A stretch of DNA of 64,000 bases from Rhodothermales bacterium. Its GTDB lineage: Bacteria; Bacteroidota; Rhodothermia; Rhodothermales; Bin80. The stretch lies in assembly GCA_965215475.1 (NCBI GenBank), contig OZ244061.1, forward strand, positions 832,015 through 896,014. Reading direction: 5' to 3'. The translations under genes and the position numbers were made by a program. This document shows positions 1 through 64,000 of this stretch, piece after piece. The notes under the pieces were generated by a model. It searched no databases. It was given only the letters and a program-made list of their open reading frames with translations, and was not told the DNA's origin. The first letter of the stretch is position 1. Every line of letters begins with the position of its first letter.

Positions 1-898
1 AGCAATGCAGCAGTTTACCCTTGCAGTTGTTCAGCCGGAGGCGTTGACCTTTACCGAAACGATCGCTGATCAGAAATATCCCGTTCAGATTCCGGTTCCC
101 GATCAAATTCTTCCCCCTGCAGCCGGGGGCGTTGCGCCGTATACCTACACCTTGACCCCGGAATTGCCGGAGGGACTCACCTTTGATCCGAGCACCCGGG
201 CCTTGCGTGGAACGCCGACCGAGGTGGCATCTACCCAAACCTATACCTATGTCGCAGAAGATCGCGCGGGAACGCAGACGCAGCAGACGTTTGATCTGGA
301 GGTGTATCAAATGTCCTTTACCGAAAGGGTTCCCAACCAATCCTATGCCCGGGGCGAACCCATTGCGGACCTGGTCCTCCCGGAAGCGACCGGTGGAGTC
401 TCGCCAATTGCGTACACCTTGAACCTGCTGGAGCTTCCGCTGGGCTTGCAGTTTGATCTTCCCACTCGTACGATTCGGGGCATCCCCACAGAGATGACCC
501 CGCCCATCTCTTTGACCTATCGGGCCGTGGATGTGAACCAAGCCCAGGACCGTCTAACCTTCACCATGGAGGTGATCTCCCCGGTCTCGACCGAAGCGGC
601 CTCGGGGAGGCCCCAGGAATTCCGGGTCTATCCGAATTATCCGAATCCGTTCCAGCGTTCAACGCATCTGGTGTTGGATCTACCCTGGCCCGCACAGGTA
701 CGGGTGGACGTGTTGGACATGACGGGCCGGCGTGTGATGGCGATCCCGGCCGCGGATCTGAGCGCAGGATGGAACCATGAAATCGAATTGACGAGCCTGG
801 AACTCTCCTCGGGAACCTACCTGTACCGGATCCAAGCGACCTCGATGGATGATCCATCCTCTTCGGTCTATGTCGGCCAGTTTGTACGTGTCAAGTGA
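1..898 (+). CDS. Surface protein, C-terminal part (5' end outside the window): cadherin-like/putative-Ig repeats plus T9SS C-terminal sorting domain
   Basis: The frame is open to the window start. It has two ~95-aa repeats of the type LPxAxGGxxPxxYTLxxxLPxGLxFDxxTRxxxGxPT. The C-terminus reads NYPNPFQRSTHLVLDLPWPAQVRVDVLDMTGRRV...GTYLYRIQA, typical of a Por/T9SS CTD. Confidence 0.7.
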   Translation, partial: AMQQFTLAVVQPEALTFTETIADQKYPVQIPVPDQILPPAAGGVAPYTYTLTPELPEGLTFDPSTRALRGTPTEVASTQTYTYVAEDRAGTQTQQTFDLEVYQMSFTERVPNQSYARGEPIADLVLPEATGGVSPIAYTLNLLELPLGLQFDLPTRTIRGIPTEMTPPISLTYRAVDVNQAQDRLTFTMEVISPVSTEAASGRPQEFRVYPNYPNPFQRSTHLVLDLPWPAQVRVDVLDMTGRRVMAIPAADLSAGWNHEIELTSLELSSGTYLYRIQATSMDDPSSSVYVGQFVRVK

Positions 899-1371
899 TG
901 TTGGAGGGGCACATCTTGCCACTGGTAGACGGGGAATCATGGATCCACTCGGATTCACCAGATCTGGTATGCTGAGGCGGAGTTTTTCTGACGCACTCAG
1001 AGACATCCAATATGGTTTTGGGCTGGTGCGATCAATCGCAGACGTGACATGGCCGGTTGCGCCGTGGGGTTGAACTCTAGCCAATCATCCGCCCTCACTT
1101 TATCCAAATGAAGCTCGTCAGGCAGATCACGGAAAGCTGGGACGGATGATAGGAAAAAAAAGGCACTGTAGTAACTAGGCGCAAAAACATAAACCTGTTC
1201 TGAAGATCAGACACAGCCGTGACCAAAATATCCGAGAGTTTGGTTTGATCCAAGGCTGACCGCAGCTATGTCCAATGGTCTAGTAGCACCTGCTTCATCT
1301 TCAGATGATAACAGCACCAGATTGTTCTCATGATCAACAAGTTGCGACCGAACCAACTAATTGATCCAGAG

Positions 1372-4002
1372 TCAGCCATTATCTGCTTCGATTTCTGCTG
1401 GATCATAATTCAAAATCGGTCCCAGCCAGCGTTCTACCTCTCGTATTTTCATCCCCTTTCTATGGGCATAATCTTCAATCTGATCCCGATCAATCCTCCC
1501 TACAGAAAAATATGTACTCTCGGGATGTGCGATGTACAGACCCGAAACAGAGGCAGCGGGAATCATTGCATAGCTATTCGTCAATTCCATCCCGATATGA
1601 TTTGCCCCTAATAAACGAAAAATTGTCTCCTTCTCTGTATGGTCAGGTTGACAGGGATACCCTGGTGCGGGGCGAATACCAGCGTATGCCTCTTTGATTA
1701 AATCTTCATTGTCAAACTTCTCATCTGCCGCATATCCCCATAGCTCCTTACGAACACGCTCATGCATATACTCTGCTAGAGCTTCTGCGAAACGGTCGGC
1801 AAGGGATTTAACCATAATTGCGGAGTAGTCATCCGATTCGGCTTCAAATCTTTTTCCAATCTCTTGCGCCTCCACCCCCGAAGTGACGGCAAAGGCCCCC
1901 ACATGATCCTCCCCCTCGGCAACGAAATCAGACAGTGCAAAATTGGCTCGTCCATTGTCCTTGATCACTTGTTGGCGCAAAGTATAGAACGTATCGCCGG
2001 TATTGAGCTTAATATCATCACCGGCTCGGCAAGCCTCCCAAAACCCAACCACAGCCTTTGGCCTAAACCAGCGCTGACCAATAATTTTCTTTAACATGAT
2101 CTGGGTATCACGCCAAAGATCCCGCGCGGCATTTCCGATCACTTTATGTTCAAGGATTTGCGGAAAACGTCCCGCCAGGTTCCAAGTTATGAAATAAGGA
2201 GTCCAGTCAATGTAATCGGCTAATTCTGACAGATCAAATTCTTCGAATACTTTGGTGCCTGTAAAACTTGGAGCATGGGGAGATGGAGCCTGTATCTGGT
2301 ATGCATGTCTGCGTGCTATTTGAATGGGATAGCGAGGTTTGGGTGGCCCCCCTACTCGGCGATCCCGAATACGCTGATATTTGGTCTTTATCGTTTCAAG
2401 AAAAAGTGGACGCTCATCGTCAGAGAATAAGGACGAGACCGTACCAATGGCCCGACTGGCATCGGTTACATGAATCGATGGCCCATTGGACCGAGCTGGA
2501 TCAATTTTGACCGCCGTATGCACAGGGGAGGTCGTTGCCCCGCCAATCAATAAGGGTTGTTTCATTCCCAGGCGTTGCATTTCGCTCGCGACATAGACCA
2601 TTTCGTCTAAACTTGGAGTGATGAGACCTGAGAGACCGATCATGTCTACCTGTTCTTTTCTGGCTGTACTCAGAATATTCTCGCAAGGAACCATGACTCC
2701 CAAATCAACGACTTCATACCCATTACATGCGAGTACTACTCCCACAATATTTTTCCCGATGTCATGTACATCGCCTTTAACGGTTGCCATCAGGATCTTC
2801 CCATTTGAAGCATGTGCGATTCCCATCTCTTCTTTTTCAGCCTGCATGAATGGATCCAGATAAGCAACTGCAGCTTTCATGACACGTGCAGATTTCACGA
2901 CTTGCGGCAAAAACATTTTACCGGAGCCAAACAGATCTCCGACAACGTTCATCCCGTCCATGAGCGGACCTTCAATCACATGCAATGGGCGATCTGAAGT
3001 AACTCTGGCCTCCTCGGTATCTTCGACAATAAACTCTGTGACGCCGTTTACAAGTGCATATTCAAGCCTCTTGTCTACAGTCAGTTCGCGCCAAGACAAA
3101 TCTTTCTGGATCGACTTTCCTTTTTGACCACGGAACTGTTCGGCATAATTAACGAGTTCATCTGTCGCATTTTCATTCCGGTTGAGAATAACATCTTCAA
3201 CCAATTCTCGCAGTTTGGGCTCGATCTCATCGTAAATATCCAGTTGACCGGCATTCACGATTCCCATATTCATCCCCGCCGGGATCGCATGATATAGAAA
3301 GACGGAATGCATCGCTCTCCGAACGGGCTCATTCCCTCGGAAACTGAAGGATACATTTGAGAGCCCGCCCGAAATATGACTGCCAGGACATGTTCTGCGG
3401 ATGACGTTTGCGGCCTCAATAAAATCAACCGCGTAATTGTTATGTTCTGGAATTCCCGTAGCAACCGCAAAAATATTCGGATCAAAAATGATGTCTTCGG
3501 CCGGAAAGCCAACTTCCTCGGTGAGAATTTTGAATGCCCGCTGACAAATCTCAATCTTCCGAGAAGCCGTATCCGCCTGACCAATCTCATCAAATGCCAT
3601 TACGACGACTGCAGCCCCATACGATCGGCATGCATGTGCATGCTCCAGAAACTGATCTTTTCCTTCCTTCAATGAGATGGAATTGACTACAGCTTTTCCC
3701 TGTACACATTTTAGACCCGCTTCAATGACTTCCCACTTCGAGCTGTCAATCATAATTGGCACCCGGGCAATGTCAGGCTCAGCCGCAATCAGGTTCAGAA
3801 ACGTTTGCATGGCTTTGACCCCATCCAGCATCCCCTCGTCCATGTTCACATCAATGATCTGCGCCCCATTTTCGACTTGCTGTCGCGCAACCTCTAGGGC
3901 CGTTGCATAATCACCATTTGTGATCAGTCTGCGGAACCTGGCAGAACCAGTCATATTGGTTCGCTCACCAATGTTGACAAATGTTTGAGCGGCCGTGTTC
4001 AT
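1372..4002 (-). CDS. metH: Cobalamin-dependent methionine synthase, pterin-binding + B12-binding + AdoMet-activation domains (Hcy domain absent)
   Basis: 876 aa. It starts at [20 protein letters not shown]...[20 protein letters not shown] (pterin barrel). It has the B12 motif [11 protein letters not shown] (DxHxxG) and a C-terminal activation domain. By memory it is collinear with E. coli MetH from about residue 350 onward. Confidence 0.9.
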
Positions 4003-4089
4003 TCCCTATCTTAGATCTTATTCAGTATTCCGGGTCTGAAATTACTTACTCGGAACTGGTACCATTACCATTGATCTCTATGTGCGTGA

Positions 4090-5166
4090 CTAGCTTGCTA
4101 ACTCAAAAGGCTCTAGACCAGCAAGTCGCAGCGTATTCATATTTCTCACTGGACTTCTAGGCGGTATCCCCTTAATTATTTCTCCGATTGCACGAATGTG
4201 ATCTGGAGTCGTCCCACAACACCCCCCAAGAATATTCACAATGCCATCTTGTGCCCATTTCCCGACCTCACTTGCCGTCTCCTGTGGTAATTCATCATAT
4301 TCACCCATCTCATTAGGAAGCCCTGCATTCGGATAGGCCGCAACGAATGTATCCGCGACTCGAGACATTGCTGCAATATGCGGGCGCATTAGATTTGCCC
4401 CGAGTGCACAATTAAACCCAACCGCAAATGGTTTGACGTGGCGGATTGAATGCCAAAATGCTTCAACCGTTTGCCCTGATAGAGTGCGCCCCGACCGATC
4501 CGTAATCGTCCCGGAAATCCAAACCGGTAGCTTTTCAAGTCCTTCAGCTTCGAGATCAAGAATCGCTTTGATTGCTGCCTTGCAGTTCAATGTATCGGTA
4601 ATCGTCTCAATCAAATACAGATGAATCCCCCCTCGATTCAGAGCTTGAATTTGCTCACGATACGCTTGATAAACCTGATCGAACGTCACTTCGCGAGCAC
4701 CAGGATCATTGACGTCCGAGCTCATCGATAGCATCTTATTCAGTGGTCCAATAGAACCGGCAACAAAACGCGGCTTCTGCGGCTCTTTTTTTGTCCACTT
4801 ATCTGCCGACGCACAAGCAAGTTTTGCTCCTTCATAATTGATATCAATGACTGACTGGAGATCAAGGGCGTAATCCTCCTGTACGATGGTTGTTGCCGAA
4901 AATGTATTGGTCTCCGTAATATCTACCCCGGCTGCAAAATATTCGTCATGTAATTTTGTTACGATTTCGGGTCTTGTAAGGCATAGAATATCGTTATTTC
5001 CTTTCATGGGGACCGGATACTGTTCCTCCGTAAACCGTTCCCCCCGATAATCTTTCTCCTCAAGCCCCATTCTTTGGAACATCGCTCCCCAAGAACCATC
5101 AAGCAGTAGAATTCGCTGCTTAACTACCTGATAAAGCCGATCAATACGATCTTGGCGCTTGGTCAT
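4090..5166 (-). CDS. Homocysteine S-methyltransferase domain protein (detached N-terminal module of MetH)
   Basis: 358 aa. Hcy-binding barrel with GFNCALG and ILGGCCGTTPDHI (zinc-ligand cysteines). It ends ...RLAGLEPFELAS, exactly at the linker that precedes FVNVGERTN in single-chain MetH. Confidence 0.85.
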   Translation of the reverse strand: MTKRQDRIDRLYQVVKQRILLLDGSWGAMFQRMGLEEKDYRGERFTEEQYPVPMKGNNDILCLTRPEIVTKLHDEYFAAGVDITETNTFSATTIVQEDYALDLQSVIDINYEGAKLACASADKWTKKEPQKPRFVAGSIGPLNKMLSMSSDVNDPGAREVTFDQVYQAYREQIQALNRGGIHLYLIETITDTLNCKAAIKAILDLEAEGLEKLPVWISGTITDRSGRTLSGQTVEAFWHSIRHVKPFAVGFNCALGANLMRPHIAAMSRVADTFVAAYPNAGLPNEMGEYDELPQETASEVGKWAQDGIVNILGGCCGTTPDHIRAIGEIIKGIPPRSPVRNMNTLRLAGLEPFELAS

Positions 5167-5303
5167 TGGCTTTGACTAACCTAGAAAGAATCAGGAAGTG
5201 AAGTCCATCCCTTATTACAAGAGGCTGAATACAAGCCGTAAACCTCTCTCGAAGAAAAGCATGGATCGTAGTCGGGCAAAGTACAAGAACTTTCCATGAC
5301 TGA

Positions 5304-7184
5304 TTAAACCACCACTTGGGGCTTCAATCCAAGCAATCGACAGGTCGATAATGCCAGGCTTGCGCGATTCAGTGTATAGAAATGAAAATCATTTACCCCC
5401 TGTTCTGAAAGCTTATGGCAGAGTTCAGCAGCTACATTCGCTGTGATGAACTCACATGTAGTTATATCTTCATCCGTTCCCTCGTATACCTCATGTAACC
5501 AGTCTGGCAATTCGACCTGGCAAAGATCTGCCATACGTTTCATTCCTTTGAAGTTGGGCTGTAACATGATCCCTGGAACGATTGGCATGGTCACTCCCCC
5601 TGCTCGTGCACGATCAAGAAAAGCTAGATACGTCTCTGGTTCGAAGAAAAACTGTGTGATCGCCCGGTCAGCGCCGGCATCCTGCTTGGCTCTCAGAAAT
5701 GCAATATCCTGGTCCCAACCTCGACTATGGGGATGTTGTTCTGGATAACACGAAACACTGATTTCAAATCTTTTGCCCGGTTCGATCTCATGTGTACGAA
5801 TCCCTTCAATTAATTCGATACTATTGCGAAACCCGCCAGGATATTCCTCGAATTTTGTGCCTATACCTTCCGGAGGATCTCCTCTCAGTGCCACTAGGTG
5901 ACGTATACCCACTTTCCATAAATCGACGGCAACCTCTAATACTTCTTCCTTGGTAGAGCTCACACAGGTAAGATGTGCGGCGGGCAATAGCGGAGTATCT
6001 CGTGCAATCTTTGTGACAATTCTTTGTGTTCGATTCCGTGTGGATCCACCTGCTCCATAGGTCACTGATACAAAGCGCGGTGCCATCGGTGTGAGACGTG
6101 CAACCGATTCCCAGAGCTTCGCTTCCAGCCTATCCGTTTTCGGGGGAAAGAATTCGAAAGAGACATTCGGGGGTAGTTTTGATTGCTGCTCTGCAACGGC
6201 AAGTTTGTTTTCACTGTAGCCTCTTGGTGGACAGGGATGCCACGTTGCAGTCCAGATCAGAACACTGATGCCTTTTTGCAGCGAAACGGGAGGATCAAAT
6301 TTTTTCACTTGGACGGAAAAACCAGCTACTTCCGCCCAGTGTAACATGTCATCCTCAGAAATCCCAAGCCGGTAGTGCCCCTGAGATTCACGTAAGAACT
6401 CTAATTCATGTGGAGCAAAATCAACCACAAGCAGTTTGCCTCCAGGTTTGAGAATGCGCGCGGCCTCAGAAATGACATCTTCTGGTTTTTCCAGATAATG
6501 CAACACTTGGTGTACGATGACAAAGTCAGCACTATTGCTTTCAAACGGAGTATTTGTGGCATCACCTTGACGAACGCGTGCGTTTCCTATCCGTGCTCGG
6601 TTGAGATTTGCACGTGCAACGGTCAGCATCTGATGAGAGAGATCCAGACCTTCGGCTTCTTGAGTGTAGGGGGAAAGCAGAATGAGCATCCTCCCGGTCC
6701 CTGTTCCCAGATCAATGACACGTTCAAATTGATGCGTTGCAATATGCTCAAGGATGGCTTTTTCAATGGCAGCATCCGGATAGTGCAATGCCCTCAGTCG
6801 ATCCCAATCCTCCGCAATTTTGGAAAAATAAGTTGCTGCTGATTTTGCACGAGCTTCGCGAACCCTCTGCAATGCCTGAAGATCAGATATGAATGGACCC
6901 CCCTCCGTATCTAATTCGGAAAAGAACCCATTCAGTAACCTTCCGGCCCAGCCTTTACTTTGAATTCGATAAAATACCCAAGATCCTTCGGGGAGCCTTT
7001 CTACTAAGCCTGCCCGAGTCAATATCTTCAAGTGATGAGATAACCGCGGTTGGCTTTGGTTCAAGATTTTCGCTAGTTCTCCGACGGCAAGATCACCACA
7101 GCGTAGCAGAACAAGAATACGTAGCCGGTTCGGCTCTCCAGCCGCCTTCATTGCACCGATCAACAATCTTTGACACGCATTCAT
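5304..7184 (-). CDS. metF: Tri-domain fusion: ArsR-family HTH + class I SAM-dependent methyltransferase domain + 5,10-methylenetetrahydrofolate reductase
   Basis: One continuous 626-aa ORF. N-terminus NRLRILVLLRCGDLAVGELAKILNQSQPRLSHHLKILTRAGLV (ArsR wHTH). Middle VIDLGTGTGRMLILL (SAM motif I). C-terminal ~290 aa VSFEFFPPKT...FVSVTYGAGGSTR...(MetF). Confidence 0.85.
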   Translation of the reverse strand: MNACQRLLIGAMKAAGEPNRLRILVLLRCGDLAVGELAKILNQSQPRLSHHLKILTRAGLVERLPEGSWVFYRIQSKGWAGRLLNGFFSELDTEGGPFISDLQALQRVREARAKSAATYFSKIAEDWDRLRALHYPDAAIEKAILEHIATHQFERVIDLGTGTGRMLILLSPYTQEAEGLDLSHQMLTVARANLNRARIGNARVRQGDATNTPFESNSADFVIVHQVLHYLEKPEDVISEAARILKPGGKLLVVDFAPHELEFLRESQGHYRLGISEDDMLHWAEVAGFSVQVKKFDPPVSLQKGISVLIWTATWHPCPPRGYSENKLAVAEQQSKLPPNVSFEFFPPKTDRLEAKLWESVARLTPMAPRFVSVTYGAGGSTRNRTQRIVTKIARDTPLLPAAHLTCVSSTKEEVLEVAVDLWKVGIRHLVALRGDPPEGIGTKFEEYPGGFRNSIELIEGIRTHEIEPGKRFEISVSCYPEQHPHSRGWDQDIAFLRAKQDAGADRAITQFFFEPETYLAFLDRARAGGVTMPIVPGIMLQPNFKGMKRMADLCQVELPDWLHEVYEGTDEDITTCEFITANVAAELCHKLSEQGVNDFHFYTLNRASLALSTCRLLGLKPQVVV

Positions 7185-7831
7185 AACAATATTATACAGA
7201 TAAACAACTATTTATATAACACTTCCTTAATATCAAGGTTCACAAACCGCTCCAACGTATTTCGTTTCTGAGGCTCATTGTCTGATGAATCCCTCCACGA
7301 TGCTATAATTCTTATGCTCTGCTACCATCATCCGAAAACGATTCAGATATATTCAGACTAGAAGACGATCCCTTTGGAGAGCCTGATCAAATTTGGTAGT
7401 ACTAGACGTGCACGAGAGCATCAAATATGAAACTTGATGCAGGGATTGATGATTTTTCCTTCCACAAATAGTCCAAATATCCTAGGATTTCATCGAGGAA
7501 GAAGGATCGCTCTACACTTTCTCTAGAGAAGCCGTTTGATCGTCAACGGGTAGATCGGATCAAATTTGCGAATATCCTACGACGATAAACCTCCAGATCC
7601 ATTTTTGACCAAAGGGTACCCCTCCTTCTTGACTGGAAGATGCTTAAACTTGGGGGCACCAGTGGACTTACAGTTGCTCAAATGAAGATTCTACCCCTAT
7701 ACAATCCTGCCCCCTTTGACTGTTATAACACAATCCAGAAACGACAATGCCGTATAAACAGATTTTATACCAAGAGAACCCTACAGTATGCCGTTACCAG
7801 GTCATTTTCTGATCATTTCAGAAGAAAGTGA

Positions 7832-8848
7832 TTATGCCCTTTCTGTGGGAATGTTGAGACCTAAATTCTCACGTACGTTTGCCCGGATTGATTCGTATTC
7901 ACCAGGGTTTTCTATCAACCAGGTTTTCGCATTATCCCGTCCTTGCCCAATTCGTTCGTTTCCATAACCATACCAAGAACCGCTTTTGGTGATGATCCCA
8001 ATATTCACTGCAAGGTCAACCAACTCTCCTACAGATGAAATCCCTTCCCCATAGATAATGTCAAACTCAGCATTCCGAAACGGTGGTGCAACTTTGTTCT
8101 TCACCACTTTGACACGCGTTCGATTGCCAATGACCTCGGTGGCATTCTTGATCGCACCAATCCGACGAATATCAAGTCTGACTGAGCTGTAGAATTTCAG
8201 TGCTTTTCCACCAGGAGTCGTTTCAGGGTTTCCAAACATCACTCCAATTTTTTCCCGGAGTTGGTTAATGAAAACCACAACAACATTGGATCGATTGATA
8301 ATTCCGGCTAACTTTCTTAGAGCCTGGCTCATCAGGCGGGCTTGCAATCCCACATGACTATCTCCCATATCCCCTTGAATTTCAGCTGCGGGAACCAAGG
8401 CCGCTACGGAGTCAACGACAATAAGATCAAGTGCACCACTTCGAACGAGGGTATCGCAAATATTTAACGCCTGTTCTCCAGTATCGGGCTGTGAGATCAA
8501 TAACTGATCAATATCCACACCCAATTGCTCTGCATAAGATGGATCGAAGGCATGTTCCGCATCGATAAATGCGCATTGTCCTCCCAATTTCTGAGCCTCG
8601 GCAAGACAATGCGTAGCCAATGTGGTCTTCCCCGAAGATTCGGGGCCATAGATTTCAACGATTCGTCCGCGGGGGATCCCTCCCACACCTAGAGCGGCAT
8701 CTAATGCTATAGATCCCGTAGGAATGGCTTCCACCTGTACTGGCGGAGCATCCCCCATTCTCATGATGGAGCCTTTGCCATGTTGTTTCTCAATCTCCTT
8801 GATCGCGAGATTAAGTGCACGAATTTTGGGGGTTTCTTTTGTACTCAT
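7832..8848 (-). CDS. recA: Recombinase RecA
   Basis: 338 aa. Contains Walker [20 protein letters not shown] and [13 protein letters not shown]; canonical RecA throughout. Confidence 0.97.
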
Positions 8849-9047
8849 AATTTCATGATTGAGTTAAGCCGTTTAATGATACAACACTTTGACCGAAGTT
8901 TTTTATCTCTACAAACTACAATTCGAAAAAGAATTCCCCAAAACACTTCGAAGGCAAGCTAGTTCTCCAGAATCGGCACTTAAAATTGCCAGGGGGGAGA
9001 TGCCCTTGTCTAGTTACATCTTATCGAGGAATTCATTTTGCTCATAG

Positions 9048-10016
9048 ATGATAATTTCGTATAGATACATGGACATCAAGCCGTTTATTGTATGCCAGGA
9101 AAATGGAAAACTTACTGTACTTGAGGGTAATCGTCGATTAGCTGCGGTTCGTCTATTCAGGGATCCTGAGTTAAGCAACAAAATATTTGATGCAACCACA
9201 ACTAGGATACGAATCCCAGAAATAACCAAGGATCATAGAGGCACACTCGAGAAGATTTCCGTGTATCGTGTTGATCATCGTAGAGATGCCGATGCATTCA
9301 TTGGATTTAAACATATCAATGGTGCTGTCCGATGGAATTCATATGCGAAGGCCAAATTTGCTACTCGTTGGCATGGAAACAGTAACTTCTCTCTTACTGA
9401 GATAGCAAATCAGGTTGGAGATAGTCATACAACCATAAAACGGATGGTCCATGCAATCTATGTATTAGAACAAGCCAGGAATGAGTCGCTCTATAATATA
9501 GATGATCGCTGGAATCCGCGTTTCAGTTTTTCGCATCTCTACACAGCATTATCACATTCAGAATATAGACGTTTCCTCGGACTTGATTTGCAATGAACAA
9601 ACTATGAACCACAACTAAATCCAATCTCCAAGGACAGGAAAAACCACTTAACTGAATTACTGACATGGATTTATGGATCCAAAAAAGATGACCTACATCC
9701 GGTAATCACGTCACAGAACCCAGACATTAAACATCCAGGAGAAGTATTAAATCACACTGCATCTCTGACAATTCTTAGAGCCGGACGTCCCTTGGAGGAA
9801 GCCTACGAAAGTATGCTGCCCGCCGAGCAGAAGCTAATAGAGTTAATGCTCATTATACGTGCAAAAATCCGTGAAGCATTCTATAATGTAAGGGGGTATG
9901 ATGGTCAAGACACGTATCTCATTGATGTAGCCGAAGAGATCTCTGAAACAGCACAAGCAATACATGAGCGAATGAAAAAAAGAAGGGAAGCTAGTTCTGG
10001 GGAAATGAATGAGTAA
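9048..10016 (+). pseudogene. ParB/Srx-like N-terminal-domain protein, interrupted by an in-frame TGA and apparently 5'-truncated
   Basis: Carries the motif KLTVLEGNRRLAAVRLFRDPEL (ParB-like GxxR box). Codon-by-codon reading shows the frame of 9048-9596 stays open from 9597 to 10016. A single TGA at 9594-9596 is the only interruption. Only ~10 codons precede the ParB box, so the N-terminus looks lost. Confidence 0.6.
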
Positions 10017-10224
10017 CAAACATACCTCCCCCTCGAACAAGTTTCTGTACTCCTACTGCATAGCTGCGATATCTTCTTCCTCCAACTTAAGTACCGTTTT
10101 AAAACTGCTAGATAATTTTTGACATGCACCTATCCGATTCCGATGAACAAGTGCTTCTGAAATACTTCCAATACATTGCAACCACCTACTATCGCCGGAG
10201 AAATCGAAAGACAAGTATGGTTCT

Positions 10225-11523
10225 TCAGTTTCCCACGACTCGACCTCCCCAGTTAGTTTGGGAAGCGTCAGTTTTATCGCTATGGTTACGTAGCGACTGA
10301 AGTGCAATATTCAGGGTAGCAATTACACTCTTCTGCTTGTTACGATCCCGATCCTCCCCGAACTGATGCTTTACTGCCCATGCTCTTCGCGCATCGGCAA
10401 ACCCAATCCAAACAAGACCAACCGGCTTCTCCTCCGTTCCTCCGGAAGGTCCAGCAATTCCTGTTACAGATAACCCAATATCACTGTGAAACCGATTGCG
10501 TACTCCTTCTGCCATCTGCACAGCAACGGGTTCACTCACTGCGCCAAAACGGTTCAAAATATCACGGTCTACGTCCAAATGGTGCTGCTTTATCAAGTTC
10601 GAATAAGCAATCACGCCACCCAGTACATAATCAGAGGATCCTGGCACATCGGTGAGGTGATTAAGTACCGAGCCACCTGTACAACTCTCTGCAATGGCAA
10701 TGGTCATGCCCTTACTCTTTAATTGATGTCCTAGAATACTTTCTAGTGTATCGTCGTCTTGGCCAAAGATCACGGAGCCGAGTTTCGATCGGACAAGCTT
10801 TTCGGCAGCATATAAGCGCTTCTTTGCATGATCTCCACGAATGGTTAGCCTGACACGAACACTATAAGCTGATGGGAGATAAGCAATCTGAAGATCAGAT
10901 TCTAATCCATGAGATATAGCCTCGATCTGGCTCTGAACCCATGTCTCGCCCACTCCAGCAATTTTTAGAGTCCGTTGAGCAATCTCCGTCCGGCCATCCA
11001 TTCGTAAGATTCGGGGGATCACATGATCGGAAAAAATAGCTTTCATTTCATGAGGAACCCCTGGCAGAAGGATTACTGCATTCCCACTTCCCCCTTTGTA
11101 CCATAACCCGGGAGCGGTTCCCTTGGAGTTCCGTAATATTTCAAACCCGCCAGGAACACTCGCAACACGCTCCGATCCCGGAGGTACCGAACGTCCAAGG
11201 GAGATAAAGTGACGCTCGACCGCGGCTAAGATCGTAGGATCTACTACGAGACTAGAACCCGTAAATTCTGCGGCAGCATCTCTGGTAAGATCATCCGAGG
11301 TGGGACCAAGGCCTCCCGTTACCAACGTAAGATCACAACACCCCATACCATTTGCAATTGCTGTTTTTATTACTTCTTTATCATCACCTACCGTCAGCGA
11401 ATACGAAACGGTAATCCCCAAGTGCGTTAGCTCTGATGCGAGATAGGAAGCATTGGTATCCACTACCTGCCCCACCAGAAGCTCATCTCCTACGGTTATA
11501 ATACTTGCGATGAGCTGTGTCAC
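10225..11523 (-). CDS. cinA: CinA-family competence/damage-inducible protein (MoCF-type domain + nicotinamide-nucleotide amidase domain)
   Basis: 432 aa. N-terminus ITVGDELLVGQVVDTNASYLA; C-terminal domain AESCTGG...GLSVTGIAGPSGG. Confidence 0.9.
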   Translation of the reverse strand: MTQLIASIITVGDELLVGQVVDTNASYLASELTHLGITVSYSLTVGDDKEVIKTAIANGMGCCDLTLVTGGLGPTSDDLTRDAAAEFTGSSLVVDPTILAAVERHFISLGRSVPPGSERVASVPGGFEILRNSKGTAPGLWYKGGSGNAVILLPGVPHEMKAIFSDHVIPRILRMDGRTEIAQRTLKIAGVGETWVQSQIEAISHGLESDLQIAYLPSAYSVRVRLTIRGDHAKKRLYAAEKLVRSKLGSVIFGQDDDTLESILGHQLKSKGMTIAIAESCTGGSVLNHLTDVPGSSDYVLGGVIAYSNLIKQHHLDVDRDILNRFGAVSEPVAVQMAEGVRNRFHSDIGLSVTGIAGPSGGTEEKPVGLVWIGFADARRAWAVKHQFGEDRDRNKQKSVIATLNIALQSLRNHSDKTDASQTNWGGRVVGN

Positions 11524-11532
11524 GTTAATCTC

Positions 11533-12180
11533 TCAATGTTTTAGCGTCCATTCCTGATAATTATCTCTCCATTCCAGCAATGAATCTCTCCATTCAGATG
11601 AGATATATCCTGTCTCAATTGCTACATCTAATAAGACATCAAAATCAGATAAGGTTTCCAGTGGAGTACTTTTTTTTTGGAATAATTCTGCTACACCATC
11701 CAATTTGTACGTGAAAATTGCTAAGGTAATGACCGGCATTGAGCCAGTGACGTCCTGTATCGCTTCGGCTGCCTGGATTGATGAAAGACCCGTAGCCACG
11801 AGATCCTCAATCATCAGAACCTTACTGTTTCCTGAGAGATGCCCTTCAATCTGATTCTGATGTCCATGCCCTTTGGGTTCTGGCCGAACATAAACTAAAG
11901 GTAACGAGAGTCGCTCTGCTACCCATGCTGCGTGAGCAATTCCAGCGGTCGCCACCCCTGCCACGTAATCAAACTCATGCTTTGATGCCTTTTCAACAAA
12001 CCCATCTATCAACATACTGCGGATTTTGGGATACGAAAGCGTCCGTCGATTATCGCAATAAACGGGTGCTTTCATACCAGAAGACCAGACAAATGGCTTG
12101 CCCGAAGTGATCGTTATGGCTTTAATATCAAGCAATGCACGAGCTATTTCTCGTGCAATCAACTCAGATTGATCCTTCAT
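11533..12180 (-). CDS. pyrE: Orotate phosphoribosyltransferase
   Basis: 215 aa with the PRPP-binding loop KVLMIEDLVATGLSS; type I PRTase layout. Confidence 0.85.
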   Translation of the reverse strand: MKDQSELIAREIARALLDIKAITITSGKPFVWSSGMKAPVYCDNRRTLSYPKIRSMLIDGFVEKASKHEFDYVAGVATAGIAHAAWVAERLSLPLVYVRPEPKGHGHQNQIEGHLSGNSKVLMIEDLVATGLSSIQAAEAIQDVTGSMPVITLAIFTYKLDGVAELFQKKSTPLETLSDFDVLLDVAIETGYISSEWRDSLLEWRDNYQEWTLKH

Positions 12181-12193
12181 GAATACGTAAATG

Positions 12194-12760
12194 TCAAGTT
12201 TTTATATATACACAGATATAAGAAAATGCAGTAAGGCAAGTTACAACAACGACCGCTATCATAGAGACATACATGAAATCTCCTTGCAGGATTGCTTGGG
12301 CAAATTCATGTGCCCCAGATAGATATTGTAGCATTAGTATAAACAGGAAGAAGCCTAAGTACGTCATTTGCATAGCGGTCTTGACCTTTGCAAATTGAAT
12401 CGTTGGAAAAGATCTTCTTGTTGATTCAGCAGTCATTCGTAACCCCGTCACGAGTACATCCCTGAGTATAATCAATCCAACCGCCCACCATGGGATTTGC
12501 TGAGGATACATCCAGGCCAATGTAAGAAAGCTTCCCAGAATAAAAATTTTATCGGCAATGGGATCAAGGTGCCGTCCTAGTCGACTATGATTCTCTAGTA
12601 CTCTTGCAGCGTATCCATCTGCAAAATCCGAAACTGCCCCAAGGACAAAAAGCACGAACGAAAGAAATGCAAACGTAAGGGATTCTCGGAAAAGACAGAG
12701 AACTAGAACCGGGGTTACCAGAATGCGAAATACTGTAATGGCATTCGGAATGAATTGCAT
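12194..12760 (-). CDS. pgsA: CDP-alcohol phosphatidyltransferase (PgsA-like)
   Basis: Motif DGYAARVLENHSRLGRHLDPIADK = DG(x)2AR(x)8G(x)3D(x)3D, with multiple TM helices. Start chosen at ATG 12760 (MQFIPNAITVFR); the ORF stays open up to 12850. Confidence 0.8.
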   Translation of the reverse strand: MQFIPNAITVFRILVTPVLVLCLFRESLTFAFLSFVLFVLGAVSDFADGYAARVLENHSRLGRHLDPIADKIFILGSFLTLAWMYPQQIPWWAVGLIILRDVLVTGLRMTAESTRRSFPTIQFAKVKTAMQMTYLGFFLFILMLQYLSGAHEFAQAILQGDFMYVSMIAVVVVTCLTAFSYICVYIKT

Positions 12761-12934
12761 GACAAAACTATGCAGACAGAACCTTTCTACCGAAACAATG
12801 ACAGTGCGTTCATCCTCCGACCGTTGCACAAATGTCCCATGATCTGCCATTCTGTCCGATGTGAATGATCGGCAGGATTATTGCCCATTGGCTCCCTGTA
12901 GTACAACCTTAAAATAATTACAAACACGAATAAT

Positions 12935-14866
12935 ATGAGCAAGATTATTGGAATTGACCTAGGTACAACGAACTCGGTGGTCTCGCTATTGGAAGGTGGT
13001 GAGCCTAAAGTAATTGAAAACGCTGAAGGTGGTCGTACAACCCCGTCCGTAGTTGCATTTAAGAAAGATGGCGAGCGTCTTGCTGGTGGACCTGCAAAGC
13101 GTCAGGCCGTGACCAACGCAGAGAATACGGTTTTCTCTATTAAGCGTTTTATGGGTCGCGCCTATGATGAGGTGCCCGGCGAACTGAAAACTGTTCCATA
13201 TAAGGTTGAAAAGGGAGAAAACGGAACCGCGCGTGTACGTATTGAGGAGAAACTGTACTCGCCACAGGAAATTTCAGCGATGATTCTGCAGAAGCTCAAG
13301 AATACTGCAGAAGACTATCTGGGAGAGAAAATCTCCGAGGCTGTGATCACCGTTCCGGCCTATTATAACGATGCCCAACGTAAGGCAACCAAAGAAGCGG
13401 GGAAAATTGCTGGTTTGGAGGTTCGTCGAATTATTAATGAGCCAACAGCTGCTGCACTTGCATATGGTCTTGGCAAACAGGATAAAGATCGCACCATTGC
13501 CGTCTATGACCTGGGTGGAGGTACTTACGATATCTCTATCCTGGAACTCGGTGGTGGTGTATTTGAAGTGAAGTCAACCAATGGGGATACTCATCTTGGT
13601 GGTGATGATTTTGACCATAAACTGATTGATCACCTCGCCGACGAATTTCAAAACTCTGAAGGAGTTGATTTGCGCGCCGACAAAATGGCATTACAACGGT
13701 TGAAAGAAGCTGCTGAAAAAGCGAAAACAGAACTCTCCAGTAGCAGTGAAACCTCTATTAATCTGCCATTCATTACGGCAACGGCAGACGGTCCCAAGCA
13801 CCTGACCACCACTCTGTCGAGGGCAAAATTTGAGCAATTGATCGGCGACCTGGTTCGGCGTACAGTTACTCCAATGAAGCAGGCATTAGAGGATGCAAAA
13901 CTTACGCGTGATCAGATTGATGAAGTCATCCTGGTTGGTGGCTCTACGAGAATTCCACTTGTACAAAAAACAGTAGAAGAATTCTTTGGCAAAGCGCCGA
14001 ACAAATCGGTGAACCCCGACGAAGTCGTCGCGATGGGAGCGGCGATCCAAGGTGGTGTATTATCTCAGGATATTGACGATGTTCTGTTGCTTGATGTGAC
14101 CCCGCTTAACTTGGGTATTGAAACTCTTGGTGGTGTGATGACTACGCTGATTGAGTCCAATACCACGATCCCGACACGGAAACAAGAGGTATTCTCAACT
14201 GCATCTGATAATCAGCCTTCCGTTGAGATCCATGTACTTCAAGGAAACCGAGACATGGCAGTTCATAACCGGACCATCGGCAAATTCCACCTTGATGGAA
14301 TTCCACCTGCAAGACGCGGTACCCCCCAAATCGAAGTAGCTTTCGATATCGATGCGGATGGCATCCTAAATGTCACGGCAAAAGATAAAGCTACAGGCCG
14401 AGAGCAATCCATCCGGATTGAAGCATCCAGTGGGCTTTCGGAGAGTGAGATTGAGCAGATGCGCCAGCAGGCAAGAGAGAATGCAGATGAAGACAAAAAA
14501 CATCGGAAAGAGATTGAACTTCTCAACCAGGCGGACAGTCTTATCTACACCTCTAAAAATAATCTCTCGGAGTATGGAGAAAAACTCTCCGAAGATAAAA
14601 AGGCAAAGATTACCGGAGCTCTCGAGCGATTGGAAAGTTTGCATGAAGCAAAGAACTTCGATGAACTGGAAAGTGGCATTGAGCAGTTAAATGAAGCTTG
14701 GGCCGCGGCAAGCGAAGAAATTTATGCTGCCCAGCAAGCCGCAGCACAAGAAGAAGCGGCAGCCTCAGAAGAGCCCTCCACCAACGGTCAGGCCTCCACT
14801 GACGATGATGTCATTGACGATGCTGATTTTGAGATCGTTGAGGAAGAAGAACCGGAAACAAAATAA
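12935..14866 (+). CDS. dnaK: Molecular chaperone DnaK (Hsp70)
   Basis: 643 aa. Contains [23 protein letters not shown] and [11 protein letters not shown], with a very acidic C-terminal tail. Confidence 0.98.
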
Positions 14867-14873
14867 CTTCCAT

Positions 14874-15677
14874 TCACTCAAGGTTAAACAGTTGCCGGGC
14901 GTTCGCGCAGGTGATCTCTGCCACCTCGGCAACTGTACAACCCTTGATCTCTGCAATCTTCTGAGCAACCAGCGCTACCCAAGCTGGCTCATTCCGTTTT
15001 CCACGATGCGGGACAGGAGACATGTATGGTGCATCGGTCTCCAAGACGATTTGGCTTAGGGGAACGTCATGTATCATATCCGCTACTCCTGAGTTCTTGA
15101 AGGTTACGGCACCTCCGACTCCGATCAGGAAGCCCAGTTTTGAAGCAGCTTCTGGGAGCCAGTTCGGCCCTGTAAAGCAATGAAAAATTCCCCTGTATCG
15201 GGTCTTCTGATTGGAGGGTAGTTCACGTTCAAGTATTTGAACCGCATCCCGATGAGCCTGATCCCGTTGCTGTTTATCTCTCAGATGGATGACCAGTGGC
15301 AAATTCTTCTTCATAGATAGCCGGACGTGTCGAGCAAAGAACTCTGACTGCCTCTCATCGTAATACTTATCCCAGTAATAATCAAGTCCGGACTCCCCCA
15401 CTGCAATCACGTTCGGTTCATCACATAAGCGAATGATTTCGTCAAAATCGTGATCACTTGCCTCCTGAATATATGTTGGATGAATCGCAGTCATCGCATA
15501 GACCCCTTGGTACTTCGTAGATAAATCAAGTGCCTGATATACCGATTGGACATTCACAGCCGGCAAAAGTATTTGTTTGACTCCCTTCTCTTGAGCCCGC
15601 AACATGACCGCATCTAAATCCTTCTCAAAACTCTTATCATAGAGATGTGCGTGCGTATCTATCAATCTTGGGGGCAT
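14874..15677 (-). CDS. TatD-family metal-dependent hydrolase
   Basis: MPPRLIDTHAHLYD (HxH) with ...GESGLDYYW...FHCFTG...LETDAPY. Start chosen at ATG 15677; the ORF is open to 15767. Confidence 0.85.
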   Translation of the reverse strand: MPPRLIDTHAHLYDKSFEKDLDAVMLRAQEKGVKQILLPAVNVQSVYQALDLSTKYQGVYAMTAIHPTYIQEASDHDFDEIIRLCDEPNVIAVGESGLDYYWDKYYDERQSEFFARHVRLSMKKNLPLVIHLRDKQQRDQAHRDAVQILERELPSNQKTRYRGIFHCFTGPNWLPEAASKLGFLIGVGGAVTFKNSGVADMIHDVPLSQIVLETDAPYMSPVPHRGKRNEPAWVALVAQKIAEIKGCTVAEVAEITCANARQLFNLE

Positions 15678-16092
15678 TTTGGAACTTGAATCCCCTTTAC
15701 GGTGATATGATCGTTGTATATGATGTGAGACAAATATTGGTCTCGTGTTTTTTTCAAGATGATGCATCCTAAAACATACTGCAGTGCAGGATTTTTGGGT
15801 AATTCTTATACAAGAGTGCCTAATTCTTCAAGTTGTTCTATCCAATTATTAAAGTGAGGGCACTTTGCCCTGATGCCGTCTACTCCAATTTCTCCTACAA
15901 TCAACTCTCCAAAAAACTCGCTTATTATAGGTCGGATACAAATCGAGTAGCCTTTTTGATGGAGCCGTCACCGGAATGTCATCAATTAGTTCTGGGGTTT
16001 CATAACTTTGGCTCTTCATCTATTCTGTGGGGCACTTTAGTTCCGTAGTATAACAAAACTTAACCCTATTTTTTTCTGAAAAAAGCACAGAT

Positions 16093-18175
16093 CAAAACTT
16101 AACCCTATTTTTTTCTGAAAAAAGCGCAGATTTCCCGCACCATTTGGATGGATTTTTTAAAAAATGATGTTGTTCAAGGAGCAATGGCGGGAGTCTGATT
16201 CGGTTTGATGAACCGAATCAACACAGAGACTTGATCTTCAGAAGTTTGAATACTTGACGTTGGGTCGGGGTCAGTTCATTGTCCACAAACTTCACTTCGT
16301 GATCCTCGTCGGCCTTTACGTTTAGAACGCCCGTTACACGGCATACCCCAGAGAGTTCTTCCATGATGGACTCAAAACTCTTGGGTCTTTCCGCGTCTTT
16401 GGTCTTCTTGTTGTGTGCGTTCCTGTTTGCATTCTTGGACGGCTTCACCATATTCTCTCTCTGGGCTCTTTTTGCTTCCAGATCCTCTTCGGCAAACGTG
16501 ATGGGGGCAAGTTTCTTTCGTAGATGGTATTCTACATAATAGGCCAGCATACATAAGAAGACATGAGCAATGACCCGCTCGGATTTGACATGATGGATGG
16601 GGCGTACGCGCAGGGAGATGGATTTCATCACGCGGAAGGCGCGTTCTACGGTGGACAATCGTTTGTAGTCCGACACCAACTGCTCAGCGGGCTGTTTCAA
16701 GCTGGACCGGATCGCATAGCCCCCATCCAGGCGCTCGGCCCTCTGAATCGCCTCCGCATTATGGGTATACGAGAAATACCCTTCCTCGATCTCAAGGAGA
16801 TAGAATTTCTTTAATTTGTGTTTCCCCAGTGCACGCTCCACGCGCATTCCAATCTTGGCCTTGTCTTTGAGTCGGCGGGGTGTACGGGTGGTTGCCGCAA
16901 GGATCTGGTCCAATTTTGCGTCGGCCTTCGCCAAAAGATCCTCACGGGTTTTCTTAGTCTTTGCCGCCTGAAAGGGGTTCCTGCATAGCACGAGGCGTTC
17001 CTTGGGATAGAGATCGCTTTGAATCTCCACCAGATCCTGTTGGTCAAACAAGCTCATTTGCGTTTTCTCTTGCTCCACCACCTCACGGATCTCCTGTTTT
17101 TGCATGCCCGTAATCCAATCCAACCCCACAGGGATGATCTCCTCCTGAATCTGTTTCTGCTTCAAAAGCCCGCGATCTCCGACCAAGATCACATGCTTGA
17201 ACCCAAACGTATTTTGGAGCTTGGAGATCTGAGCGCCAAGGGTCTTGATATCGGGGGTATTGCCAGGAAAGACGTCTACGGAGACCGGACATCCTTCCTT
17301 ATCGGTCATCAATCCATACACAATTTGTTTTTTCCCTTTTTTCTTGTCCCGGTTATAGCCATATGCTCCAAATGCATGTTTATCGCCCTCCAAGTAGCTG
17401 CTGGTCACATCATACAGCACCATTCCACCTTCGGTGAGATGGCGTTTGGCTAACTTGCATTCGATCTTGGTCTTGCAGGCGGCCAATTCATCCATGGCCT
17501 CATAGAGATCATTCTGGTCCACATGCTTGAGGTCAAGTTCTTCATGGAGCGTTGTGATACAGCTGGTCTTGTCACTGGTCTGCAGTTTGCTGGCGGGCTT
17601 GATGACCCGGGCCGCAATCATGCCGAGAACCAATCGTCGAAAGCGCGAATTCTTTGGCGCAATGAGGGATGTCATTTTGAGATGCTTCATCATGTGTAGC
17701 ACCACCGCAACATGCCCATGGTGCCGGGTACGCTGGGAGTGCAGTGCCTCCTTGAAGGACTGGATGGCATGGCCTCCCTGCAAGAGCGTTCGCAGTCCTT
17801 CGCGAATGGGTTCGGGAAGGTGCGTTACATTGGCGATGGTGTTTTTGATGGTTCGTTTGCCGTCTCGCGTGGAGGTTCGCACGAGCCAGGTGGAGGGGGA
17901 ATTGCGATTCGGGATTTCGGCTAAATACATGGGCTCAAATAGGTTTGCTAAAACGTAAATATACGACATAAATTGCAATAAATAACCCAAAATCAACAAA
18001 TATTTACATGGGCGCACTTTTTAAAATGAATCTGGGGATCAAAAACGCACAAAAACATATGCTTAGCATACACAAAAAGGCAGATTCAGACCGAAAAACG
18101 GGGCGGAGGAAGGGAAAAAGAGGACGTTTTTAACCAAAAAATCCTACGTTCAGGAAAAAATAGGGTTAAGTTTTG
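16093..18175 (-). mobile_element. IS copy A (full length, 2083 bp), inserted into copy B
   Basis: Both IRs are present. It is flanked by ACAGAT on each side (16087-16092 and 18176-18181), a 6-bp target site duplication inside the older copy. Confidence 0.85.
16218..17930 (-). CDS. IS4/IS1634-family DDE transposase (copy A, long C-terminus)
   Basis: Contains LYDVTSSY (D), LVGDRGLL (D) and YKRLSTVERAFRVMK (Y-R-E-K signature). Start taken at ATG 17930 (MYLAEIPNRNSPSTW); the ORF track extends to 18017. Confidence 0.85.
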   Translation of the reverse strand: MYLAEIPNRNSPSTWLVRTSTRDGKRTIKNTIANVTHLPEPIREGLRTLLQGGHAIQSFKEALHSQRTRHHGHVAVVLHMMKHLKMTSLIAPKNSRFRRLVLGMIAARVIKPASKLQTSDKTSCITTLHEELDLKHVDQNDLYEAMDELAACKTKIECKLAKRHLTEGGMVLYDVTSSYLEGDKHAFGAYGYNRDKKKGKKQIVYGLMTDKEGCPVSVDVFPGNTPDIKTLGAQISKLQNTFGFKHVILVGDRGLLKQKQIQEEIIPVGLDWITGMQKQEIREVVEQEKTQMSLFDQQDLVEIQSDLYPKERLVLCRNPFQAAKTKKTREDLLAKADAKLDQILAATTRTPRRLKDKAKIGMRVERALGKHKLKKFYLLEIEEGYFSYTHNAEAIQRAERLDGGYAIRSSLKQPAEQLVSDYKRLSTVERAFRVMKSISLRVRPIHHVKSERVIAHVFLCMLAYYVEYHLRKKLAPITFAEEDLEAKRAQRENMVKPSKNANRNAHNKKTKDAERPKSFESIMEELSGVCRVTGVLNVKADEDHEVKFVDNELTPTQRQVFKLLKIKSLC

Positions 18176-19295
18176 ACAGATGTTCCGCATCATTTGGATG
18201 GATTTTTTTAAAAAATGATGTTGTTCAAGGAGCAACGGCGGGAGCCTCTTTCGGTTTGATGGACCGAATCAACACAGAGACTTCATCTTTAGAAGTTGGA
18301 ACACTTGACGTTGGGTCGGGGTCAGTTCATTGTCCACAAACTTCACTTCGTGATCCTCGTCGGCCTTTACGTTTAGAACGCCCGTTACACCCCAGAGAGT
18401 TCTTCCATGATGGACTCAAAACTCTTGGGTCTTTCCGCGTCTTTGGTCTTCTTGTTGTGTGCGTTCCTCTTTGCATTCTTGACCGGCTCCACCATATTAT
18501 CTCTCTGGGCTCTTTTTGCTTCCAGATCCTCTTCGGCAAACGTGATGGGGGCAAGTTTCTTTCGTAGATGGTATTCTACATAATAGGCCAGCATACATAA
18601 AAAGACATGAGCAATGACCCGCTCGGATTTGACATGATGGATGGGGCGTACGCGCAGAGAGATGGATTTCATCACGCGGAAGGCGCGCTCTACGGCGGAC
18701 CGTCGTTGGTAGTCCGACACCGACTGCTCAGCGGGCTGTTTCAAGCTGGACCGGATCGCATAGACCCCATCCAGGCGCTCGGCCCTCTGAATCGCCTCCG
18801 CATTATGGGTATACGAGAAATACCCTTCCTCGATCTCAAGGAGATAGAATTTCTTTAATTTGTGTTTCCCCAGTGCACGCTCCACGCGCATTCCAATCTT
18901 GGCCTTGTCTTTGAGTCGGCGGGGTGTACGGGTGGTTGCCGCAAGGATCTGGTCCAATTTTGCGTCGGCCTTCGCCAAAAGATCCTCACGGGTTTTCTTG
19001 GTCTTTGCCGCCTGAAAGGGGTTCCTGCATAGCACGAGGCGTTCCTTGGGATAGAGATCGCTTTGAATCTCCACCAGATCCTGTTGGTCAAACAAGCTCA
19101 TTTGCGTTTTCTCTTGCTCCACCACCTCACGGATCTCCTGTTTTTGCATGCCCGTAATCCAATCCAACCCCACAGGGATGATCTCCTCCTGAATCTGTTT
19201 CTGCTTCAAAAGCCCGCGATCTCCGACCAAGATCACATGCTTTAACCCAAAGGTATTCTGGAGCTTGGAGATCTGAGCGCCAAGGGTCTTGATAT
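18176..19295 (-). mobile_element. IS copy B, interrupted older copy (its first 39 bp lie at 16054-16092; its distal part is missing)
   Basis: The sequence continues the 39-bp left-end stub with a few SNPs (GCACAGATGTTCCGCATCATTTGG versus GCGCAGATTTCCCGCACCATTTGG in A and C). It stops at about IS position 1155, where copy C begins. Confidence 0.75.
18385..19236 (-). pseudogene. Truncated IS4/IS1634-family transposase (C-terminal 283 codons only)
   Basis: Near-identical to residues ~276-558 of copy C. The N-terminal half is missing because copy C starts at 19296. Confidence 0.8.
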
Positions 19296-21371
19296 CAAAA
19301 CTTAACCCTATTTTTTTCTGAAAAAAGCGCAGATTTCCCGCACCATTTGGATGGATTTTTTAAAAAATGATGTTGTTCAAGGAGCAATGGCGGGAGTCTG
19401 ATTCGGTTTGATGAACCGAATCAACACAGAGACTTGATCTTTAGAAGTTTGAATACTTGACGTCGGGTCGGGGTCAGTTCATTGTCCACAAACTTCACTT
19501 CGTGATCCTCGTCGGCCTTTACGTTTAGAACGCCCGTTACACCCCAGAGAGTTCTTCCATGATGGACTCAAAACTCTTGGGTCTTTCCGCGTCTTTGGTC
19601 TTCTTGTTGTGTGCGTTCCTGTTTGCATTCTTGGACGGCTTCACCATATTCTCTCTCTGGGCTCTTTTTGCTTCCAGATCCTCTTCGGCAAACGTGATGG
19701 GGGCAAGTTTCTTTCGTAGATGGTATTCTACATAATAGGCCAGCATACATAAGAAGACATGAGCAATGACCCGCTCGGATTTGACATGATGGATGGGGCG
19801 TACGCGCAGGGAGATGGATTTCATCACGCGGAAGGCGCGTTCTACGGTGGACAATCGTTTGTAGTCCGACACCAACTGCTCAGCGGGCTGTTTCAAGCTG
19901 GACCGGATCGCATAGACCCCATCCAGGCGCTCGGCCCTCTGAATCGCCTCCGCATTATGGGTATACGAGAAATACCCTTCCTCGATCTCAAGGAGATAGA
20001 ATTTCTTTAATTTGTGTTTCCCCAGTGCACGCTCCACGCGCATTCCAATCTTGGCCTTGTCTTTGAGTCGGCGGGGTGTACGGGTGGTTGCCGCAAGGAT
20101 CTGGTCCAATTTTGCGTCGGCCTTCGCCAAAAGATCCTCACGGGTTTTCTTGGTCTTTGCCGCCTGAAAGGGGTTCCTGCATAGCACGAGGCGTTCCTTG
20201 GGATAGAGATCGCTTTGAATCTCCACCAGATCCTGTTGGTCAAACAAGCTCATTTGCGTTTTCTCTTGCTCCACCACCTCACGGATCTCCTGTTTTTGCA
20301 TGCCCGTAATCCAATCCAACCCCACAGGGATGATCTCCTCCTGAATCTGTTTCTGCTTCAAAAGCCCGCGATCTCCGACCAAGATCACATGCTTTAACCC
20401 AAACGTATTTTGGAGCTTGGAGATCTGAGCGCCAAGGGTCTTGATATCGGGGGTATTGCCAGGAAAGACGTCTACGGAGACCGGACATCCTTCCTTATCG
20501 GTCATCAATCCATACACAATTTGTTTTTTCCCTTTTTTCTTGTCCCGGTTATAGCCATATGCTCCAAATGCATTTTTATCGCCCTCCAAGTAGCTGCTGG
20601 TCACATCATACAGCACCATTCCACCTTCGGTGAGATGGCGTTTGGCTAACTTGCATTCGATCTTGGTCTTGCAGGCGGCCAATTCATCCATGGCCTCATA
20701 GAGATCATTCTGGTCCACATGCTTGAGGTCAAGTTCTTCATTGAGCGTTGTGATACAGCTGGTCATGTCACTGGTCTGCAGTTTGCTGGCGGGCTTGATG
20801 ACCCGGGCCGCAATCATGCCGAGAACCAATCGTCGAAAGCGCGAATTCTTTGGCGCAATGAGGGATGTCATTTTGAGATGCTTCATCATGTGTAGCACCA
20901 CCGCAACATGCCCATGGTGCCGGGTACGCTGGGAGTGCAGTGCCTCCTTGAAGGACTGGATGGCATGGCCTCCCTGCAAGAGCGTTCGCAGTCCTTCGCG
21001 AATGGGTTCGGGAAGGTGCGTTACATTGGCGATGGTGTTTTTGATGGTTCGTTTGCCGTCTCGCGTGGAGGTTCGCACGAGCCAGGTGGAGGGGGAATTG
21101 CGATTCGGGATTTCGGCTAAATACATGGGCTCAAATAGGTTTGCTAAAACGTAAATATACGACATAAATTGCAATAAATAACCCAAAATCAGTAAATATT
21201 TACATGGGCGCACTTTTTAAAATGAATCTGGGGATCAAAAACGCACAAAAACATATGCTTAGCATACACAAAAAGGCAGATTCAGACCGAAAAACGGGGC
21301 GGAGGAAGGGAAAAAGAGGACGTTTTTAACCAAAAAATCCTACGTTCAGGAAAAAATAGGGTTAAGTTTTG
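19296..21371 (-). mobile_element. IS copy C (2076 bp)
   Basis: Both IRs are present. The right IR abuts the outer GTATAA repeat. It is 7 bp shorter than copy A. Confidence 0.85.
19537..21126 (-). CDS. IS4/IS1634-family DDE transposase (copy C, short C-terminus)
   Basis: Same protein as copy A except for a few substitutions. It ends ...MEELSGV* because the 7 nt GGCATAC present in copy A are absent. Start taken at ATG 21126. Confidence 0.8.
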   Translation of the reverse strand: MYLAEIPNRNSPSTWLVRTSTRDGKRTIKNTIANVTHLPEPIREGLRTLLQGGHAIQSFKEALHSQRTRHHGHVAVVLHMMKHLKMTSLIAPKNSRFRRLVLGMIAARVIKPASKLQTSDMTSCITTLNEELDLKHVDQNDLYEAMDELAACKTKIECKLAKRHLTEGGMVLYDVTSSYLEGDKNAFGAYGYNRDKKKGKKQIVYGLMTDKEGCPVSVDVFPGNTPDIKTLGAQISKLQNTFGLKHVILVGDRGLLKQKQIQEEIIPVGLDWITGMQKQEIREVVEQEKTQMSLFDQQDLVEIQSDLYPKERLVLCRNPFQAAKTKKTREDLLAKADAKLDQILAATTRTPRRLKDKAKIGMRVERALGKHKLKKFYLLEIEEGYFSYTHNAEAIQRAERLDGVYAIRSSLKQPAEQLVSDYKRLSTVERAFRVMKSISLRVRPIHHVKSERVIAHVFLCMLAYYVEYHLRKKLAPITFAEEDLEAKRAQRENMVKPSKNANRNAHNKKTKDAERPKSFESIMEELSGV

Positions 21372-21584
21372 GTATAAAAAATAGCACTTGCACCATCGGA
21401 ACGACCAATAAAAATCTGAAGACGCCCTTCAATTAACTCACTCAACATTCGGAAGATCTTGACAAAATTGCTCTTTCCCGCTCCATTAGGCCCCATCAAT
21501 ATATTGATATCCCCCAGTCTAATGTCAAGATTCTTAATAGATTTATTTATAGCCTCTTATCCTTATTCTGTTTAGTTTTTGCAT
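21372..21584 (-). pseudogene. N-terminal fragment of an AAA_15/21-type (ABC/OLD-like) P-loop ATPase, frameshifted and cut by the IS array
   Basis: My minus-strand translation reads MQKLNRIRIRGYK, then a 1-nt frameshift near 21545, then SIKNLDIRLGDINILMGPNGAGKSNFVKIFRMLSELIEGRL.... It runs straight into the IS end at 21371. Confidence 0.6.
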
Positions 21585-21638
21585 TTATCGTAGTATCATT
21601 CCTGTAACTTTAAAAAGAAAGGTTTCTGCATCATGGGA

Positions 21639-21736
21639 ATTTTTTCAAAATCGTTGTCTTGACTTGAACAGAAAGGATCCACCACAGATACTCTCAGAAT
21701 AATGTTTGTACTCAATCTCAGAGATTTTGCAAGAAG
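21639..21736. repeat. MITE-like palindromic element, degenerate copy 1
   Basis: About 80% identical over ~70 nt to 42447-42517 (CAGAAAGGATCC...TACTCTCAGA..ATGTTTG..CTCAA...TTTTGCAAGA). The right arm is GATTTTGCAAGAAG and the left arm is degenerate, TTTTTTCAAAATC. Confidence 0.55.
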
Positions 21737-21968
21737 TTCCCTGGAAAAAGATTTTTGCTGAGATTGGGGTGGGGTTTACAAACGGTTCTTTCATCAGATA
21801 TATGGAGGTCATGCCCAATATATCAGGAAACGATACGATATAGTGTTGATCGCCATCTTCTGATCATACCATATAAGTTGATCTTTTTGCACATCTCACA
21901 ACCAAGAGACTTTGAAAGATTCTTTTAGCAACAACGATAACTACTTTGACTATGAAGCTAGTGGAAAA

Positions 21969-24392
21969 TCACCGGACGCGCGTAAAATGACCCACATGGA
22001 CGGATGGATTACCAGGTGACTGAACGGTCACACGATATAGATAGAGGCCCGCAGAAAGATAGGATCCATCCAGCGCAATCTTCTGTTCCCAGCCGGCGTT
22101 CATATTCACTGATGGTACCATCATCACGCGCCTCCCCATGACGTCCATGACCTCCACCTGAATTGGGGCAGGCTGAGGAAGATCCATCACCAGATATGTT
22201 GTATGATGGAATGGGTTCGGATAGTTGGTTCGTAGCATGAACTGCTCTGGCAGGGCTTCGTGCTCCGTAGCAACCGAAGAATAGACTTCGATACTAAACT
22301 TCAAGCTATCCTGAGTATCATTCACATCCGTGGCCTTGTACGTCATCTGTACGGGAGGAGTGATTTGCGTCGGAGTTCCGCTGATGGTCCGGATAGAGGA
22401 ATCGTAACTGAGCCCAAGAGGAAGATCAAAAAGGGTGAGGGTATATTCTATCGGAGGAGCCCCCCCCGCCACCTCCGGTAACCTTAGTGGGGAAATCGGG
22501 AGCCCGACAGGATACGACTGATCGCTCACTTCACGGGAAAACGATACCACGCTACATCTATCCCCATCCACAGTTCCAATCGTGCCCAACCAGTCTTGAA
22601 ATTCTGGATCCGAAGGGGAACACAAACCTGAATTTGAATCAAATCGTAGAATACCAAGATTTTTGAGTTGCACAAAACTCTTAGGTAATGCGCCTATAAG
22701 CTGGTTCAATCGAATATTAAGAGACTCCAGATTGCTGAGATTTCCAAGCTCAGACGGAACTTCTCCAGTCAGTTGATTCATCGCAAGACCGAGCCTTCCT
22801 AGGTTTCTCAGATTCCCTAGTTCGGAGGGAATCGTTCCGGTCAGGTTATTTCTCCCCAAAATTAGTGATTGCAAATTCCTGAGGTTGCCGAGTTCCGTCG
22901 GAATTGGACCGGTCAGGTCATTCCTCAATAAACTCAGGGATTCCAGGTTGACCAAATTCCCGAGTTCGGAAGGGATGGGGCCCGTCAAACTCCCCGACAA
23001 GATCAGACGTTCTCTCAGGTTGACCAAATTCCCGAGTTCGGAAGGGATGGGGCCCGTCAAACTCCCACTTAGACGCAGGGATTGCAGATTGACCAAATCC
23101 CCGAGTTCCGGTGGAATTGGACCGGTCAGGTCATTCCCCACTAAATCAAGGGATTGCAGGTTGACCAAATTCCCGAGCTCCGGTGGGATGGAGCCGGTCA
23201 GGTTCCCGCTTAGAATCAGACGTTCTCTCAGATTGACCAAATTCCCGAGTTCGGAAGGGATGGGGCCCGTCAAACTCCCACTTAGACGCAGGGATTGCAG
23301 ATTGACCAAATCCCCGAGTTCCGGTGGAATTGGACCGGTCAGGTCATTCCCCACTAAATCAAGGGATTGCAGGTTGACCAAATTCCCGAGCTCCGGCGGG
23401 ATAGAGCCGGTTATCGTCCCGATTGGCTGTCCATAGACCATGTCTATGTCGAGTAAATTGGTCAGCTTTCCGATTTCCGGCGGAAGTCCCTCCGGAAACG
23501 AGATGCCTAGAAAATAAAGCTCCTCCAGGGGGATCTTTCCCAGTAAAATAATATCCGCCCGCGTCAAGGGCATACGAAACACCCACAGTTTTTTCAACTG
23601 GTTCAGATTGGCGAGTTCTGGCGGAATGGAGCCCGTTATTTCAGTCCAGCCAATATACAGAACCGATAAGTTGGAAAGATTGCCGATTTCCGGGGGAATC
23701 GGGCCCGTTAATGGATTGCTGTGCAGAGATAGAACACCCAACTGCTCCATCGTAGTAAGTTCAACCGGAAACGTGCCGGTCAGTTGATTATCGTCTAGTC
23801 CCAGAATTCTCAACTGTTGGAGATTCGCCATTTCTGGGGGAATCGGGCCACTTAGTTCATTTCGACCCAGATACAATGTGCCCAATTGATCCAGCGTGGT
23901 GAGCTCCAGGGGAATGGGACCACTCAACTGATTGCCCGTCAAGTCCAGAAAGGTGAGATTTTTCAGCTGACCCACCTCCGGGGGAATCCTCCCCGTCAAC
24001 TGATTGCCATATAAAATTAAGTGTGTCAACTCTTCCAGATCACCAAGTTCAGGGGGCAACGATCCCGTCAGGTTGTTTTTCGGAAGAATGATTCGAGTCA
24101 ACACTTCATTCGAAAAGGTGAGCCCGCACCACGAATACAGCTCGAAAATACTCCCGGGCTCCTTCGTGATATCCCACTCCGAGTTTGTAGGACAAAGCTC
24201 GTAACTCCAGTCCTCCCCGTTGGTGGCTTCATAAAAGATTTTCAGCGTTTCAAATAGAGACTCCAAATCCGTATCGCTGGTATGAAGCTCAGATACGCCC
24301 TGCGCATGTATCCCCGAACGTTCCTCTGAAAAATGAGGCGTTTTCGTGTCGGGAAGCAGAGATGCAAACAAAAAGAGAATAATCATAAACAT
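21969..24392 (-). CDS. Secreted plant-type leucine-rich-repeat protein with cadherin-like domain and T9SS C-terminal sorting domain
   Basis: Signal peptide MFMIILFLFASLL (start chosen at 24392; ORF open to 24449). LRRNT-like cap (FYEATNGEDW...SWCGLTF). More than 20 repeats of 23-24 aa, LxxLxxLxLxxNxLTGxIPxELGxL. Then a He_PIG-like module and a NYPNPF...GLYLYRV CTD. Confidence 0.85.
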   Translation of the reverse strand: MFMIILFLFASLLPDTKTPHFSEERSGIHAQGVSELHTSDTDLESLFETLKIFYEATNGEDWSYELCPTNSEWDITKEPGSIFELYSWCGLTFSNEVLTRIILPKNNLTGSLPPELGDLEELTHLILYGNQLTGRIPPEVGQLKNLTFLDLTGNQLSGPIPLELTTLDQLGTLYLGRNELSGPIPPEMANLQQLRILGLDDNQLTGTFPVELTTMEQLGVLSLHSNPLTGPIPPEIGNLSNLSVLYIGWTEITGSIPPELANLNQLKKLWVFRMPLTRADIILLGKIPLEELYFLGISFPEGLPPEIGKLTNLLDIDMVYGQPIGTITGSIPPELGNLVNLQSLDLVGNDLTGPIPPELGDLVNLQSLRLSGSLTGPIPSELGNLVNLRERLILSGNLTGSIPPELGNLVNLQSLDLVGNDLTGPIPPELGDLVNLQSLRLSGSLTGPIPSELGNLVNLRERLILSGSLTGPIPSELGNLVNLESLSLLRNDLTGPIPTELGNLRNLQSLILGRNNLTGTIPSELGNLRNLGRLGLAMNQLTGEVPSELGNLSNLESLNIRLNQLIGALPKSFVQLKNLGILRFDSNSGLCSPSDPEFQDWLGTIGTVDGDRCSVVSFSREVSDQSYPVGLPISPLRLPEVAGGAPPIEYTLTLFDLPLGLSYDSSIRTISGTPTQITPPVQMTYKATDVNDTQDSLKFSIEVYSSVATEHEALPEQFMLRTNYPNPFHHTTYLVMDLPQPAPIQVEVMDVMGRRVMMVPSVNMNAGWEQKIALDGSYLSAGLYLYRVTVQSPGNPSVHVGHFTRVR

Positions 24393-24544
24393 GTTCAGTA
24401 TTGGAAATAAGTGAGATGAGCACACGATCCTATGCTCAAGATTGAACATGGAACCAGAAGAAAAGCGGGAACGATGGATCTACGGAACCGAATCGCACGA
24501 GACGGCAACCACCTATGGTTTCTTGGAGGGAAGAGCATCGTTCC

Positions 24545-26128
24545 TTATCGATGTGGATATAGGGGCAGACGTTCGATGCGATCAAATATGTGGTAATAGG
24601 AGAAAACATCATCATTACGCAGGACCGCCTCGTAGACAACCTTCTTCGTCATGTAATCAATCTCAATCATTTTCCCATTGAGCCCATATTCAGAGACAGT
24701 CCCAGGCATGAAAGCAACCGTCTTCTCCTCTGGATGGTAATCCACATCCGAGACGGCACCCGCATAGGTGGCCTGGCCACGTTCCCGGCCATATTCCCAT
24801 ACCTGCTGAATCGTCATGGCCTCCTCATCAATTCGATATTCCACCGCCCGACTATAACGCCCGGACAAATAATTATAATTTCGTCTGTTCCCATTATCAA
24901 ATAAAAACAGAGTTCCCTGTGGAGTTAACTTGGGGGCATGTTGAAACCATGTCCATGAGAAGTCGGGGTGATTACTATGCCCTGTAACAACACGCAGATC
25001 TGTAATCGGTCTCCCCTTTGCATCCAGGGGGTGCAAAAGTTTGGTCTTTAAGTCCGTCCCATCCCCAGCATGATTCCAGCCTCGATGCGGGGCCAGGATC
25101 CAAATCACTTCATTCTCACGCGTGAGCTTTACGGTCCCTTGATGACGCCCCGATACGATGATCGCATCCTGCTCCTCATCATAGGCCAGACCATTTCCAT
25201 GAAACCAGTCTATGGGATTGGTACTCCATATGAGCCGACGGACATCCAGTGATTCTCTCAGATCCCATTCCGTCACGATGATTCCGGTTTCTCGGTCAAG
25301 TTCCAGAACATAATCCTGATTGGTAGAGATACCATATTTCGTTGCGAGACCTAATAAATTTCCGCTGGGAAGTTCAATCAGGTTATGGTGAAGCTCGTAC
25401 CCCGGCAAAGACCATTCCTGGATCACTCTCCCCAACAGATCCATCTCGATCAAGAAGCGCCCGCTGCTTAGGTCATTAAAGTAGAGGTTGCCGTTTTGAA
25501 ATCGCTCCACGGCAATACCGTAGAACAAGCGATTTAGGGTCGGATGGGTATTCATATTGACATACCACCGAATGTGTCCGTATTGATCAAACATGAAGGG
25601 GGTTCTTGGGAATTCACCACGATGCATGAGTCCACCGAAAGAAACAAGGTTCATCCCCGATTTTTTTTGACCAGTATTGACGACAACCTCAATGGTTGGG
25701 AGTTCTGGGATGAGTGGTGGCGTCTCCACCCTTCGGATCTCCTGTCCCAGGAACTGGTTCCCACGGTCATAGAATCGAATCCGCAAGGTATTACGGTGCG
25801 ATGCGTAGAGACCAAGGACCGGAAGCGTAAACGACGACGCGATTTCTTCAAAGCGGTGAACCAGATGTTCCTCCCCCTCATAAGGACTTACGATTTCCAG
25901 TTCCACCTGAACCGGGTGCGTGGTTTCCAGTCTGAGCTCTGCGGCAAGTGGGGTATAGCCTGTTGGATTCAGGATCAAAGTATCCCGCGTGATCAAATGC
26001 CCAAGTCCGTTTGCCTTCAAGTTTCGGCGCTCTCCCGTGATGGAAGGTTCCCTCTCGGCAGAACGCTCAATCGTTCCCAGATCTGTGAGACCACTGTCAC
26101 AGCCAAGCAGGAAGAAAACGGCAAGCAC
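24545..26128 (-). CDS. Arylsulfotransferase (ASST)-like beta-propeller lipoprotein
   Basis: 527 aa from GTG 26128. It begins MLAVFFLLGCDSG (lipobox LLGC). Motifs such as WFHGNGLAYDEEQDAIIVSGRHQG recall the ASST family. The family call is from memory only. Confidence 0.6.
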   Translation of the reverse strand: MLAVFFLLGCDSGLTDLGTIERSAEREPSITGERRNLKANGLGHLITRDTLILNPTGYTPLAAELRLETTHPVQVELEIVSPYEGEEHLVHRFEEIASSFTLPVLGLYASHRNTLRIRFYDRGNQFLGQEIRRVETPPLIPELPTIEVVVNTGQKKSGMNLVSFGGLMHRGEFPRTPFMFDQYGHIRWYVNMNTHPTLNRLFYGIAVERFQNGNLYFNDLSSGRFLIEMDLLGRVIQEWSLPGYELHHNLIELPSGNLLGLATKYGISTNQDYVLELDRETGIIVTEWDLRESLDVRRLIWSTNPIDWFHGNGLAYDEEQDAIIVSGRHQGTVKLTRENEVIWILAPHRGWNHAGDGTDLKTKLLHPLDAKGRPITDLRVVTGHSNHPDFSWTWFQHAPKLTPQGTLFLFDNGNRRNYNYLSGRYSRAVEYRIDEEAMTIQQVWEYGRERGQATYAGAVSDVDYHPEEKTVAFMPGTVSEYGLNGKMIEIDYMTKKVVYEAVLRNDDVFSYYHIFDRIERLPLYPHR

Positions 26129-26140
26129 CGCTAGAAAAAT

Positions 26141-26150
26141 GGGGGGGGGG
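26141..26150. repeat. Homopolymeric G10 (C10 on the coding strand) tract in the 5' end of the ASST-like gene
   Basis: Read directly from the sequence. It lies between an upstream ATG (26159-26157) and the annotated GTG start. Confidence 0.95.
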
Positions 26151-26242
26151 CAATTTCATGTGACGATTCTGCATGTTCCCGAGCAATCCGAATCATGGAG
26201 ATCCTGGCCTTCATGACCCCCAAACGGGCGAGATACAAGCAA

Positions 26243-26533
26243 TCAAGGATCATTTTGACCGAGCGAAGAATACAGATCGTCTAAAGATACGAAACCCTTC
26301 TTAAGATCACATCTTTTGCCTAGTACAATCCACGCACCTCGGAAAGATCCCGCAAATTTAAACATGGGCACATACCTTCTGTTACATCGAACATGCTTCT
26401 CGTAAGGAATCATTCCACGAAGATCTTTCTTGGGGTAATGTCTTAGCCAGTTGACCGAGGATATACTTTTCTCGGATCTAGTGAAATCCGCATCATGATG
26501 GCATCGATGGCTATGGAATCCACGATTTCTCAT
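26243..26533 (-). CDS. Hypothetical protein (96 aa)
   Basis: The ORF starts 3 nt after the stop of the upstream LRR gene, which is an operon-like position. No recognisable motif. Confidence 0.3.
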   Translation of the reverse strand: MRNRGFHSHRCHHDADFTRSEKSISSVNWLRHYPKKDLRGMIPYEKHVRCNRRYVPMFKFAGSFRGAWIVLGKRCDLKKGFVSLDDLYSSLGQNDP

Positions 26534-26536
26534 CTA

Positions 26537-28273
26537 TTAGTGAACCCGTACAAACCGCCCCGCATGCGTGAAAATTCCCTCTGGAGCATCCACCACCAGG
26601 CGATACAGATAGATTCCCTGGGGAAGGGGTAGATTACGTAGAGAGAGTTCACGACCCCAGCCCGCCGATACTTTCACCGGTGACCGTAGTGACACGCGCC
26701 GACCCGTTACATCCAAGACTTCAACCGATACACTAGCAGTCCAAGGAAGATCAAATCGCAGAGTCGTTGAAGTCCGTACCGGATTCGGATAGTTGCCCCG
26801 GGCCATGAACTCGATCGGGAGCGGGCCTTCTTGTTCCGTCAAGACGGCGGAGGCACAATTTGGATCCGCATATATATAATCAATCCCTCCCAGCCAGCTC
26901 TGAAACTCGTCGTCGGATGGGGCGCAAAGTCCCGAATTTCCTCGAAAATCAAACCCCTCAAGGGTTAATTGTAACAAACTCCGTGGGAGTTGACCCGAAA
27001 GCTGGTTCATGCCCAACGAGAGCGACTCCAAGTCCGACAAGTTGCCCAGCTCAGGAGGAAGCAAACCGGAAAGTTGATTGCCGTACAGATTCAATTCCTT
27101 CAAGTTGGCCAAGGCTCCTAGCTGAGAAGGAATCGGACCCGTAAGCTGGTTCACGCCCAACCACAGCGAGGTTAAGCTAGATAGGTGACCCAGTTCAGCA
27201 GGAATCGGACCCGTAAGCTGGTTCATGCCCAACCACAGCCATCGCAAGTCTGAGAGATTGCCCAGTTCCGCAGGAAGGGAACCGGTAATTCGGTTTGAAT
27301 TCAACCACAGCCTTCGCAAGCCTGACAGATTGCCCAGTTCCGCAGGAAGGGGGCCTGACAGTTCATTGTAGGACAAAACCAGAACTCTCAAGGTTGTCAA
27401 ACCTGCAAACTCTGAAGGGACTAGTCCAGAAAGATCATTATTCTGCAAATACAAAAATTGTAGATCCGAAAGATTGCCCAACTCTGCAGGAATTGGGCCA
27501 GAAAGATTGTTGCTGTCCAATAACAGAACCTCAAGGTTCACAAGGTTGCCCAACTCTGCGGGAATAGCACCAGAAAGGCGGTTATAGCTCAAGTTCAATC
27601 TCTGTAAATTTGTCAAGTCTGCCAACTCAGGCGGAATCGGACCAAAAAGACCATTCCTGTAAAAATTTAGGTTCTGTAACCTGGACAAGCCTGCCAACTC
27701 TACAGGAATGGGACCAGAAAGACCATTATGGCTCAAGTTCAATACCTGTAAATTTGTCAAGTCTGCCAGCTCTGCAGGAATGGAGCCCATAATCTGATTG
27801 GAATTCAACCGAAGAACCGCTAAGCTGGACAGATTGCCCAGTTCAGCAGGAATCGGACCCGTAATAAAATTTCTTCCAAGTTCCAGACTTTGAAGACTCA
27901 CTAAATTCTCCAATTCGGATGGGAGGGATCCAGAAACCCGATTGTTCTCCAATGAAATCGTAACCAGACTCTGATCTGATACGGTGAGTCCATACCACTG
28001 ATTAAAATCCTCCATAGATGAAGGAATCACATTAATATCCCAACCCGAATTGTTAGTCCACTGATCCCCATTCGTGGAGAGATAGAATGCAGATAACGCC
28101 TTGTGAACAACCTTCACATCGTCCGCCCCCAATGCATCATCACCGATGAAGGAGTCAAACTCAGATACGACTGAACTTCCCGAAAATGCCCTTACCGCTG
28201 GTTTTTCCTGCGCTCCTGATACAGGAAGAACGTAGAGGCCAGCCAACATGAGAATCAAGAAGGTCTGAACCAT
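26537..28273 (-). CDS. Secreted plant-type leucine-rich-repeat protein with T9SS C-terminal sorting domain
   Basis: Signal peptide MVQTFLILMLAGLYVLPVSGA. LRRNT-like cap (ALSAFYLSTNGDQWTNNSGW...WYGLTV). About 14 repeats of 24 aa, LxxLxLxxNxLSGPIPAELGNL. CTD reads NYPNPVRTSTTLRFDLP...GIYLYRLVV. Confidence 0.85.
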   Translation of the reverse strand: MVQTFLILMLAGLYVLPVSGAQEKPAVRAFSGSSVVSEFDSFIGDDALGADDVKVVHKALSAFYLSTNGDQWTNNSGWDINVIPSSMEDFNQWYGLTVSDQSLVTISLENNRVSGSLPSELENLVSLQSLELGRNFITGPIPAELGNLSSLAVLRLNSNQIMGSIPAELADLTNLQVLNLSHNGLSGPIPVELAGLSRLQNLNFYRNGLFGPIPPELADLTNLQRLNLSYNRLSGAIPAELGNLVNLEVLLLDSNNLSGPIPAELGNLSDLQFLYLQNNDLSGLVPSEFAGLTTLRVLVLSYNELSGPLPAELGNLSGLRRLWLNSNRITGSLPAELGNLSDLRWLWLGMNQLTGPIPAELGHLSSLTSLWLGVNQLTGPIPSQLGALANLKELNLYGNQLSGLLPPELGNLSDLESLSLGMNQLSGQLPRSLLQLTLEGFDFRGNSGLCAPSDDEFQSWLGGIDYIYADPNCASAVLTEQEGPLPIEFMARGNYPNPVRTSTTLRFDLPWTASVSVEVLDVTGRRVSLRSPVKVSAGWGRELSLRNLPLPQGIYLYRLVVDAPEGIFTHAGRFVRVH

Positions 28274-28712
28274 AGATTCAATGTATAACCAAGGCAGTCA
28301 CTCCTACTTAGTGCCTGCGCAAAAAGTAGATTTGTTGAATCTTGAAAAATAAATCCGTTTACCGACATCCAATCATAGATTTTTCATGTTGATCTTACCG
28401 ATACTTGATCATTTTGGGGTGCGAATATTTTTCCGTAATCAATCAGGTTCATCTCCAATTTTGCAAAAATCGCATTTCATCCAGTATACCGTACGATTCT
28501 GCCAAATCAGTCAGGGGATCTCAAAAAATGTTCACGCCTATTTTTTCACAAAAATTCGTCCCATGACTACAGAAAATGTCCACATAGAGAGTATTCAGAG
28601 CACTGTATGTCAAAAACAAGTGGTTTTTTGGCAGGCACTACTTAGCGGAGATTATTCGCTAGAACAATGAGTTTTTGATTTTGTTTTTACGGGTTTTGAC
28701 TCTCACAAAAAC

Positions 28713-30012
28713 GGCTCTTCGCCCATTTTTGTGAGAAATTGTGTTTTTTTAGATTCTGGGGCTCAGATCCAGTCCGCCCAAATGAACGTAAATTGCGTCT
28801 ACGAATCGGTCTTTGTTCCGGAATCCACGGGCACGAACCTTGGTGGTTTTGATCCGGCTGTGGATGCGTTCGGCGGGGTCATTACTCCCCTTCAGAACGA
28901 TCGCATTGAGGATTCCATATACGTGATTTTCTATCAGTTTGGCTGCTTTTTTCATCGGTTCCAGTCGGCAGCGCATGGCCCAGCTGAGCCATTTCATCCA
29001 GTACTTGTGTGCCCACCCCCGGGGTTTATCATGCCATATAGATTTCGAGCCGTTTCCTTGATCGCCCAGGCTCGGGCCGTTCGTAGGGTACGGGGTGCAT
29101 GGAATGCCTTCTTCATGGACAGGTTCGGAGGACGTTATGAGTCACAGATATTTCCTTCCCGTCCGCATCTCATTCCCACTCTTGCGGAGTTCTTTGTGCT
29201 CCTGTCGCCGCACCTTATCTCCCAGATGCTTGGAGACATGGAACCGGTCAAAGCAGATCTTCTCGTCGGCATGGGGAAGGCAGGCTTGGGTTGCATGAAT
29301 CTACGCCGGCCACCGATCCATCTCTGAATTCCCTGCAACTGAGTCGGCGATACTTGCGGATACCAACCCATCCGAGTGCTCTTTTCTCGTCCAATCCCCA
29401 CATATAGTACCGTATCTGCATTGGACACAACCGTCAGGTACTTGTGGTACGCGACCTCATCCATACAAAGGTTGGCAACTACCTCCTCCTTTCTTCAAGC
29501 CTTCCCCCGCACGCCGTTGGATCCCGGCAATGCCCTTCCAGCCGATCCCCAACTGACGGGAAATCGCCAAAAGACTTGCCTTCTTGGCCCATCCGATCAC
29601 ATACTCCTCAAAGTCATGGGTGTAGCGGGAACTTGCGTCGGCCCAGGGAACCCGGACCGTCTTCACTCCATGCTTTGGACATTGAATCCGGGGAATCCGT
29701 GCAACCAGAATCGTTTGGTATGTACATGTATCCAGGTGGCGCCATTGCCGCTCCGTACGAAGATCATAAAAGGGACCTACCTTGCCACACTTCGGACAGG
29801 TCAACGAAGACGGATCGGTACAGGTCAACGTTACCGTCCTTCGTTGGGCTTGATCATCGTAGGTGTCTTCCAAAATCTCCTAGGGCGCCTGGAGACCTAG
29901 GCTTTTCTCAACAGAGGAGGTGTTTTGCATGGGATTCTTTAAATTCAGGGGAACCATGAAATTCGAAAGTCCCTAAATTTATGACGTAATTCACAATAAA
30001 AGGCGAAAACCC
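28713..30012 (-). mobile_element. Decayed ISL3-family insertion sequence (copy 1)
   Basis: Left end GGCTCTTCGCCCATTTTTGTGAGAAATT versus the reverse complement of the right end GGGTTTTCGCCTTTTATTGTGAATT (imperfect IR). No TSD found, so the boundaries are approximate. Confidence 0.55.
28749..29873 (-). pseudogene. ISL3-family transposase broken into at least 3 frames
   Basis: N-terminal piece with zinc finger/HTH (CPKCGK...RQWRHLDTC...RIQCPKHGV). Middle piece (DEVAYHK.YLTVV). C-terminal piece (ERIHSRIKTTKVRARGFRNKDRF). The pieces lie in different frames. Confidence 0.8.
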
Positions 30013-30062
30013 AAATTTATTGGTTTTTATTTGCATAAATGGTAGAGAGTCCCCCCCCCCCC
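30013..30062 (+). repeat. 38-nt motif AAATTTATTGGTTTTTATTTGCATAAATGGTAGAGAGT followed by C12
   Basis: Identical 38-mer at 33164-33201, where it is followed by C29. A shorter relative, AAATGGTAGAGAG+CCCCTCCCC, lies at about 62531-62552. Confidence 0.9.
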
Positions 30063-30323
30063 TTTGAATTCAAAATGGAAATGATTGACATAAGCATCCC
30101 TGACGGTGCTGGCTTATAAAATTACAAGATCAGATAGTCCCCTCTCTTCCCACAGCGAAGCGTCCGCTTCAATTACCGCCCCGCAGAAATCTTTTATTTC
30201 CCCATAGATGCGTCTAAATTCAAATCTGACACACTTTGATTCAAGTGTCCCCATACTTATTTCGCCCGCTCGTTGATTTTTGACCTCTCTCCGCGCGTCT
30301 CACGGCAAATAGAGAGCGAGAGC

Positions 30324-31532
30324 TTAGCGCTCCATGGATTCAATCCCCGAATCCCGCTCACGGGACGGAGGGTGGATCAATGGTGAGACCGGGGGCAGGT
30401 TTACCCGCTCCATGGCATAGTTCGAGATCAGCCAGGTCTGCATGGATGGGATCGGAATGCTGTAGACTTCATCTTGACTGTGTAGGACTCCGCGCTCCAC
30501 AGCTCTCTGAAACAAATCCTTCGCTTCCACCTCGCCGTACTCCCGCGATAGAAACTCCACAATATCCCTCCAGTCCAACCCATTATCTATGGATACGGTT
30601 TGGATGAGTCTTGCTAAACTACAACGCTCTTTTCCACTGATCCCTTTTGCACGTTGTTTGTAGTACGCCTCCCGTCTTGCCCCACCCACGCGGTACACGA
30701 TGTCTAGTCCCATAGAGGTCATTTCTCCGCGATCGTGTTGGATTTGCTTGGCCGCGGCATCGCCATACGCTGTAATATGCTGGGGCCACCCATGCGTCTT
30801 TTGGGCAATCGCATCAATCCACGGAGCAGGATCCCCCTTCGCACGCCCCTCTTTGACCAGCCAGTCTCTGAGTACCCGCCCCTCCGACTCTTTGCCCAAT
30901 GCCCCTAATTCCACAAAACAGCCCCCTTTGAATCTCGAAATCCCCAGTGACCTGAAGGCTTCTTCGGTCTGTCCCAGCCCCGCCCCCAACAAGATGAAGG
31001 GGCGTCCGACATCCCCGTTGTGAATCACATCCAGCGTGTCTCTCGCTCTAGTTTGTTCCGTTGGAGTTTTTTTTAGATTGATCAGATATTGCGCTTCATC
31101 CAGCACTAAAATCAATCCTTCCTTGGGGGCAAGATTCCTAAGTATTTCCTTTGGAGTCGCGTGCCCCGCCACACTTCTGACATATCCCCCTTCGATAAAC
31201 TTCACGCCGGCTTTTGCTGCCTGCTCATGATTAATCGTGTACGACTTTCCGAGAGACTGGGCCATCGCAGCGGGAGTGTATAGATCTTCTATCGAGATCT
31301 TGGCCACCTTCCACTTTTTTTCTTCTGCCCTTTTGGAGAGCACATCCAGTAGCGCCGTCTTTCCCGCCCCGGGTGCCCCCTGGATCAACATCGTCGTTCC
31401 CCCAGTCCTCTCCGTCTCCGCACGTCTCATGAGATCTTTGAAATCATACAAGATCTGCACCCGCCCATGAAAATATTCAGCCGGACCTCGGTCAGGAACA
31501 ATATTAGAGATATGGGACGTATCAGGAGACAT
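30324..31532 (-). CDS. Orphan P-loop NTPase (AAA_16/ORC-Cdc6-like ATPase with C-terminal helical/wHTH-like region)
   Basis: 402 aa. Walker A LIQGAPGAGKTALL and Walker B LILVLDEAQ. GC-rich by eye compared with surrounding core genes. Sits between two IS elements. Confidence 0.6.
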   Translation of the reverse strand: MSPDTSHISNIVPDRGPAEYFHGRVQILYDFKDLMRRAETERTGGTTMLIQGAPGAGKTALLDVLSKRAEEKKWKVAKISIEDLYTPAAMAQSLGKSYTINHEQAAKAGVKFIEGGYVRSVAGHATPKEILRNLAPKEGLILVLDEAQYLINLKKTPTEQTRARDTLDVIHNGDVGRPFILLGAGLGQTEEAFRSLGISRFKGGCFVELGALGKESEGRVLRDWLVKEGRAKGDPAPWIDAIAQKTHGWPQHITAYGDAAAKQIQHDRGEMTSMGLDIVYRVGGARREAYYKQRAKGISGKERCSLARLIQTVSIDNGLDWRDIVEFLSREYGEVEAKDLFQRAVERGVLHSQDEVYSIPIPSMQTWLISNYAMERVNLPPVSPLIHPPSRERDSGIESMER

Positions 31533-31646
31533 ACATGCAAGGATTACAAGGGATCACGATTTGAGAAAGCGATTAGACACGTTCAGGATTTCCAAGGTTC
31601 CAAACATGACCTTTTGAGACTCAGGATCATCAACCTCCCCCCCCCC

Positions 31647-33230
<1,584 letters not shown>

Positions 33231-33382
33231 ACACACTCTCCACCCGCGTTCTTCATCATACCTCACCCCTCCTTATTCATCTCAAATTGCGGTTTCAGCG
33301 CACATCCAACGTATGACCCAAGTTCGACATTTTGAATCATTTCTTAACTTATTCCTCTATCAATTACAAAAACGTCAGAAAT

Positions 33383-34669
33383 ATGATCTGGTCAAAACTG
33401 AGCAAACACACCGATTTAGGATTACTCATCTTGCGGATTGGATTTGGACTTGGAATGCTGATCTTCCATGGCTGGGGGAAATTGATAGGAGGCCCCGAAG
33501 CATGGAATTCTATCGGGCAATCCGTAGAACTGTTTGGAATTGACTTTGGTCATACGTTCTTCGGATTTATGGCCGCTTTTGCTGAATCAGTCGGGGCTAT
33601 CTGTATCGTTTTGGGGCTCTTCTATCGTCCTGCTGTCGCAATTCTTGGGTTTACAATGGTTGTCGCTACTCTCTCTGTCTTTGTTCGTGAATCTGGGAAT
33701 CCAGGACACGCTTTCAAAAATTTCTTTATCTGTGCAGGCATTTTCCTTGTCGGGCCGGGGAAACATAGTCTCGATTACATGTTTTCGAGAAAATCTGTAA
33801 AGGGAGCCACAGTCTTGGTGCTTCTTTTTGTACTGATCCCATACAACACTTTTGCTCAGCATAGTACCGTTCATGATGAACTGACCCTGCAAAGTAAAAT
33901 CCTGAACTCAGAACGAAAATTTGCCGTATACCTTCCTCCTGATTATCATGCCAGTGAACGTAGGTATCCAGCTATGTATTTGTTGCACGGCTCTGGCGAT
34001 GACCAGACAGGATGGATTCAATTTGGAGAGGTTCGTCATATCACTGATAAATCTATCCGCGAAGGGAAAGCAACTCCTATGATCATTGTTATGCCCGATG
34101 CAAATACCGGAGTACGTGGATATTTCAATGACCTAACCAACTCGTGGCGCTATGAGGATTTCTTTTTTGAGGAATTGATTCCTCATGTTGAGGAACGATT
34201 TCGGATTAAGCCCGAGAAACGCTATCGTGCCGTTGCTGGTCTTTCTATGGGAGGAGGCGGTTCATTTATATATGCACTCCGCCGCCCCGAACTTTTTTCC
34301 TCTGCTGCCCCGCTTAGTGCATGGGTCGGCCCAGGCTCTGTGGAAGAATACAAAAGCACTATGGAGCGATGGGGAAATGATCCGCCCGATCTCCCTAATG
34401 ATGCAATTGAAGAATATGTCAAACGGCATAATGCGGTCGAGTTGATCCGTACGCTACCCGCTGACGACATAAGATCTGTGCGATGGTTTATTGACTGTGG
34501 AGACGATGACTTTCTATATGAAGGAAACTCACTAGCCCATATTGAAATGCGCAAACGCGAAATCCCTCATGAGTTTCGTATTCGAGATGGTGCCCATACG
34601 TGGACGTACTGGCGAGAAAGCCTCCCCAATGTTCTCTATTTTGTCTCTCAGGCATTTCATCAATACTAG
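33383..34669 (+). CDS. DoxX-family membrane domain fused to a putative esterase (esterase D/enterochelin-esterase-like alpha/beta hydrolase)
   Basis: N-terminal ~130 aa: LGLLILRIGFGLGMLIFHGWGKL plus 4 TM helices (DoxX-like). C-terminal part: YPAMYLLHGSGDD...AGLSMGGGGS (GxSxG)...DCGDDDFL. Start chosen at ATG 33383. Confidence 0.7.
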   Translation: MIWSKLSKHTDLGLLILRIGFGLGMLIFHGWGKLIGGPEAWNSIGQSVELFGIDFGHTFFGFMAAFAESVGAICIVLGLFYRPAVAILGFTMVVATLSVFVRESGNPGHAFKNFFICAGIFLVGPGKHSLDYMFSRKSVKGATVLVLLFVLIPYNTFAQHSTVHDELTLQSKILNSERKFAVYLPPDYHASERRYPAMYLLHGSGDDQTGWIQFGEVRHITDKSIREGKATPMIIVMPDANTGVRGYFNDLTNSWRYEDFFFEELIPHVEERFRIKPEKRYRAVAGLSMGGGGSFIYALRRPELFSSAAPLSAWVGPGSVEEYKSTMERWGNDPPDLPNDAIEEYVKRHNAVELIRTLPADDIRSVRWFIDCGDDDFLYEGNSLAHIEMRKREIPHEFRIRDGAHTWTYWRESLPNVLYFVSQAFHQY

Positions 34670-34834
34670 TCAAGCCATCTCGGTCGCGAAAAAATATCCC
34701 CGCAAGGATTTGATTGAAATGCGCTCCTAAGACTCATATCGCAAATTATATTCTGTATTACTTCTAGAGATTTGATAAAATTCTTGGGTTCTTGCGTATT
34801 TGAAGAGTTCAATACGTATATTGTCTCTCCAAAC

Positions 34835-35281
34835 ATGACAGCTACAACTATTTTTAACACACTCATGATTCGTTCACTTTTCTTGTTTACCGTGGTCACC
34901 CTTCTTTTGGGGTTTGCAACTCCGACACTTGCACCTTCAGGTTCCATTGGAACTGGTCCTGGCCAGATCAGCCCGCGTAAGGCATATGCACAAGGTAAAT
35001 CATTAACCTTCAAGGTACTAGCCTGTCGAGGATGCCCTATTCCCAAATCAGAGATGGACCGTGACCGAGCTATGAGCTTGGCAGCCAGCCTGGAAGCAGT
35101 CTATGCGGAGGAAGAAACTGGCACCCAAGATGATGAGATCGTTAAAGGTCTTTGTGGGCCTGATACAGAGGAAGACGACTGCGGCATCCGCATGGAGGTG
35201 GTTCATTATTTTCTGACCCGACGCTATAAACTGGAAACACCCGTCCGTGGAATTCAAAATGATGTGATTGATGAAGGATAA
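34835..35281 (+). CDS. Hypothetical secreted protein
   Basis: Has a hydrophobic N-terminal signal-like segment (SLFLFTVVTLLLGFATPTLA). No recognised domain. Confidence 0.4.
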   Translation: MTATTIFNTLMIRSLFLFTVVTLLLGFATPTLAPSGSIGTGPGQISPRKAYAQGKSLTFKVLACRGCPIPKSEMDRDRAMSLAASLEAVYAEEETGTQDDEIVKGLCGPDTEEDDCGIRMEVVHYFLTRRYKLETPVRGIQNDVIDEG

Positions 35282-36239
35282 TCTATGCACTCGAATCGGA
35301 GAAGTTCTCCGTCAAATTATTCTGCCTGCTCTCTTGAGCATAGCAGTTTGGTCACCGTCACAGATGACGTTCGCCCAAGGAACTCCTTGGATCGCAGAAC
35401 CCCGTACTGGTAGTATCAGTGTTTCATACTATACTCAGAATGCAAAAGAGTTTTATCGTGGTACAGAAACCGTGAAAGGTCCCTTGGAGGCCACAGGTGC
35501 TAATCTGGGACAGAGTACAGTGTGGGTTCATGTCAACTATGCAATTAATGATGCAATTGCCGTAGATCTTCAGACAGCTTGGGCACGAAGTGTTGTAGAT
35601 GGTGCGGTTGGTCCCTCCGGAGGTGAGGAAAATTATAGTGGACTCTTTGATACGAATCTTTCTGTTACTTGGCGTTTTGTAGATGAGTTGGTGAGTAATG
35701 CGCCAAGCATCGCTGCCCGTGTAGGAGTGACCGTTCCAGGTGGCTATGATACAGGGTATATCAACTCGCTTGGAGATGGAGCCAGCGGAATTGAAGGCTC
35801 GTTGATTGTTGGGAAGTTTTGGAGTTTCGTAGGTGCCTCCGCCGAAATTGGCTATCGACACAGAGGATCTACTTCAATCAACTCCAATGCTATGGGTGCC
35901 GGACAAGGAGGAGATATTGATGTTCCATCGGAGATCTTTATGAATATATGGGCCTTTGTCCCCGTCGGAAATCGTCTTCGAATCGGAGGAAATTACCGCC
36001 TCGTGAATGCTACATCTGGCATTGATATTGGTGGAACTGGGTTTTCCCCAAGCCGATTTCCTGCGTTAGAAGAAGATAGCCAAATTCTTGGTGGCCAACT
36101 ATTTGCCGATCTGTTTGGAAGCACGAGTGCACATGTGTTTTTCGGTAGCATCGTCGGAGGCCGTAACACGGCAAAGTCTACAGTTTTGGGGATTGGACTT
36201 AGTATAGGATTGGGTGGAGGTTTTGGTGGTGGGATATAA
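35268..36239 (+). CDS. Putative outer-membrane beta-barrel protein
   Basis: Signal peptide ...SIAVWSPSQMTFAQG. Alternating beta-strand-like pattern, aromatic and Gly-rich. Overlaps the upstream ORF by 14 nt. Confidence 0.5.
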   Translation: MMKDNLCTRIGEVLRQIILPALLSIAVWSPSQMTFAQGTPWIAEPRTGSISVSYYTQNAKEFYRGTETVKGPLEATGANLGQSTVWVHVNYAINDAIAVDLQTAWARSVVDGAVGPSGGEENYSGLFDTNLSVTWRFVDELVSNAPSIAARVGVTVPGGYDTGYINSLGDGASGIEGSLIVGKFWSFVGASAEIGYRHRGSTSINSNAMGAGQGGDIDVPSEIFMNIWAFVPVGNRLRIGGNYRLVNATSGIDIGGTGFSPSRFPALEEDSQILGGQLFADLFGSTSAHVFFGSIVGGRNTAKSTVLGIGLSIGLGGGFGGGI

Positions 36240-36352
36240 TATTCCACTTGGCTAACAACTGACTCCTCCATCTGCTAAGGCACCACGGCGATTGACTAAG
36301 CCTGATGCTTTTCCATTGTACATCGCCTACTACAACGAATCTCTCTGAACTA

Positions 36353-37225
36353 ATGAAGGCCGTAAAACAAAATCAGAGTTCCCTGGCATATGTTGTCTGT
36401 AATATTATTGGACTTGGGGGGATCTTGCTATTACTCTCTGTAACCTCAGCCTCGTATGGTCAATCTACTGATAGTATTTGGGATCGGGCGAATCCTGAGA
36501 ACCCCTCTACCATTGATCACTCTGATTGGCAAGCAATCCTTGACGTTTACTTAATCACTGATGATCCATCCAGGATTCATCTTTTTGACTACCAGGCACT
36601 ACAGGAAAACACAACAGATCGACAAAAGCTTTATCAATACATTGATCAGCTTCAAGAATTAGACCCTCGGGGGTTCGCAAAGGACGTTCAGATGGCGTAT
36701 TGGATCAATCTATACAACGCCGTAACGGTACGTGTTGTTGTGGATGCCTATCCCGTTGAATCCATACTTCAGATTCATAATGGAGAAATTCCCGATTCTG
36801 GCCCTTGGAAAGATATTCATGCAACCGTAGCTGGAATCCCTTTGACGCTGGACAATATAGAGCATGATATTCTGCGCCCAATCTGGAAGGACAACCGGAT
36901 TCATTATGCTGTTAATTGTGCTAGCCTCGGTTGCCCAAACTTGGCATCCCAAGTCTTTACCGCTGCAAACTTGGAACAACTCTTGAATAAGAATGCCAAA
37001 GAATTTATCAACCATTTCCGCGCTGTTGAACTTCTAGATGAAGCATTCGGAGTTACCTCGAGCCTCTATTTTTGGTATATGGAGGATTTTGGGGGGACCG
37101 AAGCTGGAGTAATGGCGCACTTTCAAAAGTATGCAGAGGATAGCTTGGCCTCTGACCTGAAAAACTTTGACGGATCATTCGATCATGAATATGATTGGCG
37201 CCTCAATGAGCCTTTACCCGAGTAA
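36353..37225 (+). CDS. DUF547-domain protein
   Basis: AYWINLYNAVTVRVVVDAYPVESI...IHYAVNCASLGCPNL is the typical DUF547 signature (from memory). Has an N-terminal TM/signal segment. Confidence 0.65.
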   Translation: MKAVKQNQSSLAYVVCNIIGLGGILLLLSVTSASYGQSTDSIWDRANPENPSTIDHSDWQAILDVYLITDDPSRIHLFDYQALQENTTDRQKLYQYIDQLQELDPRGFAKDVQMAYWINLYNAVTVRVVVDAYPVESILQIHNGEIPDSGPWKDIHATVAGIPLTLDNIEHDILRPIWKDNRIHYAVNCASLGCPNLASQVFTAANLEQLLNKNAKEFINHFRAVELLDEAFGVTSSLYFWYMEDFGGTEAGVMAHFQKYAEDSLASDLKNFDGSFDHEYDWRLNEPLPE

Positions 37226-37414
37226 CCCCTCAATCATAAACCGTTGAGTATACTCCAAGCCTTCCACACTATTCTATCTTGCGTTAGTTGGAATTACTAA
37301 CGATCAGGAGATAACACGACCATCGTATCAATCCTTCGATGAAAAGTCTTCATTGAAGACTGTCGAGGCCGTTGTTGGATCCAAACTACGCCGGTTACTT
37401 GATTGCCCCTACAT

Positions 37415-38737
37415 TCATGCTGCTTCGCCTTCTCCGACAAGAATAGATTTTTTGGATTTCCATCTGAATACATCATAAGACAGTGCCAGTAGAATCAACC
37501 CGTATTCCAAAGGGCGTACCCAGTCTGGGTGTGCAAACGGATGCATTTCCATGTTATTTAGATTCAATCCTGTGATATACGATAATAGCACTGCAACCGA
37601 GGCCGTCCACGCCCACGCGCTCGGACGAATTGCCGCAAAGGGCAGCAGCCATAACAGATACCATGAATTGACAACGGGCCAAAGTGCAAATAACCCGCCA
37701 TAAATCCAGTCTACCCGCACTATTGTGTCCTGCTCTCTCCGTCTATAGATCCAGTAGTAGATCCCAATCCCAACCGCGAGAACTACCCCACATATAATTC
37801 GAGCTGTGGTATTGGGAACCCAAGGCTTTAACAAACTGAACAAGGCGGCATTAAATTCCCACTCGCGTGTAAATACAAGTAAGGTCTCCAAATCTGTACT
37901 TCCCTGCAAAATGAAGGGAACGTAGATCAAGGCCAATGTTGCGAGAAAGATCCCCCATACACGTAGATGTGCACGTGCCAAGATAAACGGAATGACAAGT
38001 AAAGCTAGGATTTTTGCTCCCACGGCTAAAGCCAAAAAAATAGCGGCACCATAGATTCTATCTTTTCGAGCCAAAACAATTGCAACAAGAACAAGAAACA
38101 CAGCAACTATATCGGGGTGAGCCGTAAATGCAATCTCCTTAATCACTAAGGGGCTCCATGCATAGAGTATTACCGCTGATGGAGATGCCAATCGAAGCAG
38201 TAGAACTATCGTCATCACATCAAAAACAATCATGATGCCCTGCAGTGCTGTAACACTGCCTGGAGCAAGCCCATATCCTCCTAAAAATACAAGCTGTGTG
38301 ACCGGCCCATAGATCGTCGGCAATTCGGGATAATTGATGCCATCCAGAATACGTTGAAACTGTTCATGCACATTCGTGTCGAGAAAAAACGCTTCTGGCG
38401 GCAATCCATAAGGCGTCCCATCCTGAACGAATCGAAAAGCATCCCACAAGTACCTGTAGAAATCGTCCTCATAGAAAGGCCCTCCGATCAGCCCGCAAAT
38501 GCGAAATAAAATTGCCCAACCAATGAGCCGGGAGATTGGGATTTTTTCATCCGAGTTGCGACGATAATAGACAAAAAGAATAAACGTAATGGCGGCAACA
38601 CATATCGAAAGGCCCAGAAATAGTTCGAGAGAAGGATCTCCAGACGTTCGAGTAACCCAAGAAAGTCCGCCATAGATCAGCAGACATACCAAACCTGCTA
38701 GATCAATCGGTGAAACGACTCGAGTTAATTTCTGCAT
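37415..38737 (-). CDS. Polytopic membrane glycosyltransferase, GT-C-like (DUF2029/PMT_2-like)
   Basis: 440 aa with more than 10 predicted TM helices. First-loop acidic motif GGPFYEDDFYRYLWD resembles GT-C catalytic loops. The family call is tentative. Confidence 0.5.
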   Translation of the reverse strand: MQKLTRVVSPIDLAGLVCLLIYGGLSWVTRTSGDPSLELFLGLSICVAAITFILFVYYRRNSDEKIPISRLIGWAILFRICGLIGGPFYEDDFYRYLWDAFRFVQDGTPYGLPPEAFFLDTNVHEQFQRILDGINYPELPTIYGPVTQLVFLGGYGLAPGSVTALQGIMIVFDVMTIVLLLRLASPSAVILYAWSPLVIKEIAFTAHPDIVAVFLVLVAIVLARKDRIYGAAIFLALAVGAKILALLVIPFILARAHLRVWGIFLATLALIYVPFILQGSTDLETLLVFTREWEFNAALFSLLKPWVPNTTARIICGVVLAVGIGIYYWIYRRREQDTIVRVDWIYGGLFALWPVVNSWYLLWLLPFAAIRPSAWAWTASVAVLLSYITGLNLNNMEMHPFAHPDWVRPLEYGLILLALSYDVFRWKSKKSILVGEGEAA

Positions 38738-38915
38738 GAAAAATAGCGATGAGAGAGCTTAGATCCGACCAGAATACGAGCATATCATTACATCAATTGT
38801 CCCAGTTCCTCCAGATTGAGTGTCCTACTCCCAGCAGATTTACTGTCCCGCTTCAAGCGGATTGAGTGTCCCAGTTCACCGGAATACACACATCAACATT
38901 CGGGTAGATAAATCA

Positions 38916-38953
38916 GGGGAGTGTGTCACCCCACTATTTTTGACACACTCCCC
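38916..38953. repeat. Perfect 13-bp inverted repeat (GGGGAGTGTGTCA / TGACACACTCCCC) with a 12-nt loop at the left border of the defence island
   Basis: Read directly; arms at 38916-38928 and 38941-38953. It lies 230 nt downstream of the EcoRII-like gene stop on the minus strand. Confidence 0.8.
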
Positions 38954-39182
38954 CCGACTAAGAATGGATGAAAGTAGGAAAACACGAATACTCCGATATT
39001 GAAATTCATGATGAGTGGATCGCTCTATATTCTATTGCCTAGAACACAAGTAGAGATCTTGCCACGTTCGATATAGAAAAGATGTTGCATAAAATGCCCC
39101 TTTTTCCATATAACACATCCAATGGACCCACACAAATTTGGCCTTCTACAACTTTCAAAAACCTTCTCCATCGCACAGGAAT

Positions 39183-40403
39183 CTACAAACTTATCCGATG
39201 TACGTCCTCTATAAAATCTTTCAAAGTTTGCAATTTTGGCCGCATATCCCTGTTATACTTACCCATCAATTTTTGGGGAACCACCAGACGGACGCAAGAT
39301 TCCTGCATTTCTCTGAATTGATTTAGTGAAATTCCTTCCTGAAGTGTCAATAGATGCTTTTCCGGGATGCGTCTAGCCTCATTTAATATCTGTCTCCACC
39401 GGTCCTTACAGGTTGTTTTCACAGCTAACATGCGAAGTTTCTGATAAGGCACGCTCTGATTCCTGTATGCATCAGCTGAGGGGAATAGAAAATCTGGCTT
39501 TCTGCCAGGATCGGATTCCTTATTGTATGAAAAGCTGATGTCTTCCTCAAACCCTTCTTCTCTAAAAATTTCTTTTAGATGAAGTTCAAGTGATCTTCCG
39601 GACCGAGCTTTACGCCGCTGTAAAACTGATTGGGCTACCTCCCTAAATTCTTCCATATTGCTGAAGCCTTGCTCAATCCTTGGGAAATAAAAAGCATTCT
39701 CAATGCTATCATATAGATCTTGTTCACAATCTCGCCGTTCCATTAATCTCCGATCTGGATCCATAGAGGAACCGGGAATTCTTCGCACTGCTTCCGACAT
39801 AACTGTCAAGGGTTCTGGAAAAGATTGAATCCAATTCGGAGGAATCTCATCGGGGTTCACCCCATTTCTTACTGAATGACGATTTTGTAGATCTGGACGA
39901 GCTCTACATGATGAAGAAGATTCTATGATCAATGTTCTTCCTGGCTCAACAGGGCCTATACGGCTCTCAACAAAGATCTCTTCCGATCTATCATGACATA
40001 TCCATAAACGACATTCTTTGACTGCCCCTTGAGTATCAGTGGGGAAAACAAATATAGCCAGAGCCCCTGTATTTTCAGGATCAAGGACAGATGATTTATA
40101 TCCACCAAATCCCGTCAAACGCACCTCATTACGCGTTCCGTCGTGCCACTTATTGTTATACCATATTGCACTGATTTCCCTGTGTTCTTCATGTGAATCT
40201 ATATGGAAATTGAGTATAATGCGTGGATTTTTTTTCTCTACCTTGTTAAGATTCGGGAGTAGGCGTAAAAGGAAATCTCTTGGTATGTAAGGACCTGCTT
40301 GGTGCGTTCTATTGGCAAGTGTATCATTACCCGAGAGACGCTTAACGTACCATGTTGCAACAGAGCATTTATCCATCCAATCCCATAGTTTTTTATTGGA
40401 CAT
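39183..40403 (-). CDS. Type IIE restriction endonuclease, EcoRII-like
   Basis: N-terminal effector domain YVKRLSGNDTLANRTHQAGPYIP (compare EcoRII YIKRLSANDTGATGGHQVGLYIP). The C-terminal catalytic region contains NLRMLAVKTTCKDRWRQILNEA, identical to EcoRII as I remember it. Start chosen at ATG 40403 (406 aa); the ORF is open to 40469. Confidence 0.85.
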   Translation of the reverse strand: MSNKKLWDWMDKCSVATWYVKRLSGNDTLANRTHQAGPYIPRDFLLRLLPNLNKVEKKNPRIILNFHIDSHEEHREISAIWYNNKWHDGTRNEVRLTGFGGYKSSVLDPENTGALAIFVFPTDTQGAVKECRLWICHDRSEEIFVESRIGPVEPGRTLIIESSSSCRARPDLQNRHSVRNGVNPDEIPPNWIQSFPEPLTVMSEAVRRIPGSSMDPDRRLMERRDCEQDLYDSIENAFYFPRIEQGFSNMEEFREVAQSVLQRRKARSGRSLELHLKEIFREEGFEEDISFSYNKESDPGRKPDFLFPSADAYRNQSVPYQKLRMLAVKTTCKDRWRQILNEARRIPEKHLLTLQEGISLNQFREMQESCVRLVVPQKLMGKYNRDMRPKLQTLKDFIEDVHRISL

Positions 40404-40854
40404 TTTCTCTTCCCCTAATTTCTGCATTGTGACTAGCTGTTCTGAGCCAATTTCCAGCCCTACATACAACTTCGTTAATAGGATATTTACCTCTTCCTTT
40501 CAATGCACATTCCCAAACAACTAGGGTTCTCCACCCTTTTTCTCCCAACAATCTACTATTTCTAACATCTCGTTGTACATTTCCTGCAATCTTATTTCTC
40601 CAGAATTCTGCACGGGATTTAGGCCATCGAAACAAGTGACACTCATGTCCGTGCCAGAAGCAACCATTGACAAAAATCACTGCCTTATATCTTGGAAAAA
40701 CCAAATCTGGCGTCCCCGGAAGTCTGCGATCATGCAGGCAATATCGAAACCCAAGCTTATGTAGACCGCGACGTAGAATAAGTTCAGGTTTTGTATCAGA
40801 TCTCTTGATGCTAGACATCATTCGACTTCGAGTTTTCCTGCTAACTATATCCAT
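40393..40854 (-). CDS. vsr: Very-short-patch repair endonuclease
   Basis: 153 aa. Contains TKPELILRRGLHKLGFRY..., PGTPDLVFPRYKAVIFVNGCFWHGH and FWRNKIAGNVQRD; canonical Vsr. Confidence 0.92.
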   Translation of the reverse strand: MDIVSRKTRSRMMSSIKRSDTKPELILRRGLHKLGFRYCLHDRRLPGTPDLVFPRYKAVIFVNGCFWHGHECHLFRWPKSRAEFWRNKIAGNVQRDVRNSRLLGEKGWRTLVVWECALKGRGKYPINEVVCRAGNWLRTASHNAEIRGRENVQ

Positions 40855-40861
40855 CTGATAT

Positions 40862-42079
40862 TCATCTCGACAACGACTCTTTTTTCATCCCTCCAGTACG
40901 GTGCATTTCCAGTTCCACCTGGATATGCGGTTTCAATAATGTAGCAATGGCCCGAACTACCGGGACCACAACCGCATTCCCAAACTGCCTGTATGCTTGC
41001 GTATCAGAAACTGGAATTTCAAATTCAGGTTGCCCCGGTTCGTCAAATCCCATCAGGCGAGCACATTCACGCGGGGTAAGCCTCCTTGGACGATTTTTAT
41101 CCTGCTTAATCAGGATCTCAGATCCATCCTTGTGATATCTAGCTGACAGCGTACGAGCTACATCATTCGGGCTAAACAGCGAGTATCCAAAACCATTACC
41201 AGCCTTACGATGTTTCTCCTTGTAATCCCTAAGGTAACGCCAAAGATGTTTTGTAAGTGTGTATTTGGGATCTACTTCAGGCAATAGAATGTTTTCTAGT
41301 ACGGGCGGCGGCCCACTTGGAACCATCAAATTTTCAAAATTGAACGGAACACTATCCCTGAATCCTAAAATAAAGATTCTTTCACGCTTTTGGGGGACCC
41401 AAGGCGCTGAGTTAATAATACGGATATGTACACTATAACCCAACTCTTTTTCGAGAACATTCATAATGGTACCGAAAGTTCTTCCACCATCATGACGCTG
41501 AAGATGTTTAACATTCTCCAAAAGAAATGCAAAAGGCCGGTGATATTCTAGAATCTTTGCTAGATCGTAAAAAAGCGTACCTTGGGTATCACACAGAAAG
41601 CCATGAGGCTTCCCCAGAGAATTCTTCTTTGAAACACCTGCAAGAGAAAATGGCTGACAAGGAAAGCCCGCCAGCAAAACTTCATGATCGGGGATTCGTT
41701 CCGGTTCTTTGGCAATTGGACGAATATCTCCAATAAATTTATGATCTTTCCTCTCAAGAAAATTGGCAGCATACGTCTGACACGCAAATCGATCCCATTC
41801 AGATGTAAAAACACATATACCTCCAATTTCTTGGAAAGGAATGCGCATACCACCAATTCCCGCAAAAAGATCTATGAAACGGAAAGATCTGTTTTGCTGT
41901 CGACCCTTTATTTCATTAGCTAATCCCTTCATGATCTCAATAACCGGAGATGGGGGGACTGTTTTGTACGACTCATATCGATAAATCGTTCTGACAGATC
42001 TTCCAACAAGACGAGCCGTAGTAGCAATAGAAAGTCCAGTTCTTTTCCGTAATGCTGCAAATTCAGTGTATTCTGGCAT
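40862..42079 (-). CDS. dcm: DNA (cytosine-5) methyltransferase with N-terminal XRE-type HTH
   Basis: HTH LRKRTGLSIATTARLVGRSVRTIYRYE. MTase motifs I FIDLFAGIGG, IV GFPCQPFS, VI LLENV, VIII QKRERIFILGF and X QFGNAVVVPV. Confidence 0.92.
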   Translation of the reverse strand: MPEYTEFAALRKRTGLSIATTARLVGRSVRTIYRYESYKTVPPSPVIEIMKGLANEIKGRQQNRSFRFIDLFAGIGGMRIPFQEIGGICVFTSEWDRFACQTYAANFLERKDHKFIGDIRPIAKEPERIPDHEVLLAGFPCQPFSLAGVSKKNSLGKPHGFLCDTQGTLFYDLAKILEYHRPFAFLLENVKHLQRHDGGRTFGTIMNVLEKELGYSVHIRIINSAPWVPQKRERIFILGFRDSVPFNFENLMVPSGPPPVLENILLPEVDPKYTLTKHLWRYLRDYKEKHRKAGNGFGYSLFSPNDVARTLSARYHKDGSEILIKQDKNRPRRLTPRECARLMGFDEPGQPEFEIPVSDTQAYRQFGNAVVVPVVRAIATLLKPHIQVELEMHRTGGMKKESLSR

Positions 42080-42429
42080 GAAGATGTATCTATCCTTATC
42101 TCAAAGAGAGCTACAATATCGTTTCCTAATGAGCCTCTGACAAAATGTTCTTATAACAAGTTCTGATCCTTTCCAATATAGGCATATCACTAAATACTTG
42201 ATAGCAGCGTCAGAAACTCATCAAGAGCAATCTCATTCCTCATGTTAATCGAGTTTTTAATCCCCGACAACGACAAATCTTCATTTCACATCGTAGTACT
42301 TCACCCATATACTGCTATCTCACGACGATCCCTGACCGAACAATGGATGTTCTTGCCATTTTACTCTACTAAAAATGGAAATGTCAGTTCGCGTGCTTAC
42401 CCGTGTATTTTAATTATGTTATATGCGAG

Positions 42430-42522
42430 GCTCTTGCAAAACCACTGATCCAAGCAGAAAGGATCCCCTCAGGTACTCTCAGAGTTATGTTTGCGCTCAA
42501 GTAAGAGAGGTTTTGCAAGAGC
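42430..42522. repeat. MITE-like palindromic element, copy 2 (perfect 14-bp terminal inverted repeats)
   Basis: GCTCTTGCAAAACC (42430-42443) and GGTTTTGCAAGAGC (42509-42522) are exact reverse complements. The interior matches 21660-21722. The GGCTCTT start resembles ISL3-type IR termini. Confidence 0.7.
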
Positions 42523-42758
42523 ATCATGCTTATAATAAATTGAGAAACTATAAGCATAAAATAAGGTAACCGCTGTGTTATATCTTTGATATACCTAATC
42601 CGCTCTGTGAGCTGTGAGATAGACTCAGACTGTCTGTCATACAATTATTGTTCAGTTCATTGAAATCTTTTAACTTAACGGTGATTCACCAGCTTCCACA
42701 GAATATTGCTTTACTCTAATACATTACATAAGTTATTCTCTGAGAAATGATTGCATAG

Positions 42759-44903
42759 ATGAATCAACTCAAACTGAAAAACCAATTTGATCAAATACCG
42801 ATCCAAGTACATCCTCGCGTCTTTGATGCCTTGGGATCCGATCTAGTTACCAATGACATTGTTGCTGTGATTGAGTTAGTAAAAAATGCCTATGATGCAT
42901 TTGCATGTAATGTTTGGCTGTCTTTCGAACATGATCCTATACAAGGTGACTACTTGGAAATCAAGGATGACGGTCATGGCATGTTAAGGAAAACCATCGA
43001 AAATACATGGTGTACTATAGCTACACCGAATAAACAAAGACATCCTTATGTTGAGAGTGGTGACGGTCACAAGAGGCGTGTAAGTGGTGAAAAAGGCCTC
43101 GGACGGCTCTCGGCTGCACGACTGGGGACACGATTGGATATGCTGACCAAATATCAAGGTAATCCGTGTTGGGAAGTAAAGATTGATTGGCGTATCATAG
43201 CTAGTGGAGACGATATTTCACAGAGTTTTGTGCAACTTCGAGAATTGTCGAATACGCCGCCATTTGAGACAGGCACGCGACTACGCATATTTGAACTGAA
43301 GAGGAAATGGGATAGAAGGCGAAAGGACGATCTCAGAGAGAATCTAGGACGTCTAGTTTCTCCTTATGATTTCAATGATGAATTCAATATCTATTTCTCT
43401 GATTCTCCAGATAAAAAATCCGAATCAATTGTTATTCAGTCACCAAAGTTTTTATCTTATCCAAAATACCGTTTCTATGGAAATGTAGACAAACAAGGAA
43501 ATGTGTGTGGAACATATCAGTTTAGGCCTATCGGACAGAAAATTCAGAAATGTGAAAGTGAAAACATCCAATGGACACATATTCATAGAGGTCTATCCGA
43601 TCCCATCCAAGTTCAACATCAACCTGACCCAGCATCATGTGGCCCCTTCTCATTCGAAATCCGAGCTTGGGATATAGGACCCGACGATCAGGAAGAAATT
43701 GCTACTGGATTCGAGATCAACAAAAAAAATATTCGCCGAGTAATCAGTCACCATAAGGGAATTTCCGTGTATCGCGATAATGTTTTAATGTTACCTAAAA
43801 CTGATAGTGATCGTGATTGGTTAGGGCTTGATCTTCGACGGATAAGCAAAATCGGTCCAAGACTGAGTACAAGCCAGATCGTCGGCTATGTTCAAATATC
43901 AGCGGCTGAAAATCCGAATATTCGAGACACCAGTGACCGTGAACAACTCGCAGATTCTAAAGAAGTAGATGAATTCAAAGCAATCCTAAAAGCCATAATC
44001 CAAAAACTTGAGAGGAAGCGTTCTGAGGATCGTCATACAGATGCACTGGAAAAACCAATTAGCAGCCTATTTGAAGAAATCTCTGCCGATAACCTCCTTG
44101 AAAATATCAGATCTCTGTCAGTAAAGAGTCCAAAAATAGCTGAGATACTGCCTGTTATTACAAAATTCAAGAGTTCACTTGATGAAAGAGTTCATACCAT
44201 CCAACAGCGATTTATCTATTATAGCCGCTTAGCTACCATCGGCTCAATCGCGGAAATGCTCATACATGAAGTTCGTGGCAGAACTACAGTTTTTGGGAGA
44301 TTTATAAAATTTGTCCATAAGAAACTTCTTCCGAGTGCTGATGTCGCGACAGAGATCAAGTACGCCTCCGATGCAACCGATGCTTTGGATCGTTTGGCCG
44401 ATACATTTGCTCCACTAGCTAGTCGACGTTTTCGTCGGCGTCTCAGAAAAACTATTTTGGAGGATCGTATCAATGTCTGTGTTACACTCATGCAAGATGA
44501 AATCACGGCCAAGCAAGTCGACTGTAATATATTGACGTCAACTACACCTGTTGCCGTTGATCCTGGTGAGCTTGATGCTATTCTTCTAAACCTGATCTCG
44601 AACTCTCTCTATTGGCTGTCTGATGTGCCAAAGAATCAGCGGAAAATAGAATTCGTGATTGACCACTCTACTCCCAACCAGCAACGTGTTACCATTAGTT
44701 TATACGATACGGGGCCAGGAGTTGCAAAAGAATACTTGGACAAAGTATTCTGGCCTGGAGTCACTCTAAAACCATCTGGAATTGGTATGGGATTGACTGT
44801 GGCATCTGAACTTGTTGCGTCGTATGATGGACGTATGTACACGAAAGAACTAGGGAAAAAAAACGGTGCAGTTTTTGGTTTTGACTTACCTTTACGCTTG
44901 TAA
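42759..44903 (+). CDS. Dual-GHKL protein: N-terminal MORC/Hsp90-like (HATPase_c_3-type) ATPase module fused to a C-terminal histidine-kinase core (DHp-like H-box + HATPase_c)
   Basis: 714 aa. GHKL no. 1: N-box IELVKNAYDA (res 38-46), DDGHGM (70-75), GEKGLGRLS (110-118). Middle region: GISVYRDNVLMLP...DWLGLDL. HK core: IAEMLIHEVRGRT (His503), N-box LLNLISNSLYW (609-619), G1 LYDTGPGV (648-655), G2 SGIGMGL (673-679). Confidence 0.8.
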   Translation: MNQLKLKNQFDQIPIQVHPRVFDALGSDLVTNDIVAVIELVKNAYDAFACNVWLSFEHDPIQGDYLEIKDDGHGMLRKTIENTWCTIATPNKQRHPYVESGDGHKRRVSGEKGLGRLSAARLGTRLDMLTKYQGNPCWEVKIDWRIIASGDDISQSFVQLRELSNTPPFETGTRLRIFELKRKWDRRRKDDLRENLGRLVSPYDFNDEFNIYFSDSPDKKSESIVIQSPKFLSYPKYRFYGNVDKQGNVCGTYQFRPIGQKIQKCESENIQWTHIHRGLSDPIQVQHQPDPASCGPFSFEIRAWDIGPDDQEEIATGFEINKKNIRRVISHHKGISVYRDNVLMLPKTDSDRDWLGLDLRRISKIGPRLSTSQIVGYVQISAAENPNIRDTSDREQLADSKEVDEFKAILKAIIQKLERKRSEDRHTDALEKPISSLFEEISADNLLENIRSLSVKSPKIAEILPVITKFKSSLDERVHTIQQRFIYYSRLATIGSIAEMLIHEVRGRTTVFGRFIKFVHKKLLPSADVATEIKYASDATDALDRLADTFAPLASRRFRRRLRKTILEDRINVCVTLMQDEITAKQVDCNILTSTTPVAVDPGELDAILLNLISNSLYWLSDVPKNQRKIEFVIDHSTPNQQRVTISLYDTGPGVAKEYLDKVFWPGVTLKPSGIGMGLTVASELVASYDGRMYTKELGKKNGAVFGFDLPLRL

Positions 44904-44906
44904 CCG

Positions 44907-46064
44907 ATGATTTCGACAAACATTGGAATGCTGAAATTGCTTTTTGTTGATGATCGAGAAGAAGATCTAAGACCGATACGAAAATTGATAGAAGGTAAAG
45001 AGAACATGAGTTTCCATCATGTGGATAGTGTGGTCGAAGCGAAAAATGAAATTAAGTCTACGAGACCGGATATAGTAATAATTGACCTTAAATTATCCTC
45101 TCAAGCATCCGATTCAAATTTGGAAGGCAAAAAAGTTGAGGATTTAATCTGGGATAATCATTTCTGTCCAGTAATAATCTACTCCGGGTTTGCAGAAGAT
45201 TATGAATCCAGTGATACAAATCAGCGCAGGAACCACCCCCTCGTTAAAATAGTCCCTAAGGGGAGAGACAGTGAGGATGAAGTATTAAATGCTATTGAAT
45301 CCTTTAGCCAATATTCGCTGGCTATTCAAGAAGTTGCGACAGATGTTTGGTCTGCACGTCAAGAAGCACTCCGAGATGCAGTTCCCCATATTCTTGGGGA
45401 AAGTTTGCATGAAGAGAGTGTTGAAAATGTTAAGATAACGGTTAAGCGCCGAATAGCCAGTATGATGGATAAACCTATCTCAGGTGATACTCCATTGGCT
45501 GCCCAAACCCAATATCTGATTCCTCCAATAGGTAATAACGTAATCTTGGGAGATATCCTTAAAAAGAGGGAGGCGGATTCCGCGGACCCCATATCTTTCC
45601 AAGTCGTTCTTTCACCTTCCTGTGATATGGTTGATTCTGGGAAACGTAAAGCTAAGATTTCTAATGTGCTGGTTGCCAAATGCGACTCACTCAAAACATT
45701 GCTTGAAAGTGCGGGTATGGGAGGTAAAATGAACCCTAAACTGGAAAAACAGATAAAATCACACGTACTCACACCAGGTTTTTTTAAGACCGTAGTTCCT
45801 TTTCCATGTTTTTCTGGACATATCCCGAGTATGGGAGCTAATATGAGGGATTTGGATCTAATTCCCTTAGAGGAGATCGGAACACTCGATTCTGATAAAA
45901 AATATTTGAGAGTCGCTTCTATTGACAGTCCATTTCGAGAATTGATTTCTTGGTCATACCTCCAAGTTGCAGCTCGACCGGGCCTTCCTGATCGAAACTT
46001 TGAATCTTGGATACAGGAAATATCTGATGCATGGAACAATGACCACGATCGTAATACCAAATGA
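44907..46064 (+). CDS. Response-regulator receiver (REC) domain protein with uncharacterised ~250-aa C-terminal domain
   Basis: 385 aa. REC signature residues: LLFVDD (D15/D16), DIVIIDLKL (D60), VIIYSG (S93), LVKIVPKG (K114/K118). No DNA-binding or known enzymatic motif seen after residue ~130. Notable conserved-looking strings: VVLSPSCDM and RVASIDSPFRE. Starts 3 nt after the upstream stop. Confidence 0.75.
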   Translation: MISTNIGMLKLLFVDDREEDLRPIRKLIEGKENMSFHHVDSVVEAKNEIKSTRPDIVIIDLKLSSQASDSNLEGKKVEDLIWDNHFCPVIIYSGFAEDYESSDTNQRRNHPLVKIVPKGRDSEDEVLNAIESFSQYSLAIQEVATDVWSARQEALRDAVPHILGESLHEESVENVKITVKRRIASMMDKPISGDTPLAAQTQYLIPPIGNNVILGDILKKREADSADPISFQVVLSPSCDMVDSGKRKAKISNVLVAKCDSLKTLLESAGMGGKMNPKLEKQIKSHVLTPGFFKTVVPFPCFSGHIPSMGANMRDLDLIPLEEIGTLDSDKKYLRVASIDSPFRELISWSYLQVAARPGLPDRNFESWIQEISDAWNNDHDRNTK

Positions 46065-47113
46065 AAGCTCTGGATTTTTTTTGCGGAGCCGGTGGATTGA
46101 CTCGAGGCCTAATTGATGCTGGCATTGATGTCATTGCCGGATATGACTTAGACGAGAAATGTCGAGCTACCTATGAATACAATAATCCAAACACAAAATT
46201 TGTACATGCAGATATTAGATCCCTGACTTCTGCTGATATATTACTCCGATTCCAATCTCATGATACGGAGGAAGATATTCTGTTCGCCGCATGTGCGCCG
46301 TGTCAGCCGTTCAGTTCACAGCGTAAACCATATACTACGTCTCGGGGTGCTCAATTGCTGAAAGAATTTAGCCGACTAGTAGAATCAATGCAACCCACAT
46401 TCGTGTTGATTGAAAATGTGCCAGGAATGGCTAGAGTTCAAGGATTTAGTACTTACAGGCGATTCCTAAAGACGTTGAAATCAAATGATTACAGATATGA
46501 CTGGAAAGTTCTTGACGCAAAACACTTTGGCGTCCCGCAAAATAGACGACGCTTGGTACTTATAGCAAACAAAAAAGGGCCTATAACATTGCCCCAACCA
46601 ACATTTGGTGAAAATTTACGTCCATTTTCCACTGTTCGTGAAACTATTGATCATTTTCCTCAAATCGGTGCTGGTGAAACACACACACATGTACCTAATC
46701 ATGTAGCGGCCTCCGTTTCACCCTTAAATCTTAATCGACTTCGCAAAACCCCACATGATGGTGGAGATCGCAGAGCATGGCCACAGAGTATTTGGTTGAA
46801 TTGTCATAAAGGGCCTTACTCTGGACATACGGATGCTTACGGGCGTTTATCTTGGGACAAACCTGCACCTACCTTGACGGGAAGATGTAACAGTCTTTCC
46901 AATGGAAGATACGGACATCCCGACCAAGATCGAGCAATATCATTACGGGAAGCCGCTTCCTTGCAGTCCTTTCCAAAAAACTACATCTTCTTTGGATCCA
47001 ACAAACACATTGCTATGCAGATCGGTAATGCAGTTCCTGTGAAACTTGCAAAACGACTCGGCGAACACATACTCAATACTTCAAGAGATCTTGAGCCCAA
47101 TCACCGAACATGA
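46061..47113 (+). CDS. DNA (cytosine-5) methyltransferase (second, unrelated copy)
   Basis: 350 aa. Motifs I LDFFCGAGGLTRG, IV ACAPCQPFS, VI LIENVPGM, VIII PQNRRRLVLIA, IX LREAASLQSFP and X QIGNAVPV. The ATG overlaps the upstream stop (ATGA at 46061-46064). Confidence 0.9.
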   Translation: MKALDFFCGAGGLTRGLIDAGIDVIAGYDLDEKCRATYEYNNPNTKFVHADIRSLTSADILLRFQSHDTEEDILFAACAPCQPFSSQRKPYTTSRGAQLLKEFSRLVESMQPTFVLIENVPGMARVQGFSTYRRFLKTLKSNDYRYDWKVLDAKHFGVPQNRRRLVLIANKKGPITLPQPTFGENLRPFSTVRETIDHFPQIGAGETHTHVPNHVAASVSPLNLNRLRKTPHDGGDRRAWPQSIWLNCHKGPYSGHTDAYGRLSWDKPAPTLTGRCNSLSNGRYGHPDQDRAISLREAASLQSFPKNYIFFGSNKHIAMQIGNAVPVKLAKRLGEHILNTSRDLEPNHRT

Positions 47114-47120
47114 TCTATCC

Positions 47121-47735
47121 CTACCCCGTTGCCGAAGCGAAATTTGTTGCAACCTGATCCCAGTTGACCACATTCCAGAATGCAGCTACATAGTCAGGTC
47201 GACGATTCTGATAATTGAGATAATAGGCATGCTCCCATACATCCAGACCAAGAACAGGAGTGTGTCCCTCCATATAAGGGCTGTCTTGATTTGCAGTGGA
47301 ATACACATGAATTGCACCTGCAGAATCAACAACTAACCAAGCCCATCCACTACCGAACCGTGTTGCAGCAGCTGCAGAGAATTTTGCCTTGAAATCCTCA
47401 AATGATCCAAATGCGCGGTCAATGGCAGCCGCCAAAGTACCTGACGGAGCACCACCACCGGCTGAGCTAAGAATCGTCCAGAAGAGAGTATGGTTCGCAA
47501 AACCGCCTCCATTATTGCGTACCGCTCCCTGAATCTCCTCAGGCAAATCTGAAATTCCACGTAAGAGCTCTTCTATCGTCTTTGACTGGAGACTCGCATG
47601 CCCCGCTAATGCCTTGTTCAAGTTCATCGTATAAGCTTGATGATGCTTTCCATGGTGAATCTCCATGGTTCTCTGGTCAATATAGGGTTCCAGCGCACTA
47701 TGTGTATAGGGAAGATCGGGGAGTTCAAAAGCCAT
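47121..47735 (-). CDS. sodA: Superoxide dismutase, Mn-type by sequence signatures
   Basis: 204 aa. Contains [48 protein letters not shown] and DVWEHAYY. Confidence 0.9.
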
Positions 47736-47819
47736 TATTATAGTTTTGGTAAGTTGAAGAGAAACGTACCTCGAACATCACAAATTGTTCGAGAATACGA
47801 ATGAATAAATGGAAATTGT

Positions 47820-48353
47820 TCAGGAACGGACATTGATCAATTTTTCATAATCCGCTTCTGTCAAACTTCCATCGGAACGTAAACGATCAAGTGCACGTGA
47901 AACTGCAGCCCAATCCGTCTCCTTCAAATTGGAGGAATCAGGGAGTAACATCACGTTTCGAAGGAATTCTTCAATATACTCAGCACTCCGGGGATGCTTC
48001 GAAAGATCCAGTTTTACGGAAAAGGTTGCCCTCCCCCGATTCACTTCCATGATGATATGAGTTCCTCGAAGCTTTGATCGACTAGACTCAACAAAAACAA
48101 TATCCCTGTAATGTATCGTCTGGGGAGATTCCAAGTCTGAGTTTTGAAAAATCAGTTGATCTTCCAGAAATACGACCCCATCCTTGCCATTGCCCAAAAA
48201 CGTCCCATCATACAGAGCAAGAATATCCTCTGGGTGCGTATCCTTTGCATAATCACGGGTTGCCCCTCGAAGCCTTTTTGAAGGGATTTCCGGGGCAACA
48301 TATAACCCGATCTTCGGTGCATGTGGTAAAAGATTCTTGACCAGCGATCTCAT
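47820..48353 (-). CDS. Hypothetical protein (177 aa)
   Basis: Clean ORF in the intergenic slot between sodA and nuoN. No motif recognised. Confidence 0.4.
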   Translation of the reverse strand: MRSLVKNLLPHAPKIGLYVAPEIPSKRLRGATRDYAKDTHPEDILALYDGTFLGNGKDGVVFLEDQLIFQNSDLESPQTIHYRDIVFVESSRSKLRGTHIIMEVNRGRATFSVKLDLSKHPRSAEYIEEFLRNVMLLPDSSNLKETDWAAVSRALDRLRSDGSLTEADYEKLINVRS

Positions 48354-48362
48354 ATTCAGTCG

Positions 48363-49862
48363 CTACGGTAGAGTTACAAGTATATCCTGCACGAAAAAGG
48401 ACAGCGTCAGATCCCGAATCCCTGGCACAAAACCAATTCCCAATAATAAGACCGCACATGCCACAAGCACAATGGAAGAAGATTGAGGAATCGGAAACGA
48501 GCCCGATTGGACAACTGGTTCTGCTTCGGTAGCAGGTTTCATCCAGAATACATACAGTACTCGAAGATAATAATAGCCCGAAAAAACACTGGCTAATACA
48601 CCAACGATTGCCAGCCATGTCAGACCCGCATTGATCGCTGGCGCAAAGACTGCTAGTTTTCCGAAGAACCCTCCCAGGGGAGGAAACCCCGTTAGACTAA
48701 ACATGAATACCCCCATTGTAATCCCGACCAGGGGTCTCTTGAAACCAATCCCTGCTAACGAGTCAAGAGTTTGCACACGCCCCTCTTTCTCATCCCATTC
48801 CAATAAAGCAATTGCACCAAAGGCCCCGATATTCATGAGGGCATAAATCAACAGGTAATAAACTGCTCCCGCATAGGCTTCTCCAGTTCCCGCGGCAAGT
48901 GCAATCAGTACATACCCTGCATGTGCAATGGAAGAGTACGCAAGCATCCTCTTCACATTGTCTTGATTCAGTGCAAGAAGATTTCCAAATACGACCGTGA
49001 CGAGTGCAACGAGTGCCAGTGCTAATTGCCAATCTGCCCCCCCAAGTTCTAGGGTTCCAATGCCATGATAAAGCACAAGTACCAGAGCTGCAAAGGCAGA
49101 AGCTTTGGACGCAGTCGTCATGAATCCGGTCAGGGGTGTCGGAGCCCCCTGATAGACATCCGGGATCCACATATGGAAAGGAACGGCCCCCACCTTAAAC
49201 ATAAATCCAACCAGAAATAATGCGACCCCGACCCAGAATAATGGACGTAGTTCACTCATAGAATACCCTATCGCCATCTCCATAAAATACATCGTTCCAG
49301 TGGAGCCATAGATGAGCGCAATTCCATAAAGAAAAAATCCCGTTGAAAATGCTCCAAGCAAGAAATACTTGAGTGCGCTTTCTAGAGCACCTTCATCACT
49401 GCGAACAATACCAGTCAGGATATAGAGGGCAATTGACATGGTTTCTAGGCCAACAAAAACCGTCACCATATTGTTGGCAGTCCCCAAAAGTAGCATCCCA
49501 CTGGTCGCAAACAGCATCAGTGCATAGATCTCCCCGTAACTCCTACGAATTCCCTTCAGGTATGGAACGGAGAGAATGATTGAGAACAGAGCACTCACTA
49601 AAATAATTATGCTGATAAATGAAGCCGATCCTCCGGTCTGGATAAGTGAGAAAAAAACGGTCGAAGATGGATCAGACACCTTGAATAACTCCAAAATGGT
49701 CGCAGCCGTCACCGACAATCCCGCAACCCAGGGTAACTCAGGAGCATCATTGCGGAAAATATCCCATACAATGACAATCACACCAACCAGTGAAAGCCAG
49801 AGGATTGACGCGCCTCCGGCTAAGTCCACCAAAATGGTATCAAACGCGGATGAAATCTCCAT
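48363..49862 (-). CDS. nuoN: NADH-quinone oxidoreductase subunit N
   Basis: 499 aa, polytopic, Mrp-antiporter-like. Last gene of the J-K-L-M-N series. Confidence 0.85.
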   Translation of the reverse strand: MEISSAFDTILVDLAGGASILWLSLVGVIVIVWDIFRNDAPELPWVAGLSVTAATILELFKVSDPSSTVFFSLIQTGGSASFISIIILVSALFSIILSVPYLKGIRRSYGEIYALMLFATSGMLLLGTANNMVTVFVGLETMSIALYILTGIVRSDEGALESALKYFLLGAFSTGFFLYGIALIYGSTGTMYFMEMAIGYSMSELRPLFWVGVALFLVGFMFKVGAVPFHMWIPDVYQGAPTPLTGFMTTASKASAFAALVLVLYHGIGTLELGGADWQLALALVALVTVVFGNLLALNQDNVKRMLAYSSIAHAGYVLIALAAGTGEAYAGAVYYLLIYALMNIGAFGAIALLEWDEKEGRVQTLDSLAGIGFKRPLVGITMGVFMFSLTGFPPLGGFFGKLAVFAPAINAGLTWLAIVGVLASVFSGYYYLRVLYVFWMKPATEAEPVVQSGSFPIPQSSSIVLVACAVLLLGIGFVPGIRDLTLSFFVQDILVTLP

Positions 49863-49867
49863 CGAGG

Positions 49868-50161
49868 TTACGTACCAAAGACCCGATCAATGGTCCGCGC
49901 TAGAACTACATCCAACTGGGTAACCCGATTCCCCGCAGTATGCGTTGTAAGATCAACCGTGACCTGATTATACACGTTATATAAAATAGGGTGATGATCT
50001 AGAGCCTGAGCATGGAAGCCGATATGCACGATAAATGCTACCGCTTCCTGGAAATCTGCAAACTTAAATGTCCTAGATAGCCTGTGATCCTGATACTCCC
50101 ATTTATCCAATGACATGAGAGCGTCATTCAATGTTTTTTGATCCAGTGGTTCACGATTCAT
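49868..50161 (-). CDS. phhB: Pterin-4-alpha-carbinolamine dehydratase
   Basis: LSRTFKFADFQEAVAFIVHIGFHAQALDHHPILYNVYNQVTVDLTTH is the PCD/DCoH signature. Start chosen at ATG 50161 to avoid overlap with the upstream gene; the ORF is open to 50215. Confidence 0.8.
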   Translation of the reverse strand: MNREPLDQKTLNDALMSLDKWEYQDHRLSRTFKFADFQEAVAFIVHIGFHAQALDHHPILYNVYNQVTVDLTTHTAGNRVTQLDVVLARTIDRVFGT

Positions 50162-50174
50162 GAGTTTAAATTGA

Positions 50175-51707
50175 TTAGAAGATCCATCCGCTGTAGAATA
50201 CCAACCATACGACAAAATACACGGGCAACAAGATCGTTAATCCATACTTGACTAGATAGCCCACAAATGAAGGAACATCTGCTCCATTGGATTCGGCAAT
50301 TGCTTTTACCATGAAGTTGGGGGCATTCCCGATATAGGTCATTGCACCAAAGAACACCGCTGCAATTGAAATCGCTGACAAATATAGTGCATCTACGCTT
50401 GCAAATTCTTTCACATCCAACGCGTTATTCACATCCAGGCCAAACTTCCCCATGGCGGCAGCCAAGAAGTTGAGGTAGGTGGGAGCATTATCCAAGACCC
50501 CCGATAAGATCCCTGTTCCCCAGTAAAAGGTCGTTGCATTGAGTCCCGCCGCATTCTCGGATGCATAATTGGAAATTAATGCCAACGCGGGCACCATGCA
50601 TGCAAAAATACCCAGGAAAAGCCAACCCACTTCACGGATCGGTTCAAATGTGAATTCATTCTTCTTCAATGCATCCTTATCACAATACTTGAATGCTAGG
50701 ACACACATAGAGAACATGATAATCTCACGAATTCCAAACGGAAGGTGATATGTGCCGACCAAATCAAAGGGAGTCCCCTTCAACTGCGAAATCACATTTG
50801 GATCAATAAACACCGAGATCACAATGATCAGAACAAAGAGGAAGCTCCGATTTCCCTGTAGCTCAATCGTTTTTCCGGAAGAAATATCTGTGGTAGACTC
50901 TGCCTTGTTGCGGCGATCGATCACATAAAAGATGGCAAGCAAAACAATAATGGTCGGCATCCAGATATACCATAAATGAGCAGCGGTCCAAAAGAATGGG
51001 ACCCCACGAAGGAATCCAAGAAATAGCGGTGGATCCCCGATCGGAGTCATAGCACCTCCCACATTTGCGACAATGAAAATGAAGAATACGATATGATATG
51101 CTTTCAAACGCCCTTTATTTAATCGCATATACGGGCGAATAAATAGCATTGCTGCCCCCGTCGTAGCGATTAGGTTTGCAATCACCGCACCCACAGAGAG
51201 AAGAGAAACATTCGCAAGAGGGGTTCCTCTTGCATTCACTTTCAGGAAAATCCCACTAGCTGCAATAAATAGCGAAGCTACTAACGCAATGAAAGAGAGA
51301 TATTCCTGAAGTGCATGCAGCATTGAGATGCTGTCCTGCAGAACGAACAAGTAATACACCGTCACGAATAACCCAAAACCTATGGCATACTTGGGATAAT
51401 GGTGATGCCAGTGATGGTTGTAAAAGAGAGGGCCGGTAGCGATCATCAAAAGAAGAAGTGCAAAGGGCGCAACTAGCCATACAGGAGGAAGGGGCTTTTC
51501 GTATCCACCGCCGTGACCATCTTCGTACCCACTTTCCTCTGCATCTGCATCCTGCCCTACGTAATCCGTACTCTCGATTACCTCAATACTATCATCAACC
51601 TGTTGGACCGTATCGGAAGTCGTATCGTTCTCTTGAGCTACAGCAGTAGAACTACTAGCAACAAGCAACAACATGAACCATAGGTATAGTATGCGTGAAA
51701 TCGTCAT
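50175..51707 (-). CDS. Ion-transporter-superfamily permease (ArsB/NhaD/CitMHS-like, putative Na+/H+ antiporter type) with signal peptide and acidic N-terminal region
   Basis: 510 aa with more than 10 TM helices. Motifs IVANVGGAMTPIGDPPLFLGF and GNAPNFMV are typical of this superfamily (from memory). The N-terminus has ~60 very acidic residues. Confidence 0.6.
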   Translation of the reverse strand: MTISRILYLWFMLLLVASSSTAVAQENDTTSDTVQQVDDSIEVIESTDYVGQDADAEESGYEDGHGGGYEKPLPPVWLVAPFALLLLMIATGPLFYNHHWHHHYPKYAIGFGLFVTVYYLFVLQDSISMLHALQEYLSFIALVASLFIAASGIFLKVNARGTPLANVSLLSVGAVIANLIATTGAAMLFIRPYMRLNKGRLKAYHIVFFIFIVANVGGAMTPIGDPPLFLGFLRGVPFFWTAAHLWYIWMPTIIVLLAIFYVIDRRNKAESTTDISSGKTIELQGNRSFLFVLIIVISVFIDPNVISQLKGTPFDLVGTYHLPFGIREIIMFSMCVLAFKYCDKDALKKNEFTFEPIREVGWLFLGIFACMVPALALISNYASENAAGLNATTFYWGTGILSGVLDNAPTYLNFLAAAMGKFGLDVNNALDVKEFASVDALYLSAISIAAVFFGAMTYIGNAPNFMVKAIAESNGADVPSFVGYLVKYGLTILLPVYFVVWLVFYSGWIF

Positions 51708-51723
51708 TGTGAATTTGAATTAG

Positions 51724-53337
51724 TTACGGTTGATGCGTGTTTGAATCAGGTGCTGGAGAGGACACGTTCATTCTTCGATTTATTTCAAACGTCCGCTGGA
51801 GATTCGCATCATCTATCTCCGCATACGCACGTTTTTCTTCAATCACTTCCATCAGGCGTATTGCTGACGGCTCGCTCACCTTCAAAAAAGGTTGAGGCAA
51901 AAGGCCAAGCAAAATCATTAGCAGTGCCATCGGGGCAAGTATAACCAGTTCTCGGAGATTGAGATCGGACATGTTTCGGTTCGCTTCAATGGTTAAAGGA
52001 CCAAAAAACATTTTACTCAGCATCCAAAGTAAATAGACTGCAGCAAGGATAACACCTGTTGTGGCAATAACCGTCAATACGGGCATCCCTGGTGCCTCGC
52101 TACTAAATGCACCAACCAAAATCAGAAATTCACCAACAAAGCCATTTAGCCCTGGAAGCCCCGCACTAGCTAGTGCAGTGAGTACCATGAAAAAGGTCAG
52201 TATGGGTACGGATTTTGCAATCCCTCCATAATCAGACATCAGACGTGTATGCCTCCTCTCGTACAACATTCCCACAATCAAAAATAATGCTCCCGTAGAG
52301 ATTCCATGGTTGATCATTTGAATCATTGCACCTTGGATACTTTCTAGGGTCAGTGCAAAGATCCCCAGTACCACAAAGCCTAGATGGCTTACACTTGAAT
52401 AGGCAACCAGCTTTTTGGCATCGGTCTGGGCACGGGACACCAAGGCGCCATATACAATGCCGATCACGGCAAGGATGCCGATCAGAAGCGTATGTGTGAC
52501 CGAAGCACTGGGAAAGAACGGAAGACAGAAACGAAGCAGACCATACGTCCCCATTTTCAGTAGCACACCTGCAAGAATCACAGATCCCCCTGTCGGTGCC
52601 TGTACATGGGCATCCGGTAACCATGTATGAAATGGAAACACCGGAACCTTGATCGCGAAAGCAAACGCGAACAGAATGAAGAGCCACGTCTGCATCCCCA
52701 GTGGAACATTGAAGGCCAATAACTTGAAATAGTTTGTCGTAAATACACCATCGTTCACCGCATTCCCCGCCGCATATCCCAGATATAGAATCGCAACCAA
52801 CATCAAAAGCGAACCCACCATGGTATAGATCACAAACTTGATGGCCGCATAAATCCGACGCTCTCCTCCCCAGATTCCAATGAGGAAATACATCGGAATC
52901 AGCGTGAGTTCAAAGAAAATGTAGAAGAGCAAGACATCAAAAGCGCAGAAAACTCCCGTCATGCCTGTCTGGAGTATTAACAGCAATACATAATATCCCT
53001 TGGTACTCTCTTTGATATAGTTCCAGGAACACAGGACCACAATTGGACCCAAAAATGTCGTTAATAGCACCAAAAGTAGACTGAATCCGTCGATGCCAAT
53101 GAGATAGCGTATATCTAGATGTTCTGAAATCAATGGGAACTCTATGCCACGAAACTGCAACTCCGCCGCATTGGACACATCAAATCCAAACCACAGCGGG
53201 AGCGACAGCAAAAACACGCCGAGCGTAACCAACAGTGCAAACCATCGTGCCGAGCGATCACTCGGCGCAAAAAGCATACAGATCGCTCCAACTAAGGGGA
53301 GAAAAATGATTGCGGTCAATATGTTTCCAAACTCCAT
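51724..53337 (-). CDS. nuoM: NADH-quinone oxidoreductase subunit M
   Basis: 537 aa. Contains FPFHTWLPDAHVQAPTGGSVILAG; antiporter-like subunit downstream of nuoL. Confidence 0.88.
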   Translation of the reverse strand: MEFGNILTAIIFLPLVGAICMLFAPSDRSARWFALLVTLGVFLLSLPLWFGFDVSNAAELQFRGIEFPLISEHLDIRYLIGIDGFSLLLVLLTTFLGPIVVLCSWNYIKESTKGYYVLLLILQTGMTGVFCAFDVLLFYIFFELTLIPMYFLIGIWGGERRIYAAIKFVIYTMVGSLLMLVAILYLGYAAGNAVNDGVFTTNYFKLLAFNVPLGMQTWLFILFAFAFAIKVPVFPFHTWLPDAHVQAPTGGSVILAGVLLKMGTYGLLRFCLPFFPSASVTHTLLIGILAVIGIVYGALVSRAQTDAKKLVAYSSVSHLGFVVLGIFALTLESIQGAMIQMINHGISTGALFLIVGMLYERRHTRLMSDYGGIAKSVPILTFFMVLTALASAGLPGLNGFVGEFLILVGAFSSEAPGMPVLTVIATTGVILAAVYLLWMLSKMFFGPLTIEANRNMSDLNLRELVILAPMALLMILLGLLPQPFLKVSEPSAIRLMEVIEEKRAYAEIDDANLQRTFEINRRMNVSSPAPDSNTHQP

Positions 53338-53355
53338 CGCAGATGCTCCTTGGTA

Positions 53356-55350
53356 TTAAAAGAGAAACAATGCAATCATGATCACCGATCCCAAAAGGAT
53401 AGCCAGTGCATAATTCTGTACAACTCCGGTCTGCAAGCGCCCAAACAACCAACTGAATGCCAGAGATACTCGTGCGGCTGCATTGACCAGTCCATCCACG
53501 ACATATTGATCGAACGGAGCCAAGGCCTTATTTGCCCCTTGAATGGTTGGCCGAACAATCGTTCGATCATAAAATTTGTCCCAATAATAACTTGATTGCC
53601 ACCAGTGGTATAAAAAACCAAATCGACTCTGGATCAGCTCATCACCACTCAACTCATATCTGCTAAAGAATCTCCATGCCCACAGCACTCCTATGATCGC
53701 AATCACTGCTCCCAACAGGATCAATCCGATTTCAACTGCAACACTTACATGAGCCTGAATTTCTGGCTCTGCAACCGGGCCTACCTGATCTCCATGCCCG
53801 ACTAGATAATCATGAATCCAGTTCGACAACCCGATCTTTTTGGCGACTTTAGGAAATCCAATCATACCCCCAACCAGAGATAATCCAGCCAGAAGGACCA
53901 GCGGTACTGTCATGGATTGAGGAGACTCATGAGGGTGCACTTTATCCTGCATTGGCCACCTTGCACTCCCCTCGAACGTCAGCATATACGAACGCATCAT
54001 GTAGAACGCCGTCAGTAATGCAGTGATAATCCCAATTCCCCAGACAAACCATGCATAAGGATGCCCATCGTATCCAAACTCAAATGCCTTGAACAGGATT
54101 TCATCTTTTGAAAAGAACCCAGCCGTGAGAGGAATACCTGCGATGGCAAGCGTGGACAAGAGATAGGTCCATCGGGTAATGGGCATATATTGTTTTAGCC
54201 CACCCATGAAGCGCATATCCTGCGCATCAAAATCCCCATCGTATTCCTCATGCCGAAGATCATGTTCTACATGATGCATCCCATGAATCACGCTACCTGA
54301 TCCCAGAAACAGACAGGCCTTAAAGAAGGCATGAGTTATGACGTGAAAGATGGCAACAAAAAATGCGCCGACCCCGGCCGCCATGAACATATAGCCTAAT
54401 TGGGAGATCGTTGAATAGGCAAGAACACGTTTGATATCACGCTGCGTCAGGGCAATCGTTGCTGCCAAAATGGCTGTCACCGCACCAATTATCGCAATGA
54501 CTGCCATCACGTGGGGCGTCATCAGCACCAGTGGGGAGAGCCGAGCCAGCAGATAAAGACCGCTCGTAACCATCGTTGCTGCATGGATCAGTGCGGAAAC
54601 GGGGGTCGGACCCGCCATGGCATCGGGAAGCCAAACGAATAGAGGAATCTGGGCACTTTTTCCCGTAGCTCCCAAAAACAAAAGAAAGACCACTATTGTA
54701 ATTGTGCCCTGCGACATTACTTCCGCGCCCGATAAAACGCTATTGAAATCCAGCCCCCCTACTTCACGAACCAGAATAAACATGGCGAGAAGGAAGCAAA
54801 AATCCCCAACCCGGTTCACGATGAATGCCTTGCTTGCCGCCGCACTATTCTTTCGCTCTTCATACCAGAATCCGATCAATAAATAAGAGCAAAGCCCGAC
54901 GCCTTCCCATCCCAAAAACATCAGTAACAGGTTATCTGCCAGAACCAGGTTTAGCATCATAAAAATGAACAGGTTCAGATAGGCGAAAAATTTCCAAAAG
55001 GATCGGTCTTCTGCCATGTAGCCCGTGGAATAGACATGAATCAATGCCCCAACCCCCGTGACCACTAGAGTCATGATCAACGAGAGCTGATCCACCCGAT
55101 ACGCAATCTCTACGGAGAAATCTCCTGCCTTCATCCACGTATAGACGGACGTGATGGATGCCGTATCTACTCCTTGGAAAAACAGGCTCGCCGCAAGACC
55201 AAAGGGAATCGCGACCATCAATGTCCCAAACGCCCCCAACACCCCCTTATGAGCACGGAGCCCGCTGGCAAATAATGGGATGATTCCTAGCAATACAGCC
55301 CCAATGAGAGGCAAAAGAATAATGAGCTGGACCATCAAATTCGTAGACAT
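53356..55350 (-). CDS. nuoL: NADH-quinone oxidoreductase subunit L
   Basis: 664 aa. Contains SAQIPLFVWLPDAMAGPTPVSALIHAATMV and a long C-terminal extension. Confidence 0.9.
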   Translation of the reverse strand: MSTNLMVQLIILLPLIGAVLLGIIPLFASGLRAHKGVLGAFGTLMVAIPFGLAASLFFQGVDTASITSVYTWMKAGDFSVEIAYRVDQLSLIMTLVVTGVGALIHVYSTGYMAEDRSFWKFFAYLNLFIFMMLNLVLADNLLLMFLGWEGVGLCSYLLIGFWYEERKNSAAASKAFIVNRVGDFCFLLAMFILVREVGGLDFNSVLSGAEVMSQGTITIVVFLLFLGATGKSAQIPLFVWLPDAMAGPTPVSALIHAATMVTSGLYLLARLSPLVLMTPHVMAVIAIIGAVTAILAATIALTQRDIKRVLAYSTISQLGYMFMAAGVGAFFVAIFHVITHAFFKACLFLGSGSVIHGMHHVEHDLRHEEYDGDFDAQDMRFMGGLKQYMPITRWTYLLSTLAIAGIPLTAGFFSKDEILFKAFEFGYDGHPYAWFVWGIGIITALLTAFYMMRSYMLTFEGSARWPMQDKVHPHESPQSMTVPLVLLAGLSLVGGMIGFPKVAKKIGLSNWIHDYLVGHGDQVGPVAEPEIQAHVSVAVEIGLILLGAVIAIIGVLWAWRFFSRYELSGDELIQSRFGFLYHWWQSSYYWDKFYDRTIVRPTIQGANKALAPFDQYVVDGLVNAAARVSLAFSWLFGRLQTGVVQNYALAILLGSVIMIALFLF

Positions 55351-55354
55351 TCAC

Positions 55355-55660
55355 TCAGTGTCTGAATAATTTGATATCGTTAACATCAACGGTAAGCTTA
55401 TTGCGGAAAATGGCAATCACAATTGCAAGACCAATGGCCGCTTCTGCGGCGGCGACCGCAATGACAAAGACGACCAGGATTTGACCCGATACATCCCCCA
55501 TGTACTGTGCAAATGAAACGAGGGTAATATTTACTGCATTGAGCATGAGTTCGATACACATCAAAATCACGATCAAATTACTTCGGTAAAGGACGCCCAT
55601 TACTCCGATAGAGAAGAGTACTGCACTGAGCGTCAAATACCATGTAAGAGGAAGTTCCAT
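55355..55660 (-). CDS. nuoK: NADH-quinone oxidoreductase subunit K
   Basis: 101 aa, 3 TM helices; contains [11 protein letters not shown]. Confidence 0.9.
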
Positions 55661-55666
55661 TAATCT

Positions 55667-56167
55667 TTATTCAAACGTACGTTTTGCGAGCATCACTGCA
55701 CCTACAGTTGCAACCAGGAGAAGAATTCCAATGATCTCAAACGGAAGTAAATAACGGGTAAATAATGCTTCTGCAAGCCTTAATGTAGATCCAGATTCTG
55801 GATTCACCATGATCGAGGATAATGGTTCTGAGGTTGTCGCGGTAACGTATACCAATTGTGCTAGAATCACGGTGAACAAGATAAATCCAATTCCCTTTTT
55901 GCCATCAATCCGTTCCACTTCAGGAGCCGCACTCAGATTCAGTAACATGATTACAAATAAAAACAGGACCATAATTGCTCCTGCATAAACCAGCACCTGG
56001 ACAACCGCAATAAACTCAGCATTCAACAGCACATACAAACCCGCCACACATAGCATCACGAGAATCAGCCACAATGCACTCTGCACAGGACTGCGTGAAA
56101 TCAGCATTGCAAGGGCTGCGAACACCGCAATCAGGCTGGTGGCAACAAAAAATACTTCGGCGAACAT
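55667..56167 (-). CDS. nuoJ: NADH-quinone oxidoreductase subunit J
   Basis: 166 aa; contains AEFIAVVQVLVYAGAIMVLFLFVIMLL. Confidence 0.88.
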   Translation of the reverse strand: MFAEVFFVATSLIAVFAALAMLISRSPVQSALWLILVMLCVAGLYVLLNAEFIAVVQVLVYAGAIMVLFLFVIMLLNLSAAPEVERIDGKKGIGFILFTVILAQLVYVTATTSEPLSSIMVNPESGSTLRLAEALFTRYLLPFEIIGILLLVATVGAVMLAKRTFE

Positions 56168-56248
56168 ACGTACACTTAAGTTCTAGACTCGGCAAATTTA
56201 GGTAAATTTTCGCAGCTGTTCACTATCCAAAGGGAGTGAAAATTATAA

Positions 56249-57901
56249 TTATTTTTTTGCAGATGAATGTAGTTGATCAAGATTTTCCTCCAGTCCCGCA
56301 AAAAATTCCATAAAGGATGCCTTTGATGCCAACAATAATACAGTAATACGGCCCCGCTCCTTGAACATCCAGGATCCAAGAATTGTGATCGCGTCCACCT
56401 GCCGCATTGACAGTCGATCTGGTGGATGAAGTACTCGCTCTTTGAACATTGTTTTTGCCGTATCGAGGATCTTGGAACTGCTTGGCCATACAATATGTGC
56501 AATGGGAAACCCGTAAGCTATGAAGTGTACTTCAGCTGTGGCGTTGAACGTATGTATGACTACACCGGTCCTTTTCAGCAGAGGTATGCGTAGAAAGTTA
56601 GGGCGAGAATAGATGGACGTCATGAACTCTAATTCATCACGAATCCGTGCAGCCTGCTCATATTCCTTGACCTGAGAGTACTCTTTCATTCTTCTTTCGA
56701 GTAAAGTTAAGGTGCTAGTGTTCTTTCCCTCAAGAAAAGCAGATACGCACTCAAACCCTTCCTCTGTCAACGGGCCTCCAATTCGGGAAGCCTCCAACCC
56801 CACCCCCTTCCCCTCAAGAGATTGAAATCCGCTGGGGGACGCTCCATAGAGTGACACCAGTATCTGGGCTAAATATGTGGCTTCCTTACGTGTTGCCATC
56901 GGGCCATAATGTCTGGCTCCATCTGCGCGAATATGCTGAATGAGGGTGATCCATCCTGAGTCAGAAATGTCCCCGAGTCGTAGAAAAACCCGATTCCGGT
57001 GTTTTCTGCCTGCTTTATTGAACGGCGGAATATATTCTTTAATGAGTCGTGACTCCAATAACAGTGCTTCCAACTCTGTCTCCGTCTCTGTCCATTGAAT
57101 TTCATGGACTTGCCCGATCATCGCTCGGATATGTTTTGCATGATTGTCTGTACCTGCAAAATAGCTACGAACTCGGTCACGGAGTACACGGGCTTTCCCA
57201 ATATAGAGCAGCTTCCCATCCTTCCTCCGCATCTGATAGACTCCTGGAGAATCAGGAAGGTTCTTTAGATAATGTTCCCGAATATGGTCTAAACGCTTCC
57301 GTTCAGCGGAACTCTTGTTGTAGGAAGAATACTGATAATTCAGTAACTCCTCCAGAGTGGTGATCTCATGCTGTCTCTCCAGCATAAGAAGTAATTTAGC
57401 AAAGACCTCTTGTGTGGCTGTCGCATCACTAAGAGCACGATGACGATCCTCGGAATGAATCCTAAAATGATGAATCAAGCTCTCCAAGCTCTTTGATTTC
57501 AACCCTCTCAGAAGACGACGTGCCACACGCACCGTGCACAGTTTCTGATTATTGAGAGGTGGCAGATCTGCACGACTGATTTCTGCAGCAATAAACCCCC
57601 AGTCAAACCTAACATTATGTGCTACAAAAATTGCATCTCCTAAAAATTCAATGAATCTTGGAAGTACATCAGCAATGATCGGTTGCCCAACTATATCGTT
57701 GGTCATGATTCCGGTAAGATTCGTAATCTGCCAAGGCACCTTGGATTCTGGATTCACTAATTGTTCAAATGTGTCTATGACCGTATTCCCCTTCACCCTG
57801 ACGGCTGCGATCTCAAGAATCCGAGCATGATCTGGCTCCAGTCCTGTTGTTTCCAGGTCGACGACCACAAAATCAGCATCTTTTATCTGCATGGGTTGCA
57901 A
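56249..57901 (-). CDS. DnaQ-like 3'-5' exonuclease domain fused to a GIY-YIG (UvrC N-terminal/Cho-like) nuclease domain
   Basis: Exo I FVVVDLETTGL. Also HNVRFDWGF and HRALSDA (DEDDh). Then PGVYQMRRKDGKLLYIGKARVLRDRVRSYF (GIY-YIG). Confidence 0.8.
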   Translation of the reverse strand: MQPMQIKDADFVVVDLETTGLEPDHARILEIAAVRVKGNTVIDTFEQLVNPESKVPWQITNLTGIMTNDIVGQPIIADVLPRFIEFLGDAIFVAHNVRFDWGFIAAEISRADLPPLNNQKLCTVRVARRLLRGLKSKSLESLIHHFRIHSEDRHRALSDATATQEVFAKLLLMLERQHEITTLEELLNYQYSSYNKSSAERKRLDHIREHYLKNLPDSPGVYQMRRKDGKLLYIGKARVLRDRVRSYFAGTDNHAKHIRAMIGQVHEIQWTETETELEALLLESRLIKEYIPPFNKAGRKHRNRVFLRLGDISDSGWITLIQHIRADGARHYGPMATRKEATYLAQILVSLYGASPSGFQSLEGKGVGLEASRIGGPLTEEGFECVSAFLEGKNTSTLTLLERRMKEYSQVKEYEQAARIRDELEFMTSIYSRPNFLRIPLLKRTGVVIHTFNATAEVHFIAYGFPIAHIVWPSSSKILDTAKTMFKERVLHPPDRLSMRQVDAITILGSWMFKERGRITVLLLASKASFMEFFAGLEENLDQLHSSAKK

Positions 57902-57970
57902 TTATGTGAGTAAATTCATCAACTTATGCGTACTAGATCCATCATCTATCACCATTTTAGTAAGTATTTC

Positions 57971-58918
57971 ATGAATAAGGTTACCGTGATCGGAGCTGGC
58001 AATGTCGGAGCCACCGTTGCCGAGTGCGTGGCACGTAAAGATATGATCAAAGAAGTAGTTTTGATTGATATCAAGGATGGATTGTCCGAGGGGAAGGCTC
58101 TTGACATCGCTCAATCCGCTCCCATCCACTTATTTGACACCCATGTCAAGGGGGTTACCAACGATTATGACGCCACTGCAAATTCTGATATTTGTGTGAT
58201 CACTAGTGGAGTACCACGTAGGCCTGGGATGAGCCGGGATGACCTATTAGGCATCAATGCGAATATCGTACGCTCCGTGACAGAGTCATTTGTTGATAAA
58301 AGCCCGAATGCTATCATGATTGTCATCTCTAACCCGCTGGATGTGATGACTTATGTAGCCCACCAAGCAAGTAAATTTCCATCTCATCGGGTTTTTGGAA
58401 TGGCTGGTGTTTTGGATACTGCACGGTTTCGCACTTTTCTGGCTATGGAATTGGGGGGATCCGTTAAGGATATTCAGGCACTCTTGATGGGGGGGCATGG
58501 AGATACGATGGTTCCCTTGGCCCGCTATACCAGCATTGGGGGAATTCCGATCACCGAACTGCTCTCACAAGATCGGATTGAATCCATCGTCGAGCGTACA
58601 AAGAGTGGAGGGGGCGAGATTGTTCAGCTCATGGGAACTTCGGCCTGGTATGCCCCTGGGGCTGCCGCCGCAGAAATGGTTGAAGCCATCGTCAAGGATT
58701 CGGGTCGAATCCTTCCCTGCGCCGTATGTCCATCAGGAGAATACGGGCTCTCTGATTTATTTATCGGTCTTCCCGTTCGACTTGGCCGCTCTGGAATTGA
58801 AGAGATCATTACCGTTGATCTGAACAAGTCGGAACAGGCATTACTCGAAGTTTCCGCCGATCATATTCGCAATAACCTCGAAGATCTCAGGCGTGTTCTG
58901 AGTCAACCTGAGGCTTAA
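57971..58918 (+). CDS. mdh: Malate dehydrogenase (LDH-like family)
   Basis: MNKVTVIGAGNVGATVA (Rossmann fold), ITSGVPRRPGMSRDDLL and GGHGDTMVP. Start at ATG 57971. Confidence 0.92.
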   Translation: MNKVTVIGAGNVGATVAECVARKDMIKEVVLIDIKDGLSEGKALDIAQSAPIHLFDTHVKGVTNDYDATANSDICVITSGVPRRPGMSRDDLLGINANIVRSVTESFVDKSPNAIMIVISNPLDVMTYVAHQASKFPSHRVFGMAGVLDTARFRTFLAMELGGSVKDIQALLMGGHGDTMVPLARYTSIGGIPITELLSQDRIESIVERTKSGGGEIVQLMGTSAWYAPGAAAAEMVEAIVKDSGRILPCAVCPSGEYGLSDLFIGLPVRLGRSGIEEIITVDLNKSEQALLEVSADHIRNNLEDLRRVLSQPEA

Positions 58919-59177
58919 GCTTGACCAGAGTCGCTCCCCAGCTACTTGAATCTGTTGATGTCTTCCAGTATTTGACAAGGGTAGATTTTGCAAGTACAGC
59001 ATGCACCGTTGCTCGTAAAGCTCCTGTCCCCTTGCCATGAATGATGCGCAGGTGATAGATACCTTCGCTGTGGCACGCTCGGATATACTCCCTGGTCACA
59101 TCGGCTGCCTCCTTTGGAAGGAAGGTATGCAGATCCAGAACCCCATCTGTAGGATATTGGAAAATCTTGTCCTTCAT
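58887..59177 (-). CDS. Smr (small MutS-related) domain protein
   Basis: 96 aa; LDLHTFLPKEAADVTREYI...LRIIHGKGTGALR. Its 3' end overlaps the mdh 3' end by 32 nt (convergent genes). Confidence 0.75.
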   Translation of the reverse strand: MKDKIFQYPTDGVLDLHTFLPKEAADVTREYIRACHSEGIYHLRIIHGKGTGALRATVHAVLAKSTLVKYWKTSTDSSSWGATLVKLKPQVDSEHA

Positions 59178-59479
59178 GAAGCCCCGTGAATCTTACCACA
59201 TCTCCCGAAAAGAATGCCTTCGCTTTGCATCAGTTCCATTTAACTGCAATTCGGTATCTTTCATATTTATTGACCCAAACAATTTGATTCTGAACCTTGA
59301 AGAGAGTAGATTTTTTGCATGCTTGTCCCATGCAGAGAATCACACCTGTGTAATACTGTCTTTGTTCAAACTGATACGAACACGAAAACAAATAGATTTT
59401 GACAAAAAGACCCAGTATAGTACGCAAAAACCATCCAGAGCATTCATCGGCCATAAGTCGCTTTGACGTGCTGGAAACC

Positions 59480-60112
59480 ATGGTTGATGAGGATCTGATG
59501 GAGCTTTTTCAGTCAGGAACGGTGGAGGCCTATAATATTCTTGTAAACCGCTACAGTGAACGCCTCATGCATTATTTGTTTGGTTTTTTAGGCGACAAAA
59601 AACGTTGTGAAGATCTACTTCAGGAAACGTTCCTTCGTGTCCACCGCAACCGTCATGCTTATCAGCGTATTGCAAAATTCTCTACATGGCTCTATACGAT
59701 CGCAGGAAATTTAGCACGAAGTGAATATCGTAAGCAGAAGCGCCGGCATATGCATTCAATCCAAGCCTGGAGCAGAGAGAATGAAGAATACGAGATGCCG
59801 CTTCCTGACGAGACCTTTTTACCTGATAAACAAACAGAGAGAGCTCTCCAAGATGAGCATATCCAAGAAGCACTGGGATCACTCTCGTCAAATTACAGGG
59901 AGATTGTGATTCTTCGGGATATTCAGCAACTATCTTATAGTGAGATTGCACAAATTACTGGACTTCCAATGGGTACGGTAAAGAGCCGCATCAATCGTGG
60001 ACGTAGCAAGCTACAAGGGATCCTCAGGGATATCTATCCTTTCGCAAAAAAATCAAATCTCCTCCCGATAAATTTAATTGAGAATCGTGCTCAGATAGAA
60101 GCAGTCGAATGA
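59480..60112 (+). CDS. ECF-type RNA polymerase sigma-70 factor
   Basis: Region 2: YNILVNRYSERLMHYLFGFLGDKKRCEDLLQETFLRVH. Region 4: LSYSEIAQITGLPMGTVKSRINRGRSKL. Start chosen at ATG 59480. Confidence 0.88.
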   Translation: MVDEDLMELFQSGTVEAYNILVNRYSERLMHYLFGFLGDKKRCEDLLQETFLRVHRNRHAYQRIAKFSTWLYTIAGNLARSEYRKQKRRHMHSIQAWSRENEEYEMPLPDETFLPDKQTERALQDEHIQEALGSLSSNYREIVILRDIQQLSYSEIAQITGLPMGTVKSRINRGRSKLQGILRDIYPFAKKSNLLPINLIENRAQIEAVE

Positions 60113-60432
60113 GTTTGCTTCCCGATGAATTAACCTGCCAACGCCTCAAGATTGACAAAAAAGCACAGACTCTGGAAGTTCAATGGTCCGATGGGCATCA
60201 CTGTATTTTTCCTCTGGATGGCTTAAGACGTGCATGCCCATGTGCAGCATGCCAGGGGCACGAAAAAATGCACGAACTTCCTGATCCCGAAATATTTCGT
60301 CTCCCTGCCTTAATGCAATGGAACCATGTCAAAATCGAAATCGCGGGGAGTGTGGGAGTGCGCCTTACCTGGGATGATGGGCACAACAGTGGGATCTATA
60401 CCTGGGCGCGCCTGCGTGCCATGTGTCCGTGA
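60109..60432 (+). CDS. DUF971-domain protein (Cys-rich)
   Basis: 107 aa; LEVQWSDGHHCIFPLDGLRRACPCAACQGH...LTWDDGHNSGIY. The ATG overlaps the sigma gene stop (ATGA). Confidence 0.7.
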   Translation: MSLLPDELTCQRLKIDKKAQTLEVQWSDGHHCIFPLDGLRRACPCAACQGHEKMHELPDPEIFRLPALMQWNHVKIEIAGSVGVRLTWDDGHNSGIYTWARLRAMCP

Positions 60433-60938
60433 AGAAAATTTCATCTCTATTGTTGTGCAGAAGATTGATTGACGATCCTTGAACCTACACATACAATATG
60501 AGGCCAAGATACAGCGATCACTTGGGTTCAACCCTGGCAATTTTCAATCATCATTTGGATATAAAACAACTCCTTCAATAAACGATCCTGAACCTATCAT
60601 CCTACAATCTTCATCAAAGGAATGATTTCCCCTGAAATCTGAGTAAAACGAAAATTCCGATCAAATGGGCGTGTTGGAGATAAAAGTGAATGCGTCATGA
60701 ATCATATGGGACGAGACACAAAAGCAGGGAGAAAACCATTATAACGTGTCTTTCTGAATTCAAAACTCGGCCCCGAAGATGTGATATGGGCAAACCCAAG
60801 AAAATTTCACTTCATCCGTGAATTTCAGCTCCAAATTTTGTGCGCAATTTCAACAATACTGATGGATTTTTCAAAAACAGGAAGCAAGCATGCACTCATT
60901 TTAAAACAAAGTTTCACACACCTATTTAATCACATACA

Positions 60939-61418
60939 ATGAAGTTAAAGGTTGGAAGCAGTGCACCCAATTTTACGGGGATATTATCGGATGGAAGTCG
61001 AATTAGTCTAAGTGATTTTCGTGGGTCCAAGGTGGCGGTATACTTTTACCCTATGAGCCATTCAATCGGATGTACCAGCGAGGCCTGTAGTATTCGTGAT
61101 TATTGGGAAGAAATCGAGCATGCAGGAATTGTTGTGATCGGAATTTCGGCAGATACACCTAAGTCACAACGAAAATTTATAGCAAAGCATGATTTACCAT
61201 TTAAGTTGGTGTCAGACAAGAAAAAACAGATCATTGATGACTACGGAACTTGGAGGAAAGGTGGGGCCATGCTCTATGGCAGATCTAAGTTGGGAGTCCG
61301 TCGACGCACGTTTCTAATTGATGAATCAGGCACGATCGTTAAAATCTTGATGGATCCGAGTCTTACGGTTCATGGTAAAGAAATATATGACGCATTTGCA
61401 GAATTGGGCAATCAATGA
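60939..61418 (+). CDS. bcp: Thiol peroxidase/peroxiredoxin Bcp
   Basis: 159 aa; KVAVYFYPMSHSIGCTSEACSIRD (peroxidatic Cys context), GISADTPKSQRKF and RRTFLIDESGTI. Confidence 0.85.
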   Translation: MKLKVGSSAPNFTGILSDGSRISLSDFRGSKVAVYFYPMSHSIGCTSEACSIRDYWEEIEHAGIVVIGISADTPKSQRKFIAKHDLPFKLVSDKKKQIIDDYGTWRKGGAMLYGRSKLGVRRRTFLIDESGTIVKILMDPSLTVHGKEIYDAFAELGNQ

Positions 61419-61639
61419 CGAGTGGCGACCCCTATGAAACAGTTGTAGGGTTAGAAGCCCATTGTTAACGAATTCCAAAACGTTCGGCGAGTTAGATCTA
61501 ACGAAAAACACGATTCTAATCTCCACACAAAGGCTAAATCCATCCGACGGAATTCACAGAGAGGGGTTGTAGAGTCAAGAGTTCGTCGCGTTTCTTATGT
61601 CCTACGGGTCATTCGCTTTCGTTGTTCACGCACCCATTG

Positions 61640-62414
61640 GTAGGCTCCTACAAGTCGTTTCCGACCTCCTGCTCGTCAAACCGGACGTGCGGTTTTCCCG
61701 CATCCGGCTTTCCGTTGATCTCATGACTTCGCCCATGGAAGGCCTTTGGTCGTTGGAACAAGGCGATGTAATCCATAGATGTTCATCTGAAAAATGCGCC
61801 TATTTCCCAGTTCGCACCTTGTATTTGTGACAAAACCACGGTCGCAACCGCTTGAATGGCTTTCTCATGTAGTACGGTCCGAGATCTCTGAACCCTATCA
61901 GATCCTATTAGGTGTTCACCAGTACTCATGTCCTTTCGTTCTTATCCATACTATGATCAACGGAGGATTCCTTTTCTCTACGGACATTCCTCCGCGTCTT
62001 CGGTACTACAGACCCATCCGCCCAACCTGCCCCTCGTGGGATTCTGGTTGCCTTGTACATCGGCACCAATAGGGCTTCCCGTGTTGCCACTCCTTCCATC
62101 TTACATGCATCCCGAGATCAATACCCCGACGGATATAGCCCGGTGCGTGTAGTGTCGGTCTTCTCCTAGACGATCAGCGGCCTTCCTCTATGAAACGAAG
62201 GGTCGGCTCCCGTATTACATGTTTCGAGGCCTGCTCAATCTTCATGCTCGTTTCGGCCTGCATGCTCGCTGAATCGCCTACGCGATCCTTTTATCCAAAA
62301 TGCTTCCATTCATGTCGTTACCTCCATCAATCGTTTTGGTTGCTACCAGATGGAATGACAGTTGCTGGGTGGATCTCGCAACCCACAAGAAAAAAGCATC
62401 TTTCCACGGCACAC
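61640..62414 (-). ncRNA. ORF-less group II intron (class C-like); the 3' boundary is uncertain
   Basis: The minus strand starts GTGTGCCGTGGAAAG (GUGYG) right after a 20-bp palindrome. Domain V at 61710-61677 reads AAGCCGGAUGCGGGAAAACCGCACGUCCGGUUUG, with the AGC triad, a G-U wobble, a GAAA(A) loop and a CG bulge. No long ORF and no RT motifs. Confidence 0.6.
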
Positions 62415-62434
62415 GTTTCAACACGTGTTGAAAC
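62415..62434. repeat. Perfect 20-bp palindrome GTTTCAACACGTGTTGAAAC (stem-loop immediately 5' of the intron)
   Basis: Read directly from the sequence. Confidence 0.9.
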
Positions 62435-62647
62435 AAGTCCGAAATAGACTCATACGAACCAAAAAATACAGGGAAAACGCAAACCCAAAACATAGGCCTT
62501 CACAGGGTGCGTTTTTTCATCTGAATACACAAATGGTAGAGAGCCCCTCCCCATTTAGAATGTTTAAAACGTCGGATTATACCTGAATGGTCAAGGTATG
62601 AGCATGAGGATAAGAGGTGGGTTCGGTGTGGCAGTATTTTCTTTTTG

Positions 62648-63923
62648 GGTTCTATCACCATTTGTATGGAATTGATTAATTTTGGTTTCACCAAAATTAT
62701 TTTTCATGCTTGATACTTATTTAAAAAATTCAATGCATCAGTGGTTAGATTTAGATTCTTGCTGGAGTATTGATCATGTGGAAACCAATGTGAAGAAGGG
62801 GCGAGTGGATCTTTATATTTCTCATTCGGGGAAGGATCTTGTATGCCCAGATACGGGTGAGTCTGGTACCTTGTATGACCATCGCAAGAAGCGTCAATGG
62901 CGCCATCTGGATCTCTTTCATTTCAAGTGTTTTCTTCACTGTAGGATTCCCCGTGTACTGACTCCTAATGGTCCAAAGACGGTCACCATTCCCTGGGCGG
63001 CTCCATCCAGTCGAGTCACCTATGCTTTTGAATGTTTTGCCATTCGTCTGCTGAAAGCAACTAAGAATCAGACCAAAACAGCAGATCTTCTTCGGTGCGG
63101 ATTTAACCAGCTCCATCGTATTATGCACCGTGCTGTTGAACGCGGAGAGTCACGCAGATCTCTGGCAGGAATTCACCATATCAGTATTGATGAAAAGGCT
63201 CTCAAGCGCGGACATACCTATGCAACGATTGTGAGTGATTCGGATCGTGGAGTGGTCATTGATATTGGACCGGGACGGACGAAAAAAGGCACGATAGAAC
63301 TCTTAGAATGCCTTTTAGGGCAAATCAGATAGAGACGATATCTACGGATATGTGGAAGGCCTTCATTGGAGCGGTTGCAAAGGTGTTCCCCCATGCCCTC
63401 ATGATTCACGATCGGTTTCATTGTATCCAGTATCTCAATCAAGCCATCAATCAAGTACGAAGGCGGGAGGTCAAACAGCATCCAGAACTCAAAGGGAGCC
63501 GATATGCACTGTTGAAAAACGAAAACAATCGTACGGAAAAACAGGAAGACATCTTCCAAGTGGTGAAGGAATTCAACCTCAATGTGAGTGTCGCTTGGCG
63601 GTTACGGGAAGATTTCAAAGCCATCTTTGAATGTGCATCGTTAAAAGAAGCGAAAGCGTATCTCAACTTATGGCTTGACGAGGTGAACGAGGCTGGTGTC
63701 AAAGAAGTCATGAAAGTTGCAGACATGTGTAAGAATCACTTTGATGGCGTCTGCAACGCATTATGGAACCGTCAGTCCAATGCAAAAGCAGAGAGGATTA
63801 ATGGAAAAATTCAAGAGATCAAAACCATTGGTAGAGGATATAGAACCTTTGAAAATTTCAGAGTTGCTATTCTCTTCTTTTGTGGCGGTCTGGATCTCTA
63901 TCCACACGATTCGTGATAGAACC
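62648..63923 (+). mobile_element. ISL3-family insertion sequence (copy 2) with 8-bp target site duplication
   Basis: IRs are GGTTCTATCAC (62648-) and GTGATAGAACC (-63923). It is flanked by TCTTTTTG at 62640-62647 and 63924-63931. Confidence 0.8.
62706..63916 (+). pseudogene. ISL3-family transposase split by a -1 frameshift near 63318-63322
   Basis: ORF1 contains ...CPDTGE...RQWRHLDLFHFKCFLHCRIPRV and ends LLECLLGQIR* at 63332. ORF2 (from 63308) continues ANQIETISTDMWKAF...NAKAERINGKIQEIK...GYRTFENF in the -1 frame. Confidence 0.8.
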
Positions 63924-64000
63924 TCTTTTTGTTTAGGTATCTCGTCCCCATGTTTTGGATAGAAAATATCTTTGCAAACGCTTCCAAAGCTGTATTTGCA

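Follow-up and report, generated by a model that had tools for sequence, protein, structure and literature searches.

Gene organization and genomic neighborhood

Three genes lie in tandem on the forward strand of the window, a 64,000-nucleotide stretch of Rhodothermales bacterium contig OZ244061.1: g1 (positions 42,759–44,903, 714 aa), g2 (44,907–46,064, 385 aa), and g3 (46,061–47,113, 350 aa). The g1/g2 junction is a 3-nt spacer (TAA-ccg-ATG) and the g2/g3 junction is an ATGA overlap; these coordinates, strands, and junctions match exactly those given by a prior sequence-only reading of the locus. Co-transcription and translational coupling of the trio, also proposed there, are plausible, a 4-nt overlap being the most frequent g1–g2 and g2–g3 junction across the loci compared. 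The divergent 679 bp intergenic region upstream of g1 (42,080–42,758), the presumed site of the promoters of the trio and of the neighboring operon, contains a 20-nt inverted repeat (42,427–42,446 and 42,506–42,525). A promoter scan of this region furnished consensus-level matches alone, their count being no higher than in shuffles.

The neighboring operon is a separate EcoRII-type restriction-modification cassette on the reverse strand (39,183–42,079), comprising Dcm with an N-terminal HTH (40,862–42,079), Vsr (40,393–40,854), and EcoRII (39,183–40,469); Pfam and PADLOC agree with the prior reading as to the identity and divergent orientation of these genes. The Vsr of this cassette is the sole Vsr near the trio in the window. 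Because an EcoRII homologue is found near g1–g2 in only one of 80 genome loci (L006), the EcoRII-type genes do not belong to the conserved cassette described below; they are deleted or truncated in the sister genome L086. The island is flanked by genes for an MptA_B-family glycosyltransferase and an Fe/Mn superoxide dismutase (sodA), as had been noted before, and the by-eye impression of an AT-richer segment is borne out by a GC content of 41.7% versus 47.1% for the remaining window. The sodA–glycosyltransferase slot is variable and holds unrelated cargo in related genomes; the g1–g2–g3 cassette is accessory and richer in AT than the genome.

A dual-GHKL histidine kinase and a C5 methyltransferase

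The g1 product (42,759–44,903) is a cytoplasmic histidine kinase whose sensor half, at the N-terminus, is a GHKL ATPase of the MutL/paraMORC type, as assigned from Pfam and NCBIfam matches and from its homologues in all 80 loci compared. The N-terminal GHKL ATP-binding domain (residues 35–162; 42,861–43,244) matches Pfam HATPase_c_3 (E 1e-19) and possesses the motif residues E39, N43, D70xGxG74, and G110xKGxGR116, all invariant in an alignment of 42 homologues that includes plasmid relatives at 26–30% identity. Here, the g1-homologue profile matches MutL (E 5e-6), residues 16–216 match the NCBIfam BbrUII/HgiDII restriction-enzyme N-terminus (E 1.5e-23), and PADLOC applies the label REase_II. 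The histidine-kinase core occupies residues 475–713 (44,181–44,897), within which residues 601–713 match Pfam HATPase_c (E 1e-14); the homologue profile over 471–716 retrieves the ThkA, ZraS, and FixL kinase cores from the PDB with E values of 1e-32 to 1e-30. Catalytic residues are intact: H503 (44,265–44,267) in the DHp helix is invariant among the 42 homologues, as are the N, G1, and G2 residues of the catalytic ATP-binding domain (N611/N615, D650xGxG654, G674xGxG678). The two-part architecture claimed by the sequence-only reading, a MORC-like GHKL ATPase joined to a kinase core, is thereby confirmed.

Between these two domains, the middle region (residues 163–470; 43,245–44,168) found no match in Pfam and PDB sequence searches. 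It harbors the best-conserved block of g1 (residues ~286–400, GISVYRD...DWLGLDLRR...DTSDRE), with sliding-window identities across the region of 0.6–0.85 within clades, and the invariant residues G334, Y338, R339, P346, D353, W354, R361, Q373, G376, S392, and R394.

As previously annotated, g3 (46,061–47,113) encodes a C5 cytosine DNA methyltransferase (Pfam DNA_methylase PF00145, E 7e-59; TIGR00675) with PDB matches to DNMT1, M.HaeIII, and M.HhaI. Motif I (FFCGAGG, residues 6–12), the catalytic C81 in PCQ, and ENV (118–120) are all present.

A receiver domain fused to a predicted toxin-like barrel

The N-terminal region of g2 (residues 9–120; 44,931–45,266) is a receiver domain. Pfam Response_reg scores below threshold (25.5 bits versus a cut-off of 30.2); the AlphaFold model (m0794a0f4d630, pLDDT 86.6) displays the (βα)5 receiver architecture, and Foldseek matches it to receiver domains with E values of 1e-5 to 1e-7. 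Among 128 diverse homologues, the phospho-acceptor D60 (45,084–45,086) and S/T93 are present in 128/128, K118 in 125, and D16 in 123, in keeping with the earlier claim of a receiver with an intact phospho-acceptor. In the same model, a long connecting helix (residues 122–163; 45,270–45,395) leads from the receiver to the output domain.

The output domain (residues 165–385; 45,399–46,061; model me851f475f393) looks like a MazF/PemK/CcdB toxin barrel. The scores of this predicted structure are modest and come from two independent structure libraries: the top 50 PDB structure matches are all MazF, PemK, CcdB, or CptN toxins, with a best E value of 1.8e-3 and TM scores of 0.55–0.65 normalized to the target and of about 0.6 over the smaller partner only, and the top BFVD matches are PemK-like proteins (E 3e-4). 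The structure comparison that the sequence-only reading had proposed for this C-terminus thus yielded toxin-type folds, without corresponding support from sequence profiles: hhalign assigned MazF membership a probability of 0.1%, and a PemK Pfam scan of 23 + 128 family members returned no match. We also considered R232 as the equivalent of the MazF catalytic arginine and rejected it, as it is conserved in only 87/128 homologues and is a glutamine in the window. Domain searches of g1 and g2 agreed with the prior reading in detecting no PD-(D/E)xK, HNH, PLD, or GIY-YIG nuclease.

The homologue alignment reveals an invariant Cys-Asp pair (C239-D240; 45,621–45,626) in the output domain, together with some 20 polar residues that are almost invariant; conserved positions include RR181-182, Y203, D216, C259, SxDSPFRE338-345, and R357. 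Judged from the alignment, this pattern is as expected of an enzyme or ligand site. A search with the output domain matched 973 cluster representatives, and in the best 150 of these it sits at residues ~155–370 of ~370-aa proteins, behind a receiver; the shorter proteins among the matches listed look like fragments. By these sequences, the receiver and output domain are always fused across the family. In the sister genome L086 (98% identical), g2 is frameshifted and g1 and g3 are intact; loss of g2 alone is how a costly effector would be expected to decay.

A conserved and mobile cassette

Across more than 12 phyla, all 80 genome loci compared have g1 directly upstream of g2 on the same strand, and a C5 methyltransferase is part of the cassette in 76; the trio is thus conserved as a unit, which answers in the affirmative the conservation test that the sequence-only reading had set for itself. 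Vsr is present in 45/80 loci, often immediately upstream of g1, and absent from 35. There is no fifth conserved gene: flanks are heterogeneous, and the largest flank cluster covers 12/80 loci. Defense genes were only sporadic among 118 flank ORFs, sampled without a control set. The co-evolution of g1 and g2 is tight (rho 0.83), and relatives of the cassette are found on conjugative plasmids. The trio is a horizontally mobile cassette whose family usually comprises three to four genes, namely a C5 methyltransferase, often Vsr, g1, and g2.

The cassette methyltransferases fall into at least three classes with divergent recognition regions, and methyltransferases only ~37% identical have replaced one another within the cassette; g1/g2 identity between methyltransferase classes equals that within classes. 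Were g1 or g2 to read the DNA sequence of the methyltransferase, a segment co-varying with its target-recognition region would be expected. None was clear in g1 or g2, with weak partial correlations of at most 0.38. Identity in g1 follows that of the methyltransferase core (0.38) a little more closely than that of the recognition region (0.29).

Relationship to described systems

PADLOC v2 names no system that covers g1 or g2. Contrary to the prior claim of an undescribed system, however, the family was already on record: in 2021, Bellieny-Rabelo et al. (PMC8011034) reported 'HK-like' genes of HATPase_c_3 + DHp + HATPase_c architecture beside 'RR-like' genes, with 91.6% linkage in 644 regions and a statistical over-representation of C5 methyltransferases and Vsr around them. 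These authors derived the 'HK-like' family from paraMORC ATPases and speculated that two-component regulation is exerted upon neighboring restriction-modification genes; the work was computational only, and we found no experiments on any member of the cassette family in the literature consulted. Relative to that study, the fusion of the g2 output domain to a receiver, its invariant Cys-Asp pair, and its predicted MazF/PemK/CcdB-like fold are new, as are the lack of clear g1/g2 co-variation with the recognition region and the g2 frameshift in the sister genome. The view that His-Asp signaling lacks a defense precedent is likewise outdated, for such a precedent exists in Detocs, a two-component system with a validated role in phage defense, in which a His-Asp relay gates a toxic effector.

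A model for cassette function

An ordinary C5-methyltransferase/Vsr restriction-modification system possesses a restriction enzyme; here, there is no recognizable restriction nuclease and no fifth conserved gene, and therefore g1 and g2 hold the restriction enzyme's place. We tentatively favor, with a little less than even confidence, a restriction-modification-like defense or addiction cassette in which a His-Asp relay replaces restriction and switches on a toxin-fold effector. The methyltransferase would methylate host DNA, and Vsr would repair the T:G mismatches that arise from 5-methylcytosine deamination. The GHKL half of g1 may form an ATP-driven dimerizing clamp of the kind that acts on DNA in MutL and MORC, reporting a DNA or methylation-related state, possibly with the methyltransferase as the sequence reader. 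This state would control autophosphorylation of H503, from which the phosphoryl group would pass to D60 of g2; phosphorylation might then release or dimerize the output domain, leading to cell arrest or nucleic-acid attack. The analysis itself establishes gene structure, domain identities, intact catalytic and phospho-acceptor residues, cassette conservation, the fixed receiver–output fusion, and fold similarity; we infer what the signal is, in which direction control runs, how and on what the effector acts, and the defense or addiction role. The working model of the sequence-only reading, in which self DNA carries the mark of the methyltransferase, DNA sensing falls to the MORC-like module, and phosphotransfer activates an effector, is a reasonable hypothesis, although one of its expectations, a g1 or g2 segment that clearly follows the target-recognition region, did not appear.

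Restriction could instead be retained, with g1 and g2 constituting a phosphorylation-gated endonuclease that, instead of arresting the cell, cuts unmethylated DNA by means of an unrecognized nuclease type in the g2 output domain or the g1 middle region. The gene context is exactly that of type II C5-methyltransferase/Vsr systems with no other nuclease, the g1 N-terminus is homologous to the BbrUII/HgiDII restriction-enzyme family, the invariant or nearly invariant acidic D216, D240, D340, and E345 of g2, together with R344 and R357, could bind metal and DNA, and D353, R361, D393, and E395 are conserved in the g1 middle region. This account is somewhat unlikely, however: Pfam, NCBIfam, and PADLOC detect no nuclease family, the structure searches lead to toxins acting by RNA cleavage or gyrase poisoning and not to DNA endonucleases, and no specificity segment co-varies with methyltransferase class. 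We regard as distinctly unlikely a selfish addiction or guard module in place of a sensor of invader DNA, in which the kinase monitors the methyltransferase or the methylation or VSP-repair state of the host chromosome and the toxin fires upon methyltransferase loss, dilution, or inhibition. The outcome would be post-segregational killing, or guarding of the kind that the PrrC anticodon nuclease performs with EcoprrI. Such a module needs no sequence reader of its own in g1/g2, which fits the absent recognition-region co-variation and the closer tracking of the methyltransferase core by g1; tight coupling to the methyltransferase through the ATGA overlap, carriage on conjugative plasmids, a frequent home of addiction modules, and the loss of the effector first in the sister strain point the same way. 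A MutL–Vsr interaction, cited as known in PMC2292703, and the frequent position of Vsr immediately upstream of g1 are also consistent with it. Against it, g1–methyltransferase or g1–Vsr contact is hypothetical, a specific protein-protein interface would need to accommodate methyltransferase swapping, and 35/80 cassettes do without Vsr.

The proposal of PMC8011034, the sole paper on this family, would make g1–g2 an ordinary two-component system that tunes the expression or activity of neighboring restriction-modification genes through a non-toxic regulatory or binding output domain. Receiver proteins are mostly regulators, and a barrel of the CcdB/MazF type, being small, could act as a binding module. 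Nonetheless, a scan of 128 g2 members revealed neither a DNA-binding nor any other regulatory output domain, the invariant Cys-Asp pair and the large number of invariant polar positions suggest catalysis, the kinase bears a DNA-enzyme-type ATPase in lieu of a conventional signal-input domain, and a self-contained mobile unit with a methyltransferase across phyla is rare for regulators of host genes; we deem this reading quite improbable. Finally, the unrelated cargo of the sodA–glycosyltransferase slot might suggest three unrelated genes that became neighbors by chance; this reading is refuted, because all 80 loci, spread over more than 12 phyla, share the same gene order and strand, which plasmid relatives show as well.

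A conserved three-gene unit

The cassette consists of three plus-strand ORFs encoding a GHKL-type kinase (g1, 42759-44903, 714 aa), a receiver protein (g2, 44907-46064, 385 aa), and a C5 methyltransferase (g3, 46061-47113, 350 aa); the ORF calls agree exactly with the coordinates of the earlier sequence-only reading of this DNA. The TAA of g1 is followed by a three-base ccg spacer and the ATG of g2, and g2 and g3 share an ATGA overlap; across the compared loci from other genomes, a 4-nt overlap is the commonest form of both junctions. That reading had also described an AT-richer island with a divergent EcoRII/Vsr/Dcm cassette as neighbor. Pfam and PADLOC both recover the neighbor on the minus strand, and the GC content is 41.7% in the island against 47.1% in the rest of the window, with an MptA_B-family glycosyltransferase and sodA as the outer flanks. 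The EcoRII-associated Dcm (40862-42079, minus strand) carries an N-terminal HTH_31/Xre-type helix-turn-helix (residues 6-48, Pfam), a fused putative controller domain. The 679 bp that separate the divergent dcm and g1 contain a 20-nt inverted repeat (42427-42446 / 42506-42525, 90% complementary, 59-nt spacer) that could be an operator or an RNA structure. Promoter and terminator scans of the region returned no more matches than did shuffled sequences; because the host is Bacteroidota-like, scans with the sigma-70 consensus are of little use here.

The trio, proposed on sequence alone to form one system, is indeed conserved as a unit. Two g2 peptide patterns, run against one genome per species, detected 115 relatives; the 80 loci retained are nearly all from metagenome-assembled genomes. 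They derive from Rhodothermales, Dehalococcoidia, Planctomycetota, Nitrospirales, Desulfobacterota, Acidobacteriota, Spirochaetota, Gemmatimonadota, Alpha- and Gammaproteobacteria, Ignavibacteriota, Coriobacteriia, and others. At all 80 loci g2 is immediately preceded, on the same strand, by a g1 homolog (40-56% identity over the full length), and a C5 methyltransferase is present within the cassette at 76. The methyltransferase is usually directly downstream of g2 (50-66% identity); in about one fifth of loci it is found upstream instead (35-38% identical). A Vsr gene accompanies the cassette at 45 of the 80 loci, most often immediately upstream of g1. A fifth conserved gene, whether nuclease or antitoxin, was not found, the largest cluster of flanking ORFs being present at 12 of 80 loci, and neither was a small conserved neighbor across the same 80. 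The 118 flanking ORFs sampled comprise housekeeping genes, transposases/integrases, and scattered defense genes (type I R-M, GajB-like helicases, AbiE, SoFic). A second, different GHKL (HATPase_c_3-like) gene was seen near the cassette at some loci (such as L014:10292-12760 and L037:583-3435), suggesting that paraMORC-type systems cluster together.

More distant kinase/receiver pairs are carried on plasmids of Enterobacter mori, Campylobacter coli, and Acaryochloris. Their kinases align full-length to g1 at 26-29% identity, and their receiver proteins, 21-24% identical to g2, keep the output-domain motifs PSCD, SPF, and RxGxP. On Acaryochloris marina pREB1 and on a conjugative Campylobacter coli plasmid, the pair adjoins a cytosine methyltransferase; in Campylobacter coli pCCDM224L (39771-44224) that gene is a convergent dcm. 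Food and clinical isolates of Campylobacter carry such a pair on conjugative plasmids, beside VapD, HicAB, and an AAA ATPase, and this plasmid would be a tractable host for experiments. A DNA search of complete E. coli genomes with the Enterobacter mori pair gave no match.

A soluble histidine kinase with two ATPase modules

Pfam assigns HATPase_c_3 to residues 35-162 of g1 (E 1e-19) and HATPase_c to residues 601-713 (E 1e-14). A profile built from 42 homologs matched the histidine-kinase cores of ThkA, ZraS, and FixL in the PDB over positions 471-716 (E 1e-32 to 1e-30), and MutL over the N-terminal GHKL module (E 5e-6). The motifs picked out by eye in the sequence-only reading are confirmed, all being invariant among the 42 aligned homologs: E39/N43, D70xGxG74, and G110xKGxGR116 in the first ATPase, and H503, N611/N615, D650xGxG654, and G674xGxG678 in the kinase half. 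Taken together, g1 is a soluble kinase with two intact ATP sites and an invariant phospho-histidine. Residues 163-470, where a MORC ATPase would have an S5-fold transducer domain behind its GHKL module, returned no match in sequence searches. NF050001, the BbrUII/HgiDII family model, matches residues 16-216 only, at 83 bits against a cut-off of 550.

A receiver fused to a predicted toxin-fold domain

The CheY-like receiver attributed to g2 scores below the Pfam Response_reg threshold (25.5 vs 30.2 bits); it is supported by Foldseek matches to receiver domains and by the AlphaFold fold. In the full-length model (pLDDT 86.6, pTM 0.79), residues 9-120 form a (beta-alpha)5 receiver, from which a long helix (122-163) leads to a mixed output domain (169-385). 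A profile built on residues 165-385 retrieved 973 representatives (50% clusters, E up to 1e-3). Among the best 150 of these 973 matches, the output domain occupies positions ~155-370 of ~370-aa proteins, and the shorter proteins are fragment-like; the output domain is an obligate partner of the receiver. Across 128 diverse g2 members, D60 in the receiver and C239, D240, P342, and P361 in the output domain are invariant, and R181, Y203, P206, D216, S238, C259, S338, D340, S341, F343, R344, E345, R357, and G359 are nearly so. Judged from the alignment, the conservation in the output domain is the pattern of a putative active or ligand-binding site.

The isolated output domain was modeled with a pLDDT of 78, with a barrel at residues ~205-352. 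The top 50 Foldseek matches of this model in the PDB are the MazF/PemK/Kid/CcdB toxins and CptN, and nothing else (best E 1.8e-3; TM 0.55-0.65 normalized to the toxin; Foldseek probability 0.44 for CptN and 0.77-1.00 for the others). In the independent BFVD library, the top matches are ‘PemK-like’ proteins (E 3e-4). The modeled elements run beta1-beta2-helix-beta3-[helical insert]-beta4-beta5-beta6-helix, an order shared with MazF.

Whereas the predicted barrel and its strand/helix order resemble those of MazF, PemK, Kid, and CcdB, there is no profile similarity to MazF/CcdB, the MazF catalytic Arg/Thr pair is not conserved, and the domain is twice as large and contains helical insertions. Pfam PemK and CcdB found no match in 151 sequences, lax thresholds included, and hhalign against MazF/ChpB gave a probability of 0.1%, with a different segment aligned. 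Since sequence methods fail to support membership, we claim for the modeled output domain a toxin-like fold only, and not a MazF enzyme. The invariant Cys-Asp pair is not known from MazF or CcdB. As compared with type II toxin-antitoxin systems, the cassette lacks an antitoxin gene, and control would come from the fused receiver instead.

Two further proposals for this domain were rejected. A by-eye equivalence of ‘GDIL...FRVVLTPSCD’ and ‘VLVAKCxS’ with the catalytic MazF segments ‘GDLIWVDF...RPAVVLSP’ and ‘VPCTT’ is contradicted by the 0.1% hhalign result and by the arginine at position 232 that had been equated with the MazF catalytic residue, which is present in only 87 of 128 homologs; in the window and the sister genome this position, on the ‘FRVVLTPSCD’ strand, is Q232 (codon CAA, 44907+231*3). 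An internal duplication, in which two barrels would form a pseudo-dimer, left no signal in an hhalign comparison of the two halves.

The methyltransferase and sequence reading

The assignment of g3 as a full C5 methyltransferase is borne out by PF00145 (E 7e-59) and by PDB matches to DNMT1, M.HaeIII, and M.HhaI. Co-evolution is tight between g1 and g2 (Spearman 0.83) and loose between either of them and the methyltransferase (0.31-0.36). The cassettes carry at least three methyltransferase classes with diverged target-recognition regions; over most of the recognition region, identity is 0.07-0.4 between classes and mostly 0.4-0.66 within a class. Along the whole length of both g1 and g2, identity between methyltransferase classes is about that within classes, and a specificity segment co-varying with the methyltransferase was rejected for either protein on this ground. 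Partial correlations of g1 and g2 with recognition-region identity reach at most 0.38, a value that lacks a proper null. From the class identities and these weak partial correlations, we conclude that neither g1 nor g2 appears to show the pattern expected of an independent, methyltransferase-matched sequence reader.

Relation to described systems

A His-Asp pair wired to a DNA methyltransferase had been put forward as undescribed. The association was published in 2021 by Bellieny-Rabelo, Pretorius and Moleleki (PMC8011034), and the cassette is therefore not a new kind of system. Beginning from Pectobacterium, these authors described HK-like proteins composed of HATPase_c_3, a His-containing DHp (HEF_HK, PF19191), and HATPase_c, which is the soluble architecture of g1. 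Beside them are RR-like proteins (Response_reg_2, PF19192) in which no further domain is recognized; like g2, these are adjacent receivers (Asp, acidic pair, Thr/Ser, Lys) lacking a known output domain. Linkage of the two was 91.6% over 644 regions in 628 strains. These regions were enriched in C5 methyltransferases, Vsr, and type II R-M domains, EcoRII-C among them, as is the neighborhood of the cassette, which in the window adjoins an EcoRII cassette. The authors traced the family to the paraMORC ATPases that Iyer et al. described in 2008, and speculated on a regulatory role linked to R-M. Gene order differs: there, the methyltransferase is mostly upstream and Vsr downstream, whereas in our 80 loci the methyltransferase mostly follows g2 and Vsr precedes g1. 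The published account gives the output domain no fold or role; here, modeling points to a toxin-like fold.

PF19191 and PF19192 gave no match for the window proteins at E up to 10, nor for the three plasmid pairs and 128 relatives at looser limits, these models possibly being absent from the Pfam copy used; the 128 g2 relatives match PF00072 weakly, as does g2 of the window. The assignment to the same kind therefore rests on architecture and context and not on an HMM. A literature search found no later paper testing the HK-like/RR-like family. PADLOC v2 contains no named system for the cassette, in keeping with the sequence-only reading.

Pgl/BREX type 2 combines protein phosphorylation and DNA methylation in one defense locus: PglW is a Ser/Thr kinase, PglX is an N6-adenine methylase, and PglY and PglZ are required. 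The analogy drawn to it earlier proves loose, with no PADLOC match to any BREX or Pgl protein. Type II R-M systems share with the cassette the methyltransferase but have a recognizable nuclease domain; as had been noted by eye, no nuclease motif is recognizable in g1 or g2, nor is there one in any conserved neighbor.

The best mechanistic analog is Detocs (10.1101/2023.01.24.525353), in which a kinase (DtcA), a buffer receiver (DtcB), and a receiver-PNP effector (DtcC) form a His-Asp relay with a toxic effector replacing the DNA-binding output; His and Asp mutants abolish its phage defense. In Detocs the sensor is of TPR type, a third receiver stands alone, the effector is an ATP-nucleosidase, and there is no methyltransferase; in the cassette a GHKL module serves as sensor, the buffer receiver is missing, and the C5 methyltransferase is obligate. 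Membership in Detocs is not indicated: PADLOC gave no match for g1 or g2, there is no third receiver gene, and the output domain is not a PNP. With paraMORC/MORC proteins (PMC2292703) and BbrUII/HgiDII, g1 has in common an N-terminal MutL-like GHKL module with intact ATP motifs, and paraMORC operons are likewise partnered by cytosine methylases and Vsr. The described paraMORCs carry or adjoin helicases or RE-fold, HNH, or TIR modules, whereas the C-terminal half of g1 is a histidine-kinase core and its partner a receiver protein. WonAB (PMC12137116), an ABC-ATPase/PD-(D/E)xK system, is unrelated. Among the predictions of DefensePredictor (PMC13092281) is a system with HATPase and REC domains, not validated there, that may or may not belong to this family.

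A model for the cassette and its alternatives

The partner that carries the phospho-accepting aspartate is fused to a conserved domain of predicted toxin fold, linkage to a C5 methyltransferase is obligate, and a separate nuclease is absent. Our tentative reading, to which we give close to an even chance and which is in part inferred, combines a methyltransferase mark, a GHKL-kinase relay, and a gated toxin-fold effector. The methyltransferase would mark host DNA, with Vsr limiting the mutational burden that 5-methylcytosine brings. The MutL/MORC-like half of g1, an ATPase presumably of the kind that dimerizes on ATP and works on DNA, would signal to the kinase core a state of the DNA or one related to methylation; the phosphoryl group would move from H503~P to D60 of g2; and the phosphorylated receiver would free or dimerize the output domain, which would act as a toxin or nuclease. 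Given that neither g1 nor g2 yielded a specificity segment, we favor the methyltransferase as the sequence recognizer or as the thing monitored; that g1 itself reads the site is less likely. In Detocs (10.1101/2023.01.24.525353), effectors gated by such a relay do defend against phage. A more specific form, which we consider somewhat unlikely as a whole, is a new methylation-based immunity that does not cut DNA. The methyltransferase would be the sequence reader, and ‘unmethylated target engaged’ or ‘methyltransferase disabled’ would trigger histidine autophosphorylation through the ATPase clamp. The phosphorelay would then release an abortive-infection toxin, namely a receiver-gated MazF/CcdB-fold enzyme with a new Cys-Asp active site, that shuts the cell down. 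In this form the cassette would be an R-M system with a phosphorelay-triggered abortive-infection toxin as its restriction arm.

Chance adjacency of the three genes is excluded, the kinase gene preceding g2 at every locus kept. A phosphorylation-gated DNA endonuclease of unrecognized type would suit the site-like conservation of the output domain and the company of a methyltransferase; the nearest folds are toxins and nuclease motifs are missing, and we regard it as unlikely. An addiction or guard module, with the methyltransferase as the thing watched over, overlaps mechanically with the main reading and would accord with the tight linkage; such a module seems improbable to us. The 2021 authors' suggestion of a merely regulatory two-component system has the invariant Cys-Asp pair against it, and we hold this explanation to be very improbable.

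What is new here is the effector hypothesis, a modeled receiver-gated MazF/CcdB-fold domain with an invariant Cys-Asp pair, together with the apparent lack of sequence reading by g1 and g2 and signs of effector decay. Through the toxin-fold assignment, the Cys-Asp pair, and the missing specificity segment, the 2021 neighborhood observation can be recast as testable mutants and assays. The scale is that of 973 output-domain representatives at 50% identity, with the cassette in more than 12 phyla and relatives on plasmids. If true, the main reading would join self/non-self marking by methylation to His-Asp phosphorelay control of a toxic effector, as in Detocs, two themes hitherto treated separately. 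A bacterial MORC-like ATPase would then turn DNA state into a signal rather than DNA cleavage, which would bear on how eukaryotic MORCs read epigenetic marks.

Variation within the lineage

The window proteins were found in two contigs only, whereas the adjacent SodA cluster has 18 members (Rhodothermaceae/Bacteroidota); the cassette is accessory in this lineage. In two relatives (L087:10664-20615 and L088:10664-17082), the slot between sodA and the MptA_B glycosyltransferase holds other cargo, namely a Vgb_lyase-like gene, an fn3-rich secreted protein, DDE transposases, and a reverse transcriptase; the slot is a variable integration hotspot.

The sister genome (L086) is 98% identical at the nucleotide level to window positions 42114-50000. 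Its g2 (L086:8001-9160) is frameshifted near residue 293 and split into ORFs of 296 and 73 aa, whereas g1 (714 aa) and the methyltransferase (350 aa) remain complete; decay seems to begin with the effector. The sister genome also lacks ~1.9 kb (window 40177-42114) that contain the start of EcoRII and all of Vsr and Dcm, and its EcoRII is reduced to a 336-aa remnant; this strain has thus lost the entire neighboring EcoRII system. Three tandem copies (38798-38871) of a 23-nt unit (TGTCC...GATTGAGTGTCC) separate the glycosyltransferase from EcoRII at the island's outer edge. The alignment of the window with the sister genome breaks exactly at these repeats (38825/38860), which suggests that their copy number differs between the two genomes.

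Follow-up and report, generated by a model that had tools for sequence, protein, structure and literature searches.

A soluble GHL-ATPase/histidine kinase heads a restriction-modification-linked two-component cassette in a Rhodothermales bacterium

We analyzed a 64,000-nt stretch of DNA from a Rhodothermales bacterium (contig OZ244061.1; hereafter the window, to which all coordinates refer) and found that one of its genes encodes a soluble polypeptide that unites an intact ATPase of the MutL/Hsp90/paraMORC class, a transducer-like module, and a complete HisKA-type histidine kinase core. The cassette to which this gene belongs is a further member of an already described kind of two-component system linked to restriction-modification (R-M). 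The kinase is probably the sensor-transmitter of an R-M-type defense cassette of three genes, often four with Vsr, that is wired as a two-component system.

Two GHKL folds in one soluble protein

Gene 1 (42759..44903, + strand) is an intact ORF for a hybrid GHL-ATPase/histidine kinase of 714 aa. It has more than 120 full-length homologs at 51-71% identity, plus a 98% copy in a sister strain, and residue conservation was counted in a 66-member alignment. Two Pfam families match the protein far beyond chance: HATPase_c_3 at aa 35-162 (E 1.1e-19, 71 bits with a cut-off of 25) and HATPase_c at aa 601-713 (E 9.6e-15, 55 bits with a cut-off of 26). Together with the invariant motifs and the Foldseek matches given below, they confirm the two GHKL folds that the initial annotation had placed in one chain. 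Its further statement that the chain lacks a transmembrane segment and a PAS or GAF sensor also holds, as the maximum Kyte-Doolittle 19-mer value is 1.2, indicating no hydrophobic segment, and PAS and GAF give no match even at E<=10. The combination is, however, not "unusual" as had been claimed: the architecture is present in at least 115 species-level genomes, was noted in 2008 in R.EcoUTORF4938P (PMC2441816), and was described in 2021. The AF2 model of the protein has a mean pLDDT of 73.6.

The N-terminal Bergerat-fold ATPase (aa 16-216; 42804..43406, +) carries the motifs that define the GHL branch, namely Bergerat motifs I-IV with the catalytic Glu in ExxxNxxD, followed by DxGxG, GxxGxG, and a motif IV Thr/Ser. 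Catalytic Glu39, N-box Asn43, and D46, as well as D70, G72, G74, G110, G113, G115, and T173, are invariant in 66/66 members, and the MutL alignment pairs ELvKNsyDA with ELVENSLDA. Against solved structures, the best match of the N-half profile is MutL (E 9e-7), and Hsp90/Grp94/HtpG, PMS2, and MORC3 (E 7e-4) also match. Thus the earlier "MORC-like" label is right as to a GHL ATPase, but MutL and the Hsp90-type proteins outscore MORC3, which does not support membership in the MORC family sensu stricto; the N-half is therefore best called paraMORC-like (MutL/Hsp90/paraMORC-like). It shares with eukaryotic MORC/SMCHD1 and the MutL/Hsp90 GHL ATPases the Bergerat fold and the catalytic Glu, and probably a transducer-like domain with an invariant Lys, but CW, hinge, and endonuclease domains are absent from it. 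In all 66 members, aa 17-143 are matched by PADLOC REase_II (PDLC03419). The NCBIfam BbrUII/HgiDII restriction endonuclease model (NF050001) matches aa 16-216 only, at model positions 4-201 of 659 and with 83 bits versus a curated cut-off of 550, which places the protein outside that family.

The transducer-like middle module (aa 217-400; 43407..43958, +) was characterized by Foldseek, PF21531, and windows of identity; it is a candidate for the second, S5-fold or Hsp90-middle-like domain that in the GHL branch contributes a Lys to the ATP site. A winged-HTH-like motif at about aa 308-348 is matched weakly but at a consistent place by PF21531 (Rv2175c_wHTH) in 55/66 members, with a best E of 3.3e-6. 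It is followed by an exceptionally conserved basic loop (aa 345-395; LPK347...RDWLGLDLRR...TSDRE), in which K347 never varies and R352, D353, W354, R360, and R361 are the same in all or almost all members. The window of highest identity in the whole kinase is the loop stretch adjoining the winged HTH (aa 322-391, 0.75-0.82), not the kinase core, and segment 252-291 is hypervariable. The N-half of the AF2 model aligns by Foldseek over ~420-470 columns to the Hsp90 N and M domains and to the SMCHD1 ATPase module, with a TM score of only ~0.3 and with pLDDT <50 at aa 345-372. A helical linker (aa 401-490; 43959..44228, +), modeled as helices 401-424, 435-440, 444-454, and 460-491, joins this sensor half to the DHp.

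The DHp helical hairpin spans aa 491-555 (44229..44423, +) and the catalytic ATP-binding (CA) domain aa 560-714 (44436..44900, +). In alignments with ThkA and FixL, the H-box HEVRGRTT pairs with HEIRNPIT, and His503 (codon 44265-44267) therefore falls on the phospho-accepting histidine. H503, E504, R506, R508, and T509 are invariant in 66/66 members, which bears out the DHp-like helix proposed around His503. H-box position +4 is Asn in 59/66 members and Gly in the window copy (N507G). The Pfam HisKA model gives no match in the kinase; the DHp is nonetheless HisKA-like, with a family consensus of HEIRN. The N, G1, F, and G2 boxes of the CA domain are equally well kept (N611, N615, D650, G652, G654, G674, G676, and G678 invariant; F664 in 64/66), and the domain matches Pfam HATPase_c and the solved ThkA, NtrB, and HK853 structures, in agreement with the classical CA domain read earlier from the letters. 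Longer alignments give the same picture: aa 441-712 align to the AtoS, ZraS, and FixL kinases of NCBIfam, aa 488-711 align to the kinase structures of ThkA (3a0r, E 2.7e-15) and of FixL chimeras, and the C-half of the AF2 model matches HK853, ZraS, and YF1 by Foldseek (E 1e-12 to 1e-10). With a DHp His followed by an acidic residue and all four boxes, the protein has the features of a class I (HisKA-type) histidine kinase. Autophosphorylation and transfer to a cognate receiver are predicted, with indirect support from the neighboring receiver, which apparently co-evolves with the kinase and keeps D60 and K118 in every member.

A response regulator with an orphan output domain

Gene 2 (44907..46064, +; assigned from its ORF and junction sequences) encodes the 385-aa response regulator REC-X, which has 248 homologs and an AF2 model with a mean pLDDT of 89.6. 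Its receiver domain (aa 9-120; 44931..45266, +) has the (beta-alpha)5 fold, acidic pair, phospho-acceptor Asp, Thr/Ser, and Lys of a receiver. Asp60 (codon 45084-45086), K118, and S/T93 are each present in 83/83 members, and the acidic pair D15/D16 is conserved; in the window copy these positions include D16 and S93. Pfam Response_reg matches with E 1.6e-5 and a score of 25.5, below its gathering score of 30.2, and it matches 67/83 members. The family profile finds PDB receivers with E 7e-7, and Foldseek finds the PmrA, DesR, and AdeR receivers with target-normalized TM scores of 0.7-0.84.

The output domain X (aa 168-385, ~220 aa; 45408..46061, +) is a putative effector with the following signature: RRR180-182, GD216, (L/V)(T/S)PSCD240, C259, DSPFRE345, and RPGxP361. 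R181, D216, C239, D240, and R357 are invariants shared even with relatives at 23-25% identity. In a single-sequence search of 1.84 billion representatives, X occurs in 421 clusters, virtually always at ~165-365 of ~370-aa proteins, and only in REC-X proteins, with no alternative fusion partner; domain X is thus found only in this cassette context. Unusually long response regulator ORFs at two loci (L067 and L068) turned out not to be X fusions: in this high-GC DNA, they reflect a false extension at the upstream end or a disrupted copy. No Pfam family, HTH families included, matches X across the 83 full-length REC-X members, the best match of its profile against PDB is noise (E 0.73), PADLOC is negative, and the matches that Foldseek finds in PDB and BFVD for the full-length REC-X model are all driven by the receiver.

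No His is invariant in X, and a canonical PD-(D/E)xK, HNH, or GIY-YIG motif is likewise absent. In a by-hand comparison with the motifs of PD-(D/E)xK, HNH, GIY-YIG, PIN, RNase H-like, deaminase, and Cys-phosphatase proteins, none fits convincingly. A divergent restriction-endonuclease-like core could still accommodate the alpha-beta-beta-beta-alpha-beta stretch that contains E201, D216, and D240, a compatibility that does not amount to evidence. The most variable part of X is a helix-helix-strand-strand segment at 262-320. The window REC-X departs from consensus at two well-conserved positions, E201T and R232Q, in addition to N507G of the kinase.

Organization and conservation of the cassette

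Gene 3 (46061..47113, +) encodes a 350-aa C5 cytosine DNA methyltransferase (Pfam DNA_methylase, E 7e-59; PADLOC MTase_II, E 1e-89), a predicted modification and self-marking enzyme. The kinase stop and the REC-X start are separated by a 3-nt gap, REC-X and the methylase overlap in ATGA, and no terminator-like site was found on the + strand inside the operon. At the sequence level, the three genes are clearly predicted to be co-transcribed. The initial annotation had pictured a cytoplasmic kinase; the protein is indeed soluble, but it is not free-standing, and its position at the head of a kinase/REC-effector/C5-methylase operon therefore places its likely biology in R-M-type defense.

In 79 loci (from 80 species-level genomes), kinase-to-REC-X adjacency is kept in 76 and all three genes are present in 74. 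A C5 methylase lies within 5 kb of the kinase in 75 loci, 57 of which have it directly downstream. The cassette occurs in Planctomycetota, Chloroflexota, Acidobacteriota, Nitrospirota, Bacteroidota, and other phyla, and plasmid relatives at 23-30% identity in Acaryochloris, Campylobacter, and Bacillus retain the triad. The only other recurrent neighbor is Vsr, the fourth gene in 52/79 loci, and no HNH, other nuclease, or XRE gene recurs across the 79 loci. Measured by the features of a Type II R-M system, the methylase is present and conserved and no recognizable nuclease domain was found, X being a candidate only.

The identity matrices of kinase and response regulator correlate with a Spearman coefficient of 0.82, whereas the coefficients for the methylase types are 0.29 and 0.21, indicating from sequence comparison that kinase and regulator co-evolve and that methylase types are swapped. 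The target-recognition region of the methylase (downstream type) is conserved as much as its core. No segment of kinase or regulator that might be a DNA-specificity element co-varies with the two methylase types, the lowest between/within ratio being 0.81 at kinase 252-291, so that a sequence-specific read-out matched to the methylase gains no support from this comparison. Among decayed loci are an IS66 insertion (L028), a loss of the regulator (L036), a split regulator (L068), and a frameshift in the sister strain; decay strikes the regulator or splits the module, and the methylase persists.

Relation to known systems

[quoted passage not shown] HEF_HK proteins are, like the window kinase, soluble chains of HATPase_c_3, DHp, and HATPase_c, with the HATPase_c_3 module proposed as the sensor, and their elements resemble the cassette in having an adjacent receiver protein whose remainder is unannotated and a tight linkage to a C5 methylase and Vsr. 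However, searches with PF19191 and PF19192 come up empty, at E<=10 for P0036 and the window proteins and at E<=1 or E<=0.1 for the plasmid relatives. The cassette family also differs in origin, its members coming mostly from uncultured Planctomycetota, Chloroflexota, Acidobacteriota, and Bacteroidota and not from Proteobacteria, and the 2021 work neither delimits nor discusses domain X.

Ambrosia is an experimentally validated anti-phage system of Pseudomonas with five genes, AbrR-AbrA-AbrB-AbrC-AbrD, comprising an XRE regulator, an N6-adenine methylase, the kinase/ATPase AbrB, the receiver AbrC, and an HNH nuclease (bioRxiv 10.1101/2025.09.30.679545). AbrB N40A (in the N-box, equivalent to N43 here) or AbrC D60A abolishes its phage defense, infection-induced expression was shown, methylation did not protect phage, and the authors favor transcriptional control by the regulator (bioRxiv 10.1101/2025.09.30.679545). 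The N-half of the window kinase aligns to AbrB with 30% identity over 420 columns (E 7e-40), so that the whole sensor half is homologous, and AbrB (747 aa, HATPase_c_3 and HATPase_c) shares with it the signature YRD...DWLGL...RR...NPN..D..NRE. Both systems combine a methylase with a kinase/receiver pair. Unlike Ambrosia, the window cassette encodes a C5 methylase and neither an XRE regulator nor an HNH nuclease, and its receiver protein carries an effector-sized domain in place of the X-less 209-aa AbrC; hhalign of the regulator family with AbrC shows no significant similarity past the first strand. With an AbrB homolog as its single shared component, the cassette is not an Ambrosia system.

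The GHKL-containing type II restriction enzymes, namely the R.HgiDII/BbrUII family and the R.EcoUTORF4938P subgroup (Orlowski and Bujnicki, 2008, PMC2441816), likewise have an N-terminal MutL-like ATPase encoded beside a cytosine methylase, with or without Vsr. R.EcoUTORF4938P was already seen to have a histidine-kinase-like C-terminal domain carrying the N, D, F, and G motifs. HgiDII differs in a presumed nuclease in cis and the lack of a phosphorelay; in the plasmid collection, the relatives listed are only kinase-type and "ATP-binding protein" ones, and no HgiDII/BbrUII-type enzyme is among them. The partners reported for paraMORC1-5 are helicases or fused RE/TIR domains and no kinase cores (Iyer et al., 2008, PMC2292703). 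The cassette differs from Detocs in having no Hpt buffer protein, a different sensor, and a methylase, and PADLOC found no Detocs component in it. In Detocs (defensive two-component system) a kinase senses infection and then a receiver-fused effector acts, and the likeness is one of concept only.

Proposed function and alternatives

In the mechanism that we propose, the methylase would mark host DNA constitutively, which fits the frequent partnership with Vsr, a repair enzyme for 5mC deamination. The N-terminal ATPase, winged helix, and basic loop would interrogate DNA or a phage-induced DNA state. This is a reasonable version of the earlier proposal of the MORC-like half as input, and it has indirect support from the homology to AbrB with its N40A phenotype, the winged HTH in 55/66 members, and the conserved loop; DNA clamping as the means of gating is purely conjectural. 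The module would dimerize in an ATP-driven manner, as other GHL ATPases do, and the conformational change would pass through the helical linker to the DHp. The CA domain would then autophosphorylate His503, the phosphoryl group would move to Asp60 of REC-X, and phosphorylation would release or activate X as the executive element. No other nuclease gene is conserved in the cassette family, so the likeliest identity of X is a nuclease, or some other toxic or DNA-directed enzyme, with an unclassified fold; because the cassette, unlike Ambrosia, has no separate nuclease, REC-X is the probable effector. The cassette would thus resemble an Ambrosia whose HNH nuclease has been replaced by a regulator-fused effector domain. 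The likeness of the N-terminal ATPase to GHKL-containing type II restriction enzymes supports the R-M-type reading, whereas the lack of phage protection by methylation in Ambrosia and its authors' preference for transcriptional control suggest that the R-M logic may not be classical.

A more specific version, which we put forward tentatively, is that X is an unclassified phosphorylation-activated nuclease or DNA-directed enzyme built on D216, C239-D240, R181, and R357. The cassette could then be a minimal phosphorelay-gated restriction enzyme, in which a MutL/MORC-like ATPase reads DNA methylation or foreignness and cleavage is licensed in trans. To our knowledge, no characterized R-M system has been shown to work in this way. 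MORC/paraMORC-type GHL ATPases are widespread in prokaryotic R-M and defense loci and also act in eukaryotic chromatin silencing, and if the proposal is true, the cassette offers a tractable bacterial model for how such ATPases couple DNA or epigenetic sensing to output. Its output is a textbook phosphorelay (predicted His503 to Asp60), and sensor activity should therefore be readable with standard kinase assays. Being compact (three genes) and broadly distributed, and having neither the additional regulator gene nor the separate nuclease gene of Ambrosia, it could be the simplest system in which to ask whether a MutL/MORC-like module tells methylated from unmethylated DNA, whether restriction is licensed by phosphotransfer, and what orphan domain X does. 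For annotation, such genes are better labeled an R-M-linked two-component defense cassette than a generic "sensor histidine kinase/response regulator".

We give a small but real share of probability to a regulatory two-component system in place of a restriction machine, in which the kinase would sense infection or DNA state and phosphorylated REC-X would be a transcription factor for the methylase and/or unlinked effectors, with helices 262-288 and the hairpin of X forming a winged helix. The infection-induced expression and AbrC-mediated control favored for Ambrosia point this way, as do the speculation on signaling control of R-M systems in the 2021 paper (PMC8011034) and the variability of the 262-320 segment, which a specificity element might show. 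However, apart from the methylase and Vsr, the family offers such a factor no conserved effector target, X is double a winged helix in size and has no HTH family match in 83 members, its invariant Asp, Cys, Asp, and Arg are typical of an active site, and AbrC lacks X entirely.

It is very improbable that the 714-aa kinase is itself the restriction endonuclease, with its C-terminus as a second ATPase or dimerization module and REC-X as an accessory subunit. The architecture of R.EcoUTORF4938P was listed among putative restriction endonucleases (Orlowski and Bujnicki, 2008, PMC2441816); the REBASE-style annotation of such proteins implies the same, and the N-terminal ATPase matches PADLOC REase_II and the model of BbrUII/HgiDII, experimentally known GHKL enzymes. 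The HgiDII-type similarity nevertheless ends at residue 216, beyond which come an Hsp90/SMCHD1-like transducer and a bona fide DHp-CA, residues 200-490 contain no nuclease motif, and an invariant phospho-His, kinase boxes, and a co-evolving Asp60 receiver would make no sense for a mere ATPase.

Least probable is DNA-damage or epigenetic housekeeping, by analogy to the stimulation of Vsr by MutL in E. coli. A MutL-like ATPase acting with Dcm and Vsr would watch for the T:G mismatches that 5mC deamination leaves, and the phosphorelay would signal or coordinate very-short-patch repair. In favor of this reading, no solved structure matches the N-half profile better than MutL, and Vsr accompanies the cassette in two thirds of the loci. 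However, Vsr is missing from the other third, the window cassette has none of its own, the family occurs sporadically, in an HGT-like manner, on plasmids and in defense islands, and the homologous AbrB is needed for phage defense.

Genomic surroundings

The divergent intergenic region upstream of gene 1 (42080..42758, no strand assigned) contains no ORF with a family match and is the putative site of the operon promoter; it holds consensus-level promoter matches only, such as 42285-42313 (+), which are no evidence of function. Beyond it lies a separate R-M system (39183..42079, -) identified by Pfam EcoRII-N/C and DNA_methylase plus HTH_31, with an HTH-fused Dcm (40862-42079), a Vsr (40393-40854), and an EcoRII endonuclease (39183-40469). 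By tblastn of the window with a family-linked Vsr, the only Vsr present is that of the EcoRII system (40507-40833, 55% identity, E 1e-25), leaving the cassette without its own. The defense-island neighbor is EcoRII here, and elsewhere the neighbors are DUF1156/DUF499, an OLD-type ATPase, Fic, and SLFN.

The kinase combines two GHKL ATPase folds in one chain

The kinase gene is intact, spanning 714 codons (42759-44903, forward strand), and its product fuses an intact GHL ATPase to an intact histidine kinase. Pfam assigns HATPase_c_3 to residues 35-162 (E 1.1e-19) and HATPase_c to residues 601-713 (E 9.6e-15), both well over the gathering score. A profile built from the first 440 residues matches MutL (9e-7), Hsp90/Grp94/HtpG, PMS2, and MORC3 (7e-4) in the PDB, and residues ~441-712 align with the NCBIfam models of AtoS, ZraS, and FixL as well as with solved kinases, namely ThkA (3a0r, E 2.7e-15), FixL chimeras, ZraS, and HK853, in which the window H-box HEVRGRTT pairs with HEIRNPIT. 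In the AF2 model (pLDDT 73.6), the first ~450 residues align to the Hsp90 N and M domains and the SMCHD1 ATPase module, and the last ~240 residues align to DHp-CA cores. The four N-terminal Bergerat motifs (including the catalytic-base Glu39), His503-Glu504, and the N, G1, and G2 boxes of the C-terminal fold are fully invariant in an alignment of 66 full-length homologues. Neither a hydrophobic segment nor a match to PAS, GAF, or other sensor families was found in the kinase. The domain matches, the invariant motifs, and the absent hydrophobic and sensor segments thus indicate that the initial annotation was accurate in describing a MORC-like and a histidine-kinase GHKL fold in one chain, with His503 in a DHp-like helix and no transmembrane or PAS/GAF domain.

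The same annotation called this architecture unusual, which is not borne out. R.EcoUTORF4938P had already been listed as a putative REase in which a GHKL domain at the N-terminus is joined to a histidine-kinase-like domain at the C-terminus (Orlowski and Bujnicki 2008, PMC2441816), and HATPase_c_3 + HEF_HK + HATPase_c proteins were described later (Bellieny-Rabelo et al. 2021, PMC8011034). The architecture is therefore correct but already published, and the kind is experimentally almost unexplored. The proteins of the 2021 study, which show linkage (91.6%) to Response_reg_2 proteins, C5 methylases, and Vsr, were proposed to make up a paraMORC-derived cytoplasmic two-component system whose sensor is HATPase_c_3 (PMC8011034); paraMORC ATPases of R-M systems had been defined by Iyer et al. 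2008 (PMC2292703). Because the PF19191/PF19192 models have no match in the window proteins, their homologues, or the plasmid relatives, the window proteins form a separate lineage within this kind.

Within the kinase, conservation peaks at the ATPase N-box (mean pairwise identity 0.82-0.85) and at residues 322-391 (0.75-0.82), both more conserved than the H-box and CA domain. The start of the latter shows a weak but consistent match to the Rv2175c winged-HTH family (55/66 members) and runs into a basic invariant loop (LPK347, RDWLGLDLRR361, TSDRE395) that is unstructured in the AF2 model. Residues 322-391 would fit the expectation for an element that contacts nucleic acid or nucleotides and functions alike in all members. 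The H-box +4 position, which is tied to phosphatase activity in HisKA kinases, is Gly in the window copy (G507, codon 44277-44279) and its closest relatives and Asn in 59 of the 66 members.

The kinase, receiver protein, and methylase form a conserved operon

The kinase is coupled in an operon, overlooked in the initial annotation, to its cognate receiver protein (REC-X) and a C5 methylase. REC-X (385 aa, 44907-46064) starts 3 nt past the kinase stop, and its own stop codon shares the sequence ATGA with the start codon of the third gene, a C5 cytosine methyltransferase of 350 aa (46061-47113). The kinase has more than 120 full-length homologues at 51-71% identity, besides a 98%-identical sister-strain copy. 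A scan limited to one genome per species yielded 115 loci, of which 80 were fetched and scanned with HMMs built in this analysis; they span Planctomycetota, Chloroflexota, Acidobacteriota, Nitrospirota, Latescibacterota, Bacteroidota/Rhodothermota, Verrucomicrobiota, Proteobacteria, and others. The kinase ORF is present in 79 loci, REC-X lies immediately downstream in 76, and a C5 methylase lies within 5 kb of the kinase in 75 (directly downstream in 57 and directly upstream in 12). Loci breaking this pattern are contig ends or decayed copies, e.g., L028 with an IS66 insertion. Plasmid relatives at 23-30% identity (Acaryochloris, Campylobacter, Bacillus) keep the triad. Kinase and regulator co-evolve, their identities being tightly correlated (Spearman 0.82), and methylase identity correlates weakly with both (0.29 and 0.21), two methylase types having been exchanged.

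Cassette decay falls preferentially on the regulator gene: an IS66 transposase directly follows the kinase in L028 (10118-11575), the regulator is missing from L036 with the methylase directly 3' of the kinase, and the regulator genes of L067 and L068 (~10150-13250) are interrupted or split. Related modules of the N-terminal ATPase turn up on haloarchaeal plasmids (Halomicrobium, Halobaculum, Salarchaeum) under the annotations sensor histidine kinase and ATP-binding protein, and one of them adjoins a cytosine methylase; this cassette type therefore probably extends beyond bacteria.

In ~15% of loci (L021, L023-L025, L034, L039, L041, L043, L045, L048, L065, L075, L079), a different C5 methylase type is located upstream of the kinase, scoring ~175-215 bits against the window methylase (L079: 363) versus ~370-530 for the main type. 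The kinases and regulators of these loci diverge no more than those inside the main group, indicating that the methylase module is exchangeable. In the main group the target-recognition region is as conserved as the core, and no kinase or regulator segment that tracks methylase type was found; the loci may therefore share one target or sense methylation indirectly.

REC-X carries an orphan domain found only behind its receiver

The receiver at the N-terminus of REC-X scores below the Pfam threshold, and its family profile matches solved receivers (E 7e-7); all 83 members conserve Asp60, Lys118, and a Ser or Thr at position 93. It is followed by a 44-residue helix and a 220-residue alpha/beta domain, X (AF2, pLDDT 89.6), which has no match among Pfam, PADLOC, or PDB sequences. 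Fold searches with the full-length model gave matches swamped by the receiver and no fold for X. In an exhaustive phmmer scan covering 1.84 billion representatives, X turned up in 421 clusters, essentially always at ~165-365 of ~370-aa proteins, i.e., only behind a REC-X-type receiver. R181, P206, D216, P237, C239, D240, P342, R357, and P361 are invariant even in distant plasmid members.

Two further X positions deviate from the family consensus in the window copy and its closest relatives, T201 (codon 45507-45509; Glu in 79/83 members) and Q232 (codon 45600-45602; Arg in 75/83). In the sister genome (L086, 10149-11308), a T7 run at window 45773-45779, within the X coding region, is one T shorter, and REC-X is frameshifted into 296 aa + 73 aa; kinase and methylase are intact. 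Divergence is also locally raised (59 differences in 1158 nt). The missing T could reflect true inactivation or slippage of the component presumed to be toxic, or else a homopolymer error of long-read sequencing.

A proposed phosphorelay-gated restriction-modification model

Ambrosia is an experimentally validated Pseudomonas system of an XRE regulator, an N6 methylase, the kinase/ATPase AbrB, the receiver AbrC, and an HNH nuclease, in which an AbrB N-box N40A or AbrC Asp60 mutation abolishes phage defence (bioRxiv 10.1101/2025.09.30.679545). By sequence comparison, the kinase is homologous to this validated defence sensor: AbrB (first 399 residues, from the preprint supplementary table) shares 30% identity with window kinase residues 4-400 (E 7e-40), signature loop included. 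AbrC has 209 aa and lacks X, whereas the window REC-X carries it.

On balance, we favour a picture in which the methylase would mark self DNA, the ATPase/wHTH/loop module would monitor DNA in an ATP-dependent manner and control His503 autophosphorylation, and phosphotransfer to Asp60 would activate X. When all flanking ORFs were clustered, Vsr was the sole further recurrent gene (52/79 loci), and this linkage argues for constitutive methylation. No recurrent HNH or other nuclease was found among the clustered ORFs of the 79 loci; since no other nuclease is conserved, X may take the place of the nuclease that Ambrosia-type systems encode separately. That X is specifically a nuclease is somewhat less likely than not. 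Behind its receiver, X could otherwise be a transcription-factor output, which we consider unlikely. It is very improbable that the kinase protein is itself the endonuclease, and a module that signals 5mC-deamination repair together with the recurrent Vsr is about as improbable. The interest lies in the orphan effector domain X and in the possibility that an R-M system might be gated by so minimal a phosphorelay.

Genomic neighbourhood

The cassette neighbours are typical of defence islands, comprising an EcoRII-Vsr-Dcm system in the window and DUF1156/DUF499, OLD-type ATPase, Fic, and SLFN-like genes elsewhere. The window system, a second complete R-M system (39183-42079, reverse strand), is divergent and upstream of the cassette, and encodes a 405-aa Dcm fused to an HTH, Vsr (153-aa ORF), and a 428-aa endonuclease of the EcoRII family. 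The sister genome has ~364 bp in place of window 40178-42113, so that the methylase, Vsr, and the EcoRII 5' end are gone. Two reverse-strand ORFs flanking the defence cluster, of 177 aa (47820-48353) and 440 aa (37415-38737), match no Pfam, NCBIfam, or PADLOC family, and the 440-aa product gives only a faint glycosyltransferase-like membrane-protein signal. A group II intron lies at 61569-62388 on the reverse strand (Rfam D1-D4, RF02003, 60 bits; catalytic D5-D6, RF00029, 44 bits). The host genome is a 3.7-Mb circular metagenome-assembled genome, and the SodB adjoining the cassette is 77-81% identical to uncultured Bacteroidota proteins.

Follow-up and report, generated by a model that had tools for sequence, protein, structure and literature searches.

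What occupies the roughly 1.1 kb between bcp and the ISL3 copy, a stretch devoid of any apparent ORF, is the question raised by this locus, which lies in a 64,000-nt stretch of the genome of a Rhodothermales bacterium (contig OZ244061.1; the whole analysed stretch is referred to as the window). The preliminary description had read this gap as an ORF-less group II intron resembling class C, placed directly behind a terminator-like hairpin. Annotation of an intron does account for the gap, with both the class and the 3′ boundary corrected: the element is most likely a non-autonomous copy of a bacterial group II intron, class F-like (IIB-type), from which the ORF has been deleted, and in its present form an inert relic.

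Identity, boundaries and exon recognition

Two Rfam covariance models matched the 64-kb window above their curated gathering thresholds (GA), and no further Rfam family reached gathering there. RF02003 (group-II-D1D4-4) matched the minus strand at 62388..62246 (60.4 bits, GA 49, E 8.7e-11), thereby delimiting a segment of domain I (62246..62388), and RF00029, the model of domains V and VI (DV and DVI), matched at 61712..61569 of the same strand (43.7 bits, GA 40). The reading as an ORF-less group II intron is borne out by these matches, which also answer positively the covariance-model check that the preliminary description had proposed. From the Rfam matches, alignments of the family and head-to-tail tandems of relatives, the whole intron was delimited as 846 nt on the minus strand (61569..62414; 5′-GUGUG...CUAC-3′).

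At the 5′ end, GUGUG (62414-62410, minus strand) agrees with the GUGYG consensus. The palindrome at 62434-62415 is followed on the minus strand by GTGTGCCGTGGAAAG, and AAGCCGGATGCGGGAAAACCGCACGTCCGGTTTG is found at 61710-61677, both as previously quoted. A second, intron-free copy of the palindrome is present at C1:909816, with about 12 nt of upstream flank in common; the two loci are alike up to the last base of the palindrome and then continue with GUGUG in the window and TTTTCTG in the second copy. The 5′ end at 62414 had thus been called exactly.

The 3′ splice site was located at 61569, the intron ending in ...GACUCUAC|, and not at 61640, the candidate put forward earlier; the true site lies 71 nt further, since throughout the family domain VI is enlarged by an insertion of about 70 nt. 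This 3′ end is common to four copies in the genome, namely the window intron and three other fragments, the alignment of which diverges beyond it, and the same 3′-terminal octamer recurs in about 20 relatives. In head-to-tail tandems of relatives, ...CUAC is directly followed by GUGCG (L074 1008|1009; L072; L090), and the cmscan alignment of RF00029 places the 3′ strand of DVI at 61569 with a 67-nt insertion within. The 3′ exon starts with AACCCC (61563..61568, minus strand), of which AAC is common to the other copies of the subfamily, where the start is mostly AACCCC or A-N-CCCC.

The structures of DV and DVI were derived by RNAalifold from an alignment of 21 copies diverging by up to about 40 %. 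Domain V (61678..61710, minus strand) comprises an AGC triad (61709-61707) that is invariant across the 21 copies, a 2-nt bulge, a distal stem of 5 bp (UGCGG/CCGCA) and a GAAAA loop. Compensatory changes were observed in 5 of its 13 pairs, e.g. 3:35 (GC in 12 copies, AU in 9) and 10:28 (AU in 17, GC in 4), as well as 8:30. The earlier DV call was exact, and the proposed helix, for which a lack of conservation among homologous loci had been named as evidence against the reading, is both conserved and covarying in the related copies.

Domain VI (61572..61674, minus strand) is expanded by a branched insertion of about 70 nt, located distal to a basal helix of 11-13 bp. In this helix the predicted branch-point A (61575) is bulged, at a distance of 7 nt to the 3′ end (61569). 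Compensatory changes support the basal helix at 43:161 (AU or GC), 46:158, 47:157, 49:156 and 50:155 (UA or CG), and the branched insertion holds a covarying helix of its own (80-83:129-132); one basal pair is G.A in the window copy. DV and DVI together span 144-157 nt in the family of the window intron versus only 89 nt in Ni.ha.I1, and the insertion is therefore regarded as a feature of this family. A 3′ extension past domain VI, as in B.c.I4, was considered for the extra 70 nt and rejected, since the covarying basal helix encloses the additional sequence and the bulged A lies beside the true 3′ end.

Both exon-binding sites could be assigned. EBS1 (GUUUCA, intron nt 219-224; 62191..62196, minus strand) pairs over 6 bp with UGAAAC at exon positions -6..-1 in the window copy. 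Among 73 distinct copies, exon positions -1..-5 and intron nt 219-223 are paired in 90-95 %, with 3-5 pair types per position and covariation at five or more positions. EBS2 consists of the variable 4-5 nt following GAAAC in a loop (GAAAC-NNNN(N)-AAU) about 20 nt upstream of EBS1 and covaries with exon positions of about -13..-8. Its core in the window copy, CAUGU (intron nt 194-198; 62217..62221, minus strand), pairs with ACGUG at exon -12..-8, the complete pairing comprising 5-7 bp. A column-wise scan initially failed to detect EBS2 because its register varies; a test anchored on the loop then located it. At least 4 contiguous base pairs between EBS2 and exon were found in 40 of 57 distinct combinations, compared with 19.7 on average and no more than 30 in any of 1000 trials in which exons were shuffled among introns, counts that are inflated by relatedness yet include 24 distinct EBS2 cores. 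Of the three sites of IIB-type exon recognition, EBS1 and EBS2 were identified in the family; EBS3 was not located, and 3′ exon position +1 is A in most copies.

Loss of the reading frame in the window copy and its relatives

When 38 genomes of the bacterial family concerned (Rhodothermales MAGs) were searched at the DNA level, 33 proved to contain relatives of the intron. In many of these, two blocks about 1.13 kb apart correspond to the 5′-terminal 562 nt and the 3′-terminal 290 nt of the window intron, the full-length form measuring 1986 nt. The intervening block is an ORF of 446-461 aa in domain IV, coding for an intron-encoded protein (IEP) of the reverse transcriptase (RT)/maturase type. 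In full-length relatives this protein contains the Pfam domains RVT_1 and GIIM only, without an endonuclease (En) domain, and matches TIGR04416 with 325-332 bits. The closest full-length copy (84-88 % identical), from the congeneric genome G009, is disrupted in turn by an IS110-type insertion. IEPs of 74-77 % identity occur in MAGs of Longimicrobiales, Acidimicrobiaceae, Dehalococcoidia, Gamma- and Alphaproteobacteria, several of which are named as sponge or coral bins. A description of the intron family was not found in the literature searched, which also yielded nothing relevant for sponge symbionts.

The window copy is ORF-less, as had been noted; the gap is, however, not free of coding traces. 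The DIVa region (61858..61974, minus strand) includes the first 24 codons of the IEP (MSTGEHLIGSDRVQRSRTVLHEKA, 61929-61858), with the start codon at 61929, as recognized from the ORF list and from alignment to full-length copies; a conserved DIVa stem predicted on full-length relatives ends just short of the breakpoint. At the breakpoint (61854..61858, minus strand), placed by the same alignment, codon 24 is joined to about codon 396, corresponding to a deletion of about 1.14 kb. The remnant of the IEP C-terminus (61724..61865, minus strand; about residues 396-446) is frameshifted, contains an in-frame TAG as well as an 11-nt gap and was recovered by tblastn as two HSPs in different frames, in agreement with the alignment. 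The ORF was thus lost through an internal deletion in DIVb; what remains is DIVa, containing the initiation codon and codons 1-24 of the IEP, and roughly its final 50 codons.

A comparable deletion was found in an Acidimicrobiaceae MAG. The ORF-less copy L074:159-1008 is 93-94 % identical to the full-length copy adjacent to it and 68 % identical to the window copy, and the two deletions are therefore considered independent. They share the 5′ breakpoint, located in both cases right after the predicted DIVa stem, and their 3′ breakpoints are 16-19 nt apart. DIVa is the IEP-binding region in IIA introns (PMC2882425).

A further ORF-less lineage, 780-885 nt in length, is present in multiple copies in five other genomes and includes a head-to-tail array of three 885-nt units as well as a twintron inside an IEP gene. 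Cognate IEPs are intact in G013, G029 and G031 and were not found in the complete sister genomes G027 and G030. In the latter two, ORF-less copies at different sites are 96-99 % identical over the first approximately 450 nt; mobilisation independent of a cognate IEP may therefore occur in the family.

Whether the window copy is one instance of a larger phenomenon, i.e. of recurrent ORF loss (at least two deletions with a shared 5′ breakpoint) together with a multi-copy ORF-less lineage, can be proposed tentatively, the odds being rather against it. If true, the relation between driver and passenger would be much looser than in the case of Thermosynechococcus elongatus, and the branched DVI insertion could belong to that biology. 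With DIVa-sparing ORF loss, tandem arrays, an expanded DVI and spread across phyla, the family may represent a natural system for the maintenance and mobilisation of ORF-less introns. It is this surrounding family that merits a closer look; the window copy itself appears to be an ordinary decaying remnant.

With respect to the tandems, targeting of the DVI hairpin of the preceding intron was considered and rejected: EBS1 of the downstream copies does not match ...CUCUAC, whereas in the upstream copy the genomic exon is the partner of EBS1. A second invasion of the already occupied 5′ junction appears to fit better.

State of the window copy

No cognate IEP was detected by tblastn and genome search in the complete, single-contig genome of 3.71 Mb, and no full-length, IEP-bearing copy of the intron was found there, only three 5′-truncated 3′ fragments. 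Of IEP-related sequence, the genome contains only decayed RTs, an IEP of 29-30 % identity (C1:2045960-2047123) and, within two of the three 5′-truncated copies, remains of the C-terminus. The preliminary description had left open whether the intron is a fossil or depends on an IEP supplied in trans. Since the genome is devoid of a cognate IEP, this resolves towards the fossil.

The condition of the RNA was assessed against a consensus of domains I to III obtained by RNAalifold from 58 copies. The window copy breaks 11 of the 95 consensus pairs, compared with 0-7 in IEP-bearing copies and 2 in an intact relative of 77 % identity. Specific to the window copy are the loss of the pair closing the EBS1 stem, several changes from G-C to A.C and a 13-nt loss removing a conserved small hairpin. 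Three of the 11 pairs are broken in the closest full-length copy (G009) as well and may represent subfamily features instead of decay. Judged by sequence, neither of the exon-binding pairings is disrupted, and DV, the branch-point A and the 5′ GUGYG motif are likewise preserved.

The intron is intergenic and lies antisense to bcp (upstream) and to a gene of 1012 aa (downstream), with the ISL3 copy 233 nt upstream of it. No promoter-like site above chance was detected ahead of the intron. G022, the genome closest to the window at this locus (86 % identical across bcp), has gatB right after bcp and lacks the intron; the arrangement in the window is therefore lineage-specific. An empty orthologous site was sought in relatives and none was found, synteny with G022 being lost 50 nt after bcp.

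Taken by its sequence, the window intron most likely neither moves nor splices efficiently; residual self-splicing is conceivable. Folding, splicing and mobilisation of the intron would now have to do without a cognate IEP, and mutations would have begun to accumulate in its conserved helices, with DV still intact.

That the intron instead represents a working non-autonomous element, which is transcribed, splices alone or with a heterologous maturase and still retrohomes, is unlikely. The intact DV, branch-point A, 5′ GUGUG and EBS1/IBS1 and EBS2/IBS2 pairings, together with a retained DIVa, the usual primary IEP-binding site, are compatible with such an element, but have to be set against the approximately 11 broken conserved pairs and the hairpin deletion. 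The presence of near-identical ORF-less relatives at several sites in G030 and G027, with no cognate IEP found, likewise speaks for it, whereas the genome considered here holds one full copy, the remainder being 5′-truncated fragments. Driver IEPs of relaxed specificity have been documented in T. elongatus (PMC2882425); the candidate helper named above (C1:2045960-2047123), however, is with its 29-30 % identity far more distant than known driver/passenger pairs. The lack of an upstream promoter-like signal above chance and the antisense orientation to both flanking genes also speak against a working element. The inert relic therefore remains the preferred reading.

Co-option as a structured non-coding RNA or regulatory element, e.g. 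an antisense RNA or terminator for bcp or the downstream gene, retained for that role, is highly improbable, as the intergenic persistence directly downstream of bcp and the many stable helices are outweighed by the lineage-specific arrangement (gatB after bcp and no intron in G022), by mutations falling in conserved helices and by the ISL3 copy that landed 233 nt upstream.

Class, insertion site and known systems

Introns of class IIC are characterized by a CGC triad, a shortened DV distal stem (2 bp shorter than in IIA and IIB), an IBS1 of 3-4 bp, absence of EBS2/IBS2, small size, and a terminator or attC stem-loop in place of IBS2 with the splice site 3-11 nt downstream (PMC1702495). None of these six features is displayed by the window intron: the triad is AGC, the distal stem has 5 bp and is not shortened, IBS1-EBS1 comprises 6 bp, the intron has an EBS2 loop that shows covariation with IBS2, the ribozyme is with about 650 nt (1986 nt minus the 1341-nt ORF) not abbreviated, and insertion occurred with zero spacing after the stem.

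Class F/g3 is indicated instead, by the IEP as well as by the Rfam D1-D4 family. In blastp comparisons, the family IEP is most similar to that of Ni.ha.I1 (Bacterial F/g3; 44-45 % identity over the full length, 345-353 bits), compared with Sr.me.I2 (g1; 30-31 %, 160 bits) and RmInt1 (class D; 28-30 %, 130-134 bits); phmmer yielded 148 bits for GsI-IIC (class C). RF02003 likewise matches Ni.ha.I1 (102 bits) and the window family (60-64 bits), whereas the class D intron RmInt1 matches RF01999 instead. Ni.ha.I1 is typed as "g3, Bacterial F" in Table S2 of PMC3552965, where g3 members are listed with lengths of 1911-1988 nt and IEPs of 393-442 aa; class F itself is contested (PMC3552965), and class F RNAs are of the IIB type (PMC4424553, Table 1). 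The placement is pairwise, with one typed F/g3 reference next to references of D, g1, C, CL and ML. On this pairwise basis, "class F/g3-like" is the best-supported, not a proven, label for the family of the window intron.

The hairpin that had suggested a class C route is formed by a perfect palindrome of 20 nt (62415..62434), with which the 5′ exon ends and which reads GUUUCAAC-ACGU-GUUGAAAC. According to the EBS1 and EBS2 pairings, it contains both intron-binding sites, IBS2 (62426-62422, ACGUG) in its centre and IBS1 (62420-62415, UGAAAC) in its 3′ arm, of which it makes up the final six bases. The splice site hence coincides with the last base of the stem, with IBS1 inside the stem, a layout opposite to the IIC arrangement. 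Hairpins are not enriched in the 5′ flanks of the family over 70 distinct insertion sites (folding energy versus shuffled flanks: mean z -0.11, median +0.15), the window flank being among the six of 70 with z < -2. The hairpin is therefore considered a property of this target, a short repeated unit, and not a recognition element of the intron. In the promoter/terminator scan, which gave nothing above chance, the palindrome was not terminator-like.

An intron of class C that recognizes a terminator-like hairpin and inserts just behind it is thus hardly credible. A perfect hairpin with an 8-bp stem does adjoin the 5′ splice site, but just 2 of the pairs in this stem are G-C, and the occupied site lacks a T-run; it is the second copy of the palindrome that continues with TTTT and lies between convergent genes, about 58 nt past the end of a gene. 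A few relatives (L065, L082, L084) also show inverted repeats in the 5′ flank, which are offset by the lack of enrichment over the 70 sites. The best PDB sequence matches of the IEP are class C RTs, though structures of classes D, E and F are absent among the matches, so that the PDB offers no comparison with these, and both the blastp comparisons and the Rfam family indicate class F/g3. Together with the absence of all six IIC features (PMC1702495), this speaks strongly against the class C assignment and against the hairpin as route of insertion.

For the class F-like relic, a different mode of arrival is suggested by the site, which still pairs with the intron's own EBS1 (6 bp) and EBS2 (5-7 bp). 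Instead of recognizing a hairpin, the intron therefore arrived through reverse splicing into DNA together with reverse transcription, with priming probably from a replication fork as in other En-less introns. The palindrome would then belong to the target as a short repeated unit, in which IBS2 and IBS1 are included by chance.

Among known systems, Ni.ha.I1 from plasmid 1 of Nitrobacter hamburgensis X14 is the closest counterpart of the family. Its IEP contains RT and X only and has a similar size (440 vs 446 aa) at 44-45 % identity, its length of 1911 nt is close to the 1986 nt of the full-length relatives (other g3 members, 1985-1988 nt), it matches the same Rfam model and its RNA is of the IIB type. 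Differences concern the missing ORF of the window copy, the distal DVI insertion of about 60-70 nt in the window family, the higher RF02003 score of Ni.ha.I1 (102 vs 60-64 bits) and the hosts, i.e. Proteobacteria versus Rhodothermales and other MAGs, several of them labelled as sponge- or coral-derived.

TeI3 of Thermosynechococcus elongatus (PMC2882425), the nearest precedent for the ORF-less copies and arrays of the relatives, resembles the window family in its large DIVb deletion with N- and C-terminal ORF remnants and retained DIVa, and in the occurrence of twintrons and multi-copy ORF-less relatives. In contrast to the window family, TeI3 belongs to CL/IIB1 and its IEP carries an En domain; moreover, a single ancestral deletion is common to all 17 copies, and six potentially active driver IEPs occur alongside them (PMC2882425), whereas the deletion in the window family arose at least twice independently and the window genome has no cognate IEP.

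C.te.I1 of Clostridium tetani (PMC4424553) is also an ORF-less intron in a genome without a related IEP; it resides, however, in a gene, self-splices robustly and undergoes alternative splicing, unlike the intergenic and antisense window copy with its disrupted helices. Class C introns such as B.h.I1 (PMC1702495) have in common with the window intron an En-less IEP, an intergenic location and an inverted repeat directly upstream, and differ from it in all six of the IIC features. To these systems, the window copy adds an example of the class F type from Rhodothermales, stranded without its protein.

Neighbourhood of the window intron and related sequences in the same genome

The window contains an ISL3-family insertion sequence at 62648-63923 on the plus strand, 233 nt upstream of the intron when read in the intron's direction. 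Its transposase is split over two ORFs (62682-63332 and 63308-63916), with ISL3 HTH, zinc-ribbon and DDE domains by Pfam. The nearest relative for this locus, related genome G022 (C1:681995-682514 and downstream; L173), has a gatB-like gene, recognized by eye from the translation, directly after bcp. In the window, 2.5 kb harbouring the intron and the ISL3 element separate bcp from the following gene, and this stretch is therefore specific to the window's own lineage.

Three 5'-truncated fragments of the window intron's subfamily were detected elsewhere on contig C1 of the window genome (363055-363358, minus strand; 445696-446002 and 232463-232605, both plus strand). They are about 370, 370 and 145 nt long, respectively, and all retain the exact 3' end, followed by AAC(CCC) in each case; the C-terminal 87-133 codons of the intron-encoded protein (IEP) are kept in two of the three. 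Abortive reverse transcription or subsequent deletion could account for this pattern. Additionally, the genome contains a second palindrome unit (TTTCGGGCTTGTTTCAACACGTGTTGAAAC), unoccupied and followed by TTTTCTG, at C1:909785-909842 (L005). This unit is located between convergent genes, ~58 nt past the end of a 486-aa gene, and provides perfect IBS1 and IBS2 (5' exon pairing partners of the exon-binding sites EBS1 and EBS2) for the window intron, while its 3' exon differs.

ORF-less copies, tandem arrays and twintrons

ORF-less introns of related genome G030 (L152-L158 and L063) reside in at least four different flanks and share 96-99% identity across ~450 nt; further ORF-less copies are found in related genome G027 (L064 and L168-L170). 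No cognate IEP was found in either genome (best match 39% identity, at E<=1e-40). This combination points to recent spread lacking a resident cognate driver, or else to recent loss of the driver.

In related genome G031, three ORF-less introns of the window family, 885 nt each, are arranged head to tail (L163; C1:3727300-3730600, minus strand; units beginning at reverse-complement positions 180, 1065 and 1950), every ...GACCCUAC end being directly followed by GUGCG. Two-copy tandems resembling this array were observed at L074, L072, L090 and L166. These arrays likely arose by re-invasion of the occupied 5' junction. Related genome G013 harbours a twintron, in which an 869-nt ORF-less intron (L083:2637-3505) interrupts a full-length copy within the 3' portion of its IEP gene (L083:1501-2682), at a site matching the inner intron's own EBS1 and EBS2. 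The arrangement occurs twice in this genome with equal spacing, the second locus being C1:1327379-1330231.

IEP-bearing relatives and the domain VI insertion

Among full-length copies, the one closest to the window intron (L048:631-1767, related genome G009) has an IEP gene interrupted by a 378-aa ORF, which looked like a putative IS110-type transposase; the IEP fragments also contain a TGA. IEPs of 74-77% identity (L074-L142) are encoded in MAGs from at least five phyla or classes (Rhodothermales, Longimicrobiales, Acidimicrobiaceae, Dehalococcoidia, Gamma- and Alphaproteobacteria). The bin names of several of these MAGs are tied to sponge or coral, which suggests horizontal spread inside shared communities.

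The distal part of domain VI carries a branched insertion of ~70 nt with a GCGAAAGC hairpin (window 61572-61674, minus strand), which is conserved family-wide with covariation in the alignment of family copies (A1). In contrast, the typed class F reference Ni.ha.I1 is devoid of this insertion.
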